This document shows, piece after piece, positions 1 through 45,871 of a stretch of DNA of 45,871 nt. A model generated the notes under the pieces. The model was not told where the DNA came from. It worked only from the letters and a program-made list of their open reading frames with translations, and made no database searches. A program made the position numbers and the translations under genes. The stretch covers positions 1 through 45,871 of the IMG/VR virus record IMGVR_UViG_3300048560_000066; one strand, given 5' to 3'. This stretch comes from a virus (taxonomy: Duplodnaviria; Caudoviricetes). Within the stretch, counting starts at the first letter, position 1, and each line of letters starts with the position of its first letter.

Positions 1-168
1 GAGGTACGCGCGCTGGAGGTTCGCGCCCCGGAGGAACGCGCGCTGGAGGTCCGCGCCCTGGAGGTTCGCGCGCTGGAGGTACGCGCGCTCGCCGCCCGCT
101 TCCCCGCGCAAGTAGAGTGCGTGCTTCGAGAGAACGACTTTCAACTCTTCAGCGGTGTATGTTTTCAT
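1..168 (-). CDS. 5' fragment of pentapeptide-repeat gene (same locus as 45018-45791)
   Basis: ATG at 168, [33 protein letters not shown]..., runs off the window edge. Confidence 0.9.
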   Translation of the reverse strand, partial: MKTYTAEELKVVLSKHALYLRGEAGGERAYLQRANLQGADLQRAFLRGANLQRAYL

Positions 169-248
169 GGTTTCCTTTCAAATACAGCGTAACACATCCA
201 CTTCCGTTCCGCAACTCAACTCCGCAACTGCACCACTTTCCCCTCGAC
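1..248. repeat. Terminal overlap, left copy (matches 45624-45871)
   Basis: Identical by eye except 118 (T vs C at 45741) and 121 (G vs A at 45744). Confidence 0.95.
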
Positions 249-2588
249 CTCGGGCTTCGCGTCCGTCCCCGCCGCGAGGAGTTGTCGCGAGGGCGAGTAA
301 ATCCACGTGCGCATACCGCCGCGGTTGATCTGGTGCCGGAGGAAGCCGAACCGCTTCAGCGCCCGCCCGCCGTCTTGCATCCGCCTCGCGTTGAGCTGCT
401 CCCGCGCGCACCCGAGCGCTTCCATGAGGCAGCCCGCGAGCGTGAATTCCATCGGGCGCTTCTCCGATGACTGCCGCGTCCACCACGCCGCGATGGCGTC
501 GACCATCGGGTCGAGCATGGCGAACTCGGTCGCGATGCTCATCACTTCCTTCATCTCCTGGCCCTCGAGCCACCATGCGTGTTTAGGACAGCGGAGCCCG
601 GGCCACGTCGGGCACTCAGCGCACTGGAAGCCCTCGAGGTAGTAGTGCAGCGCCTCCGCGAGGAGCTGGTCCCGCTCGAGTTTCAACGCCCGAATGTCGA
701 TATCGTCGCCCACGCGGAGGACCCACTCCCGCCGATTCGGCTCGCTGAGAATGTCCTCGTCGTTCGACGAGCCGACGAGGCACGCGCGCCGCGGGAACGT
801 CTCGATGACCTTCCCGTACGGCGGTCGGAAGCGGTCGACCTTCTTGCTGAGGAAGCCCTTCGCGGTCTCCGCGTCGGTGCCGCGGTAGTGGGAGAGCTCG
901 GCCTGCTCGATGAGCCAGAACTTCGCCATGAAGGCCGAGCCCTCTTTCGAGCGCATGTCAACGCTCTCGTCCGCGTAGAACCGCCCCGCGACCGCCTCGA
1001 TGAAGCTCGACTTCCTCGCGCCGTAGGCGCCCGTGAGGATGAGCATGTTGTCCATCTTGCAGCCCGGCTCCATCGCCCGCGCCACGAGAGACATGAGCCA
1101 CTTCCGGCCGATGAGCGCGGTGTACTGCCCGGCGCTCGTGCCAAGGATGCGCATCGCGAACGAGTCCGCGCGCGGCTGGCGGTCCCATACCAACGACGAG
1201 ATCTCGTCGCGAAGCGGGTCGTACTCGTTCCGTCGCGCCGCCGCGAGGAGCACCGGCCCGACGACGTTCGGCGAGACGTTGATTTTGTACTCGCTCGCCT
1301 GAAACCAGCACGCCGTCTCGGTGTGCAACACCGCATCGCCCACGCCCGCGAGCGGGCCGCCGACGAGGTCGATGTCTTTCGTGAGCGCGTTGAACTTCAG
1401 GGCGCCCTTCCACGCCGGGTCGTTCAGGAGGATGAGGAGGAGGTTGTGCTCGGCGGTGACGAACTTCGGACCGGTGGGCGATTGCGTGGTGAGGAGCTTC
1501 GTACGCCAGGATGGGGCGGGCTCGGAGACGACCGCGACGGGCGCATCTTCCGGGTCGCTCGCGGGAGCGCGGCCCGCGAGGCGCGCGAACGCGGCGGCCT
1601 CCGCGGCCTTGTGCGCGTCGCCCTTCGCCCGGCGCTCGCTCGCCGCCGCGTAATTCCGGGCGAGCTGCTCGTAGCACCACTCGTGCGTGTCGCCGTTGAG
1701 CATCGTCATGGAGTCGATGCACGGGCGCAGAATTTCCTTGACGTGCTCCTCGGAGAGCGCCGGGGTGAGCAGGAACACGAGGAGCGAGACCGCGTCGTTG
1801 ATGGCGTTGCTCTGGTTCCCGGGGGCGCTGAGCGGCTGCGCGGCGAGGATGACCTCCCCGAGCTTGCGCGAGTCGGGGCGCTTGAGTCGGCGGATGCCGA
1901 GCGCGACCTGGGTCATGTCGACGGGGCCGCTCGGGAGTTCGGGGCGCGGGGAAGAAAGGCCGCTCACGGAGGGGGGAAAGGAGGAAACCCCCTCCGGAGC
2001 GGGGGGCGCGATGCTCCGCGCCCGCGAATTGGTTCGAAGAACTTCATCGACGTCGACCGACGCGCCGAAGCCTTCACACGCGACGACCTCGGCGCCCTGC
2101 GGCGCGCTCGGGAAGAAGTAGAGGCGCGCCAAATCCTTGCACGCGTCGTCGGCACGGAGGTTGAACTTCTCCGCCGTGCCGCGCCAAAGCGCGGACCACT
2201 CCTCGGGGAGCACGTCGCGCGACAGGCGCAGCACGAGCCGGTAGCCCTTGCCTGAATGCGTCGAGTGGAAGACGTACGAGTAGCCCTCGAGGCTGGCGCC
2301 GATGGCGGCGAGCTCGACTTCGGTCACGTCGTCGAGGTCGAACACCGCTGCGGAGAGCGCGAGCACGTTCTCGTTCGCACGCTTCGGGGCCTTGAGCCGC
2401 ACCGGGCTCCATGCGAGCCCGTCCTTGTGAGGACACTGGTGTCCCTTGCACGATTCCACGGTGCATGCGGTGCGCTCGTGGCTTTGAAGGTCCTTCGTGA
2501 GCTGCGCCCAGGTGACGACCGGCGCGCCCATCGGGGTCGGATCCTTTTTGCTCGCGTACACCACAATCGCGATGGAATCGAGAGGCAT
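216..2588 (-). CDS. Primase-helicase: N-terminal AEP/primase-polymerase-like domain plus VirE/VapE-like ATPase
   Basis: AVFDLDD, YVFHSTHS, YRLVLRL primase-type motifs; C-terminal MEPGCKMDNMLILTGAYGARKSSF Walker A and DRFRPPYG...FPRRACLVGSSN typical of VirE domains. Confidence 0.85.
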   Translation of the reverse strand: MPLDSIAIVVYASKKDPTPMGAPVVTWAQLTKDLQSHERTACTVESCKGHQCPHKDGLAWSPVRLKAPKRANENVLALSAAVFDLDDVTEVELAAIGASLEGYSYVFHSTHSGKGYRLVLRLSRDVLPEEWSALWRGTAEKFNLRADDACKDLARLYFFPSAPQGAEVVACEGFGASVDVDEVLRTNSRARSIAPPAPEGVSSFPPSVSGLSSPRPELPSGPVDMTQVALGIRRLKRPDSRKLGEVILAAQPLSAPGNQSNAINDAVSLLVFLLTPALSEEHVKEILRPCIDSMTMLNGDTHEWCYEQLARNYAAASERRAKGDAHKAAEAAAFARLAGRAPASDPEDAPVAVVSEPAPSWRTKLLTTQSPTGPKFVTAEHNLLLILLNDPAWKGALKFNALTKDIDLVGGPLAGVGDAVLHTETACWFQASEYKINVSPNVVGPVLLAAARRNEYDPLRDEISSLVWDRQPRADSFAMRILGTSAGQYTALIGRKWLMSLVARAMEPGCKMDNMLILTGAYGARKSSFIEAVAGRFYADESVDMRSKEGSAFMAKFWLIEQAELSHYRGTDAETAKGFLSKKVDRFRPPYGKVIETFPRRACLVGSSNDEDILSEPNRREWVLRVGDDIDIRALKLERDQLLAEALHYYLEGFQCAECPTWPGLRCPKHAWWLEGQEMKEVMSIATEFAMLDPMVDAIAAWWTRQSSEKRPMEFTLAGCLMEALGCAREQLNARRMQDGGRALKRFGFLRHQINRGGMRTWIYSPSRQLLAAGTDAKPEVEGKVVQLRS

Positions 2589-2594
2589 CAAATC

Positions 2595-2623
2595 ACCTTA
2601 AGGCGGCGGGTGCGCGGCGTCAA
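2595..2623 (-). promoter_or_regulatory. Sigma70-type promoter giving a leaderless primase mRNA
   Basis: TTGACG-N17-TAAGGT-N6-ATG(2588); no Shine-Dalgarno. Confidence 0.7.
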
Positions 2624-3105
2624 GGTTTCCGTTCGGGAGTCGCCGGCTCCTCCAGGTAGCCCTGCGCGCGACGGATGTCCTTCGGGTCGGGCGCCGTGAC
2701 GACCTTCGCGGCCAGCTCGCGATCGATGTACGCGTAGCTGAGCGTCTTCGCGAGCATGTCCAACGCCCGCTCGTCAGTGAGGTTGAAACCGTCCTCCACC
2801 CAGGTCTCGCTCACGGTAAACTGCACCGTCCACGTGTACGCCATGCGCCCGTCGGGAGTGGTTATCGATTCATACGGCGCCCAGAACTCCCCTTCCTCCC
2901 AGACGTCTTGCACGAGCGCCTCAAGGTCCCTATCGCGCTCGCCGTCGACGAACACCAGCGTATCGGGCCCGCGCTCCAACGTGACTTCCGCATCGGGGCC
3001 GCCGACCTCCAAGAGCCGCGTCATGCACAGCTTGTGGTACTGCGCCATTTCCGCGTCGGTGATCTCGCACCCCGCGTCATTGCTGCTGACGAATCGGATT
3101 TTCAT
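2620..3105 (-). CDS. Hypothetical acidic protein
   Basis: 161-aa ORF, AAGG upstream, ATGA overlap with upstream gene. Confidence 0.7.
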   Translation of the reverse strand: MKIRFVSSNDAGCEITDAEMAQYHKLCMTRLLEVGGPDAEVTLERGPDTLVFVDGERDRDLEALVQDVWEEGEFWAPYESITTPDGRMAYTWTVQFTVSETWVEDGFNLTDERALDMLAKTLSYAYIDRELAAKVVTAPDPKDIRRAQGYLEEPATPERKP

Positions 3106-3260
3106 CGCTTCACCTTTCCTTGCACCGCGCGCCCGGGGTACAGCCGCTCGTCCCCGCTGAGGAGAACGAACGCGACGGAGAGCGCGAAGACCGCCGCAAT
3201 CACGAGGATGAGAACCACCACCGCGAGCACTGCCGCTTCGCCGTCATCCGCCACAGGCAT
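3102..3260 (-). CDS. Small single-pass membrane protein
   Basis: AAVLAVVVLILVIAAVFALSVAFVLL hydrophobic run; fills the gap between neighbours. Confidence 0.55.
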   Translation of the reverse strand: MPVADDGEAAVLAVVVLILVIAAVFALSVAFVLLSGDERLYPGRAVQGKVKR

Positions 3261-3265
3261 TGACT

Positions 3266-3916
3266 TCAAGTGTATTCCTCCGCTTCTTTTCGGGTCATGA
3301 AAAAGTGAATCCCCTCCGTGCACTCGACGCGAATGTCGTCGTCGTAGTTCTCTTCGCGCGCGGTCTCGCCGACCCGGTAGATGAAGCGCGGGTCGTAGAG
3401 CGAAGTGAACTCAGTTTCCCCGGGCGCGCTGAACGCTTCGAACACGCAAACTTCCGAGGCGCGGCACTTCCGGCCGACGAGCGAGCTCGTCCGCTTGCCC
3501 GTCACGAGGAGCTTGAGCACCGCTCCACGCACTTTTTTCCACGCGACGAAAGCGCCTTCCTGGGGGCAGAGCTGGAACGCGGGGAGGTTCGCGCCCTGGA
3601 GGTCCGCGCCCCGGAGGTCCGCGCCCTGGAGGTTCGCGTCCTGGAGGTCCGCGCCCTGGAGGTACGCGCCCTGGAGGTTCGCGCCCCGGAGGTTCGCGCC
3701 CTGGAGGTACGCGCCCTGGAGGTTCGCGCCCTGGAGGTCCGCGCCCCGGAGGTCCGCGCCCTGGAGGTTCGCGCCCCGGAGGAACGCGCGCTGGAGGTCC
3801 GCGCCCTGGAGGTTCGCGCGCTGGAGGTACGCGCGCTCGCCTCCCGCTTCCCCGCGCAAGTAGAGCGCATGCTTCGAGAGAACGACTTTCAACTCTTCAG
3901 CGGTGTATGTTTTCAT
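3266..3916 (-). CDS. Pentapeptide-repeat protein with DUF5758-like C-terminus (copy A, 16 repeats)
   Basis: A(N/D/Y/F)L(Q/R)(G/R/D) repeats at 3593-3832; KCRAS...[22 protein letters not shown]; RBS GAAAGGAAACC. Confidence 0.9.
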
Positions 3917-3940
3917 GGTTTCCTTTCGGATCTACTTCAG

Positions 3941-3982
3941 CGCGCCGCCCGGTCTCGAACCGGAACCGATTCCCCTCGGCGC
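3941..3982 (-). ncRNA. tRNA-like minihelix (acceptor stem plus T-arm)
   Basis: GCGCCG-12nt-TCCGG TTCGAGA CCGGG-CGGCGC, just upstream of the copy A RBS. Confidence 0.5.
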
Positions 3983-4054
3983 TTCCACGCGAGCGTTACT
4001 CGCGATGCATCATGGCCTTTCCCTCCATGCCGGTTTCGCACGCATGCTACGCGC

Positions 4055-4297
4055 TCACTTCACAAAGACATAACAATTCCCCATGCCGTTTGGCAAGCCC
4101 CCGCCGGCGAGTCGCCCGTGCGTGTCCTCAAGCCAGCCAAGCTTCTGAGCGAGCCCGCGCGCAACCGCATCGTGATTTTGGTCGACAGAGAGCGCGTCAT
4201 CCCAGGCGAAGGTCAGACGCCCCGCTTGGCACCAGGCGACGATGCGCGAGCCGCGATGATTCGTCGGGCCCAGGTACTTCGTTAGGATGGCTTGCAT
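4055..4297 (-). CDS. Phage hypothetical protein
   Basis: MQAILTKYLGPTNHRGSRIVA N-terminus resembles a recurrent phage early-protein family; GAAGGGGG upstream. Confidence 0.7.
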   Translation of the reverse strand: MQAILTKYLGPTNHRGSRIVAWCQAGRLTFAWDDALSVDQNHDAVARGLAQKLGWLEDTHGRLAGGGLPNGMGNCYVFVK

Positions 4298-4554
4298 GAC
4301 GCCCCCTTCAAGGCGTGAAGTTGCCGGGCGAGGTCCGCTGCGAGTTCCTGACTCGCTTCGAGCTTCGCCTCGAGGTCGGCGGTCATCTTCGCGAACGTCT
4401 CGCTGCACAGCTGTGCTTTGAGCAGGTCGATCTCGTTTCGGAGGTCCGCGATCAGCTCGTCGCGTTCGTTCCGTTCGCGAATCAGCTCGTCGACACGATT
4501 CGCGAGGGCTCGGTTGACCGCTTGCCGCCCGATTTCCTCTGCGGTGCGGCTCAT
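4282..4554 (-). CDS. Coiled-coil hypothetical protein
   Basis: GGAGG RBS, ATGA overlap, heptad-like E/L/R-rich sequence. Confidence 0.65.
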   Translation of the reverse strand: MSRTAEEIGRQAVNRALANRVDELIRERNERDELIADLRNEIDLLKAQLCSETFAKMTADLEAKLEASQELAADLARQLHALKGASCKPS

Positions 4555-4865
4555 TTGCCCTCCGCCTTGGCGATAGCGGCGCGAACGGCTTGCATTGCGT
4601 CGTACCACTCGTCGTAGCTGACCGCGTCGGGCACGTTGTTCTCGGAGTCGTAATACATTCCGTGCTCGGCCTTTTTGAGCGCCTCGAGCATCTCGGGCAT
4701 GACGTTGAGCGCGTGCACGATGCGGTGCACGTATTCGTCGGCCTCGCTGGGGCGAATCGGGAACGACCCGTCCGCCATATTGCTGCGAACGACGGCGAGG
4801 ATCTCCACCCCGTCCCGCGCGATGCCCCGCCCGGGTTCGACGGTGTACTTCGGTTTGGTGCTCAT
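4551..4865 (-). CDS. Hypothetical protein ending PEMLEALK...AAIAKAEG
   Basis: GGAGG RBS, ATGA overlap, C-terminal motif common in phage early genes. Confidence 0.7.
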   Translation of the reverse strand: MSTKPKYTVEPGRGIARDGVEILAVVRSNMADGSFPIRPSEADEYVHRIVHALNVMPEMLEALKKAEHGMYYDSENNVPDAVSYDEWYDAMQAVRAAIAKAEGK

Positions 4866-5005
4866 TTGCCCTCCGCGTCGTACCGTCGCTCGGAGCCGTC
4901 GGGAGCGACCTCGAGCCAGCCGACCAAGCGTCCGTAGACGTCCGTGAGGGCGATGGTGCGCGTGCCGTTGGGGTTGACGTAGGTCCTGATGTTTCGCGTT
5001 TTCAT
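4862..5005 (-). CDS. 47-aa hypothetical protein missing from the ORF track
   Basis: MKTRNIRTYVNPNGTRTIALTDVYGRLVGWLEVAPDGSERRYDAEGK; GAGGAG RBS; ATGA overlaps on both sides. Confidence 0.7.
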   Translation of the reverse strand: MKTRNIRTYVNPNGTRTIALTDVYGRLVGWLEVAPDGSERRYDAEGK

Positions 5006-5274
5006 GGGTTCTCCTCTTTCACGTTACATGCGGCAATCCACACCAGCCGCTCCCAGTTCTCCACGTCGTCGGCGAGGTCCGCTGCTTCCCACGCGCCATA
5101 CTCTTTCAGCTCGGCGCGGACGTCCTCTGGGCGGATGCCTGGGTTGAGTTCGGCAATCTTCGGCGCCCAGCGGCTCACGTCAGCATCACAGGGACCGGGG
5201 TGCGCGCACTCTTCGACGGCGGCACTTGGGAGGCGGACCTCGAAACGGTTGAACACAGCGTGCGTGATGCTCAC
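5002..5274 (-). CDS. Hypothetical protein
   Basis: GTGA overlap, GGAGG RBS, ELKEYGAW...RLVWIAAC motif. Confidence 0.7.
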   Translation of the reverse strand: MSITHAVFNRFEVRLPSAAVEECAHPGPCDADVSRWAPKIAELNPGIRPEDVRAELKEYGAWEAADLADDVENWERLVWIAACNVKEENP

Positions 5275-5453
5275 TCGTCCTCCGCCGCGATCCGCCGCTG
5301 TTCAACCGCGATGCTGATCGCGAGATTGTTGAAGTATTCTGAAACGCATTCATACACCCCGGGGATAGCCAACAGCTCTGCCTGTGAGACCCCGTCGAGC
5401 GCAATGTCGAGCGCAGCATCAAACTCTTCTGTGGTGATCGGTTCAGTGCTCAT
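5271..5453 (-). CDS. Small acidic hypothetical protein
   Basis: GAAAGGAG RBS, coupled to downstream gene. Confidence 0.7.
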   Translation of the reverse strand: MSTEPITTEEFDAALDIALDGVSQAELLAIPGVYECVSEYFNNLAISIAVEQRRIAAEDE

Positions 5454-5470
5454 GGTGTTGCTCCTTTCAA

Positions 5471-5508
5471 GCCCCGGGCCGGAGTCGAACCGGCCTACGC
5501 CAGCGGGG
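5471..5508 (-). ncRNA. tRNA-like minihelix (acceptor stem plus T-arm)
   Basis: CCCCG-9nt-GCCGG TTCGACT CCGGC-C-CGGGG filling the intergenic gap before RBS GAAAGGAG. Confidence 0.5.
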
Positions 5509-5510
5509 TG

Positions 5511-5852
5511 TTACCGCACGTCGATCGATACGTAGTAATGAAGCTCGCACTCGTCGTGGTCGGTGAGGCAATCGGCATGGAGCGCCTCGCGGTCGTCCGA
5601 CTCGTCGGCCTCGAGATCCTCCAGGGTCCGACCGCTCTCAGCAAGCACGGCCTCGCGCAGCTGCGCTTCTGAGACCTCCCAGTCACACCCATTGACCAGC
5701 TGCTCCCGCGCGTCGCCCAGCGCTTCGTTGACGCTGTCGCCGACCCCGGTCACGCAGGCGGTGAACCGGGTGAAGCTCACTCCGTGGCCCTGGAAGTACT
5801 GGGCGTGCTCGGGGCCGTGGAACACCACTCGGATCTCTTGAGGCTGTTTCAT
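5511..5852 (-). CDS. Acidic hypothetical protein, probably first gene of the early operon
   Basis: GAAAGGAG RBS; AT-rich upstream segment with TATAGT (5893-5888). Confidence 0.7.
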   Translation of the reverse strand: MKQPQEIRVVFHGPEHAQYFQGHGVSFTRFTACVTGVGDSVNEALGDAREQLVNGCDWEVSEAQLREAVLAESGRTLEDLEADESDDREALHADCLTDHDECELHYYVSIDVR

Positions 5853-5988
5853 ACTGCTCCTTTCGGCGCCGAGAAAAACAGCGCCCTCACTATATGGCGA
5901 TCTGCGGACTCGAAAACAATTAAAAATGAATTTCCCCCGAATTTCCGAGCCGCTAAGTCCTCAGAACGGCTCGAAATGACGCGTAAAG

Positions 5989-6405
5989 TCACGTAGCAGA
6001 AAAATCGACATCGGCCTGTTTCAAGGGCTTAGCTTCGTCTTGCACGGGGCGTGCCGCTTGCGACTTCCGTGCCAGGTGCTCAGCCCAGCGCCGGCTGAAC
6101 TCCATCGCCCGCTCATAGTTCGACAGGCCGCGCAGCTCAGGCACCACCCCCATGAGAGAGCGGCGCCCACCCACTTGCCACCCAAGGGCCTTGGGGCTCG
6201 CCTTCAGATGGGTCATCAGCGCCCGGCAGCGCTGCCTGGTGAGGTGTTCGGGCTGGATCCCGATGGCGGCGAGGTCGGGGAATAGCTCTGCGCTACCGGG
6301 CTCGTAGCCATCGGAGGGCTTGGGCGCCTTGGCGGTACCGGTTCGACGGCCGTCAAAGAGGGTTCCGCTCTGGTACGCTGCTTCGATGTCATCGCTGAGG
6401 GGCAT
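5989..6405 (-). CDS. Hypothetical protein
   Basis: ATG 6405 lies 6 nt below TTGACA-N16-TACACG. Confidence 0.55.
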   Translation of the reverse strand: MPLSDDIEAAYQSGTLFDGRRTGTAKAPKPSDGYEPGSAELFPDLAAIGIQPEHLTRQRCRALMTHLKASPKALGWQVGGRRSLMGVVPELRGLSNYERAMEFSRRWAEHLARKSQAARPVQDEAKPLKQADVDFSAT

Positions 6406-6411
6406 GGTAGT

Positions 6412-6451
6412 CGTGTACACCACCCCGAGGCACTGTCAAGTTTTCGGGGTG
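6412..6451 (-). promoter_or_regulatory. Promoter bracketed by an inverted repeat (possible operator or hairpin)
   Basis: TTGACA (6439-6434) between CACCCCGA (6421-6428) and TCGGGGTG (6444-6451). Confidence 0.5.
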
Positions 6452-6712
6452 CTGGTGACATGGCCGACCTGGTGACATCGCGTTTCGACGGAATGCTGAA
6501 TAGTCTCGGGCAGATGCACGACCATGTAACCAGTCACCGGCCGGCACTGGCACTTTCAGCAACTTTTTAGAAAAAAGATATATACATGGGGTGGTGGGGG
6601 GGATGACAACCCCATCTATACTTCCAAATTGCCAAAAGTTTTCTAGAAAGACTGGTTACCTGGTTACTACTGGTGATCTTCTAATTGTTTCGCTGTCTTA
6701 GCGTGTCACCGA
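6452..6712. repeat. Putative replication origin: CTGGTKAC-like iterons around a symmetric, locally AT-rich core
   Basis: Forward copies at 6452, 6469, 6652, 6660, 6670; reverse copies at 6526, 6533, 6705; nested inverted repeats centred near 6600. Confidence 0.55.
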
Positions 6713-7602
6713 CAGGTCGGGAGCAAGAAAGTTAAGTGATTCCTCCCACTTGGCGAGGCGCTCCCAGAAAAGTCTCTGCCGCGGGACGGGTCAATTTTGA
6801 CATATGGTCACATATGGCCGCGAAATATTCCACTTTTATTCACGAAATAGGCCAAATACTCACGCTTTTGGGGTGGGGTACACCCCGCTTGCACTTTTGA
6901 AGCCGCCGCGCGCGGATAAGTATCCGACCAATATCCCCGAATATAGTCTCGCGCGAGAGACGGGTCCGACTGCACCCGTCCACCGCGCGGGACGGCAGCT
7001 CACTCCACCGCGTGCAGCTCATAGCCACACACCTGCCACTCGGAGTTGCAGCCGTCAGCCTCGCGCACCGCGTACCAACTGGCGTCCTGGCTCGCCGTGA
7101 CGCGGCCGCGGGCCATCACGGTGCCGCTGGCCACGTGCACGACTTCGACGAGCGTACCGAGGCGGGGGGCGCTGCTGGGATTCATCACGGCGGGGGTGGT
7201 GTGCTTGGTCATGCCCTGGGGTATTGCTCGGCGCGTGCCAGGGGCGTGGAGCGCCAAGGGCGCGGAGAGACGTGGGCTGAGCAGGGCGAGTGGAGCGTGG
7301 GCGCCCCGAGTGGAGTGCGCGTGCATGCACCAGCGTCCCGGCTTCGTACAGGCGCGGTTGTGAGCTCACGTTACACTGGGATGGCATGGAGCGTGCATGC
7401 GTGGGTGACTATGACATTCGCGTCATACGGTCACGTATGGTGGGAGGGTGGGGGCGCATGGGTGTAAGGTCAGGCTACATCTCGAGGGATATTGTAAGGC
7501 GGGCGTGCTGCGCTCGTAAGCCAGCGGAAACGCTGGAAAATGCATCGACTCCAAGGGGGTGGGGGAAAAAGATTTGTATATACTGAATAAACCTGGGGCG
7601 GA

Positions 7603-7650
7603 CTTTTCGGGAATATCCTAGACCTCTGGCTACCTTTTCGGGAATATCCT
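7603..7650. repeat. 17-bp direct repeat CTTTTCGGGAATATCCT x2 upstream of the packaging genes
   Basis: Copies at 7603-7619 and 7634-7650, 31-bp period. Confidence 0.85.
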
Positions 7651-7745
7651 GGGCCGAAATACCGACCGCGCACAAAACTAAAGCGGGGCTGAAGGATCGT
7701 GCATGGTCACGGACCCTTACGATCCGGCCGGCCGAGGAAAAGAAC

Positions 7746-7775
7746 TTGACATTCGGCCCGGCTGCGTGACACTAT
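7746..7775 (+). promoter_or_regulatory. Sigma70-type promoter for the packaging operon, leaderless
   Basis: TTGACA-N18-CACTAT-N6-GTG(7782). Confidence 0.55.
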
Positions 7776-7781
7776 GCCCGG

Positions 7782-8222
7782 GTGCGAGAAGTCCTCTCAG
7801 CGCTCGAGCAGCAACGCCGCCCGGTGAAGCTGGTCTCCCCGACGAAGGTGAGCCGGCGCGGGACCTTCCGCGACGCGCTCCGTATGGCCCTCGGGCCAGA
7901 TGGTGAGCGGGCCTGGCGCGTGATTCTGGACATCGCCGAAGGCCGGCCCTGGACCCCGACGCTGGAGAACGGCGCGACGGCCGAGCCCGTAGTGCCCAGC
8001 ACCCGCGACCGCCTCGAGGCCGCCACCTACCTGGCGAACGCGCTCTTCGGCAAGCCCGTCGAGCAGACCCAGGTCGCCGCGGCGGAGAAGGCCGCCCAGG
8101 ACAACGCCGAACTCGTGCGGCTGTCCGATGACGAGCTCTTTGCCCGCGCGCGGGCCATCGTCGAGGGGACCGTGGTCAAGGTGACCGAGGTTCCCGACGC
8201 CTCCGAGGAGCCCTCCGAGTGA
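7782..8222 (+). CDS. Probable terminase small subunit
   Basis: First gene of the packaging arm, 146 aa, RLEAATYLANALFGKPVE and RLSDDELFA motifs; mostly positional. Confidence 0.55.
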   Translation: MREVLSALEQQRRPVKLVSPTKVSRRGTFRDALRMALGPDGERAWRVILDIAEGRPWTPTLENGATAEPVVPSTRDRLEAATYLANALFGKPVEQTQVAAAEKAAQDNAELVRLSDDELFARARAIVEGTVVKVTEVPDASEEPSE

Positions 8223-8629
8223 TCTCCGTCCGGCACATGTCGCCCGACGACGAGCGTTTCGTCCGCGCGAGCTGGTTCGAGTCGTACTGGATGGACTACC
8301 AGCGCGAGCGCGGCATCGCCTTCGCCGACTACAAGGCCGGGCAGAACCGCCGTATCGAGACGCTCCTCGAGCGCTCTGAGGTCCTCGTCGCGTTCGCCCC
8401 CGCGGCGCCCGACGAAATCCTCGGGTACGCCGTCATCGAGGGCGAGGCCCTCCACTACACCTACGTCAAGTCCATTTACCGCCGTCGGGGGATCGCGACC
8501 GGGTTGATTCGTTCCCGGGCGAAGACGTACAGCGTGAAGACGCCCGGGATGAAAAAGCTCCTGGCGAAAGTGCCTTTGCAGTTCAACCCCTACACCATCG
8601 AGGACGCCGTCCCCGAGGAGCTCGCATGA
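8219..8629 (+). CDS. GNAT-family acetyltransferase-like protein
   Basis: ILGYAV...LHYTYVKSIYRRRGIATGLI resembles acetyl-CoA-binding motif A (RxxGxA). Confidence 0.7.
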   Translation: MISVRHMSPDDERFVRASWFESYWMDYQRERGIAFADYKAGQNRRIETLLERSEVLVAFAPAAPDEILGYAVIEGEALHYTYVKSIYRRRGIATGLIRSRAKTYSVKTPGMKKLLAKVPLQFNPYTIEDAVPEELA

Positions 8630-8886
8630 AAGTCACCCGAGTCGATTTCAACTACGCCGTCCACCCGGCCGGCGTCAACGGCGGCATGCGCATGAGCGTC
8701 GGCACGCCGGACCTGAAGTTCGCCGAGAACCGCTCCATCTCCATCGCGAAGGTGGATGGCGCGGTTGGGGTCCTCTGCGACTTCGGCGCTCCCGAGCTCA
8801 CCTTCGTCCCCATGGCGAACGTGCGCTCCATCCGCGTCGAGCGCGGCTCGCCGAACCGGGCGGACAGCCCCACCAAAGAGAAGTAA
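8626..8886 (+). CDS. Hypothetical small beta-rich protein
   Basis: GAGGAG RBS, ATGA overlap. Confidence 0.7.
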   Translation: MKVTRVDFNYAVHPAGVNGGMRMSVGTPDLKFAENRSISIAKVDGAVGVLCDFGAPELTFVPMANVRSIRVERGSPNRADSPTKEK

Positions 8887-8892
8887 AGTCCG

Positions 8893-11355
8893 ATGGCGGC
8901 GGAGTTCACCGACCGGCAGGTCCTCGAGGAGGTGGCTCGGCGGGCGGCGCTCGCCGAGAAGACCGCCGCCTTGACCAAGGCCATCCTCGACGAGCTCTAC
9001 GACAAGCAGCGGGCCTTCGTCGAGGACAAGAGCCGGAACAAGGCCGCGGACTGCACCCGCCGCGCCGGGAAGACGATGATGTGGCCGCGGTACTGCACCG
9101 TCGAAGCCCTCCGGCGGAAGTGCCTCATTCGCATCTGGGGCATCAACCGCCTCCGGGCGAAGCAGCTCCTCTGGAAGGAGTTCAAGGAGCTGTTCGAACG
9201 GCACAAGCTCACGCCCTCGATGCACGAGACCGAGCTCGCCATCACCTTCACCAACGGCTCGGAGATCCGCCTCCTCGGCGCCGACAAGGACAAAGAGGCC
9301 CAGAAGAAGCGCGGCGACAAGACGGCGATGGAGGTGGTGCTCGAAGCCCAGCTGTTCGGCGGCTACCTCCGGACCCTCGTCGAGGACATCGCCGAGCCGT
9401 GCCTCTTCGACCTCCAGGGCACCTTCTGCCTCGAGGGCACGCCGGGACCGGTCTGCGGCGGGTATTGGTACTGCATCACCGGCGACGCGAAGGACGGAGT
9501 GACTCGGTGGGTCTCCGAGGGGAAGGACGTCCGGGTCGGCGACGAGACCGAGCGGGTCGGCGCGGGCTGGAGCTGTCACCGCTGGGGCGTGCTGGACAAC
9601 CCGTTCCTCCCCCACGCTCGCGAGGAGCTCGCGCTCCTCATGAAAAAGCGGAAGTGGACCAACGAGAGCCCGACCTACCTCCGGGAGTGGAAGGCGCTCT
9701 GGGTCACCGACCTCTCCGCGCTCTTCTACGCGTACGACGAGCTCCGGAACTCCTTCACCCTGGCGGAGGTGCAGCCCTGGGGGCCTGGGTGGATGCACTC
9801 GCTCGGGTGGGACCTCGGTTCCCGGGACGACATGGCGCTCGTGGTCTGGGCCTGGCACCCGACCCTCCCCTTCGTGTACGAGGCGTTCAGCTGGAAGAAG
9901 AAGGGCGCCCTGAGCGCGGAGATCATGGGGCAGATCGAAGCCCTCGAGAAGCGCGGCTTCAACATCGTCAAGAAAGCGGCCGACACCCAGGGCGGCGGGA
10001 AGATGTTCGTCGAAGAGGTGATGTCGCGCTACTCGCAAGTTTTCGAGCCGGCGAAGAAGGGCGACAAGCCGGGCCACGTGCAGCTGTTCAACGAGGACCT
10101 GCGCCGCGGCTTCGTCAAGCTCCAGCGCGGCTCCGAGCTCGCCGAGGAGATGGCGGTCCTCACCAAAGACCCGGACTGGATTCAGGACCTCCTCGACCCG
10201 AAGCCGCCGCCGGAGAACCCGGGGCAACCGAACCACGCCTGCTTCGTCGCCGGGACGCTCGTCGAGACGGCGCGCGGTGCGGTCCCCATCGAACAGGTCC
10301 GGGTCGGTGACCTGGCGCTGACCCGCGAGGGCTTCCGCCCCGTGGTCAAGGCGGCCCCGACGGGGGTCAAGTCGGTCATTCGCCGGCTCGGGCTGACCGG
10401 GACGGCGGATCATCCCGTCTGGACGGAGAACCGCGGATGGGTGCGACTTGACAGTGTTCGCGGGTCTGATATAGCGTTGTATCTATGCAACCAACCGTCG
10501 TCGAGTGGAACGGCAAGCGCTGGTATCGATACCCCGACTCTGAGCGGAGATCCGATCGCGTCTACTACAAGCGGTCCAACTGGCCCGGCAAGCCGCAGTG
10601 GCTCCACCGGGCCATCTGGGAAGCGCAGCACGGACCCATCCCGCCCAAGCACCACATCCACCACCGAGACGAGGACACCTTCAACAACGCCGTCGAGAAC
10701 CTCGAGTGCCGGCTCGGAGCAGAGCATCTCTCCGAGCACGGGCGAGAGCGCTGGACGCGGGACCCTGCGAGCGCGTCTCGAGGACTCGAGGCCGCGCGCA
10801 AGCTCGCCCCCGAGTGGCATCGCTCCCCCGCCGGTCGCGCCTGGCACGTCGAGCACGGTCGACAGGTCATGGCCGAGCGTCCACTCCACGACTGCCGATG
10901 CATCGTCTGCGGTGGGGCCTTCCGCTCCAAAGTGGCAGGCGCTGCGGTGTGTAGTCCTCGATGCCACGCTGCGAAGCGGCGCGCCAGCGGGCTCGACGAT
11001 ATTGACCGGGCCTGCGACGTCTGCGGCGGCGCCTTCCGGGTCAACAAGTACGCGAAGCAACGAGTCTGCTCCCGAGCGTGCAGTCGTCTACGCGCTGACC
11101 GTCGCTGATCAGCACGAGTACTTCGCGAACGGCGTTCTCGTCTCGAACTGCGATGCGGCCCTCTACGCCTGGCGCGCGGCGCTGCACTTCCTTCACGAGC
11201 TGCCCGAGGAGCCGGTCGAGCGCGACTCGCCCGCGTTCGTCGCCGCGCTCGAGAAGCGCTTCGAGGAGCTTGTCGAGGCACGCGACCAGGAGAAGGCGAC
11301 CGGGCGCCCGTGGTGGGAGCCGGCCGAGGACTTCGGCGAGCAGGAGATCCTGTGA
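8893..11355 (+). CDS. terL: Terminase large subunit precursor with intein (820 aa, ~517 aa spliced)
   Basis: LYDKQ Q-motif, CTRRAGKT Walker A, VVLEAQ Walker B-like, EGTP, GWDLG nuclease Asp, spliced junction PNHA|CDAALYAWR. Confidence 0.92.
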   Translation: MAAEFTDRQVLEEVARRAALAEKTAALTKAILDELYDKQRAFVEDKSRNKAADCTRRAGKTMMWPRYCTVEALRRKCLIRIWGINRLRAKQLLWKEFKELFERHKLTPSMHETELAITFTNGSEIRLLGADKDKEAQKKRGDKTAMEVVLEAQLFGGYLRTLVEDIAEPCLFDLQGTFCLEGTPGPVCGGYWYCITGDAKDGVTRWVSEGKDVRVGDETERVGAGWSCHRWGVLDNPFLPHAREELALLMKKRKWTNESPTYLREWKALWVTDLSALFYAYDELRNSFTLAEVQPWGPGWMHSLGWDLGSRDDMALVVWAWHPTLPFVYEAFSWKKKGALSAEIMGQIEALEKRGFNIVKKAADTQGGGKMFVEEVMSRYSQVFEPAKKGDKPGHVQLFNEDLRRGFVKLQRGSELAEEMAVLTKDPDWIQDLLDPKPPPENPGQPNHACFVAGTLVETARGAVPIEQVRVGDLALTREGFRPVVKAAPTGVKSVIRRLGLTGTADHPVWTENRGWVRLDSVRGSDIALYLCNQPSSSGTASAGIDTPTLSGDPIASTTSGPTGPASRSGSTGPSGKRSTDPSRPSTTSTTETRTPSTTPSRTSSAGSEQSISPSTGESAGRGTLRARLEDSRPRASSPPSGIAPPPVAPGTSSTVDRSWPSVHSTTADASSAVGPSAPKWQALRCVVLDATLRSGAPAGSTILTGPATSAAAPSGSTSTRSNESAPERAVVYALTVADQHEYFANGVLVSNCDAALYAWRAALHFLHELPEEPVERDSPAFVAALEKRFEELVEARDQEKATGRPWWEPAEDFGEQEIL
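10448..10477 (+). promoter_or_regulatory. Internal promoter for the overprinted HNH gene, leaderless
   Basis: TTGACA(10448)-N18-TAGCGT-N7-ATG(10485) in a locally AT-rich patch of the intein coding sequence. Confidence 0.65.
10485..11108 (+). CDS. HNH homing endonuclease with two C-terminal Cys4 zinc fingers, in a different frame inside the intein
   Basis: LHRAIWEAQHGPIPPKHHIHHRDEDTFNNAVENLE HNH motif; CIVC...CSPRC and CDVC...CSRAC. Confidence 0.9.
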   Translation: MQPTVVEWNGKRWYRYPDSERRSDRVYYKRSNWPGKPQWLHRAIWEAQHGPIPPKHHIHHRDEDTFNNAVENLECRLGAEHLSEHGRERWTRDPASASRGLEAARKLAPEWHRSPAGRAWHVEHGRQVMAERPLHDCRCIVCGGAFRSKVAGAAVCSPRCHAAKRRASGLDDIDRACDVCGGAFRVNKYAKQRVCSRACSRLRADRR

Positions 11356-11357
11356 AG

Positions 11358-11531
11358 ATGCCCGCCTCAGACCGAGCGATGCTCGACTTCATCGTAGCGC
11401 TCCGCGAGCGCGGCGTACTCCAATTCACCCTCGGCCCGATGCAGGTCGTCCTCAAGCCGCTTCCCGAGACGTCGAAACACCGCCCCAGACGCCGAAAGAA
11501 AATCGGCTTCGCTACGGAGAAATCAAAATGA
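11358..11531 (+). CDS. Small hypothetical protein
   Basis: AGGAG RBS; FIVALRERGVLQF resembles the next gene. Confidence 0.55.
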   Translation: MPASDRAMLDFIVALRERGVLQFTLGPMQVVLKPLPETSKHRPRRRKKIGFATEKSK

Positions 11532-11833
11532 CCCCCGCCCCTCCCCCGCCGCCCCCGCCGCCTCCCCCCGAAATCGAGGAGACCATCGCCGCGCTCGACC
11601 CGCTCATCACGTTCCTGCGCCGCCGCGGCGTCGTCACCTACAAGGACAACGGGTTGACCCTCACCATCTTGCCGAACGAGCCGGTTGTCGTCGAGCCGGT
11701 GCTCGAGCCCGCACCGGAGCCGGCGGTAAAGGAAGTTGACAAGTCGGCGGAGCCGGAGAAGCTCGGTAAGGACGGGCTCTCGCAGGAGATGCAGGCGGAG
11801 CTGTACGGGCGCCCCATGCCCGACTGGGAGTGA
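11528..11833 (+). CDS. Hypothetical protein with poly-Pro N-terminus
   Basis: GGAG RBS, ATGA overlap; LITFLRRRGVVTY. Confidence 0.6.
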   Translation: MTPAPPPPPPPPPPEIEETIAALDPLITFLRRRGVVTYKDNGLTLTILPNEPVVVEPVLEPAPEPAVKEVDKSAEPEKLGKDGLSQEMQAELYGRPMPDWE

Positions 11834-11834
11834 C

Positions 11835-13820
11835 GTGGACTACACCGACGCCAAGGTCTACAGCTCGGAGACGGCCGCCAAGCGGGCGAAGGCCTCGGCG
11901 GTCGGCGGTGACGCGAGCTGGTGGAACTGCGAGACGCCGGAGGAGCGCCACAAGAGCCTCATCACCTTCGTGAAGCAGCTCGAGACCGACTCGCAAGACC
12001 GCGCGCAGGCAAACCTTCGGTACGCCCGGCTCTACGAAAACGTCGAGCTCGAGACGATGAACGACTTCGCCGGGGCCATCGTCCGCCAGACGCTCCTCGG
12101 CCGCGGCATCGTGCGGATGAACGTCATCGCCGCGTGCTGCGACACCCTGGCGGCGAAGGTCACCAAGAACAAGCCGCGGCCCCAGTTCCAGACGTCGGGC
12201 GGGAGCTGGGACGCGCAGATGAAGGGTCGCCGGCTGAACAAGTTCGGCATCGGCCTGTTCTACGAGCTCAAGGCGCACGAGCTCCTCAAGGAGAGCTTCG
12301 ACGACGCCGAGGTCTTCGGCACCGGGCTCACCTTCCTCTACATGGACCGGGAGACGAAGCGCCTCTGCGGAGAGCGCGTCATCCCCGACGAGATTTTCGT
12401 CGAGAACGCGGACGCCCAGTACGGGAAACCCGCGTCGATGTACCGGCGCAAGCGCGTCGCTCGCGAGCGGCTCATCGAGATGTTCCCCGGCGCCGCGGAG
12501 GCGCTGATGCGCAAGGGCGAGGAGCCCATCTCGCTTGGCGCGGCGAGCGCGAAGGCTCGGACGCCGATGCTCACCGTGTGGGAAGCGTGGCATCTCCCCT
12601 GCGGCAAGCGCGCGGGGTGCCACGTCATCGCCGTCGACGGCGCCGAGCTGTTCAGCGAGCCGTGGAAGCTGAAGCGCTTCCCCTTCGTCGTGCAGCGCTT
12701 CAAGAAGCGCAAGAAGGGCTTCTGGGGGAAGGGCATCGCCGAGGCGCTCACCGGGCTCCAGCTCGAGCTCAACCGGCTGCTGAACTCCATCTCCGAGCAG
12801 CTCCGCCGCAAAGGCCGCGGGCGCATCTTCGTCCAGAAGGGGACGAGCGTCACCCCGAGCCACCTCACCAACGGCATCGCCGACATCGTCAACTACGTCG
12901 GCACCCCGCCGCAGGTCGACAACCAGAACGCGGTCGCGCAGGAGGAGTTCAACGAGGTCGACCGGCTGTACCAGCGCGCCTTCCAAGAGGTTGGCATCTC
13001 CGAGCTCAGCGCGAGCGCGAAGAAGCCTTCGGGACTCGACGCGGCGGTGGCGCTCCGGGAGTTCTCGGACATCGAGAGCGAGCGCTTCGCCCTCACCCAC
13101 CAGGACTGGGAGAACGCTCACCTCGACCTGATGAACCTGGCGCTCGACCTCATCGACGCGTACGGGAACCAGGGCTACAAGGTTCGGCTCCCGAACAAGC
13201 GCTACTTCAAGGAAATCGACTACGCGGAGATCAAGCTCGCCCGCGACAGCTACACGATGCAGGTCTTCCCCGTGTCGAGCCTGCCGCAGACCCCCGGCGC
13301 CCGGTATCAGAAGGTCGTCGAGTCGATGCAGGACGGCTTCATCGACAAGGCGACCGCGAGCCGACTCCTCGACTACCCCGACATCGAAGCGGAGATGAAC
13401 CTCGGGAACGCCGCGCGCGACGACGTCGACTACGTCATCTCCGCCATCCTCGACGAGCCCGAGCCGAAGCTCATGCCGGTCGAGCCGTACCAGAACCTCC
13501 CGCTCCTGGTCGAGCGCGCGACCGCGGCGTACCTCTTCGCCCGGCACCACGACTGCCCCGAGGAGCGGCTCGAGCTCCTTCGCCAGCTCATCGACGACGC
13601 GGCCGCGGCGCTCCAGGCCGCGACTCAACCCCCTGCCCTCCCCGGGGCGCCTGCCGGTCCTCCGCCTTCGGGCGCACCGCCCGGCGGTCCCCCGGGGATG
13701 GGCGCCCCTCCCATGCTTCCCGCCGGAGGGCCCCCGATGGGCGCCCGCATCGGCGGGGACATCACCGTCAACGCTGCACCTCCCGTGCAGCCCGTAGCCG
13801 GCCCGGTCGTCGCCGGCTGA
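11835..13820 (+). CDS. Portal protein
   Basis: ~660 aa between TerL and scaffold, GFWGKGIAEALTGLQLELN motif, Pro/Gly-rich tail; start set at GTG 11835 after GGGAG. Confidence 0.85.
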   Translation: MDYTDAKVYSSETAAKRAKASAVGGDASWWNCETPEERHKSLITFVKQLETDSQDRAQANLRYARLYENVELETMNDFAGAIVRQTLLGRGIVRMNVIAACCDTLAAKVTKNKPRPQFQTSGGSWDAQMKGRRLNKFGIGLFYELKAHELLKESFDDAEVFGTGLTFLYMDRETKRLCGERVIPDEIFVENADAQYGKPASMYRRKRVARERLIEMFPGAAEALMRKGEEPISLGAASAKARTPMLTVWEAWHLPCGKRAGCHVIAVDGAELFSEPWKLKRFPFVVQRFKKRKKGFWGKGIAEALTGLQLELNRLLNSISEQLRRKGRGRIFVQKGTSVTPSHLTNGIADIVNYVGTPPQVDNQNAVAQEEFNEVDRLYQRAFQEVGISELSASAKKPSGLDAAVALREFSDIESERFALTHQDWENAHLDLMNLALDLIDAYGNQGYKVRLPNKRYFKEIDYAEIKLARDSYTMQVFPVSSLPQTPGARYQKVVESMQDGFIDKATASRLLDYPDIEAEMNLGNAARDDVDYVISAILDEPEPKLMPVEPYQNLPLLVERATAAYLFARHHDCPEERLELLRQLIDDAAAALQAATQPPALPGAPAGPPPSGAPPGGPPGMGAPPMLPAGGPPMGARIGGDITVNAAPPVQPVAGPVVAG

Positions 13821-13835
13821 GAAAGGTAGTACCCC

Positions 13836-14774
13836 ATGCCCGAAGTCACCCCAGTACCGCGGAGCGAGCGAGTCGCCGCGGCCATCAAAGACGCAGTCGC
13901 GAGAGATTCCGCACAGAAGGGGGGCTCCGAGCCCGCGCCCGCGGCGGCGCAGGTGAAGCCTGCCGGCACGCCCGAAGTCCCCGCGGAGAAGAAGTCCGTC
14001 GAGGACCGCTCGTTCGAGCGGCTCGCGAAGGAAGCGGCGGCGCTCCGCCAGCGGGGCGAGAAGTACAAGAACTACGAGACCCTCGAGACGAAGCTCCCGC
14101 CCGGCTCGCTCGACGCGCTCGCGAAGGCGAAGCTCGCGAACGACCCCGAGGCGGCGCTCGTCGCGCTCGGCTGGAGCTACGCGGACATCGCCGAGCGCCA
14201 GCTGGGGAAGGCAGCCGAACCCGAGGACGGTGAGGCGGCAAAGAAGCCCGCGGGTGGCGGCAAAGAGCGCCCCGAGCTCCCGCCGGAGGTCGCGTCAGCG
14301 CTCGCTGCGGTGGAGGAGCTGAAGGCCGAGCGCGACGCGCGGAACGCCGCGGCCAGCGAGGCGGAGGCGCGCTCGAAGATCAAGGAAGGCATCAAGGGCA
14401 AGTTCCCGCTCGTCGAAGCGCTGGAGCGCGATGGCAAGGTGGCGGACTACCTCGTCGATTTCTGGAAGAAGACCGGCCGCGGCCCCGGCGAGACCTTCGA
14501 GGAGTCGGTCGAGCTCGCCGCCATCGCGGTCGAGAAGGACCTCGCGAAGGAAAAGGAGGTCTGGCGGAAGGTTTTCGAGGGAGAAAAACTTGACACTTCC
14601 GGAAAGTCTCCTACCGTCGGCGGTGAGGCACAGGACGCCTCGGCCGGAGCAGGTTCCCCGGGCAAGACCCTGACGAACGAGATGTCGTCGGGCGGCACGA
14701 AACCCACTCCCAAAACGCGGGCCGAGATCCTCAAGGCTCTCGAGAACGACCCGCGAGCCTGGTCGAGCGACTAA
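13836..14774 (+). CDS. Capsid scaffolding protein
   Basis: Charged, helical E/K/A-rich protein between portal and capsid; GAAAGG RBS. Confidence 0.7.
   Translation: MPEVTPVPRSERVAAAIKDAVARDSAQKGGSEPAPAAAQVKPAGTPEVPAEKKSVEDRSFERLAKEAAALRQRGEKYKNYETLETKLPPGSLDALAKAKLANDPEAALVALGWSYADIAERQLGKAAEPEDGEAAKKPAGGGKERPELPPEVASALAAVEELKAERDARNAAASEAEARSKIKEGIKGKFPLVEALERDGKVADYLVDFWKKTGRGPGETFEESVELAAIAVEKDLAKEKEVWRKVFEGEKLDTSGKSPTVGGEAQDASAGAGSPGKTLTNEMSSGGTKPTPKTRAEILKALENDPRAWSSD
14590..14617 (+). promoter_or_regulatory. Possible internal promoter for the capsid gene
   Basis: A-tract then TTGACA-N16-TACCGT ~190 nt upstream of the capsid start. Confidence 0.45.
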
Positions 14775-14804
14775 GCGTCCCTCGGCCATAGCCGAGGCAC
14801 ACAC

Positions 14805-16028
14805 ATGTCCGTTACTACGACCACCATCGCCTACCTGCTGAAGCAGGTCTACCGCGACATCGCCGAGACGGTCTTCAAGGACCGCCCCCTCCTGGCCATG
14901 CTCTCGAAGCAGGGCGGCTTCACCGGCTCGGCGATGCTGCACGCCATTCGGTTCCGCGACACGCTCGCCCGGTCGCCCACCTTCACGACCGCGCAGACCA
15001 ACGCCGCGACCTCGCTGGGCGCGACTCTGGGCGTGCAGTTCACCGTCCCTCGCGTCAAGAACTACCAGCTGTACATCCTGGAGACCGAGGCCATCCTCGC
15101 GTCCCGCGATGACAAGGGCTCGTTCCTCCGCGGGCTCACCACCGAGGTCGACTCGGCGCTGAACAACGTCGCGAACGACGTCGCGAAGGACCTCTACGGC
15201 GCCGGCATGGGCGTCCGGGCGTCCGGCATCACCATCTCTTCGACGACCATCACCGTCGGCGAGTCGGTCTCGAACTTCGAGAAGGGCATGGTCATCGTGA
15301 CCGCGGCCTCGGCGACCGGCGCGCTCCGCAACTCCGGCACCGGCCAGACCATCACCGTGGTCGACCGCTCGGCCGGCACCATCGTGGTCGACGCGAACAC
15401 CGACACCATCACCAACGGCGACTTCCTGTTCGAGAAGGGCGACCGTGGAACCGGCGCCTCGCCGACTCCGCTGAAGCTGGCGGGCATGGACGCCTGGTGC
15501 CCCGCCTCCGTGGCGAGCTCGGGCGACTCCTTCATGGGCGTCGATCGGTACGCGCAGGGCGACATCGCGCGCCTCGCCGGCCTCACCATCGACTGCTCGG
15601 CGCTGAACCCCGAGGAGGGCCTGGTCACCGCGCTGGCGCTGTCCTCGCGCGAGGGCGTGGCTCCTCCGGTGTGCTTCACCTCGTTCACCGACGTGAAGAA
15701 CATCCAGATGGCGCTCGGCTCGAAGGCCGTCACCGAGTACATGGACGTCGCCGGCATCGGCTTCTCCACCGTGCGCGTGACCGGTCCCAAGGGCGACGTT
15801 CGAGTGATGGCCGACCAGTTCGCGCCTCCGGGCATCTGGCGCTTCATCACCCCGAGCACCTGGACCCTGCGGCACGCAGGTGACCTGTTCAACGTGCTCG
15901 ACCTTGACGGTGCGCCGCTGAGCCGGGTGTACAACTCGGACGCGTGGGAGGGCCGGGTGGGCTTCTACGGCAACCTCTTCTGCGACGATCCGCACAAGAA
16001 CCTCCGCGCCATCGCCCCGACCTCGTAA
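14805..16028 (+). CDS. Major capsid protein
   Basis: 407 aa after scaffold, strong GC3 codon bias, followed by GC hairpin 16052-16078. Confidence 0.85.
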   Translation: MSVTTTTIAYLLKQVYRDIAETVFKDRPLLAMLSKQGGFTGSAMLHAIRFRDTLARSPTFTTAQTNAATSLGATLGVQFTVPRVKNYQLYILETEAILASRDDKGSFLRGLTTEVDSALNNVANDVAKDLYGAGMGVRASGITISSTTITVGESVSNFEKGMVIVTAASATGALRNSGTGQTITVVDRSAGTIVVDANTDTITNGDFLFEKGDRGTGASPTPLKLAGMDAWCPASVASSGDSFMGVDRYAQGDIARLAGLTIDCSALNPEEGLVTALALSSREGVAPPVCFTSFTDVKNIQMALGSKAVTEYMDVAGIGFSTVRVTGPKGDVRVMADQFAPPGIWRFITPSTWTLRHAGDLFNVLDLDGAPLSRVYNSDAWEGRVGFYGNLFCDDPHKNLRAIAPTS

Positions 16029-16102
16029 GCCGTCGCAGTCCAACCCTTCCTCGGCGCGGGAGTAGTCGGCCCGCGCCGGGCTCCACCTGGAGACAAGACC
16101 AC

Positions 16103-16489
16103 ATGGGTGCTCGCACTCTCATCGGAAAGCAGTACACTCTCGAGCGGGACGTCGTCCGGCTCTACGGTATGGGCATCGGCGCAGGCGCCGCGAACCTCAC
16201 TGGCGTCAAGGGCAAGGGCATCACGTCCATCGTCCGGACCGGCGTCGGCGCCCACACCATCACGCTCGCGAACAAGTGGAACGGATTCCTCAACTTCGCC
16301 GCCTGCATCGTCGACACGACCACCCCCGACGACTGGGAGGTGACGCTGGTCGAGGAGCTGGTCGCGACGTCCAAGACCATCAAAATCGCCATCTTCAAGG
16401 GCGGGACCGCGGCCGAGCTCACCACCGACGAGCTGATCAAGTTCGAAATCGTCCTGTCGAACACCGCGCAGAAGCCGACGGGGTACTAA
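16103..16489 (+). CDS. Virion protein, capsid decoration-like
   Basis: GGAG RBS before ATG 16103; beta-rich; paralogue of next gene. Confidence 0.65.
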   Translation: MGARTLIGKQYTLERDVVRLYGMGIGAGAANLTGVKGKGITSIVRTGVGAHTITLANKWNGFLNFAACIVDTTTPDDWEVTLVEELVATSKTIKIAIFKGGTAAELTTDELIKFEIVLSNTAQKPTGY

Positions 16490-16490
16490 C

Positions 16491-17141
16491 ATGGGCCTCG
16501 GGAACGCACACGCGGGGACCGGCATCAACCGGGCCTTCGAATCGCCCGTCTGCCTCTTCGGGAAGGCGCTCGGCTCGACCGACACCTACGTCCTCATCGT
16601 CGACGGCATCGCCAGTCTCGACCCCGTGACCGGGACCCCGTTCGTCGTCGGGGAAACCGTCACCGGGGTCACCTCGACTGCAACCGCGGTCGTGACCGCC
16701 GTAGAGGACCTCTCCGCGACGTCGCAGCGGCTTACTATCGGGACGCTCTCCGGCTCCTTCCAAAACAACGAAGCCATCGAGGGCGGCGATATTGGCGTCG
16801 GCGTTGTGGATGGCGTCGAACAGCTCGCGCTCGCGTCCGTGAAGGGGAAGGGCATCGCTCGCATCATCCCCCTGTCGAGCGCGACCGGCGGCGGCACGGG
16901 CCGGTACGAGATTCGGCTGAACGACGCGTGGCGCGGGCTCCTGGTCGCGAAGTTCAACGTCATCGACGCGACCTCGGCGGACGACTGGGAAGTCACGATT
17001 CAGGCCCAGACCGTCGCAACTACGAAGCTCATCACCATCTACGTCTTCAAGGGCGGCGCGGTGACCAGCCTCACCGGGGACGACACGCTCACCTTCGAGC
17101 TCGTCCTCGCGCTCGACAAGACCGCACCCGCGGGGTTCTAA
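16491..17141 (+). CDS. Virion protein, paralogue of 16103-16489 with an inserted domain
   Basis: Shared VKGKGI...W.G.L...DDWEVT...VAT.K.I.I..FKGG...FE.VL. Confidence 0.7.
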   Translation: MGLGNAHAGTGINRAFESPVCLFGKALGSTDTYVLIVDGIASLDPVTGTPFVVGETVTGVTSTATAVVTAVEDLSATSQRLTIGTLSGSFQNNEAIEGGDIGVGVVDGVEQLALASVKGKGIARIIPLSSATGGGTGRYEIRLNDAWRGLLVAKFNVIDATSADDWEVTIQAQTVATTKLITIYVFKGGAVTSLTGDDTLTFELVLALDKTAPAGF

Positions 17142-17144
17142 GCC

Positions 17145-17819
17145 ATGGCCGCGGTGACGCTCACCACGCTCCGCTCGCTGGTCCGCGAGCGGGCGGACAT
17201 GGTCGGGTCGACGTTCATCGCCGACTCGGCGACCGGGCTCGACCGGTGGATCAACGAAGCCGGCCAGTGCCTTCACGGCTACCTCGTAGACGCGCTCGGC
17301 GACGAGTACGTGGAGAGTTCGAGCGCGCTCACCCTGGTCGCCGGCACCACCAACTACAACCTCCCCTCCGACTTCTACAAGCTCTACGAGGTCGACCTCA
17401 CGCTCAGCGGCACGCTGCGAACGCTCACCCGGTACAACCGCGCCGAGCGGAACATGCTCACCACGCGCATCGCCTCGTGGCAGGAGGTGCCGCAGTACAT
17501 GCTCGCCGGCTCGACGATTCGTATCCTCCCGACGCCCCAGGCCGCGGCGTCCGGGACGATTCGGTACGCGCCCGCGTTCACCACGTTGACCAACGGCTCG
17601 GACACGTGCAATTTCCCCAACGGCTGGGAGAAGTACATCATCGTCTCGGCGGCGATTCAGGCGCTCATGAAGGAGGAGAGCGACGTGCGAGACCTGCGCG
17701 TCGAGTTCCAGGACTTCGAGGCGAAGCTCCGCGCGATGAAGGAGGACCGCGACCTCCAATTCCCGGTCCAGGCGGTTGACCTCGACGCCGTCGACTTCGC
17801 GAACAACTGGAGGTGGTGA
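17145..17819 (+). CDS. Head-tail adaptor / tail tubular A-like protein
   Basis: TLTTLRSLVRERAD...WINEA...LVAGTTNYNLPSDF pattern and position. Confidence 0.75.
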   Translation: MAAVTLTTLRSLVRERADMVGSTFIADSATGLDRWINEAGQCLHGYLVDALGDEYVESSSALTLVAGTTNYNLPSDFYKLYEVDLTLSGTLRTLTRYNRAERNMLTTRIASWQEVPQYMLAGSTIRILPTPQAAASGTIRYAPAFTTLTNGSDTCNFPNGWEKYIIVSAAIQALMKEESDVRDLRVEFQDFEAKLRAMKEDRDLQFPVQAVDLDAVDFANNWRW

Positions 17820-17856
17820 TGTCGTGCCTCGCAAGTGGCACTTCGTCCGGCTGATC

Positions 17857-18153
17857 ATGCCCCTTCCCCAGTACGACAATGCCGTGGATTTCGAGCAGGC
17901 GCAGCCGCGCCTCAAGCGCGTCTTCAACGTGCTCCTGAAGATTCCGCTCCTGGACGGGGTGCTGCTCTCGGACGTCGAGCTCGCCGCGGCGACCGACGTC
18001 CCGGTGGTTCACGGCCTCGGCCGGAAGCCGCTCGGGTACTTCCCGGTGGCGCTCTCTGCGGAGATCTCCCCGTACGAGTACGCCGCGCGGGACGACAAAT
18101 TTCTTTACTTGCGGTCCGCCTCCGGGGGTACTGTGGCGTTGTGGGTCTTTTAA
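17857..18153 (+). CDS. Small virion protein (start uncertain)
   Basis: VVHGLGRKPLGY motif typical of small tail proteins. Confidence 0.55.
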   Translation: MPLPQYDNAVDFEQAQPRLKRVFNVLLKIPLLDGVLLSDVELAAATDVPVVHGLGRKPLGYFPVALSAEISPYEYAARDDKFLYLRSASGGTVALWVF

Positions 18154-18181
18154 GACCCGCTACACCCCGTTTGGAGGGTTA

Positions 18182-21100
18182 ATGCTGCAAAAACAGCCTC
18201 TTAAGCTGAACACCACCGGCGGCATCGACAACAAGCACGACGAGGTCCTCGTCCTACCGTCGAAGCTCGCGCTCCTCGAGAACGCGCTCATCGGCGAGGG
18301 CGGGACCGTCGAGTCGCGGCTCGGGTTCGTCTCTGGGACCCAGGCGAGCCAGGCGAACAACCGTCTTGCGAAGTTTCGGAAGACGCTCATCATCGAGCGC
18401 GCGGACGGGCTCTACGCGAAGAACGGGCAACGCATCGACCCGTTTCCTGGGTCAACTGGGTATCAGGATTTCGCACGCTGCGACGCCGTCGCGACGCCCA
18501 TTCTGGGATCCGCCGAGCTGTCGAACCCAAGCAGTGTCGATGTGGCGAAGGGATTGACTACCTCGTGTTGGATCTCCGTCACGTTGAATTCCGGGGGCTA
18601 CGCCGGCATCGCGGGCGTCATCCTCCTCGATTCAGACGGGAGTGAACAGGCGCAATTCCTTTTGACGGACATCCTCGGGGCGACCCAGTACTTCAGCCCG
18701 CGCGTTCTCCCCAGCTCGACCGCCGGGGAGTTTCATCTCTACTACGTGAGCGTCACCGCGGGACCGACGTATCAGCTCGCACATCGGACCATCTCCGCCG
18801 CGGGTGCGCTCGGGAGCGAGACGAATGTCGGCGCGGCGATGCACTCGACGATGGTGTTCGATGTCGCGCCCGATGTGCTCGTGAATTCCACGTCCAAGTT
18901 CACTGTGGCACTGAAGCGCGCGACCGGGGACATCGAACTCCGGGCGGTCAGCTCCGCGGACGGAGTGACCGCGAGCGCCTCTGGGACCGTGACTCCGTCG
19001 ATCGGCGTGGAGACGCTTTGCGCGGTCACCACGTACGACGGTACGAAGCGTCACTGCGCGTTTTTCTCGCAATCAAACAACATCCTCTACGCCTGCGGCA
19101 TGACCGCGGCTGGGACGATGATTACGCAGAAGACCATGCTCACGCTCGGAGGTGGCTCGCGAATTGGTCGCATGTCGGCGACCGACGAGGCCGGAGCGAC
19201 GCTCGAGACGCTCGCAATCGCGCTCGACGTCAATTCCGCAGCGTGGGGGAGTTCGGCGGCCACCGACCCGGATACCGCGGGCGTGTATGTCCTCACCGCC
19301 GCCAAGGACCTCCTGTCGGCGGCGCCGCTGAAAGTGATCGCGCGGGGCGTCCTACTGTCGAGCCGGATCCGACCACATATCGACGGACGAAAGACTCGCA
19401 CTGTGTTTGGAGCCACGCGGCATGTGACCGGCGACTCGACGACGTTTGTCCTCGACCCGACCGCGGCTATCGCGGGTGGGGCTTCGTCCGGGACCGCGCC
19501 GCTCATCCTGGCTCGGCTTGCGATCGGCGAGACTTCGCTCACTGGGGCGGCGACGTGGACCGCGCAACTTCGCGTCCCCGATACGGGAACCGCGCCGACG
19601 TTCTCCGCGAAATCCACGTTTTCGTTTCCGATGATGCGATACATCTCGGCGCTCCAGACCCAGCGAAGTGCGAACGTCACGCCCATCGCCCTCTGCCGGG
19701 TCGACTGCGATACTGCCTCGCAGGCGCCCGGGTACGTCGAGCTCCAGAACGGCACGCTCCTCTATGGTGCCTGCCCGTACTGGTACGACGGACGCACCGC
19801 CACCGAGCAGGGGTTCAATTTCCGACCGATTCTCTCCGGCGCCGCGCACGCGGGAGCGGCCGGCACGGTCTCCGCAGGCACGTACCAGTTCTATGCGACG
19901 TTTGGGTGGGAGGACGCGCTCGGGAACTGGCACGAGTCGGCGCCGAGCGACCTCCTCACCGTTACCGGCGTCCTGGCGAACGAGACCATCACGTTCACCG
20001 CGTCCGCGATGAATCTCACGTGGAAGCGAAATGTGAAGCTCGTGGTGTATCGTACGGAGGCGAACGGGTCGGTTTTCTACCGCGACCAGGCGGCCAACAG
20101 CGTTCCCGGGTTCGCTACGATCGCCGTTTCGAGCGGCGGCTCGGACGCGGGGCTCCTCGGCGGCTCGCTCGTGCCCATCTCGGGAGACGTGCTCGAGAAC
20201 GAGCCGCTCCCCGCGATGCGCCATGCGGTCGTCTGGGACAACCGGCTGTGGATGGCCGGGTGCGGCGATGGGTTCGACATCGCGTTCTCGCAGCCGCTCG
20301 CCGAAGGCTTCGGGGTGGAGTACAACTCCGAGTTTCGTCGGCGGTCGAATCCTGCGTTCGGCCGCGCGGTCGCGGTCGCCGAGTACGGCCAGCGGCTCGC
20401 GGTCTTCGGCGAGGACGACATCGGCGTGGTTTTCGGCTCCGGGCCCTCGCGCACGGGCGAGCAGGACAACTACACCGAGATCCAGCCGTTCGAGACGGCG
20501 CTCGGCGCGGTCTGGGAGTACCCCCGGACGACCGCGGCCACCCCTGAGGGCATCTGGTTCCAGACCGACCGCGGGATGCGGCTCCTCCTGGCGAGCGGAT
20601 CGATCGCGACGTCCGACGACAAAATCGAACTTGGGTCGGAGATCGACTCGCTCCTCGGAACTCCCGCGCTCGCGATTCACTGCGGCTCCCGGCGCGAGTT
20701 GTGGGTCTGGGACCTCGATAACAGCTACATCTACGTCTGGGCGTATGAGTGGAAGCAGTGGTCGCGGCTTCGCCCGGCCGGAGAGGCGGACGGCGGATGG
20801 ATGGACGCCCTCGAGACCGGCGGCATCGTCTATACCGGCGATGATTCTGGTTACCTCATCACTTACGGGACCTCGGTCTACACGGACGACGGCAACAGCG
20901 TTACCAGCACTCTCGAGACCCCGTGGCTCCAGCTGGCGGGCGTGCAGGGCTTCCAGCGCGTGTATGACCTGATGGTGCTCGGGAAAGACCTCGACGCGAG
21001 CGCGAACGTCGCTTTCACCCTGACGCCCGCGTACGACTTCGGCGCGTTCGGCTCGCCGGAGGTTTCCGCGGTCGCGGTCGCCCCGACGAACAGCTTCATC

Positions 21101-21256
21101 CAGTGGACGCACCCGTTCGCCCGCCAGAAGTGCGAGGCGCTCAAGCTCCGCCTGGCATGGGCGGTGAGCACGTCGCGCTTCCGCTTGACGAACCTCAGCC
21201 TGATGGTAGGACTCAAGGGGGGCCGGTACAAGGTCCCGAGTTCTCAGAGGATTTAA
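18182..21256 (+). CDS. Tail nozzle / tail tubular B-like protein with enlarged central region
   Basis: TGGIDNK...LLENA N-terminus, propeller-like repeats, LETPWLQLAGVQGFQRVY...RQKCEALKLRL C-terminus. Confidence 0.7.
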   Translation: MLQKQPLKLNTTGGIDNKHDEVLVLPSKLALLENALIGEGGTVESRLGFVSGTQASQANNRLAKFRKTLIIERADGLYAKNGQRIDPFPGSTGYQDFARCDAVATPILGSAELSNPSSVDVAKGLTTSCWISVTLNSGGYAGIAGVILLDSDGSEQAQFLLTDILGATQYFSPRVLPSSTAGEFHLYYVSVTAGPTYQLAHRTISAAGALGSETNVGAAMHSTMVFDVAPDVLVNSTSKFTVALKRATGDIELRAVSSADGVTASASGTVTPSIGVETLCAVTTYDGTKRHCAFFSQSNNILYACGMTAAGTMITQKTMLTLGGGSRIGRMSATDEAGATLETLAIALDVNSAAWGSSAATDPDTAGVYVLTAAKDLLSAAPLKVIARGVLLSSRIRPHIDGRKTRTVFGATRHVTGDSTTFVLDPTAAIAGGASSGTAPLILARLAIGETSLTGAATWTAQLRVPDTGTAPTFSAKSTFSFPMMRYISALQTQRSANVTPIALCRVDCDTASQAPGYVELQNGTLLYGACPYWYDGRTATEQGFNFRPILSGAAHAGAAGTVSAGTYQFYATFGWEDALGNWHESAPSDLLTVTGVLANETITFTASAMNLTWKRNVKLVVYRTEANGSVFYRDQAANSVPGFATIAVSSGGSDAGLLGGSLVPISGDVLENEPLPAMRHAVVWDNRLWMAGCGDGFDIAFSQPLAEGFGVEYNSEFRRRSNPAFGRAVAVAEYGQRLAVFGEDDIGVVFGSGPSRTGEQDNYTEIQPFETALGAVWEYPRTTAATPEGIWFQTDRGMRLLLASGSIATSDDKIELGSEIDSLLGTPALAIHCGSRRELWVWDLDNSYIYVWAYEWKQWSRLRPAGEADGGWMDALETGGIVYTGDDSGYLITYGTSVYTDDGNSVTSTLETPWLQLAGVQGFQRVYDLMVLGKDLDASANVAFTLTPAYDFGAFGSPEVSAVAVAPTNSFIQWTHPFARQKCEALKLRLAWAVSTSRFRLTNLSLMVGLKGGRYKVPSSQRI

Positions 21257-22194
21257 TGCCGCCTCCCCCGCGACCATACGACGATTCTGCTCCGGGCGGG
21301 TTCACTCCCCGCCCCGCGTGGGGTCCGCCGCCGTCGGTGACGCCGGAGAGCGTCTACCTCGAGCAGCAGGCCAACTCCCACGGCGCGGGCGCGGTAGACC
21401 CGAACCGCGTCGATACGGCGGCCTCGAACTACAACCCCTACTGGAGCCAGTACGGGCGCGACCAGCAGCAGTACTACGGCTCGCGGCCGAACGTCGGCTC
21501 CGACCCGGCGAACCAGAACGCCGCGCGGCAGTATCAGGACCAGCTCCTCCAGGGGCTCCACACGCTCGCTGCGGGGGACTCGAACTCCGCCGCGCAGCAG
21601 TCGCTCCGGCAGGGGTACGACTCGGCGCGGAATCAGGCGAGCTCGCTCGCGACCACCCGCCGAAACGTCGGCGCCGGAGCCGCGGCCCGCGGGGCGCAGC
21701 GCCAGCGCGAGGGCCTCACCGCGCAGCAGAGCGGGAACTCCGCGGCGCTCATGCTTCAGCAGCAGCGCGCGGCCGAGCAGGCGCTCGCCCAGCTCTACGC
21801 GCAGCAGCGCGCGCAGGACATCGCGTTCGCGAACCAGAACGCTCAGAACCAGCTCGGGAACCAGGCGCTGAACCAGCAAGGTCAGCAGTCGGGCGCGGCG
21901 CTCGGCCTCGGGTACGACCTCGGTCAGATGAACCAGCAGGGCCAGCTGGCGAGCGCGCAGCTCGGGTTCGGGCTGAGTCAGCAGGACATCAATCAGCAGT
22001 ACATGAACTCGCTCGTCGGGGCCGGCGCGGGCGCCGCGGGCGCCGCCGCGACCGCGTTCAACACGGGCGGGGGACGCAACGGCCTCAACGGCTATGGGGG
22101 CGTGTCGGCATACGGCTACTCACCCCAGGGTGGCGGGGGCTATGCCGGCTCGACCGCCCAAGCGCCGTGGGGCATGCCGGGACCGCAGGGGTAA
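21256..22194 (+). CDS. Internal virion / DNA ejection protein (Q/A/G-rich)
   Basis: Composition and position after the nozzle; TAATG overlap. Confidence 0.6.
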   Translation: MPPPPRPYDDSAPGGFTPRPAWGPPPSVTPESVYLEQQANSHGAGAVDPNRVDTAASNYNPYWSQYGRDQQQYYGSRPNVGSDPANQNAARQYQDQLLQGLHTLAAGDSNSAAQQSLRQGYDSARNQASSLATTRRNVGAGAAARGAQRQREGLTAQQSGNSAALMLQQQRAAEQALAQLYAQQRAQDIAFANQNAQNQLGNQALNQQGQQSGAALGLGYDLGQMNQQGQLASAQLGFGLSQQDINQQYMNSLVGAGAGAAGAAATAFNTGGGRNGLNGYGGVSAYGYSPQGGGGYAGSTAQAPWGMPGPQG

Positions 22195-22197
22195 ACA

Positions 22198-23016
22198 ATG
22201 CCGCAAGACCCGACCACAGGCGACCAGGGCAACCACTGGGGCTCCGAGACCCCCGGCCCGGGCGGCATTCCGTCCTACACCCGCCCCGACGGCTCGCAGG
22301 CCCTCGGCTCGTTCGGCGCGACCCAGTTCCTCGGGGTGACTCCGGGGCCGATGGACCCGGAGGACTACGCCAACTGGCAGATGAGCCAGGTCAACTATCC
22401 GACCGACATCGCCAACTCGCAGGCGTGGACGCAGATGATGCAGCAGGGCGCCAACGCGTCCGAGATGCGCAACCCCTACGAGGCGAACGTCGCGAACCGG
22501 AGCTTCGCCGGTCAGGACAACGCGCAGCAGGGGCTCATGGCCGCGCTCGCCGGCCCCAGCGTGACGAACCTCCAGGCGCAGCTCGGTCAGCAGCAGAACC
22601 TTCAATCCGCGGCGCGGGCGCAGGCGGGGGGCCGAGGGCGCGCGGTGGGGATGCAGCTCGCGCAGAACGCCGGAGCGATGGCGAACCAGCAAGGGCAGGG
22701 CGCGCTCCGAGAGAACATGGCCGGGCGGCAGGTTGCCAGTCAGGGCGCGCAGGCGATGCGCGGCCAGGCGCTCCAGGTGATGCAGGACCAGAGCCAGTCC
22801 GGGCTTCAGGCACGGTCGCTCAGCGACCAGCAACGGCAATTCTACGCGCAGCAGGGCGCCCGCCTGGCGCTGGCGCAGCGGCAGAGCGCCATCGAGCGGT
22901 ATAAGCTGTTCAAGCAGCTTCAGATGCGCCGTCAACAGCAGTACGGGACGATGATTCAGAACGCGACGAACATCTCGGCGGCGGCCACCTCGGCCGCGAT
23001 GGGGTTTGGTGGCTGA
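22198..23016 (+). CDS. Internal virion / DNA ejection protein (Q/A/M-rich)
   Basis: Composition like upstream gene; small-residue C-terminus. Confidence 0.6.
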   Translation: MPQDPTTGDQGNHWGSETPGPGGIPSYTRPDGSQALGSFGATQFLGVTPGPMDPEDYANWQMSQVNYPTDIANSQAWTQMMQQGANASEMRNPYEANVANRSFAGQDNAQQGLMAALAGPSVTNLQAQLGQQQNLQSAARAQAGGRGRAVGMQLAQNAGAMANQQGQGALRENMAGRQVASQGAQAMRGQALQVMQDQSQSGLQARSLSDQQRQFYAQQGARLALAQRQSAIERYKLFKQLQMRRQQQYGTMIQNATNISAAATSAAMGFGG

Positions 23017-25436
23017 TGGCCGACTTCTCGAACGACGTGGAGAAGGCGCTTCCGCCCCGCAAGGGGAAGTCGAAGCGGAGCGCGGGGCCGCGCGGGGTCG
23101 TCCTGCGGCCGGGCGAGAAGCCCGACTGGAAGACCTGGGGTGAGGTCATCGTCTTCCAGACCGACAAGGGCGACCGGACCGTCATCCCCCGCGGGTCGAT
23201 GGATGAGGACCGCTGGTCGCGGTTGACCGAGGCTGCGAAGGCGACGCCCGGCTACGCCGGCCACCTCGACGCGGGCGAGCCCGTCGACCTCGCGCACAAC
23301 ACCTCCCTCGACCCCGACACGGGGCGGCTCGAGCGGGTGCGGCTGGTCGAGCCGTACGAGCAGGACCCGAACCGTCCGCTCCGCGTCATCGCCGAGGAGC
23401 CGAAGACCGAGCAGGAAGTTGCGGACATCGAGAAGTACCGCGCGTCGAAGCGTCCGGGCGCGAAGGCGGCGCCCGCCGCGGCGAAGACCGAACCTGTCGT
23501 CCCCGGCTCGCCGGAGGATGAGGCGGACGCCGCGCGCATCTTCGCCGAAGCGGATGCGGAGCAAGCGCTCGCCGACGAAGGGCTCGAGGCGGTCAAGAGC
23601 GCGAAGGTCATCGGGAGCGGCGACCTCTCCCCCGACGAGGCCGCGGCCGTCGAAGCGTACCGGCAGACCCCCCTCGCGGCGGCGAAGGCGCTTCCCCACG
23701 GCCCCGAGCGCGAGAAGAAGATGCTCGAGCTGGCGAAGGCCGGCGCGCTGCCCGAGGTCGCGCCACTTCCCCCGGACGACCCGATTTACATGGGCGGAGA
23801 CCTCGGTCCGGCTCCCGAGCTCGCCGCGATGGCCCCGCCGCCCCCCGGCGCGCCGGTGGACATGGCCGCCGGCCTGAGCGGACCGCCCGCGGCCCCGCGC
23901 TCCGCGATGGACCAGCTGACCTTCCCGCAGCCGGGGGAGAACCCCTTCGCTCCCGCGGGCCCGACCGCGGGCCAGGCGCTCCCGCTCCAGGCGCAGCTGT
24001 CCGCCGGGAAGGCGGGCGTCGACGCCGCGGCGAACACCGAGCGCGCGATGCAGGCCGGACTCGTCCCGCGTCCGGGCGCGCCCGGGGGCGCGGGCGGGCC
24101 CCCGGGAGCCGGTGGGTCCATGTCGGCGTCCGTCTCGGGCGGTGGCGGCTTCCAGAAGCCCCGGCTCCAGTACCCCCAGGTCGACCGCAGCGCCGAAGAC
24201 GCGCTCCGCGACGAGGCGGCACGACTCAACGAGACCACCGACAACCTCCTCCGCGATGAAGCAGACCGCCAGGTCGCGCTGAAGACCGACCTCGCCTCGA
24301 AGCAGGCGGACATCGACCGGCTCAACGCCGCGCAGGCGGAGGGCTTCGAGCGGAACTACCAGGAGATGGAGCGCTACCAGTCGGCGGCGCAGCAGACCCT
24401 CGCCGAGATGCAGGCGCGGAGCACCCAGTCCATCGACACGGGGCGGTACTTCCGCAACGCGGGCATCGCGAAGCAGGTGATGAGCGTCCTGGCGGGCGCG
24501 CTCTACGGCTTCCTCGGGAAGGGCCTCGAGTGGCAGGCGCATCTCGACGGGCTCGTGGAGCAAGACATCCGCGCGCAGGAGAGCGACCGCGACGCGGCGC
24601 TGAAGGGGCTCGACGCGAAGGCGAAGGGCTACTTCAACGCGCGCGACTTCGCGATGTCGATGGGCGCCCGGAAGGACGAGGCGTACGCCATCCAGAAGGC
24701 GGCGGTGTACAAGGCGATGGACATGTACCTCGCCAACGCCGAGCGCGAGACGAAGAACGCCGACGTGAAGATGCGCGCCGCGCAGATGCGCTTCGACATC
24801 GGCAACAAAATCGTCGACGCGCAGCAGCGCGGTGCCGAGCTCGTCCAGCGCCGGGTCGACCAGATGAACTCGGACGCGCTGAAGGTGGCGGCGCTCGAGA
24901 TGCAGGACCGGCACTTCCGCGCTCAGGTGGCGCTGAAGCAACAGGCGCTCGCGGCGAAGGGGAAGAGTGGTCGGCCGCTCCCCTCGCGCCTCGCGCAGCG
25001 ATTCATCCAGGTTCAGGACGCCGACAAGACCATCGACCAGATGAAGAAGCTGCTCTCGAAGGGCGTGCCTCAGACGCTCGGCGACGAGTCGGTGAAGCAC
25101 GGCCCCGGCATGCTCCAGAACGCGCAGGAGGCTGTCGGCCTCACCGACGCCCCCTCACGGCGGGTGCTGCTCGCCTCCATGGCCCGAAGCCTCATCGCCG
25201 GGGTCGAAGCGCGCCCCGGTGCGCTGACGCTCTCGGACGATGCGGCGCTCAAAGAGTTCGGACTCGACGTCGGGCTCGCGTCTGCGAAGACGGACGCCAT
25301 CCTCGAGGGCTGGCGCGAGCGGGCGAAGGCCGCGGAGCGAATCATCCGCGAGGTCTCCGCCGGGTCTGGGTACACCGTCCCCGAGGGCGGCGAAGACGAG
25401 GGCGATGATGCCTTCGAACCGAGCGAGGGCGAATGA
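23016..25436 (+). CDS. Large internal virion / ejection protein
   Basis: 806 aa, Pro/Gly linker then coiled coil with hydrophobic SVLAGALYGFLG. Confidence 0.6.
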   Translation: MADFSNDVEKALPPRKGKSKRSAGPRGVVLRPGEKPDWKTWGEVIVFQTDKGDRTVIPRGSMDEDRWSRLTEAAKATPGYAGHLDAGEPVDLAHNTSLDPDTGRLERVRLVEPYEQDPNRPLRVIAEEPKTEQEVADIEKYRASKRPGAKAAPAAAKTEPVVPGSPEDEADAARIFAEADAEQALADEGLEAVKSAKVIGSGDLSPDEAAAVEAYRQTPLAAAKALPHGPEREKKMLELAKAGALPEVAPLPPDDPIYMGGDLGPAPELAAMAPPPPGAPVDMAAGLSGPPAAPRSAMDQLTFPQPGENPFAPAGPTAGQALPLQAQLSAGKAGVDAAANTERAMQAGLVPRPGAPGGAGGPPGAGGSMSASVSGGGGFQKPRLQYPQVDRSAEDALRDEAARLNETTDNLLRDEADRQVALKTDLASKQADIDRLNAAQAEGFERNYQEMERYQSAAQQTLAEMQARSTQSIDTGRYFRNAGIAKQVMSVLAGALYGFLGKGLEWQAHLDGLVEQDIRAQESDRDAALKGLDAKAKGYFNARDFAMSMGARKDEAYAIQKAAVYKAMDMYLANAERETKNADVKMRAAQMRFDIGNKIVDAQQRGAELVQRRVDQMNSDALKVAALEMQDRHFRAQVALKQQALAAKGKSGRPLPSRLAQRFIQVQDADKTIDQMKKLLSKGVPQTLGDESVKHGPGMLQNAQEAVGLTDAPSRRVLLASMARSLIAGVEARPGALTLSDDAALKEFGLDVGLASAKTDAILEGWRERAKAAERIIREVSAGSGYTVPEGGEDEGDDAFEPSEGE

Positions 25437-27775
25437 GCGCGCCGAAGAAACAGCGCTGGGCGGTCGTCGCCCCTGACGGGCGCGCCGGCTACTACAACGG
25501 CGACCTCGCCGAGGCCATCGCGAAGGGGTACAAGCCCCGCGGGGAGACCCAGCGCGAGCTCGCCAAGGCGAACGTCGCCGAGGAGACCGGGCTCCAGGCC
25601 GGCCTCGAGGGGGCGGCGCGCGGGCTGACGTTCGGGCTCTCGGACCCGCTGCTCGCGACGGACCCGGGCGAGGCGGAGATGATGCGCGCCCGCTCGAAGA
25701 CCGGCGCGGGGACCGCGGGCGAAGTCGCCGGTACCGTCGGCGCCATCTTCGGCCCCGGTGCGCTCGGCGTGGGCGGGAAGCTCCTCGGCGGTGCCGGGAA
25801 GGCGCTCTCGTCGAAGCTCGGCGGAAAGCTCCTCGGGCGCATGACCGGCGGCGCGCTCGAGGGCTCCCTCTTCGGGCTGACGAACGCCGTCTCGGAGTCG
25901 ACCCTCGAAAACCAACCCCTCACGTCCGAGTACGTCGCGAGCGCGATGGCGGCGGGCGGTCTCTTCGGGGGCGGGGCCGGCGGGGCGTTCTACGGGCTCG
26001 AGAAGGGGATCAAGGGCGCGGCCGCCAAGCTGGCGAAGGTGGACGTCGCCGGCATGGCGGGGAAGCTCGCCGACGAGGCTGACCTGGCGATGTTGCGGAA
26101 GGCGAACGGCGGCCCCCACCCCTACGAGGGGAACATGCTGAAGGTCGGCCGGCGCGAGGGTATCCTCGGCGGGAAGGCGAGCTACAGCAACTACAACAGC
26201 GTCGACGCGGCGAAGCAGGCGCAGGCACGCATCGGCGGCGAGCTCGGAGTGGCGCTCGATCAGCTCGACGCGCGGGTGCCCTTCAGCGCGCAGAACGCAG
26301 GCAAGGCCATCCGCGACGCGCTCAAGCCCCTCGCGCGGAACCCGGTGTACCAGCCGGTCATCGAGGGGCCGCTCACCGACCTCGTCAACCGTATCTACGG
26401 CGGCCAGGCGCAGGCCCCGCGCTTCGGGTGGCGAGACGCCTTCGAGCTTCAGTCGTCCATGCGCAGCGCGCTCGAGGGCGGGAACCTCGCTTCGAACGCC
26501 AAGAAGAAGGTCTTCGACGTCGCCCGGAAGGCCCTCCGCGACCACATCGCCGACACCGTCGAGGCGAAGCTCCACCCCGGCGCCGGGCGGGCGTTCCGCG
26601 ACGCGCTCGCCGACTACGGCTCCGCCGCCGAGCTCGAGAAAATCTTCACGCGGGCGCACGAGGCATACCAGAAGTCGCCGCTGAACATGCTCGCGGGCGG
26701 CGAGGCGGCGATGGGTCTCGTGATGGGCCACCCCGTCATGGGCGTCGGCGCCGCCATCGCTCAGAAGGCGCTCCAGCCCCGCTGGGGCTTCCTGCTCTCG
26801 GACGCGATTCGCTCCGGCGGGCCGCTCATCCAACGTTTCGGGCGCGGCCTCGAGGCCCGGATGAGCAAGCTCGCCGGCTCGGCGGCCTTCGCCCCCTTCC
26901 AGCTCCTCCTCGAGGACGCCGCGTCGCATGGCTCCGCCGCCCTCCTGGCGGAACACGCGCGCATCGCGAAGTCGGCGGACGGCCCCGAGTACCTCGCGAT
27001 GATGGGCATGCCCGCCGAGAACCCCGAGCTGATGGAAGACTCGCTCGCCCGCGCCGGGTCGATGCACGCCGCGGCGAGCTACGCGGACGCGATGAACGAG
27101 CGCGCTCAGCGCCAGGTGGCGGGCTTCTTCGGCGAAAAGGCGGGTAAGATGACGGCGATTCGGACCGGAGACTTCGATGGGATGCAGGCTCGTCTCGGGA
27201 AAATCCGCGCTCTCCTCGACAACCCCACTTCGGCGTATGAGGCCATCCCGGAGACGCTCGCGGGCGCCGCGCCCAACGTCTCGGGTCAAGCCGCCGCGAC
27301 CCTCATCCGCGCCGCCCAATACCTCAGCGACCAGGCCCCGAAGGACCCCTACGCCGGCCAGCCGCAAGCGCTTCGCCGCGCCTGGAAGCCTAGCCCGACG
27401 GAGATCAACCGCTGGTTCCGTATCCTGGATGCCATCGAGCGGCCGGGTGCGGTGGTCGAGCGAATGAGGGCCGGGCGGGTCGACGCCGAGCAGCTGAAGG
27501 CGCTCGAGTACGTCTACCCGGCGCTCAACGCCGACTTCCAGCTGAAGGTGGCGGAGAAGCTGGGGACCTGGGAAAAGAAGCTTGACCCAGCCCGGAAGAA
27601 CGCCCTCGCGAAATGGACCGGCGGAAATCTTGGCATGTCGCAGGGGGCGGCTAGCCTGCTCCAGCAGATGCATCAACAGAAGGCCGGCCCCGCGCCCAAG
27701 CCTCGCGACGGACGTCAAAAAATCGACGTGCAAGAGAACGTCGAGACGCAGGCTCAACGCCTGGAACGGAGATGA
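25433..27775 (+). CDS. Large internal virion / ejection protein
   Basis: GLEGAARGLTFGLSD and Gly-rich GxxxG membrane-like segments. Confidence 0.65.
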   Translation: MSAPKKQRWAVVAPDGRAGYYNGDLAEAIAKGYKPRGETQRELAKANVAEETGLQAGLEGAARGLTFGLSDPLLATDPGEAEMMRARSKTGAGTAGEVAGTVGAIFGPGALGVGGKLLGGAGKALSSKLGGKLLGRMTGGALEGSLFGLTNAVSESTLENQPLTSEYVASAMAAGGLFGGGAGGAFYGLEKGIKGAAAKLAKVDVAGMAGKLADEADLAMLRKANGGPHPYEGNMLKVGRREGILGGKASYSNYNSVDAAKQAQARIGGELGVALDQLDARVPFSAQNAGKAIRDALKPLARNPVYQPVIEGPLTDLVNRIYGGQAQAPRFGWRDAFELQSSMRSALEGGNLASNAKKKVFDVARKALRDHIADTVEAKLHPGAGRAFRDALADYGSAAELEKIFTRAHEAYQKSPLNMLAGGEAAMGLVMGHPVMGVGAAIAQKALQPRWGFLLSDAIRSGGPLIQRFGRGLEARMSKLAGSAAFAPFQLLLEDAASHGSAALLAEHARIAKSADGPEYLAMMGMPAENPELMEDSLARAGSMHAAASYADAMNERAQRQVAGFFGEKAGKMTAIRTGDFDGMQARLGKIRALLDNPTSAYEAIPETLAGAAPNVSGQAAATLIRAAQYLSDQAPKDPYAGQPQALRRAWKPSPTEINRWFRILDAIERPGAVVERMRAGRVDAEQLKALEYVYPALNADFQLKVAEKLGTWEKKLDPARKNALAKWTGGNLGMSQGAASLLQQMHQQKAGPAPKPRDGRQKIDVQENVETQAQRLERR

Positions 27776-28263
27776 ACATGAAGCGCTTCCTCCTCTTCGC
27801 TGGTCTGGCCGGTGCCGTGGCGCTGGCCGCCGGCATGCCCAAGCAAGCGACCGTCTCGAGCTCAGGCGGCACCGGCCTGCGCCCCACCACCCCGGACGCG
27901 GGGGTCGCGCTCGACGGCACCGCCGCGGCGATTCGGGTGACCGTCACCGCCGCGGCCGGGACCATCACCGGCGGGAAGGTCTACTGCTTCTACCTCGGCC
28001 CGACCGGCGTGGGGAAAGACCGCGTCCTCCCGACCTACCCGAGTAACAGCTGGGTCCGCTGCCCGCTGCTCGACCTCACCGTGCCCACCGCGCTCGAGAC
28101 CGACGCCGGCACCATCCACGGGATGGTCTTCCCCGACCTCCCAGTCGTCGGCTCGTACGGCCGCGTGAGCTTCGTCCCCGGCACGTTGACCGGCACCGCG
28201 GACGACGCGGGGGTCAACACCTACATCGTCACCACCGAAGCCTGGGGGAGGACCTCGCCGTGA
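27772..28263 (+). CDS. Beta-rich protein with Sec-type signal peptide
   Basis: MNMKRFLLFAGLAGAVALA; two Cys. Confidence 0.75.
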   Translation: MNMKRFLLFAGLAGAVALAAGMPKQATVSSSGGTGLRPTTPDAGVALDGTAAAIRVTVTAAAGTITGGKVYCFYLGPTGVGKDRVLPTYPSNSWVRCPLLDLTVPTALETDAGTIHGMVFPDLPVVGSYGRVSFVPGTLTGTADDAGVNTYIVTTEAWGRTSP

Positions 28264-28871
28264 AGACCGCCCTCACCAAAATCGCGTCCGTCCTCGCGCT
28301 CGTCCTGTGCGGCCTGCTTCTGGGCGGCCAGGCCCTCGCTCCGCCCGCGAGCCAGACGGGCGCGAACGCCTTCACCGGGGCGAACACCTTCTCCGGCACG
28401 AGCGCCTTCTCCGGCGACGTGACCATCACCGGGAAGCTCACCGCCTCCGGCGCGCCAAGCGGCGGGCTCACCGCGGGCGCCGGGCTCCAAATCGGGAGCT
28501 ACAACGGCTCGACCCACGCCGGCATCTGGGCGCCCAGCATCACCGCGTCCGTCACCAACTACGGCGTGTTGCTCGAGCAAGGCGGCGGCACGCATATCTC
28601 GACCTTCGGTTCGGGCCTCACGCTCGATGCTTCGGGCGTCGCCAAGTGGACGATGGACACCACCGGCAACCTCCTCGGCGTGGCTGGAGCGACGAAGACG
28701 CGCGGCACCATCACCCTGGCGGCCGGCACGGGCACGGCGACCGTGAACTCGGGGGCCATCTGCGTGTGCGTCGACTCCACCGCCAACGCCTCCGTGAAGT
28801 GCGCCGTCGCGACTACCACGCTCACCGCGACCGGCACCGGGACTGACGTCATCACCTATCTTTGCCTCTGA
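28260..28871 (+). CDS. Fibre/spike-like protein with signal peptide
   Basis: MKTALTKIASVLALVLCGLLLGGQALA then GANAFTGANTFSGTSAFSG repeats; Cys-rich tip. Confidence 0.7.
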   Translation: MKTALTKIASVLALVLCGLLLGGQALAPPASQTGANAFTGANTFSGTSAFSGDVTITGKLTASGAPSGGLTAGAGLQIGSYNGSTHAGIWAPSITASVTNYGVLLEQGGGTHISTFGSGLTLDASGVAKWTMDTTGNLLGVAGATKTRGTITLAAGTGTATVNSGAICVCVDSTANASVKCAVATTTLTATGTGTDVITYLCL

Positions 28872-28881
28872 GGAGCACCAC

Positions 28882-29199
28882 ATGAAGAAGACCCTCGCGC
28901 TGTTGCTGCTCCCCGCCGCGCTCGTCGCGGCTTTCGCCGTCGCGGAGGACCGGGTCGACCGGCTCTACGAGACCAGCACCACCTTGCAGAGCGTGCAGAC
29001 GCTCGTGGTTGACGGCGGGTGCATTTTTTCGAGCTCGGGCTACGCGCTCCAGGACGGCGGCATGGGTCCGCGGCTGGTCTTCGGAAGCTCGCCCAGCTTC
29101 TTCGTGGCGAGCGGCAACGCAACCTGTAGCGCGCTTCTGACCGGCGGCCTGAAGTGCCTCAAGTACGGCCTGGGGCTCGATGGGGGCGGCTGCCCGTGA
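28882..29199 (+). CDS. Small secreted Cys-rich protein
   Basis: GAGGAG RBS; MKKTLALLLLPAALVAAFAVA; four Cys. Confidence 0.75.
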   Translation: MKKTLALLLLPAALVAAFAVAEDRVDRLYETSTTLQSVQTLVVDGGCIFSSSGYALQDGGMGPRLVFGSSPSFFVASGNATCSALLTGGLKCLKYGLGLDGGGCP

Positions 29200-29507
29200 G
29201 CGAGCCCGGATTCGCCCAGAAGCTGGCCAATCGCATCTTCAAGCGCGAGGCGCTTTTGATGCTCACGGTCATCGTCGTCTCCGCGGCCGGCGCCGTGTAC
29301 GGCCAGGCGCGCCTCGAGGCGAAATTGGACGAGTCCGCGAAGAAGCACGTCGAGCCCGTGAAGGCGAGCCACGACGACCTCGAGCGACGCTTCGTGCGCC
29401 ACGAGGGCGCCGAGGATTTGCGCTGGAGCCACATCGAGAAGAAACTTGACCGGTTCGAGCAACTCCTGCTCGAGGATCGCGCTGCACGAGCAGCCGGGAG
29501 GAAGTGA
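29196..29507 (+). CDS. Membrane-anchored coiled-coil protein (holin/antiholin-like)
   Basis: One TM segment then coiled coil; GTGA overlap. Confidence 0.5.
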   Translation: MSEPGFAQKLANRIFKREALLMLTVIVVSAAGAVYGQARLEAKLDESAKKHVEPVKASHDDLERRFVRHEGAEDLRWSHIEKKLDRFEQLLLEDRAARAAGRK

Positions 29508-29767
29508 TGAGCGACGAGACCCCCAAGGACGAAGATTTCACCGAGTTGAAGCCCGGACAGGGGGGCTGGACTCCTCCGGTGTGGGCCCCGTACGCGGCCG
29601 GCGCGGGCGCGACCGCCCTCGGCTCCATCGGCGCCGCGCTCCTGGCCCTGCCGGAGCCGACGATGATCACCAAGGTCTTCGGTATCGTGCTGCTCGGCCT
29701 CGCGGCCGGTCTGGGCACGGCGGCCGGCGTCACCAGCGCGGGCCCGCGCAAGGCGGGTGGCAAGTGA
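29507..29767 (+). CDS. Holin-like two-TM protein
   Basis: Two hydrophobic helices, basic C-terminus, GGAGG RBS. Confidence 0.55.
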   Translation: MSDETPKDEDFTELKPGQGGWTPPVWAPYAAGAGATALGSIGAALLALPEPTMITKVFGIVLLGLAAGLGTAAGVTSAGPRKAGGK

Positions 29768-30006
29768 AGGCGCTCGTTCTGGCGCTGGCGGCCCTCGCGG
29801 GCTCCGGGTGCGTGACGGCGAACGTCCACGCCCGGTTCTACCACGGCGAGATGCAGAAGAAGATGACCTGCATCTTCGAGCCCGGCGGCCCCGGCGTGCT
29901 CCCGGAGGCGAAGTGCGGCCCTCCGCACATCATGGACTTGCTCGTCCCCGACGAGCCCGGCGACCCGGCTCCCTTGACAGGAGCAAGCGGCCGCACCAAG
30001 ATGTAA
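29764..30006 (+). CDS. Small lipoprotein (o-spanin-like)
   Basis: MKALVLALAALAGSG-C lipobox, Pro-rich, extra Cys pair. Confidence 0.55.
   Translation: MKALVLALAALAGSGCVTANVHARFYHGEMQKKMTCIFEPGGPGVLPEAKCGPPHIMDLLVPDEPGDPAPLTGASGRTKM
29974..30002 (+). promoter_or_regulatory. Sigma70-type promoter, leaderless
   Basis: TTGACA-N17-CAAGAT-N6-GTG(30009). Confidence 0.55.
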
Positions 30007-30008
30007 GG

Positions 30009-30494
30009 GTGCGGACCATTCTCGTTCTGAGCGCAGTTCTGGCGGCCGGGTGTTCCTGTGGGAGCCCCGGCCGCTCGCTTTTCGAGTCCCGATGCGGCGT
30101 GACTGTCGTAGGCGATGAATGGCCCGACGGCTGGTCAGCCGAGGACTTCCAGGCGAACGAGGACCGACTCATGGCCCGCTTCGCCGCGCACGTCACCGAC
30201 AAGCGCTTCAAGGACGCGTGCGACCGGATGCCCGGGACGTCGCTATTCATCCGCCCCGAGGTGCATTGGATTGACGAGCTCGGCCGAGACGTCTGGGGGT
30301 TGACGAGCTGCACGATTCGCCGGATTCAGGTCGGCCGGGCGCTGGTTCCGCCGCTGTCAACGATGGGGCACGAGTACGCGCACATCATCCAGAACTGCGA
30401 GGCGTACCCCCCGATGGACAAGAAGCAGGACCCCGCGCACGCGAATTGGGTCCGCGACCGGATTCACTTCGCCGCGGGCGCCGGGTCGCTCTGA
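30009..30494 (+). CDS. Lipoprotein with HExxH zinc-metallopeptidase motif
   Basis: MRTILVLSAVLAAG-C lipobox; TMGHEYAHIIQ; start reassigned from 29757 to GTG 30009. Confidence 0.7.
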   Translation: MRTILVLSAVLAAGCSCGSPGRSLFESRCGVTVVGDEWPDGWSAEDFQANEDRLMARFAAHVTDKRFKDACDRMPGTSLFIRPEVHWIDELGRDVWGLTSCTIRRIQVGRALVPPLSTMGHEYAHIIQNCEAYPPMDKKQDPAHANWVRDRIHFAAGAGSL

Positions 30495-30495
30495 A

Positions 30496-30529
30496 GCCAC
30501 GCGCAGTGGTCTGAGACCTGCGCAGTGGC
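30496..30529. terminator. Hairpin at the convergence of the two arms
   Basis: GCCAC-GCGCA..GGTC tga GACC-TGCGC-A-GTGGC; no clear U-tract. Confidence 0.35.
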
Positions 30530-30581
30530 CAGCGCGAGTGTTTCTCGAGCAGGGCTTGCAGGCGCGTTGAGGTGTAGGCAC

Positions 30582-31253
30582 TCACGTCGGACCCCGGGCA
30601 GAACTGTAGTCGATGCTCGCCCCCGGGCCAGGGCCCGTTTCTCCGAGAAGCAGCCGAGCCTGCGTGACGTTGATCAAGCCGCGCTCGCGCAAGTCGTAGA
30701 TGAGTTGCGTCCGTCCCAGCAAAGGCTGCGGAAGCGGCTCGATGTGGAACGGTCGACCTTCCGGAATCGGCGCGCTTCGGTCGGTGCCGAAGAACTCGCC
30801 GGGTTCCGTCTGCGGAAGCCACGCATCCAGGCCAACCAGACGCGGCTCCGGGCCGAACTCCACTCCGGAGAGGAGCTCGGGAGAGTACACCGCCCGCAAC
30901 ATCTCGCTGATCTGCGTCGTCGTCGTCGTCGCCAGCGGGCGACGCTTCGGGCACCAGCGCCGGCTCGCCTCGAGAAGCGCCTCGTCCCACGCCGCCTCCG
31001 CTTGCCGACCGGCTTCCTCCGCTCCGCCGACGACGCGCAGAAGGTGCCCGACCTTGCATTCGCGTTCGTGGCCGTGCGCCGGGTTCGAGCAGCAATACTC
31101 CGTCTCGCCGTCGTAGGCGTAGCTCACGCCGGACTCGGCGATCACCTTCATGATCTCCGCCCGGTGCTCTACGACCCCGAGCACCCAGGTCCACCCGCGC
31201 TCCCCGAGCAGCTCCTCGAGGACCTTCTTGTACTTCTCGGCGTCTTCGTTCAC
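30582..31253 (-). CDS. Chimeric protein with capsid-like and portal-like segments
   Basis: GTG 31253 overlaps upstream stop; C-terminal half aligns by eye with this phage's MCP and portal (see findings). Confidence 0.75.
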   Translation of the reverse strand: MNEDAEKYKKVLEELLGERGWTWVLGVVEHRAEIMKVIAESGVSYAYDGETEYCCSNPAHGHERECKVGHLLRVVGGAEEAGRQAEAAWDEALLEASRRWCPKRRPLATTTTTQISEMLRAVYSPELLSGVEFGPEPRLVGLDAWLPQTEPGEFFGTDRSAPIPEGRPFHIEPLPQPLLGRTQLIYDLRERGLINVTQARLLLGETGPGPGASIDYSSARGPT

Positions 31254-31525
31254 GCTGGCGCCCACCCCCACAGGCGGAGCTTCGCACCACGTCCGAATTC
31301 CATTGGACAAAGACGACTGTGGATAGAACCCGTCACACCGACGGCGCGGAGCGACCGCTCCCCCTCGGCGACTTTCTCCGCAGACGCAGGAAGTGTCAGC
31401 TCGAAGCGCCACTCCCGCCACTCGAGGTAGGTCATCCGCAAGATCCGCTCGCCGTTCTTGCCCACATCCGGCTGGAGGTGCTGGGTTACGCGTTTCACGT
31501 GAAGTCCTTCCTGGCGCTGCGCCAC
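31250..31525 (-). CDS. Hypothetical protein (start uncertain)
   Basis: Coupled chain of small - strand ORFs. Confidence 0.45.
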   Translation of the reverse strand: MAQRQEGLHVKRVTQHLQPDVGKNGERILRMTYLEWREWRFELTLPASAEKVAEGERSLRAVGVTGSIHSRLCPMEFGRGAKLRLWGWAPA

Positions 31526-31677
31526 CGACGCCCGTCTTCGAGCACGCCTTCATCCCCGACCGCGTCGGTCGCGAGGCCGAGGTGCCAGGAGCCGCGCTCG
31601 CCGCCTTCCTGAATCCAGACGAGGCGCTCGACCAGAGCAGGCGCCCACCCCGGCCCGTCTTCCGCGACGTAGCCCAT
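31495..31677 (-). CDS. Hypothetical protein
   Basis: GGAGG RBS, TAATG overlap. Confidence 0.55.
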   Translation of the reverse strand: MGYVAEDGPGWAPALVERLVWIQEGGERGSWHLGLATDAVGDEGVLEDGRRWRSARKDFT

Positions 31678-31919
31678 TACGCCTTCCTCCGATACACGCG
31701 CTCGTTGCGGTCCCCGTCGCCGTCGAGCGCCGCGGTCACCGTCCGCCCTATTTCATCCGCGAGAACCGGGCGGAAGCCCCGGTAGTGGTCGACGCTCAGG
31801 AGGAGACTTGCGAGCGCGGTCTCGTCGCCGTCTTGGAGCACGTCGTCGGGCTTCAGAAGGCGCCAGCTCTCGCAGAAGCGTTGAGCGACGTATCTACTCA
31901 GTGTCGGGGTCCAGTTCAC
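31677..31919 (-). CDS. Hypothetical protein
   Basis: GTGA overlap with upstream gene. Confidence 0.5.
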   Translation of the reverse strand: MNWTPTLSRYVAQRFCESWRLLKPDDVLQDGDETALASLLLSVDHYRGFRPVLADEIGRTVTAALDGDGDRNERVYRRKA

Positions 31920-32062
31920 GGTTCGAACTCCGGCCCCTTGCAGGGCGAGCGAATGGCCTTCTCGGTGAGCTTGTTCCGGAGGGCGACGAGGCCGCACCGC
32001 CGGCAGAATCGCATCCAGGGGAAGCGCTTCACCCACGCGCCGAACGAGTGGACGGAAATCAT
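31916..32062 (-). CDS. Small zinc-binding protein
   Basis: H...CRRC...C pattern; GGAGG RBS. Confidence 0.55.
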   Translation of the reverse strand: MISVHSFGAWVKRFPWMRFCRRCGLVALRNKLTEKAIRSPCKGPEFEP

Positions 32063-32138
32063 CGCGTCCTCCGCCCGAAGATAGCGTCGAAGAGGCACAG
32101 CGCCGCGACGACGGGGAGCGAGAAGCAGAGCGCGCGGG

Positions 32139-32411
32139 TCATTGGACCGCAGCCTGAATCGCGTCGTCGATAGCGATGGCGGCCTGCACCGTCACGTCGA
32201 TGCGTGCTCGGTTCACTCCGACGGGGACGCTTGGCATGATGTCGCGGTGCGCCTCGGGGAGGGAGGTGTCGGGACCCCACTCGAAGAAGTCTCCGCGGAG
32301 CGCCGAAAGGAGCGACTCGGTGATGCGCTGAACGCGCTCCCGGCGGTCCTTTCGATCCGTAGACCCGAGGCTCCCAAGGCACGGCTGATATAGCTGGTGT
32401 TCGTCGCTCAC
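32139..32411 (-). CDS. Hypothetical protein
   Basis: GGAG RBS, GTGA overlap. Confidence 0.55.
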   Translation of the reverse strand: MSDEHQLYQPCLGSLGSTDRKDRRERVQRITESLLSALRGDFFEWGPDTSLPEAHRDIMPSVPVGVNRARIDVTVQAAIAIDDAIQAAVQ

Positions 32412-33268
32412 GGCGTCTCTCCCGGGAAAGGGGCGAACCGCGGCCCCAGCTTATCGACGATGCCGAGACCGCGCGTCGTCTTGTGAATCCGTGCCTGCGC
32501 CCGATAACGGAAGACCGGGGCGTTGATGTTTGCGAGGAAGCCGGCGTTCAGCTCCCAGATGATGCCGCCCAGCTGACGCTCGAAGTGCACCCCGCCGCGG
32601 TGTGAGTGGCCGCAGACGGTGTTCCGCTGGTTGAACGCCGCGTGGTCGCCGAGCCGGCTCCGGAAGCCGTGCATGTACACGACGCCGTCGATGACCAGCT
32701 CCTCGTTCGACTCGTTCACCGTCGAGACGCCGGGGAAGGCGTAGAGGTTCTTCAGCTCGGGGCCGATGAGGGTCGCCAGCTCGGGGGCCTTGTTCAGGGC
32801 CAGTTTGTATGGCCGGTCGTCGTGGTTGCCGATGAGCTGGTAGCACGTCGCCGCGGGGGCTGCGAGCTTCACCGCCCGCCACAGCTCCTCCGCCGCGCCC
32901 CGGCCCGTGTCGATCTCGGCGGCGGGGGTGATGTGGTTTGGATTCCGCGGGTGCCGGCCGAACGAGTACATGTCGTACAGGTCGCCCATCTGCACGACGG
33001 TCTTCGGCTGGAGCTCGGCGATGAGGTCCAGCGCCCACTCGAGCGCGCTCTCACACTGCCAGGGCGCGTGGAAGTCGCCGATAGCGACGACCGTCTCGGA
33101 GTGGGTCTGCGGCTTCGGGGCGCCGTTCGCGCGTCGTTGGCGCCTCTGGTCGGCCTCGCACGCGGTGCAGAGGCGCCGGGTGGCGGTACGCCCGTCAGGG
33201 AACTTCGACTCCCGGAATTCGCCAGGCTTCGTACAGCGCTTGCAGAGCTTCTCGGGGGACTTTTCCAT
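32408..33268 (-). CDS. Calcineurin-like metallophosphoesterase with N-terminal Cys4 finger
   Basis: GDFH, GDLYD, GNHD, HG, GHSH motifs; CKRC...CTAC. Confidence 0.88.
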   Translation of the reverse strand: MEKSPEKLCKRCTKPGEFRESKFPDGRTATRRLCTACEADQRRQRRANGAPKPQTHSETVVAIGDFHAPWQCESALEWALDLIAELQPKTVVQMGDLYDMYSFGRHPRNPNHITPAAEIDTGRGAAEELWRAVKLAAPAATCYQLIGNHDDRPYKLALNKAPELATLIGPELKNLYAFPGVSTVNESNEELVIDGVVYMHGFRSRLGDHAAFNQRNTVCGHSHRGGVHFERQLGGIIWELNAGFLANINAPVFRYRAQARIHKTTRGLGIVDKLGPRFAPFPGETP

Positions 33269-33272
33269 GGGG

Positions 33273-33548
33273 CTAGGCTACCACGCCCCGCGTGTCTTTG
33301 CCCTTCTTGCGCAGCTCGATCGTCGCGGGTTCGAACCCGGGCGGAATGGGCCCGCCGAGCTGCACTGCAATCCACGGCCGGTCAGGATGTTGGTCGATCG
33401 GACACGTCGCTTCGAAGCATGCCCAGCGCATCGGTTCCCGGCGGAACTCGCAGGAGAACTCCCAGAAGCGCCGGGCGAGCCCTTCATCCTTGTGCGGGTT
33501 GGCGACTCGGATAAGCCATAACGCGAACCGCGTCAGAAGCTCCCTCAT
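33273..33548 (-). CDS. Hypothetical protein
   Basis: ATGA overlap; C-terminus duplicates that of the upstream gene. Confidence 0.55.
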   Translation of the reverse strand: MRELLTRFALWLIRVANPHKDEGLARRFWEFSCEFRREPMRWACFEATCPIDQHPDRPWIAVQLGGPIPPGFEPATIELRKKGKDTRGVVA

Positions 33549-34060
33549 GGCGTCACCCCGCGCGTGTCTTCGCCCTTCTTGCGCAGCACCAGCGCGATGA
33601 GCATGAGCGCGCAGCACCCGAAGTGGTGCAAGTGGGGGAGCCCGCTCTCCGCGTCAAGTTCTACGCCGCGCATCCACGCGCCGAGGTGCCGGAGCGCCGC
33701 GCCCGCCAGACGGCCCCAGGCGAGGCCCTTCTCCCAGTTCCTGTCGCCGTAGCCGCGTTGGCCGTCCGGGCGGACCTTCTCGGTCGCGCCGTACCGGAGC
33801 ACCATCGCGACGGCCTCGAGCGCGTCCATCGGCAGGAGGTCCATCCGGGGCTTGCCGTCGTCGAACTTCAGGCCGACGTCGGCGGGAGGGGCCTCGACGA
33901 GCTCGAACCGGCTCTCGAAAAAAGAATCGGACTCGCCAGCTCCGAGATCGACCCGCACCAGATCATTTCCCTCGCATCCGACGACCAGATACCGGCACCC
34001 GTTCTTCAGCGGGTACCGCGCGTAGATGCACACGACTTGGTCTCCAACCTTGAAGCTCAT
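33545..34060 (-). CDS. dATP/dGTP diphosphohydrolase-domain protein with N-terminal FKVGD module
   Basis: KFDDGKPRMDLLP...VLRYGA...NWEKG...AALRHL...DAESGLPHLHH. Confidence 0.85.
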   Translation of the reverse strand: MSFKVGDQVVCIYARYPLKNGCRYLVVGCEGNDLVRVDLGAGESDSFFESRFELVEAPPADVGLKFDDGKPRMDLLPMDALEAVAMVLRYGATEKVRPDGQRGYGDRNWEKGLAWGRLAGAALRHLGAWMRGVELDAESGLPHLHHFGCCALMLIALVLRKKGEDTRGVTP

Positions 34061-34208
34061 CGTTCGTCCCTTTCTTTCTGCTCGTGCTTCGCGTCCGACA
34101 TCACTTTGTTCACCCACGCCGAATCGATGCTCGTCCCCGCGGGCGCGCTCCGCCTCAAAACCCAGCCGACGACGAGCCCGACCGCGAGGGCGGCCATCAC
34201 GAGAGCTA

Positions 34209-34700
34209 TCACGCGCCACCCCGCTTCATCCGTCCGAGGTGGAACAGCCCGAGCCCGATCGCGTCGATGGTGTTGTGGTCCTTCGCGCCGACCGAGACAA
34301 GGCGACTCAGCTCTCCTGTCGCGAGGTGCTTTAGGATGCGGTTGGTCATCACTTTCTTCGGGACCTGGCCCTTCCACGCCGCGGGGTAGTACGCGACGAT
34401 GGTCGGCACGGACTCCCAGTGAGCGGCGATGGCGCCGAGGACCCCCGCGAGCTGGATGAGGTCGTTCGGGTCCTCGCGCCGGACGCCGGGGTAGATGCGC
34501 GGCTGCTCGAGGACGAGGATATCGGGTCGGCCGGTGCGAACCACCTCGCCCGCCATCGCCGCCCACGCGACCGGGCCGGTGAGCGTCTTCTCGGGACTGG
34601 TGATGTAGCACGCCTTGATGAGAAAGGGCTGGCACCCCTCAGTCTCGAACGCCGCGACGCCGCACCCGCGAAGGCCGGGGTCGATAGCGATGAGTCTCAT
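34209..34700 (-). CDS. RuvC-like Holliday junction resolvase
   Basis: LIAIDPG...LVLEQP...PAAWKG...HNTIDAIGLG. Confidence 0.8.
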   Translation of the reverse strand: MRLIAIDPGLRGCGVAAFETEGCQPFLIKACYITSPEKTLTGPVAWAAMAGEVVRTGRPDILVLEQPRIYPGVRREDPNDLIQLAGVLGAIAAHWESVPTIVAYYPAAWKGQVPKKVMTNRILKHLATGELSRLVSVGAKDHNTIDAIGLGLFHLGRMKRGGA

Positions 34701-34933
34701 TGGCGCCCCCGCGGCGGCATCTGAAGGAAGCCGTTGTCGATACGGACGACGTTGTCGTTCGCCGGAGGGGCGTAGAACTGCTTCATCGCCGCCTCGAGCG
34801 CCTTGTACTCCGGCGACCGGCGGATCTGCCACACGCGATAGGCGGAGAGCGCGGCGCGGCCCCAGCGAGCGGCCTCGCCGACGAAGAGGAACGTGAGGAT
34901 GGTGAGCATGTAGAACTGCGCGGTTTCGTTCAT
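34697..34933 (-). CDS. Small membrane protein
   Basis: GAAAGG RBS, N-terminal TM segment. Confidence 0.5.
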   Translation of the reverse strand: MNETAQFYMLTILTFLFVGEAARWGRAALSAYRVWQIRRSPEYKALEAAMKQFYAPPANDNVVRIDNGFLQMPPRGRQ

Positions 34934-35649
34934 GACGTGCCTTTCAGGTGCGGCGGGAAGTGCGTGTTGTACTCGAACAGGAAGTTGTTCTCTGCGGTAA
35001 ACGGGGTCCACCCGAGCACCGACCAGTTCTTGTCGCGCGGCCACACCGCCGGGAGTTTCCCGAGCTTCGTGGTCTCCCCCCAGCCTTCGGGTGATCAAGC
35101 TCTTGTTCATTTGGCACTCCTCCGCGCGGCGTTCGCGTCCTGGACCGCTGCGTAGAGATTCCAGGCCGCCTTCTGGACCTCTGTCGGCTCCGCACGGACC
35201 CATCCCGCGTGGCATGCATCCGAGCGCCGCCATTCTCCAGCCTCGCGGTAGTGGCCTCCCATGTACATCTCGAGGACTACGACAAATACGCGCCGCATCT
35301 CATCCGGCGAGAGTTCGACAGAGGTCGTGACATGAACTCGCATGCTCACTTGGGCTCCACCGTGGCGCACTCGCAGACCGGGACCGCCCCGCCCGCCTCA
35401 TGGCGCTCGGAGTAACTCTTCATCCGCCCGCCCTTCGAGTCGAAGCATGCCTTCGCGCAATTCGTGGAGTTCTCGCAGGCAACGCAGCTCGCCCCCATCG
35501 CGAACATGCACACCAGCGCCAGAATGATCATCCCGATAACCGATTCGTTCTCGCTCACTTGTCTTCCTTTCCGACGTACACGCCCATCACGAACGCCGTC
35601 ACCGCGACGGCGATGAAGCTCACCATGCAAAACAACACCTCGTGCTCGC

Positions 35650-36084
35650 TCACAGGTCCCTTTCGACTTTCTGCTTCACCTTGTCTAACGCAGCCGAAGC
35701 GATTTGTCGAATGCGTTCTCGCGTGAGGCTCAGCACCGACCCGATTTCCTCAAGCGTGACACCCCCCTTCGCCGCGACGTCCAGCGCGCAGGTCTCCGCC
35801 ATCGACTCCAGGTCCGGGGCGTTGTAGGTGACGCTCCCCGTCGGGTTGACCTCGAGGTAGAGGTGGTACTTGCAGCTGACGAAGGGGCAGGGGCGACACC
35901 CGTTTTCGCACTCGGAGCGCGTCGTAGGCTTCACCGGAAGGGTCTCCCCGTCGTCCTCCGCCTCGTCCTCCGCCCGGCGCGTGGGGGCGAGCCGGCGCAT
36001 GAGCTTCGCGCTCTCGGTGCGCACGCGGCCCGTGCCGGTGACGAAGCCCTTCGATGTCGCACGACCTTTGGATGGAGAGGTCAT
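35650..36084 (-). CDS. Sigma70 region-4-like HTH protein with Cys/His-rich N-terminal module
   Basis: TLEEIGSVLSLTRERIRQIASAALDKVK matches sigma70 region 4.2; CRPCPFVSCKYHLY...TCALDVA. Confidence 0.85.
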   Translation of the reverse strand: MTSPSKGRATSKGFVTGTGRVRTESAKLMRRLAPTRRAEDEAEDDGETLPVKPTTRSECENGCRPCPFVSCKYHLYLEVNPTGSVTYNAPDLESMAETCALDVAAKGGVTLEEIGSVLSLTRERIRQIASAALDKVKQKVERDL

Positions 36085-38072
36085 TTCTCGAGTCCCGCCT
36101 CGTAGTAACTTCTACCAAACCCGCCCGTCGCTTTCAAGGGCATCCCGGCGCACCAGGCGGGCGGGGTGGCCATGATGGCGAATAGGTTCTTGAGCGTCTC
36201 CTCGGCCTTCGCCTCCGGGACGATGTACACGAGTTCGTCGTGCGTCGTCGTCACCGGCTCGATGTCGAGCTCGGCCTTCGCCGCCACCATCTGCTCGAGG
36301 AGGATGTCCCGGCAGAACCCCTGGACGAGGTTCTCGACGAGCTTCCCGCCGTAGATGTACGTCACCTTCTTGCCGACCGGGCCGCCCATGTACCGGTAGC
36401 CGTCTTCACCCGAGCCTGTGAGCCCCGCGTAGTACAGCATCGCGCCGCCGGGGCGGATGATTTTGTGCCGGCCGACGATGAAGTTCGACTGCGGCCCGAA
36501 CGTCCCCTCCGCCTCATCGAGCACCATCTCCTCGAGGAGGTAGTCGCAGAACTTCCAGAGGTCGGTGATCTTCCGATTCACGGACCGGTACTTGTCGACG
36601 AAGAACTTCGCCACCGCGCAGTGGACGACGAGCGCTTCGGGCTCGAGTCGGGAGACGAGGTCCGCGCACCGCCCGCCGTACTTTGCGCGGAAGGCTTCGA
36701 GGTCGACGCCGTACTTCGCGACATCTTCGAGCCCGAAGGTGATGGGGTCGGCGCCGAACGGGCCAGCGAGGAGCTGGAGCGCGAACTTCGCCCACCCCAT
36801 TTGGTACCCGAGGCCGATCACCATCGCCTTCGAGACGGAGCGCTCCGCCTTGTCGGCCTTCGTAATCACGCGTCCGAAGGCGCGGGTGCCGAAGTCGCAG
36901 TAGATGTCCGCCCCGGGGTCAGCGAAGGCGCGGAGGAGTAGCTCGTCCTCCGCGAGCCACGCCGTCCCGCGTGGCTCCACCTGGCTCAGGTCGGCCGTGA
37001 GGACGACGTCCCCGGACGGGGCGACGAGGGACTTCCGGAGCGCGCCGTCCTTGTTGAGGTTCTGGAAGTTCGTCTTATCGGCCCCGCCCCAGCGCTTCGT
37101 GTGCGCCGCAGCGTACTTGAGGAACACCGGCGCCTTCGCGCCGTCCGCACCCAGACGTTGGAAGCGTTTGATGCGGCTCTCCATGATGGTCGACTTGACG
37201 CCGACGCGCGCCTCCGCGAGCCACCGGACCTCGTCGTCCGGGCTGTCGAGGAGCTCTTTCATGCCCGGGTCGCTCTTGGCGAATGCCCACGTCGCGAGAC
37301 CCGTCGTCCCAGAGACCTTCTGCGGCGGGTCGACCCCGAGGGTCATGAGCGCCGCGGCGAACTTCTCGTTCGACATGAGCTGCTCTTTGGTCGCGCCGAT
37401 TCGGCCGAGGAGGTCCGCCTTCCGCTTCTCCTCCTCGACGGCCGCCTCCGCCAGGAGAGGTTGGTCGATGCGGAACTTCGGGTTCGTGAACATCCGCACG
37501 GTGAGGTCGATACCCCAGAGCTCGACCTCGGGCATCTGGGGGAGCTGGCGCTTGAGAATCTCCCACTCGAGGAAGCAGTCGTGCTTGCAGTACTCGCCGT
37601 AGGTGGCGAGTTCCTCCGGCGTGAAGTCCTCGAGGCGCTTCCCGCTCACGCGGAGGACCTCGTCCCCCTTCGGCGGGAGCTTGTAGTACTCCGCCATCTT
37701 CTTCACGGAGTTCCCGCCGCTGACGAGGTAGGGGAGGAGGAAGCCCTGATTCTGCTGCGTGCAGAAGATGAACGCCGGGACGATGCCGAACTTCTCTGAC
37801 AGGATGAAGAGGTCGAACTGTGCGTTCGACGCGACGACCGCGGTCTTCGACCAATCGACCGTCGCGGCGAAGGCTCGGAACGCCGCTTCGGTGAACCACC
37901 GCGCCGGCTCGTCCCCCCGCTTCACCCCGACGCCGATGACCTGGAACCGCGGGTCCCGGACGTACTCGCTCGTCGACGTCTTCGAGAGGGAGTAGTCGCT
38001 CTGGTGGTAGTACGTCTCGAAGTCGATGGTGAGGATTTGCTCGAACGGCGCGGGCGGGACGCGGAGAGTCAT
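36081..38072 (-). CDS. Family A DNA polymerase with 3'-5' exonuclease
   Basis: ExoI IDFETY; motif A ADLSQVEPR; motif B RSVSKAMVIGLGY; ENLVQG; motif C THDEL. Confidence 0.93.
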   Translation of the reverse strand: MTLRVPPAPFEQILTIDFETYYHQSDYSLSKTSTSEYVRDPRFQVIGVGVKRGDEPARWFTEAAFRAFAATVDWSKTAVVASNAQFDLFILSEKFGIVPAFIFCTQQNQGFLLPYLVSGGNSVKKMAEYYKLPPKGDEVLRVSGKRLEDFTPEELATYGEYCKHDCFLEWEILKRQLPQMPEVELWGIDLTVRMFTNPKFRIDQPLLAEAAVEEEKRKADLLGRIGATKEQLMSNEKFAAALMTLGVDPPQKVSGTTGLATWAFAKSDPGMKELLDSPDDEVRWLAEARVGVKSTIMESRIKRFQRLGADGAKAPVFLKYAAAHTKRWGGADKTNFQNLNKDGALRKSLVAPSGDVVLTADLSQVEPRGTAWLAEDELLLRAFADPGADIYCDFGTRAFGRVITKADKAERSVSKAMVIGLGYQMGWAKFALQLLAGPFGADPITFGLEDVAKYGVDLEAFRAKYGGRCADLVSRLEPEALVVHCAVAKFFVDKYRSVNRKITDLWKFCDYLLEEMVLDEAEGTFGPQSNFIVGRHKIIRPGGAMLYYAGLTGSGEDGYRYMGGPVGKKVTYIYGGKLVENLVQGFCRDILLEQMVAAKAELDIEPVTTTHDELVYIVPEAKAEETLKNLFAIMATPPAWCAGMPLKATGGFGRSYYEAGLEK

Positions 38073-38494
38073 TCGAGGGCCTTGAGAGCGTCGATGGCTG
38101 CCTCGAATCCGACATCGTAGCCGCGGTCCCAATCGTCCTCACCTCGGGAGGAGGTCGCGCCCTTGTTCTCACTGGCCGCGCGCTTCAGCGCGGCGATGCA
38201 CCGCTCGCGTTCGGCTTTCGGGGCGGTTTCGGCCGCCAGCTCGAGACGCTTGACGTTCTCTCGCTGGCGGTCGAGCTCGCAGTCGAGCGCGATGACGTCC
38301 TCGTTGTGGTCTCCGTACTCGTCGACCAGCTTCGCACGAAGTCCTTGGCCCTCACGCTGCGCTTCGAGGAGCCGCCGCTCGAGTTCCGCCTTCCGGTACT
38401 TCAGGTCGGCGATGATGCGCTGGTCTTTCTCGACTCCGCGCCGGAGTTCGTCGAGCATGTCGCGGATCTCTTCGGGCACGAATGCGCTGTTCAC
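38069..38494 (-). CDS. Coiled-coil hypothetical protein
   Basis: GGAGG RBS, GTGA overlap. Confidence 0.6.
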   Translation of the reverse strand: MNSAFVPEEIRDMLDELRRGVEKDQRIIADLKYRKAELERRLLEAQREGQGLRAKLVDEYGDHNEDVIALDCELDRQRENVKRLELAAETAPKAERERCIAALKRAASENKGATSSRGEDDWDRGYDVGFEAAIDALKALE

Positions 38495-38754
38495 GTGATG
38501 ATCCTCCGTTCGTCCTTCGCCGGTTGTTTCGCCTTCTCCGCCGCTCGCTCCGCCTTCAGCGCCTCGAGCGCCGCGGCGAAGTTCACCCCGGCAATGTCGA
38601 GCCCGTCCCGCGCCGCGTCCCAGGCGAACGCGCAGGCGACCGACTGGAGTTCGGAGATGATGGCGTCCGCGGTGAGGAGTCGGAGGTAGAGTTCTTTCGA
38701 GGCGAGTTCGCTCGTCTCGAGGGCGCGCTTGAGGAACTGGGCTTGCTGGTTCAC
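38491..38754 (-). CDS. Hypothetical protein
   Basis: GGAGG RBS, coupled. Confidence 0.6.
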   Translation of the reverse strand: MNQQAQFLKRALETSELASKELYLRLLTADAIISELQSVACAFAWDAARDGLDIAGVNFAAALEALKAERAAEKAKQPAKDERRIIT

Positions 38755-38969
38755 GCGTCCTCCCGCGTGACATCGAACGAACTCTTCTCGACGGCGGTGT
38801 ACCGCCCCGCGGGCTCAACCCTGAAGACCTCGATGCTCGTCCTGGCGAGCGGCGTAGGGTTTCGAACCGCGAACAGGTGGATGTCGTCGTGCGTCGGCTC
38901 GCGGTCGAGGAAGCTCGCCGAACCCCAGCGGAGCGAGTCGGAGGCCCGGCGGACGATGGCCCACATCAT
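38751..38969 (-). CDS. Hypothetical protein
   Basis: GGAGG RBS, coupled. Confidence 0.55.
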   Translation of the reverse strand: MMWAIVRRASDSLRWGSASFLDREPTHDDIHLFAVRNPTPLARTSIEVFRVEPAGRYTAVEKSSFDVTREDA

Positions 38970-39196
38970 GGGACCCTCCCGGTCTTCTCGAAGCTCGTCT
39001 TCTTCTCGAAATACACCCGCACATCGAAGATCTCAGCGGACCCGACTTGCATCACGGCCACTCGGCCGTTGGGGAACGCCAACGTCAGCTGCTCCTGGGT
39101 GGGCGGGTCTTGGTACGCCGAGAACTCGAAGCCGGCCGTGTCAAGCACGCCGTCGGCAGCGCAGGGGATCGCGAGCCAGAACGGAACGCGAATCAT
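38966..39196 (-). CDS. Hypothetical protein
   Basis: GGAGG RBS before MIRVPF. Confidence 0.55.
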   Translation of the reverse strand: MIRVPFWLAIPCAADGVLDTAGFEFSAYQDPPTQEQLTLAFPNGRVAVMQVGSAEIFDVRVYFEKKTSFEKTGRVP

Positions 39197-39296
39197 CGCA
39201 TCGCCTCCAGGACGATGGTCGCGACCCCAGCGAAGATCGCCGCGACGGACAGGATGAGCTGCGCTTTTTCTCGGAGAGTCCACTTCATCTGCGTCG

Positions 39297-39680
39297 TCAT
39301 GATTCATCCTTTCGGTCAACGTCTGGTCGGACATCTTCGGGCCGGTGGCACCAACAGGTATGGTCGTCACATCGCGCCGGCTTCCCCTCGGGGGTGAGGA
39401 GCCCGTCGGCGATGAAGCGCTGACAGAGCGAGCACGTGGAGTCGAAACCCGGGGTCTCCACCGTCGCCGCGCCCCAGGGGCGCTGCCCATGATGCGCTGG
39501 CGTGTACGGCGCGACCTCGCCCGAATGCTGTCCGGTCGCCCGCCCGAACGTTCGGCACCAGCTCCGCTGGAACTCGCTCGAGTTCCCCTTCGGGCCGTCG
39601 GTGCGTGAAAACTGCCGGAGGAGCTGCTCGACCTCGCGGGTGTTTCGGAGCTTCGCGGCCTTCGCCTTGTCTTCGCTCAT
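39297..39680 (-). CDS. Hypothetical protein with Cys/His zinc-binding C-terminus
   Basis: GAAAGGA RBS; CSLC...CDDHTCWCH. Confidence 0.65.
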   Translation of the reverse strand: MSEDKAKAAKLRNTREVEQLLRQFSRTDGPKGNSSEFQRSWCRTFGRATGQHSGEVAPYTPAHHGQRPWGAATVETPGFDSTCSLCQRFIADGLLTPEGKPARCDDHTCWCHRPEDVRPDVDRKDES

Positions 39681-39693
39681 GACGTCCTTTCTA

Positions 39694-39780
39694 TACCGCA
39701 GGGAGGATTTGATACCTCCACGCTCGTATGCCTACGAGCACCGCCTCCGATGGCGGCGCGTCTCATTTCGCCACTGCGGT
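39694..39780 (-). tRNA. Atypical class II (Leu-like body) tRNA, anticodon unassignable
   Basis: Acceptor ACCGCAG/CTGCGGT+A; D arm GCG AAATGAGA CGC; CCGCC ATCGGA GGCGG; variable arm GCTCGTA GGCA TACGAGC; T arm GGAGG TATCAAAT CCTCC. Confidence 0.7.
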
Positions 39781-39781
39781 G

Positions 39782-39852
39782 TTGCGGCGCCTGGATTCGA
39801 ACCAGGGTTCTCCGGCGTATGAAGCCGGGAGGGTGGCCAGACCCCCGCCGCA
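39782..39852 (-). tRNA. tRNA with CAT anticodon (Met, fMet or Ile2 not resolved)
   Basis: Acceptor TGCGGCG/CGCCGCA; anticodon arm CCGGC TTCATAC GCCGG; T arm CCTGG TTCGAAT CCAGG; short D arm; no encoded CCA. Confidence 0.85.
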
Positions 39853-39857
39853 GTACA

Positions 39858-39936
39858 TGGAGCCGCTGGGACTCGAACCCAGGCCCGTTTCCGCATCGCA
39901 ACGGCTACCAGCGAGCGGGGGCTGCCTATCGGCTCC
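39858..39936 (-). ncRNA. tRNA-like RNA with perfect acceptor and T arms but non-canonical middle
   Basis: GGAGCCG/CGGCTCC+A; CTGGG TTCGAGT CCCAG; CCGTT-10nt-AACGG in place of an anticodon arm. Confidence 0.65.
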
Positions 39937-40059
39937 GAAACGACGCGTAACGTGCGTCACTCGGCGTAGTCACTCCCCAAGGACCGCGCAGCGCGGAAGA
40001 ACAGGAGCCTACGCTGTGGGGGTTATTCCGCCCGCCACCTCCCACTGGGCGGGGCCTCG

Positions 40060-40587
40060 TTACTTCGTACCGCGACGTGCCGCGACCAGCTCAGGCGTGT
40101 TCTGCTTCGAGTCGATGGCCGAGTAGCGGAACCAGTTCTGCTTCTGGCCCTTCTTCGTGGTGCCCTCGTAGACCTCCGCCTGGTAGCGCAGGCCGATGGC
40201 GGCGCCCTGAATGAGGTCGTTCAAGGTGCTGACGAACAGGTCGGGGTCCTTCTCGCACGCCTTCTCGAAGGAGTCGGGAGCGCAGAGCCCGGACGAGTCG
40301 ACGATGGCCTCGACCATCTTCTTCACGCGCCCTTGCGCGCCCTCAAGCCCCATGTTCTGCGCGTCGCTGACCGTCGAGCCGACCGCGTTGGGCTCTTCGG
40401 CGGGGTCGGTCTTCGTCGCGGTGATGATCTCCGACTCGGTGATGAACATCAGCTTGTTGTTGCGTTTCATCTCGTACAGAATCTTCTTCACCTCGAGCGT
40501 GTACAGCCCGCGCCGGGCCCGCTGCCCTCCGGAATCGAACTTCGGAGCGTTTGCGATGGCCGTCAACATCTCACGTGAAAGCGTCAT
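40060..40587 (-). CDS. Probable ssDNA-binding (OB-fold-like) protein
   Basis: GLYTLEV...MFITESEI pattern, size and replication context; GAGGT RBS. Confidence 0.45.
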   Translation of the reverse strand: MTLSREMLTAIANAPKFDSGGQRARRGLYTLEVKKILYEMKRNNKLMFITESEIITATKTDPAEEPNAVGSTVSDAQNMGLEGAQGRVKKMVEAIVDSSGLCAPDSFEKACEKDPDLFVSTLNDLIQGAAIGLRYQAEVYEGTTKKGQKQNWFRYSAIDSKQNTPELVAARRGTK

Positions 40588-40648
40588 GTGTGTACCTCGT
40601 TACTGCGAGTGAACTGCATCGAGAAGAATACCGCAACGTCACCGGAAG

Positions 40649-41224
40649 TCAAGTCCAGTCGTACGCTTCGGCCTCTTCCCGCGTAAGGAAGAAGTGAATC
40701 CCGCGCGTGCATTGGACCGCGGGGTCTGCGTCGTAGTCGTCGACTACGACCTCGGCGCCGACGCGGTACTCGAAGCGCGGGTCGTGTTTCGAGTACGCGA
40801 CCTCGCCCGCGGACATCGAAAGCACCTTCGCCCGTGACGCGCGGCACTTGCGCCACTTCGAAGTCATGACCGGCTCGACGCGCGGGCCCCGGACCTCGAG
40901 TTCGACGAGTACCGCTCCGTCCAACGCGCCGACGAGCTTTTTCCAAGCGGTGAACGCGCCTTTCGGAGCGATCTTGGTCTCGTACCGCGCGCCCCGGAGG
41001 TCCGCGCCCTGGAGGTTCGCGTTCCGGAGGTACGCGCCCTGGAGGTCCGCGCCCTGGAGGTTCGCGTCCCGGAGGTACGCGCCCTCGAGGTCCGCGCGCT
41101 GGAGGTCCGCGCCCCGGAGGTCCGCGCCCTGGAGGTTCGCGCGCTCGCCTCCCACTTCCCCGCGCAAGTAGAGCGCATGCTTCGAGAGAACGACTTTCAA
41201 CTCTTCAGCGGTGTATGTTTTCAT
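40649..41224 (-). CDS. Pentapeptide-repeat protein with DUF5758-like C-terminus (copy B, 10 repeats)
   Basis: Repeats 40991-41140; KCRAS...[22 protein letters not shown]. Confidence 0.9.
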
Positions 41225-41245
41225 GGTTTCCTTTCAAATACAGTA

Positions 41246-43069
41246 TTACCAGCCGAACGTCGCCGTCAAGAGCTTCTGTCGATTCCCCTGGTGGTTTTCG
41301 ATGTGCTGCGCCAGGACGAGCGCGCGGTCCAAGTCCGCGACGAACTCCGGCGTGTGCCGGTACACGTCGAACGTCACCTCGTCAGCGGGCTGGCCGGGGC
41401 GATGCGTACGCCCGACGAGCTGCTCCCAAATGTCCCCTCCGCCGGGCGGGTTGCACACGAGGTTGCGGTTGAAAGCGAATTGCAGGTTCCGCTCTTTGTG
41501 GTGGCTGCGAATGCTGGCGATGATGGTCCGGTCGCCCTTCTCCGCGAGGAGCCCGCGGACCGCGTCCTCCCCCGGGCCGTAGAATGGGAAGCCGCTCTCG
41601 TCGGCAAGCCGAGCGCCGAGCGCCGCCGGCTCGTACCAGATGATGCCGGGCTTCTCCTTGCCCCAGGCGATGGCGTCCTCGACGAGGAAGTCGTCAAGCC
41701 ACACCGTCTCCGTCTCGTGCTGCACCGTCTCCCGCGTGAGGACCCATTCAGGCCAGGTCTCCGCCGCCCACACCGGCAGGGGGCCTTCGTAGTCGTCGTA
41801 GAAGCGAATCGCCGCCTTCGCGCAGAGGAACGGCGAGTCGAGGTGCGGCTCGGCTTTCTGAATCTTCTTCCGGAGCTCGCGGTGCCACTCCGCCCGCGTC
41901 TCCTTCCAGCGGTCGATGACTTCGGGTTTCTCTTTCCGGGGGAAGCGCCAGCGGTAGTAGAAGCCGGAAGCGAGCTGGTCGAGGCACCGGAAGACCGCGA
42001 AGGCGTCGACGAGCGCCTCGCCGTCGGGGCGGTCCCAGCTCGCGCGGACGTTCGCGAGGAGCCGGCGGATCTCCGCGGGGGCTTCGAGCTTCCGCTCGCG
42101 GAAGACGAGCGAGGCGTTGCAGTTCGCTGCGCTGTCTGACGACACGACGCCCTCCGAGTCGCGGAGGCGCCGGCCGAAGCCCTTCGAGACGTCCTCGCCG
42201 GGCTCGCAGAAGACCGCGAGCCGGCCCGGCGGGCTCCGGGTGACGTTCCCCGCCTCGACGGGGTCGATGGCGCCGGCCCACTCCTCCGCCGTGTGCCACG
42301 CAAGCGGGACGGGGGCGCGCTGCTTCAGCGCGTATTTCGCGAGGTGGGCGTAGTCCTTCAGCGACTTCGCGGTCAGCGTGCCCGACCAGCAGCAGAGCCG
42401 CACTTGCGGGTGCGCGTCCATGTACCGGCAGAAGCGCTTCGTCCGCGCCGCGTTCGGGTTCCGGAGGGCCTGGACCTCGTCGCAGATGATGAGGTCGGGG
42501 TTGATCTGCTCGAGGAGGAGCGTTGAGTCAGGGCTCGAGAGCTCGGAGTACGCGACGACGTGGAGGTACGGGCGCCCGGGGAAGCGGAAGCGGCCAGAGG
42601 TGAGGTTCGGGAGCTTCCAGTGCTGTTCGTAGAACGCCCAGTCGAACTCGAGGAGCTGCGTCTTCATCGTCGGAGGGATGAGGAGGACCGCGGTCTTCGT
42701 CCCCGGCATCACCATCGCCGAGAGCAGGTCGAGGAGTGTCTTCCCGTCGCCGACGCCGATGGGGTCCATCGCGCCGCCGACGATGGCCATCTCCGCGAGC
42801 GCCCACGCCTGGACGTCCTTGAGCTTGTTCGGGCAGGGGCGGTGCATCGCCGCGCACCGGCATGCGACGGCGCCCTTCGAGAGCTGCGCGCCGAGGTGCT
42901 CGACGAGCGGGGCGAGCTCGGCGGGGGAGGGTCGCGGGCGCCGCGGGAGCGCCTCGACGCGGTCCAGGTCGGGCGAGCCCCCCACGGGCCGGCCGAGCAC
43001 CCGGCCCATAGAGCGCTCGGTCGACGGCGGGGGCGCGGGCGGCGCGCCGAGGGGGGCGAAGAGGCTCAC
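41246..43069 (-). CDS. Superfamily 2 (SNF2-like) helicase
   Basis: GVGDGKT, IICDEVQ, WSGT, WEQLVGRTHRPGQ. Confidence 0.85.
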   Translation of the reverse strand: MSLFAPLGAPPAPPPSTERSMGRVLGRPVGGSPDLDRVEALPRRPRPSPAELAPLVEHLGAQLSKGAVACRCAAMHRPCPNKLKDVQAWALAEMAIVGGAMDPIGVGDGKTLLDLLSAMVMPGTKTAVLLIPPTMKTQLLEFDWAFYEQHWKLPNLTSGRFRFPGRPYLHVVAYSELSSPDSTLLLEQINPDLIICDEVQALRNPNAARTKRFCRYMDAHPQVRLCCWSGTLTAKSLKDYAHLAKYALKQRAPVPLAWHTAEEWAGAIDPVEAGNVTRSPPGRLAVFCEPGEDVSKGFGRRLRDSEGVVSSDSAANCNASLVFRERKLEAPAEIRRLLANVRASWDRPDGEALVDAFAVFRCLDQLASGFYYRWRFPRKEKPEVIDRWKETRAEWHRELRKKIQKAEPHLDSPFLCAKAAIRFYDDYEGPLPVWAAETWPEWVLTRETVQHETETVWLDDFLVEDAIAWGKEKPGIIWYEPAALGARLADESGFPFYGPGEDAVRGLLAEKGDRTIIASIRSHHKERNLQFAFNRNLVCNPPGGGDIWEQLVGRTHRPGQPADEVTFDVYRHTPEFVADLDRALVLAQHIENHQGNRQKLLTATFGW

Positions 43070-43287
43070 TTGCTCGCGGCTTCGCGGAGGGCTTCGGTCG
43101 TCACTTCCGGATCGCGCGCGAACGCAAGTACTGCTTTGTAAAAGCCCTCCGCGGACCAGGCCTCGAACGGGAAGCCTTTGGCGAACGGATCCTGTGTGAC
43201 GGGTTTCCAGTTCAAAGCGAGGTGGTCGATGACCATTCGCCGCGCCGCCTCGACCGCCTTCTTCACATCGTCTTCGGAGAAGATCAC
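43066..43287 (-). CDS. Hypothetical protein
   Basis: GAAGGA RBS, GTGA overlaps. Confidence 0.5.
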   Translation of the reverse strand: MIFSEDDVKKAVEAARRMVIDHLALNWKPVTQDPFAKGFPFEAWSAEGFYKAVLAFARDPEVTTEALREAASK

Positions 43288-43471
43288 GAGAGCACGTCCT
43301 TCAGTTTTTGGTCGAGCGCCTCGATAAGGGGCTTCGCCGCCCACGCCGGTCCGCCCGGAATCGCGTTGTGCGCGGCCGCGAGAATGTGCCGGAGCGCTTT
43401 CACTTCGGCGATCGTGAGCACTGGATCCGGGCAAACCGCGTTGAGATCCTCCACAGCGGCCGATTTCGTCT

Positions 43472-44800
43472 TCACTTGCCACCCGTCCCCGCCGCCTTGG
43501 CGCGCTCGTTGTACGGGGCGAGCTGCTTCTCGAGCTCGGTCTCGACGAGGACGGAGAGCTCCTCCGCGGTCATCCCCCGAGCGGAGATGGCCACCTCGAT
43601 TTTGGCGCTCTGGTAGTTCCCGAGGTTGACGGTGAAGCTGCGGCCGACGGTGACCTCGGTGATCTCGCCGGTCGCGAACACGGTGACGGGCGCCGGCTCG
43701 GCACTCGCGGGGGCGGTGAACTTCGCCGGGTCTGAGAACTTCGGCTTCGGCTTGTTCTTCGCGCCGGGCGGCCGACCCGGACCGCGGGGCTTCTCGAGCG
43801 CGGGCGGAGGCGCCGCGGGGGCGTCGTCGGGGCCGCCGGGTGCGGTCGGGACGGGCGGGGGGAGGGGCTCCGGCGCGCGCCGCGGGGGCGGAACGGCCTC
43901 GAAGACCGGCGCGGGCTTCGGCTCCGGGGGCGGCGGGAGGGGCTTCTCCGCCGGGGGAGGGGGAGGGGCGGCGGGCGCACCACTCGCGGTGGTTTGAATC
44001 GCCTTGAATCGGTCGAAGAGACTGGCCATGTCTTTGCTTTCCTTTCGCTTCAGGAGCCCGAACAGGTCGGGGGGAGTACGGGGGCACTGCGAACGGAACG
44101 GACAACCAAACGCCACATCACATACAGCGAGATTCGGTTCGACTTTATTTATATCCGTTTCCTTCGCGATGTCAAGCGCCGTCCGCGCGAGCTTCTCAAC
44201 CCGGACGAATTGCTCGGCGATGTGCTCCCGGGTGACGACCGCCGACCGCGGCACGCACTTCGCCGCGCCCTTGGTCTGGAAGTACACGAGCGAGAGCCGA
44301 ATCGGGTCGTCGGTCTCGGCGAGCACGTTGTAGAACCACTCGCCGTAGATGACGGGTTGCGTGGCGATGCGAACCTCGAAATGCGACTTCGCCCACTTCT
44401 CGATACTCGAGGTCGTCTTCCAGTCGACGACCTCGGCCTGCACCCCGTCCGCCTTGTCCTGCTCGCTCGGGTACGCCAGGAGGTCGATACGCCCCGAGTA
44501 GGGGATGCCGTCGGTGTAGATGCCGCCCTTGAACTTGTGCTCGACGCCGATGATCCGCGGGATGTACGCGGCGATGAGGTCCTTCCCCGGGAGCGCCAGC
44601 GGGTGAAGAGAATTCACCGTCCCGCCCGACTCGAGGAAAGACTCGTTCCCCTTGTGGACGAGGTCGCCGAGCTCGGTCGCCTCGTTCCCGGAGAAGCCGC
44701 GGAGCTGGAGCGGGCCCTCGACGAACCAGTGCTTCCGATGGCACCCGAACGGCGCGTCCGGGTCCATCTGGTCGAGCATGCTGGCGGTGAAGCGGTTCAC
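43472..44800 (-). CDS. Cas4/RecB-like PD-(D/E)XK exonuclease fused through a Pro-rich linker to a small C-terminal domain
   Basis: GCHRKHWF, LGDLVH, GRIDLL, VVDWKT, C-x5-CPFRSQC; tail TVNLGNYQSAKIEV. Confidence 0.85.
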   Translation of the reverse strand: MNRFTASMLDQMDPDAPFGCHRKHWFVEGPLQLRGFSGNEATELGDLVHKGNESFLESGGTVNSLHPLALPGKDLIAAYIPRIIGVEHKFKGGIYTDGIPYSGRIDLLAYPSEQDKADGVQAEVVDWKTTSSIEKWAKSHFEVRIATQPVIYGEWFYNVLAETDDPIRLSLVYFQTKGAAKCVPRSAVVTREHIAEQFVRVEKLARTALDIAKETDINKVEPNLAVCDVAFGCPFRSQCPRTPPDLFGLLKRKESKDMASLFDRFKAIQTTASGAPAAPPPPPAEKPLPPPPEPKPAPVFEAVPPPRRAPEPLPPPVPTAPGGPDDAPAAPPPALEKPRGPGRPPGAKNKPKPKFSDPAKFTAPASAEPAPVTVFATGEITEVTVGRSFTVNLGNYQSAKIEVAISARGMTAEELSVLVETELEKQLAPYNERAKAAGTGGK

Positions 44801-45021
44801 TCGAACCCAAACCCGGGCGGAGAAGCGCCGCCCGCGTCGAGGAGGTCTTCTTCGAGCGCGCAGACTCGCTCCTCGAGCGCCTTCGCATACTTCTCCCAGC
44901 ACGCCCTGCATCCGATGCCGCCCGCGCATTTGGGCGCACGCTTGCCTTTGTAGCGCCCCGAGTACGCGCATTCCATCCGGTCTTCGGTCGGGGCGTATCT
45001 CGTGAGGGAGATCGCTTTCAT
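44797..45021 (-). CDS. Small Cys-rich hypothetical protein
   Basis: C...YKGKRAPKC...CRACW; ATGA overlap. Confidence 0.6.
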   Translation of the reverse strand: MKAISLTRYAPTEDRMECAYSGRYKGKRAPKCAGGIGCRACWEKYAKALEERVCALEEDLLDAGGASPPGFGFE

Positions 45022-45791
45022 CCCGAGTAGTCCCGCGCTTCCTCGAACGTCTGGAAGAAGTGAATCCCGCGCGTGCACTCGACGCGGATGTCATCGTCGT
45101 AGTCCTTCACGCGGACGACCTTCCCGACGGTGTAGAAGAAACCCACGTCGTGCATCGACCTGGCGGTCTTCGTCCGAAGCTTCCCCCCCTCGAGCGAGTA
45201 CACTCCGAGGACCTTCGCCGCCTCCGCTCGGCACTTCCGCCCGATGGGCGTCGCGGTGCGTTTGCCGCGGACCTCGAGCTTGAGGAGGACGTGCACACGG
45301 AACGGCCGGGCTGGGAACGCTTTCTTCCATACGACGAGCGGGCCCTCCCGGGGGAGCTGGAAGGCCGGGAGGTTCGCGCCCTGGAGGTACGCGCTTCGGA
45401 GGTCCGCGCCCTGGAGGTACGCGTCCTGGAGGTCCGCGCCCTGGAGGTTCGCGCCCTGGAGGTTCGCGCCCTGGAGGTTCGCGCCCTGGAGGTTCGCGCC
45501 CTGGAGGCCCGCGCCCTGGAGGTTCGCGCCCTGGAGGTACGCGCGCTGGAGGTCCGCGCCCTGGAGGTACGCGCCCTGGAGGTTCGCGCCCTGGAGGTTC
45601 GCGTCCCGGAGGTTCGCGTCCCGGAGGTACGCGCGCTGGAGGTTCGCGCCCCGGAGGAACGCGCGCTGGAGGTCCGCGCCCTGGAGGTTCGCGCGCTGGA
45701 GGTACGCGCGCTCGCCGCCCGCTTCCCCGCGCAAGTAGAGCGCATGCTTCGAGAGAACGACTTTCAACTCTTCAGCGGTGTATGTTTTCAT
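45018..45791 (-). CDS. Pentapeptide-repeat protein with DUF5758-like C-terminus (copy C, 22 repeats)
   Basis: Repeats 45378-45707; KCRAE...[22 protein letters not shown]. Confidence 0.9.
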   Translation of the reverse strand: MKTYTAEELKVVLSKHALYLRGEAGGERAYLQRANLQGADLQRAFLRGANLQRAYLRDANLRDANLQGANLQGAYLQGADLQRAYLQGANLQGAGLQGANLQGANLQGANLQGANLQGADLQDAYLQGADLRSAYLQGANLPAFQLPREGPLVVWKKAFPARPFRVHVLLKLEVRGKRTATPIGRKCRAEAAKVLGVYSLEGGKLRTKTARSMHDVGFFYTVGKVVRVKDYDDDIRVECTRGIHFFQTFEEARDYSG

Positions 45792-45871
45792 GGTTTCCTT
45801 TCAAATACAGCGTAACACATCCACTTCCGTTCCGCAACTCAACTCCGCAACTGCACCACTTTCCCCTCGAC
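45624..45871. repeat. Terminal overlap, right copy (matches 1-248)
   Basis: 246/248 identical by eye. Confidence 0.95.

Follow-up and report, generated by a model that had tools for sequence, protein, structure and literature searches.

An HNH endonuclease gene nested out of frame in a terminase large subunit intein, a layout widespread in phages

In the present study, we found that the terminase large subunit gene (terL) of a tailed phage carries an intein within which a complete HNH endonuclease gene is encoded in another reading frame, and that selection acts on this shifted frame. This arrangement is genuine and occurs in many phages, and its general kind has already been published. Intein and nuclease likely act as one mobile element, in which the intein would splice, the nuclease would nick intein-less terL and repair would copy the element. 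All positions refer to the window, the whole stretch of 45,871 nucleotides that was analysed, and all features lie on its plus strand.

The terL intein and the nested HNH gene

The terL ORF (8893-11355) encodes 820 aa. Its N-extein (8893-10239; 449 aa), comprising the ATPase and most of the nuclease domain and ending in PNHA, matches PHROG 2 (terminase large subunit, E 2e-22) and is 80% identical to an intein-less homologue, P0052. The 303-aa intein (10240-11148) continues in the TerL frame, from Cys1 at 10240 to a terminal Ser-Asn (Asn at 11146-11148) followed by the +1 Cys at 11149, and was recognized by Pfam Hint_2 (E 1.5e-7) and, above the cut-off, by TIGR01443 (intein C-terminus). P0052 reads PNHA|CDAG without an insert at exactly the same site, which bears out the junction PNHA|CDA, just before a catalytic Asp motif, as given in a preliminary description of this DNA; the coordinates given there for intein and HNH gene also proved correct. 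The C-extein (11149-11355) starts with C-D-A, whose Asp belongs to an H-x-x-D metal-binding motif, assigned by motif likeness, not alignment, to H400/D403 of SPP1 gp2, a motif of this type that is needed for packaging in SPP1 (PMC3592435). By this likeness, the intein sits in the H-x-x-D motif of the TerL nuclease, splitting a putative metal-binding site.

Block B (T-A-D-H, 10402-10413; His codon at 10411) has a His that is invariant in 30/30 aligned inteins, and blocks F (VYALTVADQHEYFA) and G (NGVLVSN) span 11086-11148; the class 1 intein residue set (C, TADH, N, C) is present. Block F has Ala at the place of the Asp of most inteins, and block G has a penultimate Ser, not His; in the intein consensus the Asp and the penultimate His are usual, not obligatory. 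Among 71 nested relatives, 26 have the penultimate Ser and all 71 have Cys, Ser or Thr as the +1 residue. A single-sequence fold model of the intein (pLDDT 35) was unusable. Both intein halves lie on the one 820-aa ORF, and the window intein is not split as in fractured genes. Between blocks B and F, the TerL frame forms a linker of 192 aa, 71% of it S/T/P/G/A, for which a Pfam search of the intein frame gave no nuclease match, in agreement with the nuclease-free linker first described. A canonical in-frame endonuclease domain is absent from the intein, and 0/80 viral relatives have one in frame.

The nested gene (10485-11108; 207 aa) occupies frame 3 of the intein, at a 2-nt offset, and is predicted to be leaderless. 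It matches Pfam HNH_3 (E 2.6e-12) and PHROG 15471 (E 1.5e-29). The catalytic core (residues 39-75; 10599-10709), assigned by HNH_3 and by a structure model aligned to I-HmuI (1u3e), is an intact His-Me core. The catalytic His/Asn (H59, H60, N68, N72 and H81, in 43 sequences) and the Cys are invariant. Downstream lie two C-terminal Cys4 zinc fingers (C139-C160 and C177-C199; 10899-11081), predicted to bind DNA, with a C-x2-C...C-x3-C pattern and a weak fold match to YacG/FCS (Z about 3). The complete HNH with two zinc fingers claimed for the shifted frame is thereby upheld, and so is the place of its stop codon (11106-11108) inside block F, within 11086-11148. The best fold match of the HNH model was the homing nickase I-HmuI, a middling one (residues 7-91; Z 7.1, rmsd 3.5 A, 78 residues, 15% identity; Foldseek E 0.27); Foldseek with this model returned nothing below E 0.001, and PDB sequence searches with the HNH profile and P0052 as queries found no match. 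It is the N-terminal HNH core that aligns to I-HmuI, which is intron-encoded; the C-terminal part of the nested HNH consists of two Cys4 zinc fingers. That both frames stay open across the overlap is true, but unremarkable at this single GC-rich locus (P = 0.25 by synonymous resampling); the double openness is striking only family-wide, where about 4/66 loci would be expected open under synonymous resampling.

The predicted internal promoter

In the intein codons after block B lies a predicted promoter (10448-10477) with a -35 element TTGACA (10448-10453) and two -10 candidates, TAGCGT (10472-10477; spacer 18, 7 nt above the HNH ATG) and the extended TGA-TATAGC (10470-10475; spacer 16, 9 nt above the ATG). 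The latter occupies the family's usual -10 position, and relatives L007 and L097 have TATTGT at the position of TAGCGT. The arrangement TTGACA-N18-TAGCGT, pointed out in the preliminary description, is thus present and favoured by codon and comparative tests, whereas a strict sigma-70 scan of 8000-12500 found no promoter, and the TTGACA count of the window (11 versus 7.7 expected) does not exceed chance; the promoter call therefore draws on the former tests. The score of the window promoter exceeded 3000/3000 synonymous redraws (p about 1/3000), the null being extein codon usage, against which an A+T-rich start region could inflate scores. GC3 of the 14 promoter codons is 0.36, versus 0.90 for intein codons 1-68 and 0.95 for the extein, and 10 of the 14 occur once or never among the 449 extein codons. 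Across the family, the score lay above the synonymous null in 63/65 nested loci (p<0.05 in 37), and 0/12 control inteins without this HNH passed the test; among further nested loci just 2/6 reached p<0.05. An internal promoter for the HNH gene is thus predicted and well supported by comparison.

A TAnnnT element stands exactly 6 nt above the HNH start in 17/65 and 15/29 loci of two locus sets, and Shine-Dalgarno (SD) sites were counted in 0/19 and 1/15 loci of this class, as against 31/46 and 9/14 of the other loci. The 6-nt spacing is partly set by the end of the splicing domain.

It is conceivable, although improbable, that the HNH is real and homing, yet made from the long terL mRNA by internal initiation or frameshifting, the promoter-like sequence being incidental. 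The -10 of the window copy is poor and stands 7 or 9 nt from the ATG versus 6 in the family, the strict scan was negative, and roughly one relative in two has an SD site usable on a long mRNA. The window HNH start, in contrast, has no SD site (anti-SD duplex +0.3 kcal/mol), and most of its promoter codons are those rare or absent in the extein; furthermore, the -10 has one sharply peaked position, which the SD class does not share, and the free-standing relatives L012, L018 and L071 have the same 6-nt geometry. We thus prefer a dedicated promoter.

The proposal that this promoter uncouples the timing of the HNH from that of TerL is not supported. Upstream of terL, the gene at 7782 is preceded by a promoter-like site (7746) with the same TTGACA/extended -10/leaderless geometry, so the promoter class is no different for the HNH. 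Contigs from RNA libraries cover the stretch evenly and thus speak to neither transcription nor its start. A candidate hairpin masking the HNH ATG on the long mRNA was rejected, as shuffled sequences fold better than the 91-nt region (z +1.36).

Alleles, signs of homing and the two frames

The same layout in the same relative frame was found in 72/80 viral and 33/52 GTDB relatives and in three cultured phages (TJE1, Highwayman and phiCDHM19), and the family was confirmed in about 500 of 600 viral stretches that matched its pattern and were scanned. On the N-extein tree, whose 43 rows comprise 18 full, 2 mini and 23 empty alleles (P-proteins being scored full from length alone), the three kinds are interspersed, and the branches with good support require the full state to have changed at least 8 times. 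Exact loss is an alternative source of a patchy tree. The full allele L097 and the empty L111 differ at 21/1577 and 17/1208 nt on either side of the insertion, and at the junction itself 4/4 bases before the insertion differ, as does +13; this clustering presents an apparent co-conversion pattern, as homing predicts, although such signs are indirect. Mini-inteins P0050 and P0090 retain both ends of the overprint, and several of the family's mini-inteins seem to have arisen from the full element by deletion. Contigs of four DNA runs contained no joint of an intein-less or mini allele, although contigs cannot show absence.

Besides the nested state, this HNH is found as a free-standing gene next to terL (in the cultured phage SN1), between split-intein halves (CL2) and in an intron-like insert (EauM-23). 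The split state, with an N-half ending in a stop, was found in 3/80 viral and 12/52 GTDB relatives, besides CL2. On a quick HNH tree, in which 11/80 branches are well supported, free-standing relatives are scattered among nested ones, so that the tree gives no free-standing/nested direction; several mini-inteins moreover look deletion-derived. Invasion of a mini-intein by a free-standing HNH gene stays a conjecture. If free-standing copies had escaped from an intein, their intein frame might still be unusually open; this sign was rejected (0/7 below p 0.05). Shortly before the HNH start, the intein contains a D-A-x-R-Y resembling that of terL, which might be a target mimic, for which I-TevII is a precedent, but it is exact in just 11/70, and the likeness is also explicable by promoter letters.

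Might the HNH be a terminase packaging cofactor of the HK97 gp74 type, kept for that role and located in the intein incidentally? We hold this to be quite unlikely. The HNH does lie nearly always at terL or terS, free-standing copies included, and purifying selection on it is compatible with any function; the brucellaphage paper also raises a link between HNH and packaging (PMC4422536). A cofactor would, however, be expected near empty alleles as well, and an HNH match was found at 0/23 such loci of the same TerL clade (the locus only, 19 of them with at least 590 nt downstream). L111, about 98.6% identical to L097, is without the HNH, as is a mini allele 92% identical to the window TerL, and the 207-aa size and two zinc fingers set the HNH apart from gp74-type proteins. 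Homing thus remains the preferred role.

Very improbable, too, is that the insert leaves at the RNA level as an intron, or stays, with the intein motifs as relics. The intron-like insert of EauM-23, with the same HNH at the same terL motif, and the non-consensus blocks F and G could be read in this way; nevertheless, the TerL frame is open across the insert in every nested locus, versus about 3.5 stops expected per locus, and Cys1, the block B His, the Asn and the +1 Cys/Ser/Thr are retained. The insert would, moreover, break a metal-binding motif that SPP1 needs for packaging (PMC3592435). Rfam gave no match in the insert, which is weak since the EauM-23 insert was also missed.

As to the frames themselves, substitutions at HNH codon positions 1/2/3 number 555/431/1177, and pooled dN/dS is 0.18 in the HNH frame versus 1.35 in the intein linker over 16 pairs of relatives, which share sequences and of which several are near saturation; selection thus acts on the HNH frame. 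Contigs from runs X10 and X12 cover 8500-11530 without a single difference or gap, which disposes of the paired indels considered in the preliminary description. Notwithstanding the frame breaks of an old record, phiCD119 (L093), relative to its close relative phiCDHM19, and three weak, distant GTDB matches in frame with an intein, the idea that frameshift errors or a decayed in-frame endonuclease lie behind the two frames has practically no chance and is already refuted by the equal offset in independent loci and cultured phages, by these contigs and by selection that tracks the shifted frame.

Published relatives, mechanism and significance

Brucellaphages Tb and Pr carry a terL intein with a nested out-of-frame HNH (PMC4422536; GenBank JN939331 ORF7/ORF8), resembling the window in the TerL host, the contiguous intein and a sense-strand out-of-frame HNH with zinc fingers. 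The Tb intein lies, however, in the ATPase region (GNRAD|C...N|CVIIDD) and that of the window at the nuclease H-x-x-D; the HNH offset is 1 nt in Tb versus 2 nt in the window; and Tb has the zinc fingers first and the HNH last, whereas the window has the HNH first. The Tb HNH matches the family profile weakly (bits 28.6), and the word "promoter" is absent from that paper (PMC4422536).

The main text of Gosselin, Arsenault and Gogarten (2025, bioRxiv 10.1101/2025.01.02.630785) describes inteins of actinophages in which frame 3 holds a gene for an endonuclease VII-like protein, proposes the same invasion model, calls the layout rare and does not contain the word "promoter"; its supplementary tables could include members of the window family. 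Judged by that description, these elements share with the window a sense-strand His-Me nuclease gene in frame 3 of a contiguous intein, but their nucleases are Endo VII-like and their HNH cases in frame, whereas the window HNH is out of frame. For the window HNH, Pfam gives only HNH_3 at E 0.1, and the fold matches listed do not include T4 Endo VII. The out-of-frame endonucleases of actinobacteriophages mentioned in the preliminary description are indeed published (2025), but the prior art is wider and includes the brucellaphage TerL intein of 2015 (PMC4422536).

In fractured genes, as outlined by Dassa et al. (2009, PMC2677866), split inteins flank a free-standing endonuclease; like the family, they have an endonuclease gene with its own control signals and a 3' end overlapping the intein C-half, but their endonucleases are GIY-YIG and Vsr-like and their inteins split, whereas the window intein is contiguous. 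The out-of-frame HNH insertion in phage methylases known from ShiLan is similar in its HNH of about 200 aa with zinc fingers in frame 3 and in the leaderless translation suggested for it, and different in having no intein and no identified promoter (PMC11855218). A search of openly accessible main texts for the family turned up no papers besides those cited here. The window element is of the published kind, a complete nuclease ORF in another frame of a contiguous intein, and is not Tb-type, since site, frame and domain order differ.

Layout, conservation, frame and selection on the HNH frame are supported directly by the sequence and computed comparisons. From the motifs and the empty allele, the 820-aa precursor would be expected to yield a 517-aa TerL by the standard Cys1/Asn/Cys+1 route, restoring the H-A-C-D nuclease site, the S/T-rich linker being a by-product. 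Comparative statistics suggest that the codons after block B hold a host-type promoter, from which a second transcript would begin at or beside the HNH ATG, to be translated leaderless. The I-HmuI-like core and two zinc fingers would then cut the empty terL allele of a co-infecting phage near its conserved D-H-x-x-D-A-x-R-Y codons. Repair would copy the intein together with the nested gene and a few bases next to it, as the patchy distribution and one allele pair indicate. Later deletions may give rise to mini-inteins, such as are seen. In a broader reading, to which we give an even chance, one HNH family would be aimed at the terL H-x-x-D codons and exist there in four states. It would stand free directly after an empty terL, lie in an intron-like insert, separate the halves of a split intein, or be overprinted in a contiguous intein, with the structural codons R-L-D...G-D-I-L of that intein recoded as a promoter feeding a leaderless or SD-led start. 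This would be an intein counterpart of collaborative homing, spread over many phyla, with extant intermediates, long stable and never in frame.

How inteins acquire endonucleases is an old question, so far argued chiefly from rare cases. For a single site, the family supplies hundreds of copies as well as empty, mini, split, free-standing and intron-borne forms, and its cultured carriers (TJE1, Highwayman, phiCDHM19, SN1, CL2 and EauM-23) make capture, expression and homing directly testable. Additionally, it points to a gap in annotation: the records of TJE1, Highwayman and phiCDHM19 list terL alone and leave the nested HNH unannotated, and inteins with a nested HNH would pass as inteins with a degenerate endonuclease.

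The terL intein and the HNH gene within it

Tailed-phage matches in the 45.9-kb window include terminase, portal, major head, DNA polymerase and primase-helicase, and DNA near-identical to it came mainly from bioreactor metagenomes. The terL ORF (8893-11355, + strand, 820 aa) carries a 303-aa intein (10240-11148, +) with Cys1, block B TADH, block F VYALTVADQHEYF, a terminal SN and a +1 Cys. Its borders, as proposed in the preliminary description, were confirmed by aligning the window TerL with two database proteins: P0052 (515 aa), where PNHA/CDAG runs uninterrupted and the insertion point holds no intein, and P0001 (635 aa), whose 119-aa mini-intein has the identical insertion point. The intein interrupts the H-x-x-D motif of TerL, which by likeness may correspond to H400 and D403 of the SPP1 terminase, described in PMC3592435 as catalytic-metal ligands required for cleavage; a PDB sequence search for TerL matched no solved structure.

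Nested in frame 3 of this intein, the HNH ORF (10485-11108, +) encodes an HNH_3 protein that also has two Cys4 fingers, and its predicted structure (pLDDT 95, pTM 0.55) has I-HmuI as the top fold match (Z 7.1 over 78 residues; Foldseek E 0.27). A sequencing artefact as the source of the two frames, against which a check for frameshift errors had been advised, is ruled out by the frame shared among relatives (72/80 viral and 33/52 GTDB loci) and by contigs from two RNA-library runs, which cover 8500-11530 with 0 differences and 0 gaps. On a depth-2 contig of another run (X14), five C>T changes fall within 53 nt of the HNH gene (10691-10743) and may be error or damage.

The two-frame dN/dS comparison also advised there gave pooled values of 0.18 for the HNH frame vs 1.35 for the intein frame in 16 closer pairs, with members reused between pairs and some pairs saturated; differences at HNH codon positions 1/2/3 numbered 555/431/1177. 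The intein linker is selected solely for staying open: the expectation is about 3.5 stops at each locus, and chance would leave 4.2 of 66 loci open (P = 0.25 for the window taken alone). The third frame contains about 14 stops per locus, which is likely the reason that this offset is the one observed.

Distribution and probable mobility of the element

Among the 120 matches listed of 138 from the intein-region protein search (7995 candidates scored), most are TerL proteins near 800 aa that have a comparable linker; the HNH-frame search gave 56, mostly from 1-2 kb contigs. Scanning viral contigs with an HNH profile confirmed at least 504 loci among 600 stretches (about 2400 estimated). In the best 80 of these 504, the HNH is nested in an intein-bearing ORF at the 72 loci, in one relative frame throughout; the intein N-half ends at a stop in 3/80, and 5/80 have no intein. 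The corresponding GTDB counts are the 33 nested in that same frame, 12/52 and 4/52, and 3/52 are in frame with the intein as weak distant matches. Record titles of the GTDB loci name Actinomycetota, Bacillota, Chloroflexota, Proteobacteria, Myxococcota and others, although bins of metagenome-assembled genomes can be wrong. The nested form also occurs in the cultured phages TJE1, Highwayman and phiCDHM19, whose records annotate terL only.

Several neighbouring observations deserve mention. The older phiCD119 record (L093) has an element near-identical to that of phiCDHM19 (L092), broken by several single-base shifts that may be sequencing error or decay. Judged from protein sequences alone, similar linker-bearing inteins lie elsewhere, in the TerL ATPase region and in PF00877 proteins (P0071, P0102, P0059, P0112, P0087, P0106). 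In the DNA polymerase I intein of Streptococcus phage Javan113 (L137:1501-2430), an unannotated 259-aa sense-strand ORF, offset 1 nt, presumably resembles another His-Me nuclease, going by its motif. Inteins of Vibrio phages 1.265.O and 1.266.O (L135 and L145, from 1501) hold antisense ORFs of about 256-259 aa with Vsr-like/EDxHD nuclease resemblance, the kind reported in actinophage inteins.

On an N-extein tree built from 43 of 49 rows, the other 6 being short or incomplete, alleles of all three kinds (18 full, 2 mini, 23 empty) are intermixed. There are 11 changes of the full state along the tree, of which strong branches force at least 8, and closest to the window stand one mini and one empty allele. 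A full and an empty allele (L097 and L111) with about 98.6% identity across terL and beyond differ at each of the four bases immediately preceding the insertion, and again at +13; in this one pair the pattern is what homing accompanied by short co-conversion would leave, a feature already on record (PMC3984707). Insertions spread over four neighbouring motif positions (36, 28, 4 and 3 of 71). That the HNH instead serves as a packaging cofactor is argued against by its absence near terL at all 23 empty-allele loci. Our confidence is good that the element is real and under selection, and that it is probably both expressed and homing.

A predicted promoter and two predicted start modes

The internal promoter proposed earlier was backed by codon and comparative tests, but a strict promoter scanner found none. 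GC3, at 0.95 in the extein and 0.90 in the preceding part of the intein, falls to 0.36 across the 14 codons at 10444-10485; CGA, CTT, AGT, TCT, GAT, ATA and CTA are absent from all 449 extein codons. With approximate score weights, the promoter score of this site exceeded 3000/3000 synonymous redraws. From 70 non-redundant nested loci, 65 had enough extein (one further was dropped, block B not being found); 63/65 lay above their own synonymous null, 37/65 at p<0.05, and only 2/6 further nested loci passed. Fourteen other phage inteins were fetched as controls, one of which turned out nested (p 0.03) and one untestable; 0/12 passed, the compared region being not strictly homologous in some.

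When position was tested with no picking of the best site, a TAnnnT hexamer lay with its end precisely 6 nt upstream of the start in 17/65 viral loci vs a mean of 1.8 at other offsets, and in 15/29 GTDB loci vs 0.55 elsewhere (4/33 dropped). A Shine-Dalgarno sequence is present in 0/19 viral and 1/15 GTDB loci with a 6-7 nt gap, and in 31/46 and 9/14 of the remaining loci. The window's HNH start has none, and its segment is 3 nt longer. TATTGT in L007 and L097, the counterpart of the window's TAGCGT at 7 nt, favours the -10 originally chosen, whereas the usual -10 position is held by TGA-TATAGC.

Similar sites recur in the window: at 7746-7784 (+), TTGACA, 18 nt, TGA-CACTAT and 6 nt precede a GTG at 7782; at 29974-30011 (+), TTGACA with a -10-like hexamer stands 6 nt above a start at 30009, in frame with ORF 29757-30494; and at 6434 (-) the same arrangement precedes GTG/ATG. 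This suggests that leaderless promoters may be the norm in this phage. Since the 7746 site is built like the predicted HNH promoter, nothing suggests the timing distinct from TerL that had been proposed; the likely role of the predicted promoter is to supply a 5' end for the hidden ORF. Between the 7782 gene and terL lies a GNAT-like acetyltransferase gene (8219-8629; Pfam E about 1e-3, below cut-off).

Other states of the HNH family and its origin

The family is also found free-standing just 3' of empty terL (L002, L012, L018, L038, L071 and SN1), upstream of terS (BP10) and between split-intein halves (L060, L077, L083 and CL2). The 6-nt promoter geometry recurs in free-standing L012, L018 and L071. 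In Exiguobacterium phage EauM-23 (L094:1960-2900) the HNH sits in an intron-like insert whose excision would restore N-H-S-I-D-A-T-R-Y; the annotated terL stops short, the remaining terL tail lying unannotated 3' of the insert. The insert holds what we take to be group I motifs, and an Rfam search of it gave no match.

This set of states fits collaborative homing followed by capture, as outlined in PMC3984707. On a quick HNH tree, however, the 7 free copies are scattered among nested ones with weak support, which points to no one direction or number of captures. Several of the mini alleles resemble full elements that have undergone deletion. Split terL inteins flanking the HNH are mostly from Bacillota (L095, L060, L077, L083, L166, L172), their C-half overlapping the HNH end with no obvious ATG. 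Above two free HNH starts, the HNH frame reads L-D-A-T-R-Y-A (L018:120-175) and D-A-C-R-Y (L071:2460-2500), resembling the preceding terL motif; this may be a copy of the target, or may merely follow from the letters of the -10.

A brucellaphage terL intein with an out-of-frame HNH gene was reported in 2015 (PMC4422536), but its insertion site, its frame and the order of its domains are different. For actinophage inteins, a 2025 preprint (bioRxiv 10.1101/2025.01.02.630785) describes Endo VII-like nucleases in frame 3 and antisense nucleases, in line with the mention of such elements in the preliminary description, and already proposes the same invasion model. Split-intein forms (PMC2677866) and a frame-3 HNH without intein (PMC11855218) are likewise in print. 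In the literature searched, including the main text of that preprint, we came upon no account of the nuclease-site HNH family, of its predicted promoter or of the two start modes. What this analysis adds is the size of the family, a predicted promoter written in intein codons, and a range of states at one terL site that makes the capture of endonucleases by inteins testable.

Follow-up and report, generated by a model that had tools for sequence, protein, structure and literature searches.

A phage gene that joins a conserved N-terminal domain to capsid- and portal-like pieces, a possible decoy for host sensors of virion proteins

The locus studied here raises the question of what a phage could gain from a gene outside its virion arm whose product carries pieces of both the major capsid protein (MCP) and the portal protein. 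The window, that is, the whole stretch of 45,871 nt that was analysed, is an apparently complete phage genome of ~45.6 kb with a GC content of 67%, assembled from bioreactor metagenomes. A 248-nt repeat, 99% alike at both ends (1-248 and 45624-45871) and lying inside a pentapeptide-repeat region, suggests that the genome is circularly complete, whereas the record lists it as linear and 50% complete. Periodic repeats of 15 nt were also seen at three loci, 3266-3916, 40649-41224 and ~45107-45871 (-); two of them encode pentapeptide-repeat proteins with a common N-terminal domain (phrog_7713), and the third spans the end repeat. The plus arm holds the genes for the terminase, the portal, a likely scaffold, the MCP and the tail, and the minus arm those for a primase-helicase, DNA polymerase A, a RuvC-like resolvase and a metallophosphoesterase. 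The MCP was modelled with an HK97 fold (pLDDT 86.8), its top Foldseek match being the SU10 capsid (E=1e-10); the phage's own portal scored below the cut-off against PF23899 (SU10_portal), a domain carried by many portal homologues. No cultured relative of the phage was found.

The mosaic gene (product P0001; Table 1) has the marks of a genuine reading frame. Its GTG start overlaps the stop of the upstream ORF by 4 nt, an arrangement that may reflect translational coupling, and is preceded by a G-rich stretch. In this frame, GC is concentrated at third codon positions (GC3 0.83). A single close homologue, P0005, is 55% identical over nearly its full length and shares the start position. A second IMG/VR contig is identical to the window over 20.7 kb, and a single contig from another run, possibly of the source sample, covers 28000-36000 with zero differences; a pseudogene or an assembly artefact was rejected on the grounds of the intact homologue and these two contigs. 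No variants within the gene were found in four DNA runs. Contigs from RNA libraries cover the gene, but they cover the whole surrounding region too and so do not demonstrate its expression, and no promoter consensus was found.

Table 1. Positions in the window of the mosaic gene, its parts and the related virion genes.
Feature	Position	Strand	Remarks
Mosaic gene P0001, 223 aa	30582..31253	-	Minus arm (replication/accessory), at its far end; convergent with the end of the virion arm
N-domain ('carrier'), residues 8-96	30966..31232	-	Undescribed family, predicted helical
Piece i, copied MCP N-terminal arm (profile ~1-34)	30843..30932	-	Residues 108-126 significant, the rest collinear via P0005
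Piece ii, copy of MCP 226-252 (GLxAW helix, FFGxDR motif)	30771..30842	-	HMM E=3.3e-7
Piece iii, copy of portal positions 483-517, helix-turn-helix	30645..30749	-	Ungapped score, hhalign
C-terminal 20 residues, possible fourth piece (MCP ~44-67), weak	30585..30644	-	13/20 identical to P0005
Upstream ORF, stop overlapping the mosaic start by 4 nt	31250..31525	-	Without family match
MCP, donor family of pieces i and ii	14805..16028	+	phrog_14242, phrog 9953
Portal protein, donor family of piece iii	11838..13820	+	phrog_156; own segment 13266-13370

The gene consists of two parts, a conserved N-terminal domain (N-domain, or carrier) and a tail of capsid and portal pieces. The first-pass annotation, which had placed the gene and its segments correctly to the coordinate and the residue, proposed that three segments of the product resemble the phage's own MCP and portal. 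Compared with those genes themselves, the likeness was at chance level (E=4.8 for the portal piece in a window-wide tblastn, E=0.16 for capsid piece ii against 8 loci), and the observation was confirmed by comparison with profiles of the two protein families. Profiles were built from 88 MCP sequences and from the best 120 of 458 portal sequences. The MCP HMM matched residues 138-161 of P0001 to MCP 226-252 with E=3.3e-7, and the ungapped scores of pieces i, ii and iii in P0001 (20.2, 25.3 and 21.8 bits) were reached by 0/150 shuffles each, so that all three pieces exceeded every shuffled control. Piece iii gave a weak gapped HMM match in P0001 (E=0.03-0.05) and a clear one in P0005 (E=6.8e-6; 34.8 bits ungapped). 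Profile-profile comparison with hhalign yielded E=2.1e-6 with the MCP and 2.5e-5 with the portal.

In a blind scan of 27,390 stop-to-stop ORFs from 155 sequences, which left aside full-length MCPs and two MCP starts at contig ends, the mosaic gene was the sole non-capsid match to the MCP HMM at E<1 (E=0.0066). When the mosaic profile was used in reverse, 36 of the 37 non-self matches listed were portals or MCPs (best E=0.037), as judged by size and position at loci that had been fetched around such genes. Ranked by likeness to the pieces, the phage's own protein came 22nd, 24th and 78th among the 88 MCPs and 52nd among the 120 portals; by this measure the pieces resemble the family at large no less than the proteins of this phage. 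The ungapped alignment of piece iii with the own portal, counted by hand in the first-pass annotation as 11/35 identical residues, gave 11/35 on recounting, and the corresponding DNA is identical at only 53/105 positions, in agreement with the earlier view that the segments are diverged and do not stem from a recent duplication.

The tail follows the order MCP ~1-34, MCP ~226-270, portal 483-518 and a final 20 residues, the tiled region extending over residues ~108-203. Piece i, which in P0005 scored 23.6 bits over MCP positions 3-34, would correspond to the N-arm, judging from the secondary structure of the MCP model and the HK97 fold. The source of piece ii lies within the 45-residue segment that is most conserved in the family (99th percentile of conservation), and the piece reaches to ~MCP 270 in the profile-profile alignment. 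From its position and the general architecture of portals, we take piece iii to be part of the crown domain; the accessible parts of the literature on portal structure name the domains without residue ranges (PMC9509320). The possible fourth piece was not significant in P0001, and in P0005 it scored 15.3 bits (0/200 shuffles) in a window-restricted test only. Within piece ii, P0005 has a 16-residue insert that resembles MCP 331-353; as an additional piece it is suggestive, since 7% of shuffles reach its score over the whole profile and p=0.005 in a window-restricted test.

The pieces adjoin with almost no linker, and the joints lie at spots where both donors look alike, which suggests recombination at short homologies. 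The portal piece stands behind the capsid pieces, yet the portal gene precedes that of the MCP in the genome, so that several events would have been needed; for the same reason, and because two donor genes are involved, the gene is not a simply deleted capsid gene. An HK97-fold capsid protein or paralogue, which should show spine helix, P-domain sheet, A-domain and E-loop collinearly over some 250 residues or more, was rejected, as only ~1-34 and ~226-270 of the 406 MCP positions match and the spine helix and the P-domain sheet are absent. A portal protein or paralogue, which should show wing, stem, clip and crown over at least 450 residues, was likewise rejected, with only 483-518 of 653 positions matching. 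SU10-type MCPs (PF17236) and portals (PF23899) are thus akin to the mosaic as the donor families of its pieces, but the mosaic holds less than one quarter of the MCP profile and 35 of the 653 portal positions, out of order, and neither fold could be formed. The AlphaFold model of the mosaic protein, from a two-sequence alignment, had a pLDDT of 40 overall and of 22-35 across piece ii, and the best ESM Atlas scores (0.81 and 0.79) are leads only.

No match to P0001 was found in Pfam (E<=0.1), PHROGs, NCBIfam or PADLOC (E<=0.01). Close homologues with available DNA came only from the same phage among viral contigs, and none was found in metagenome or genome contigs or in named phages. The gene was absent from 47 other virus records with this capsid-gene type (0/47), six other matches being the portals of those records, and the 15 virion-gene profiles revealed no further piece-built gene among the 688 ORFs of the phage genome. 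The N-domain family was likewise missing from 5 genome bins and from these 47 records, of which 13 have a completeness of 90% or more. The domain matched 0/15 virion-gene profiles and nothing among PDB sequences below E=0.45. In the alignment of homologues it keeps Cys, His and Cys residues, which could form a metal site, and an LLRxxGGxEExQRQ motif.

Among 1.84 billion representatives, a profile that also covered the tail, and so favours piece-bearing members, found 26 hits, namely P0001 and 25 distant homologues (E 1e-13 to 1e-3) that match mainly at residues ~8-100 and have no curated-profile match at E<=0.001. Tails of at least 12 residues were present in 25 of 27 sequences, the other two ending within 12 residues of the N-domain. 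Scores above all 60 shuffles were obtained for 4/25 tails against the MCP, 3/25 against the portal and 0/25 against TerL, scaffold, adaptor and nozzle, and for 1/27, 0/27 and 1/27 sequences when the N-domains were tested in place of the tails. With the two query proteins P0001 and P0005 removed, 2/23 tails remained for the MCP and 1/23 for the portal.

The first-pass annotation had suggested looking for homologues that combine the same N-domain with different structural fragments, and homologues with this domain and capsid or portal pieces were found. An MCP N-arm closes the tail of P0229 (E=3.4e-7), and in P0227 the portal stretch known from P0001 (E=1.7e-4) stands behind an N-arm-like segment. 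A leave-out HMM confirmed the N-domain, independently of the tails, in P0229 (E=3e-10) and P0227 (E=1e-8), whose N-domains are about 26-36% identical. Between P0005 and P0229, 22/86 residues are identical in the N-domain and 18/37 in the N-arm piece. P0226 showed two weak pieces, arranged as in P0001, and P0228 a single one, near the background of 0-2/23 per window. The same few donor regions recur across homologues, and the N-arm, directly behind the N-domain, is the piece most often kept.

The majority of the N-domain homologues have no detectable piece, and most of the 25 distant ones have short or unrelated tails; the pieces thus look like optional cargo on a carrier. One such member, P0224, lies in a phage accessory region ahead of terminase genes. 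Only 4/24 inner branches of the N-domain tree were supported, and with so weak a tree a single capture looks the same as repeated ones. Two motifs noticed by eye in other tails were not supported: for a terminase-nuclease-like one in P0237, 0/25 tails beat the shuffles against TerL, and a head-morphogenesis-like one in P0219 was not significant (phrog_2468, E=0.09). A short acidic C-terminal motif was also seen in P0216, P0217, P0220, P0221, P0224, P0230, P0232 and P0236, and may be a mere overlap with the ribosome-binding site and start of the next gene.

Between P0001 and P0005, 76/105 residues of the N-domain and 57/113 of the tail are identical, and the tail is open in frame over 117 residues with 50% identity. 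The enrichment at donor-conserved columns of residues common to both proteins was marginal, at 17/30 versus 13/34 (Fisher p=0.11), and likewise by another measure (p about 0.055); profiles detect conserved pieces best, so that the bias to conserved motifs is partly one of ascertainment. Taken with the distant homologues, the alignments indicate that the pieces have been kept over a long divergence.

The core proteins of the virion are under too much constraint to escape host sensors by mutation. Copied pieces of an interface would most simply bind what the originals bind, and the candidate partners are host sensors, the scaffolds or subunits of other phages or satellites, and the head of the own phage. 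Our preferred reading, which we hold tentatively and put somewhat short of probable, is that the tail is bait that occupies host anti-phage sensors reading short stretches of unassembled virion proteins. Host sensors are favoured because the gene lies in the replication arm and is sporadic like accessory counter-defence genes, because it combines parts of two virion proteins, unrelated to each other and each a known trigger, and because its pieces are family-like and not self-like, as would be expected of bait against broad-range sensors. The retention of pieces across N-domains only 26-36% identical also counts for bait. Against it count the small number of tails above shuffles (2/23 and 1/23), recruited by a profile that included the tail, as well as the marginal enrichment at donor-conserved columns in a tail that is less conserved than the N-domain. 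None of eight neighbours of the mosaic gene (0/8) matched a defence-related model.

The bait would arise and act as follows. Recombination would have taken up the pieces in frame from capsid and portal genes of the SU10 type, which need not be those of the own phage. To judge from its position, the gene would be made with the replication arm, ahead of the build-up of true capsid and portal proteins. The pieces would then bind motif-reading sensors, Lit- or CapRel-like and not Avs-like, which would stay inactive as the rest of the trigger is missing, while the N-domain would provide stability, oligomerisation or a blocking surface. As most relatives are without pieces, the N-domain probably has a job of its own. 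A bare motif could also trigger motif-reading sensors instead of blocking them.

The nearest precedent is DSAD1, an SPbeta inhibitor of DSR2 that fills the sensor's tail-tube pocket while leaving the sensor inactive and that is likewise a phage non-structural protein mimicking a virion protein, the tail tube (PMC10973363, accessible parts). DSAD1 mimics just one trigger and its target is known, whereas mimicry by the mosaic would rest on sequence pieces copied from two virion proteins and set on a carrier domain; its MCP and portal pieces resemble phage triggers in sequence, which does not imply a trigger role for the regions copied. Short linear stretches of capsid can be read by the host: in the accessible parts of the sources, Lit and CapRel detect the MCP through short motifs (PMC13581612), as in the case of the Lit protease with its gol peptide and of CapRel-SJ46 (PMC13581612, PMC13728456). 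Together with DSAD1, which occupies without activating, this short-motif reading counts for bait. The Lit and CapRel-SJ46 motifs are triggers inside the real MCP, and no separate bait gene presenting such motifs was found in the literature searched; the accessible parts of PMC13728456 and PMC12578639 describe no decoy of the mosaic kind.

By this comparison, motif readers such as Lit and CapRel suit the pieces better than Avs proteins do. The STAND sensors Avs7, Avs8 and Avs10 for the MCP, and Avs4 and Avs11 for the portal, sense the same two proteins from which the pieces derive, and the first-pass annotation had named Avs STAND NTPases among the possible targets. This part of the proposal appears to be a poor fit. 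Avs7, Avs8 and Avs10 bind conserved folded MCP cores over extended interfaces (PMC13581612, accessible parts) and envelop the folded A-domain of a whole monomer, which pieces of 15-35 residues are unlikely to rebuild; a string of short pieces would be a poor ligand, and for the interface of Avs11 with the portal the accessible parts of the same source give no model. The sequence of the mosaic cannot reconstitute an A-domain, and its own model, at pLDDT 40, is uninformative on this point.

The frequent retention of the N-arm directly behind the N-domain also fits another reading, that the tail jams competing phages or satellites as they assemble their virions, with the N-arm soaking up scaffolding or size-redirecting proteins and the other pieces acting as dominant-negative subunits. 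In the 80alpha system the C-terminal helix of the scaffold binds mainly the N-arm helix, and the CpmB protein of SaPI competes for the site of the scaffold, but the scaffold site also needs the cleft that lies between domains A and P, which a loose helix would lack (PMC5644958, accessible parts). CpmB and other satellite capsid redirectors act at a scaffold site adjoining the very piece kept most often here (same source); CpmB mimics the scaffold and is encoded by the satellite, whereas the mosaic is a phage gene that copies the capsid side of the interface. Pieces that are not nearest to the own proteins would limit self-harm, and yet they match the family of the own phage, with a risk of self-poisoning, and no satellite or competitor was identified. 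We regard assembly jamming as rather unlikely, though it follows closely behind bait.

Distinctly unlikely, in our view, is a third reading: function would lie with the N-domain, and the tail would be left over from in-frame recombination with virion genes, tolerated and slowly decaying. The short or unrelated tails of most distant homologues, among them the two that end within 12 residues of the domain, would suit a relic, as would a tail that diverges faster than the N-domain, the non-significant test at donor-conserved columns and the low pLDDT across piece ii. A relic would hardly explain a 117-residue tail still open and 50% identical in P0001 and P0005, nor recognisable pieces where the N-domains have diverged to 26-36% identity, and pieces of two genes in non-genomic order call for several events, each kept in frame. 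It is improbable that the tail serves the phage's own assembly as an address tag or timer, hooking the N-domain to the scaffold or portal for packaging or delaying assembly until late. For this reading, the N-arm and, by extension, the portal crown would face the procapsid interior on the scaffold-binding side (80alpha; PMC5644958, accessible parts). Against it, the own MCP and portal are not those nearest to the pieces, the virion arm does not include the gene, and a domain absent from 47 other same-capsid records and 5 bins is not a core assembly factor.

Genes built from pieces of virion proteins were not found described for phages in the open-access literature, and the mosaic architecture is unlike any described family found. 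What appears to be new is a carrier family with members bearing no, one or several pieces, including distant homologues with pieces. Taken more broadly than the single tail, phages may keep a class of 'carrier plus bait' genes in which captured and shuffled conserved virion pieces form a multi-epitope decoy that blinds capsid and portal sensors; we offer this as a possibility and doubt it somewhat. How phages escape from protein-sensing immunity is an open question, to which a piece-collecting gene family would add a new way out, each kept piece pointing to a surface read by a sensor, a scaffold or a satellite. If the carrier-plus-bait reading were true, the kept pieces would map the epitopes of a hitherto unrecognised, motif-reading branch of bacterial immunity. 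The family is small and clonable, and its natural controls with none, one or several pieces make a decoy and an assembly inhibitor directly testable against each other. Even under the rival readings, the gene shows a route to new genes through in-frame shuffling of virion gene fragments.

Several other features of the genome were observed. At the end of the virion arm, 28260-30494 (+) encodes several small secreted or lipoprotein-like proteins without a match in the profile search, whose motifs recall those of proteins we take to be myxobacterial; with the GC content, this hints at a host among the Myxococcota. An intein lies in the large terminase subunit (8893-11355, +), where residues 450-486 and 723-752 match Hint; the gene also encloses, in a different frame, an ORF for an HNH endonuclease (10485-11108, +), and both frames are open for ~200 codons. 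Adjacent paralogous gene pairs occur in the virion arm at 15944-16489 and 16491-17141 (+) and at 21103-22194 and 22198-23016 (+). In the minus arm, 35650-36084 (-) encodes a 144-aa protein with a sigma-70-like C-terminal segment at residues ~107-142, possibly a transcription regulator. A related phage has its MCP in two parts, divided after residue ~28 (G038:C1:5529-5615 and 3636-4778 (-)) and ~750 nt apart, which could represent an insertion, an intron or a separate copy of the N-arm upstream of the capsid gene.
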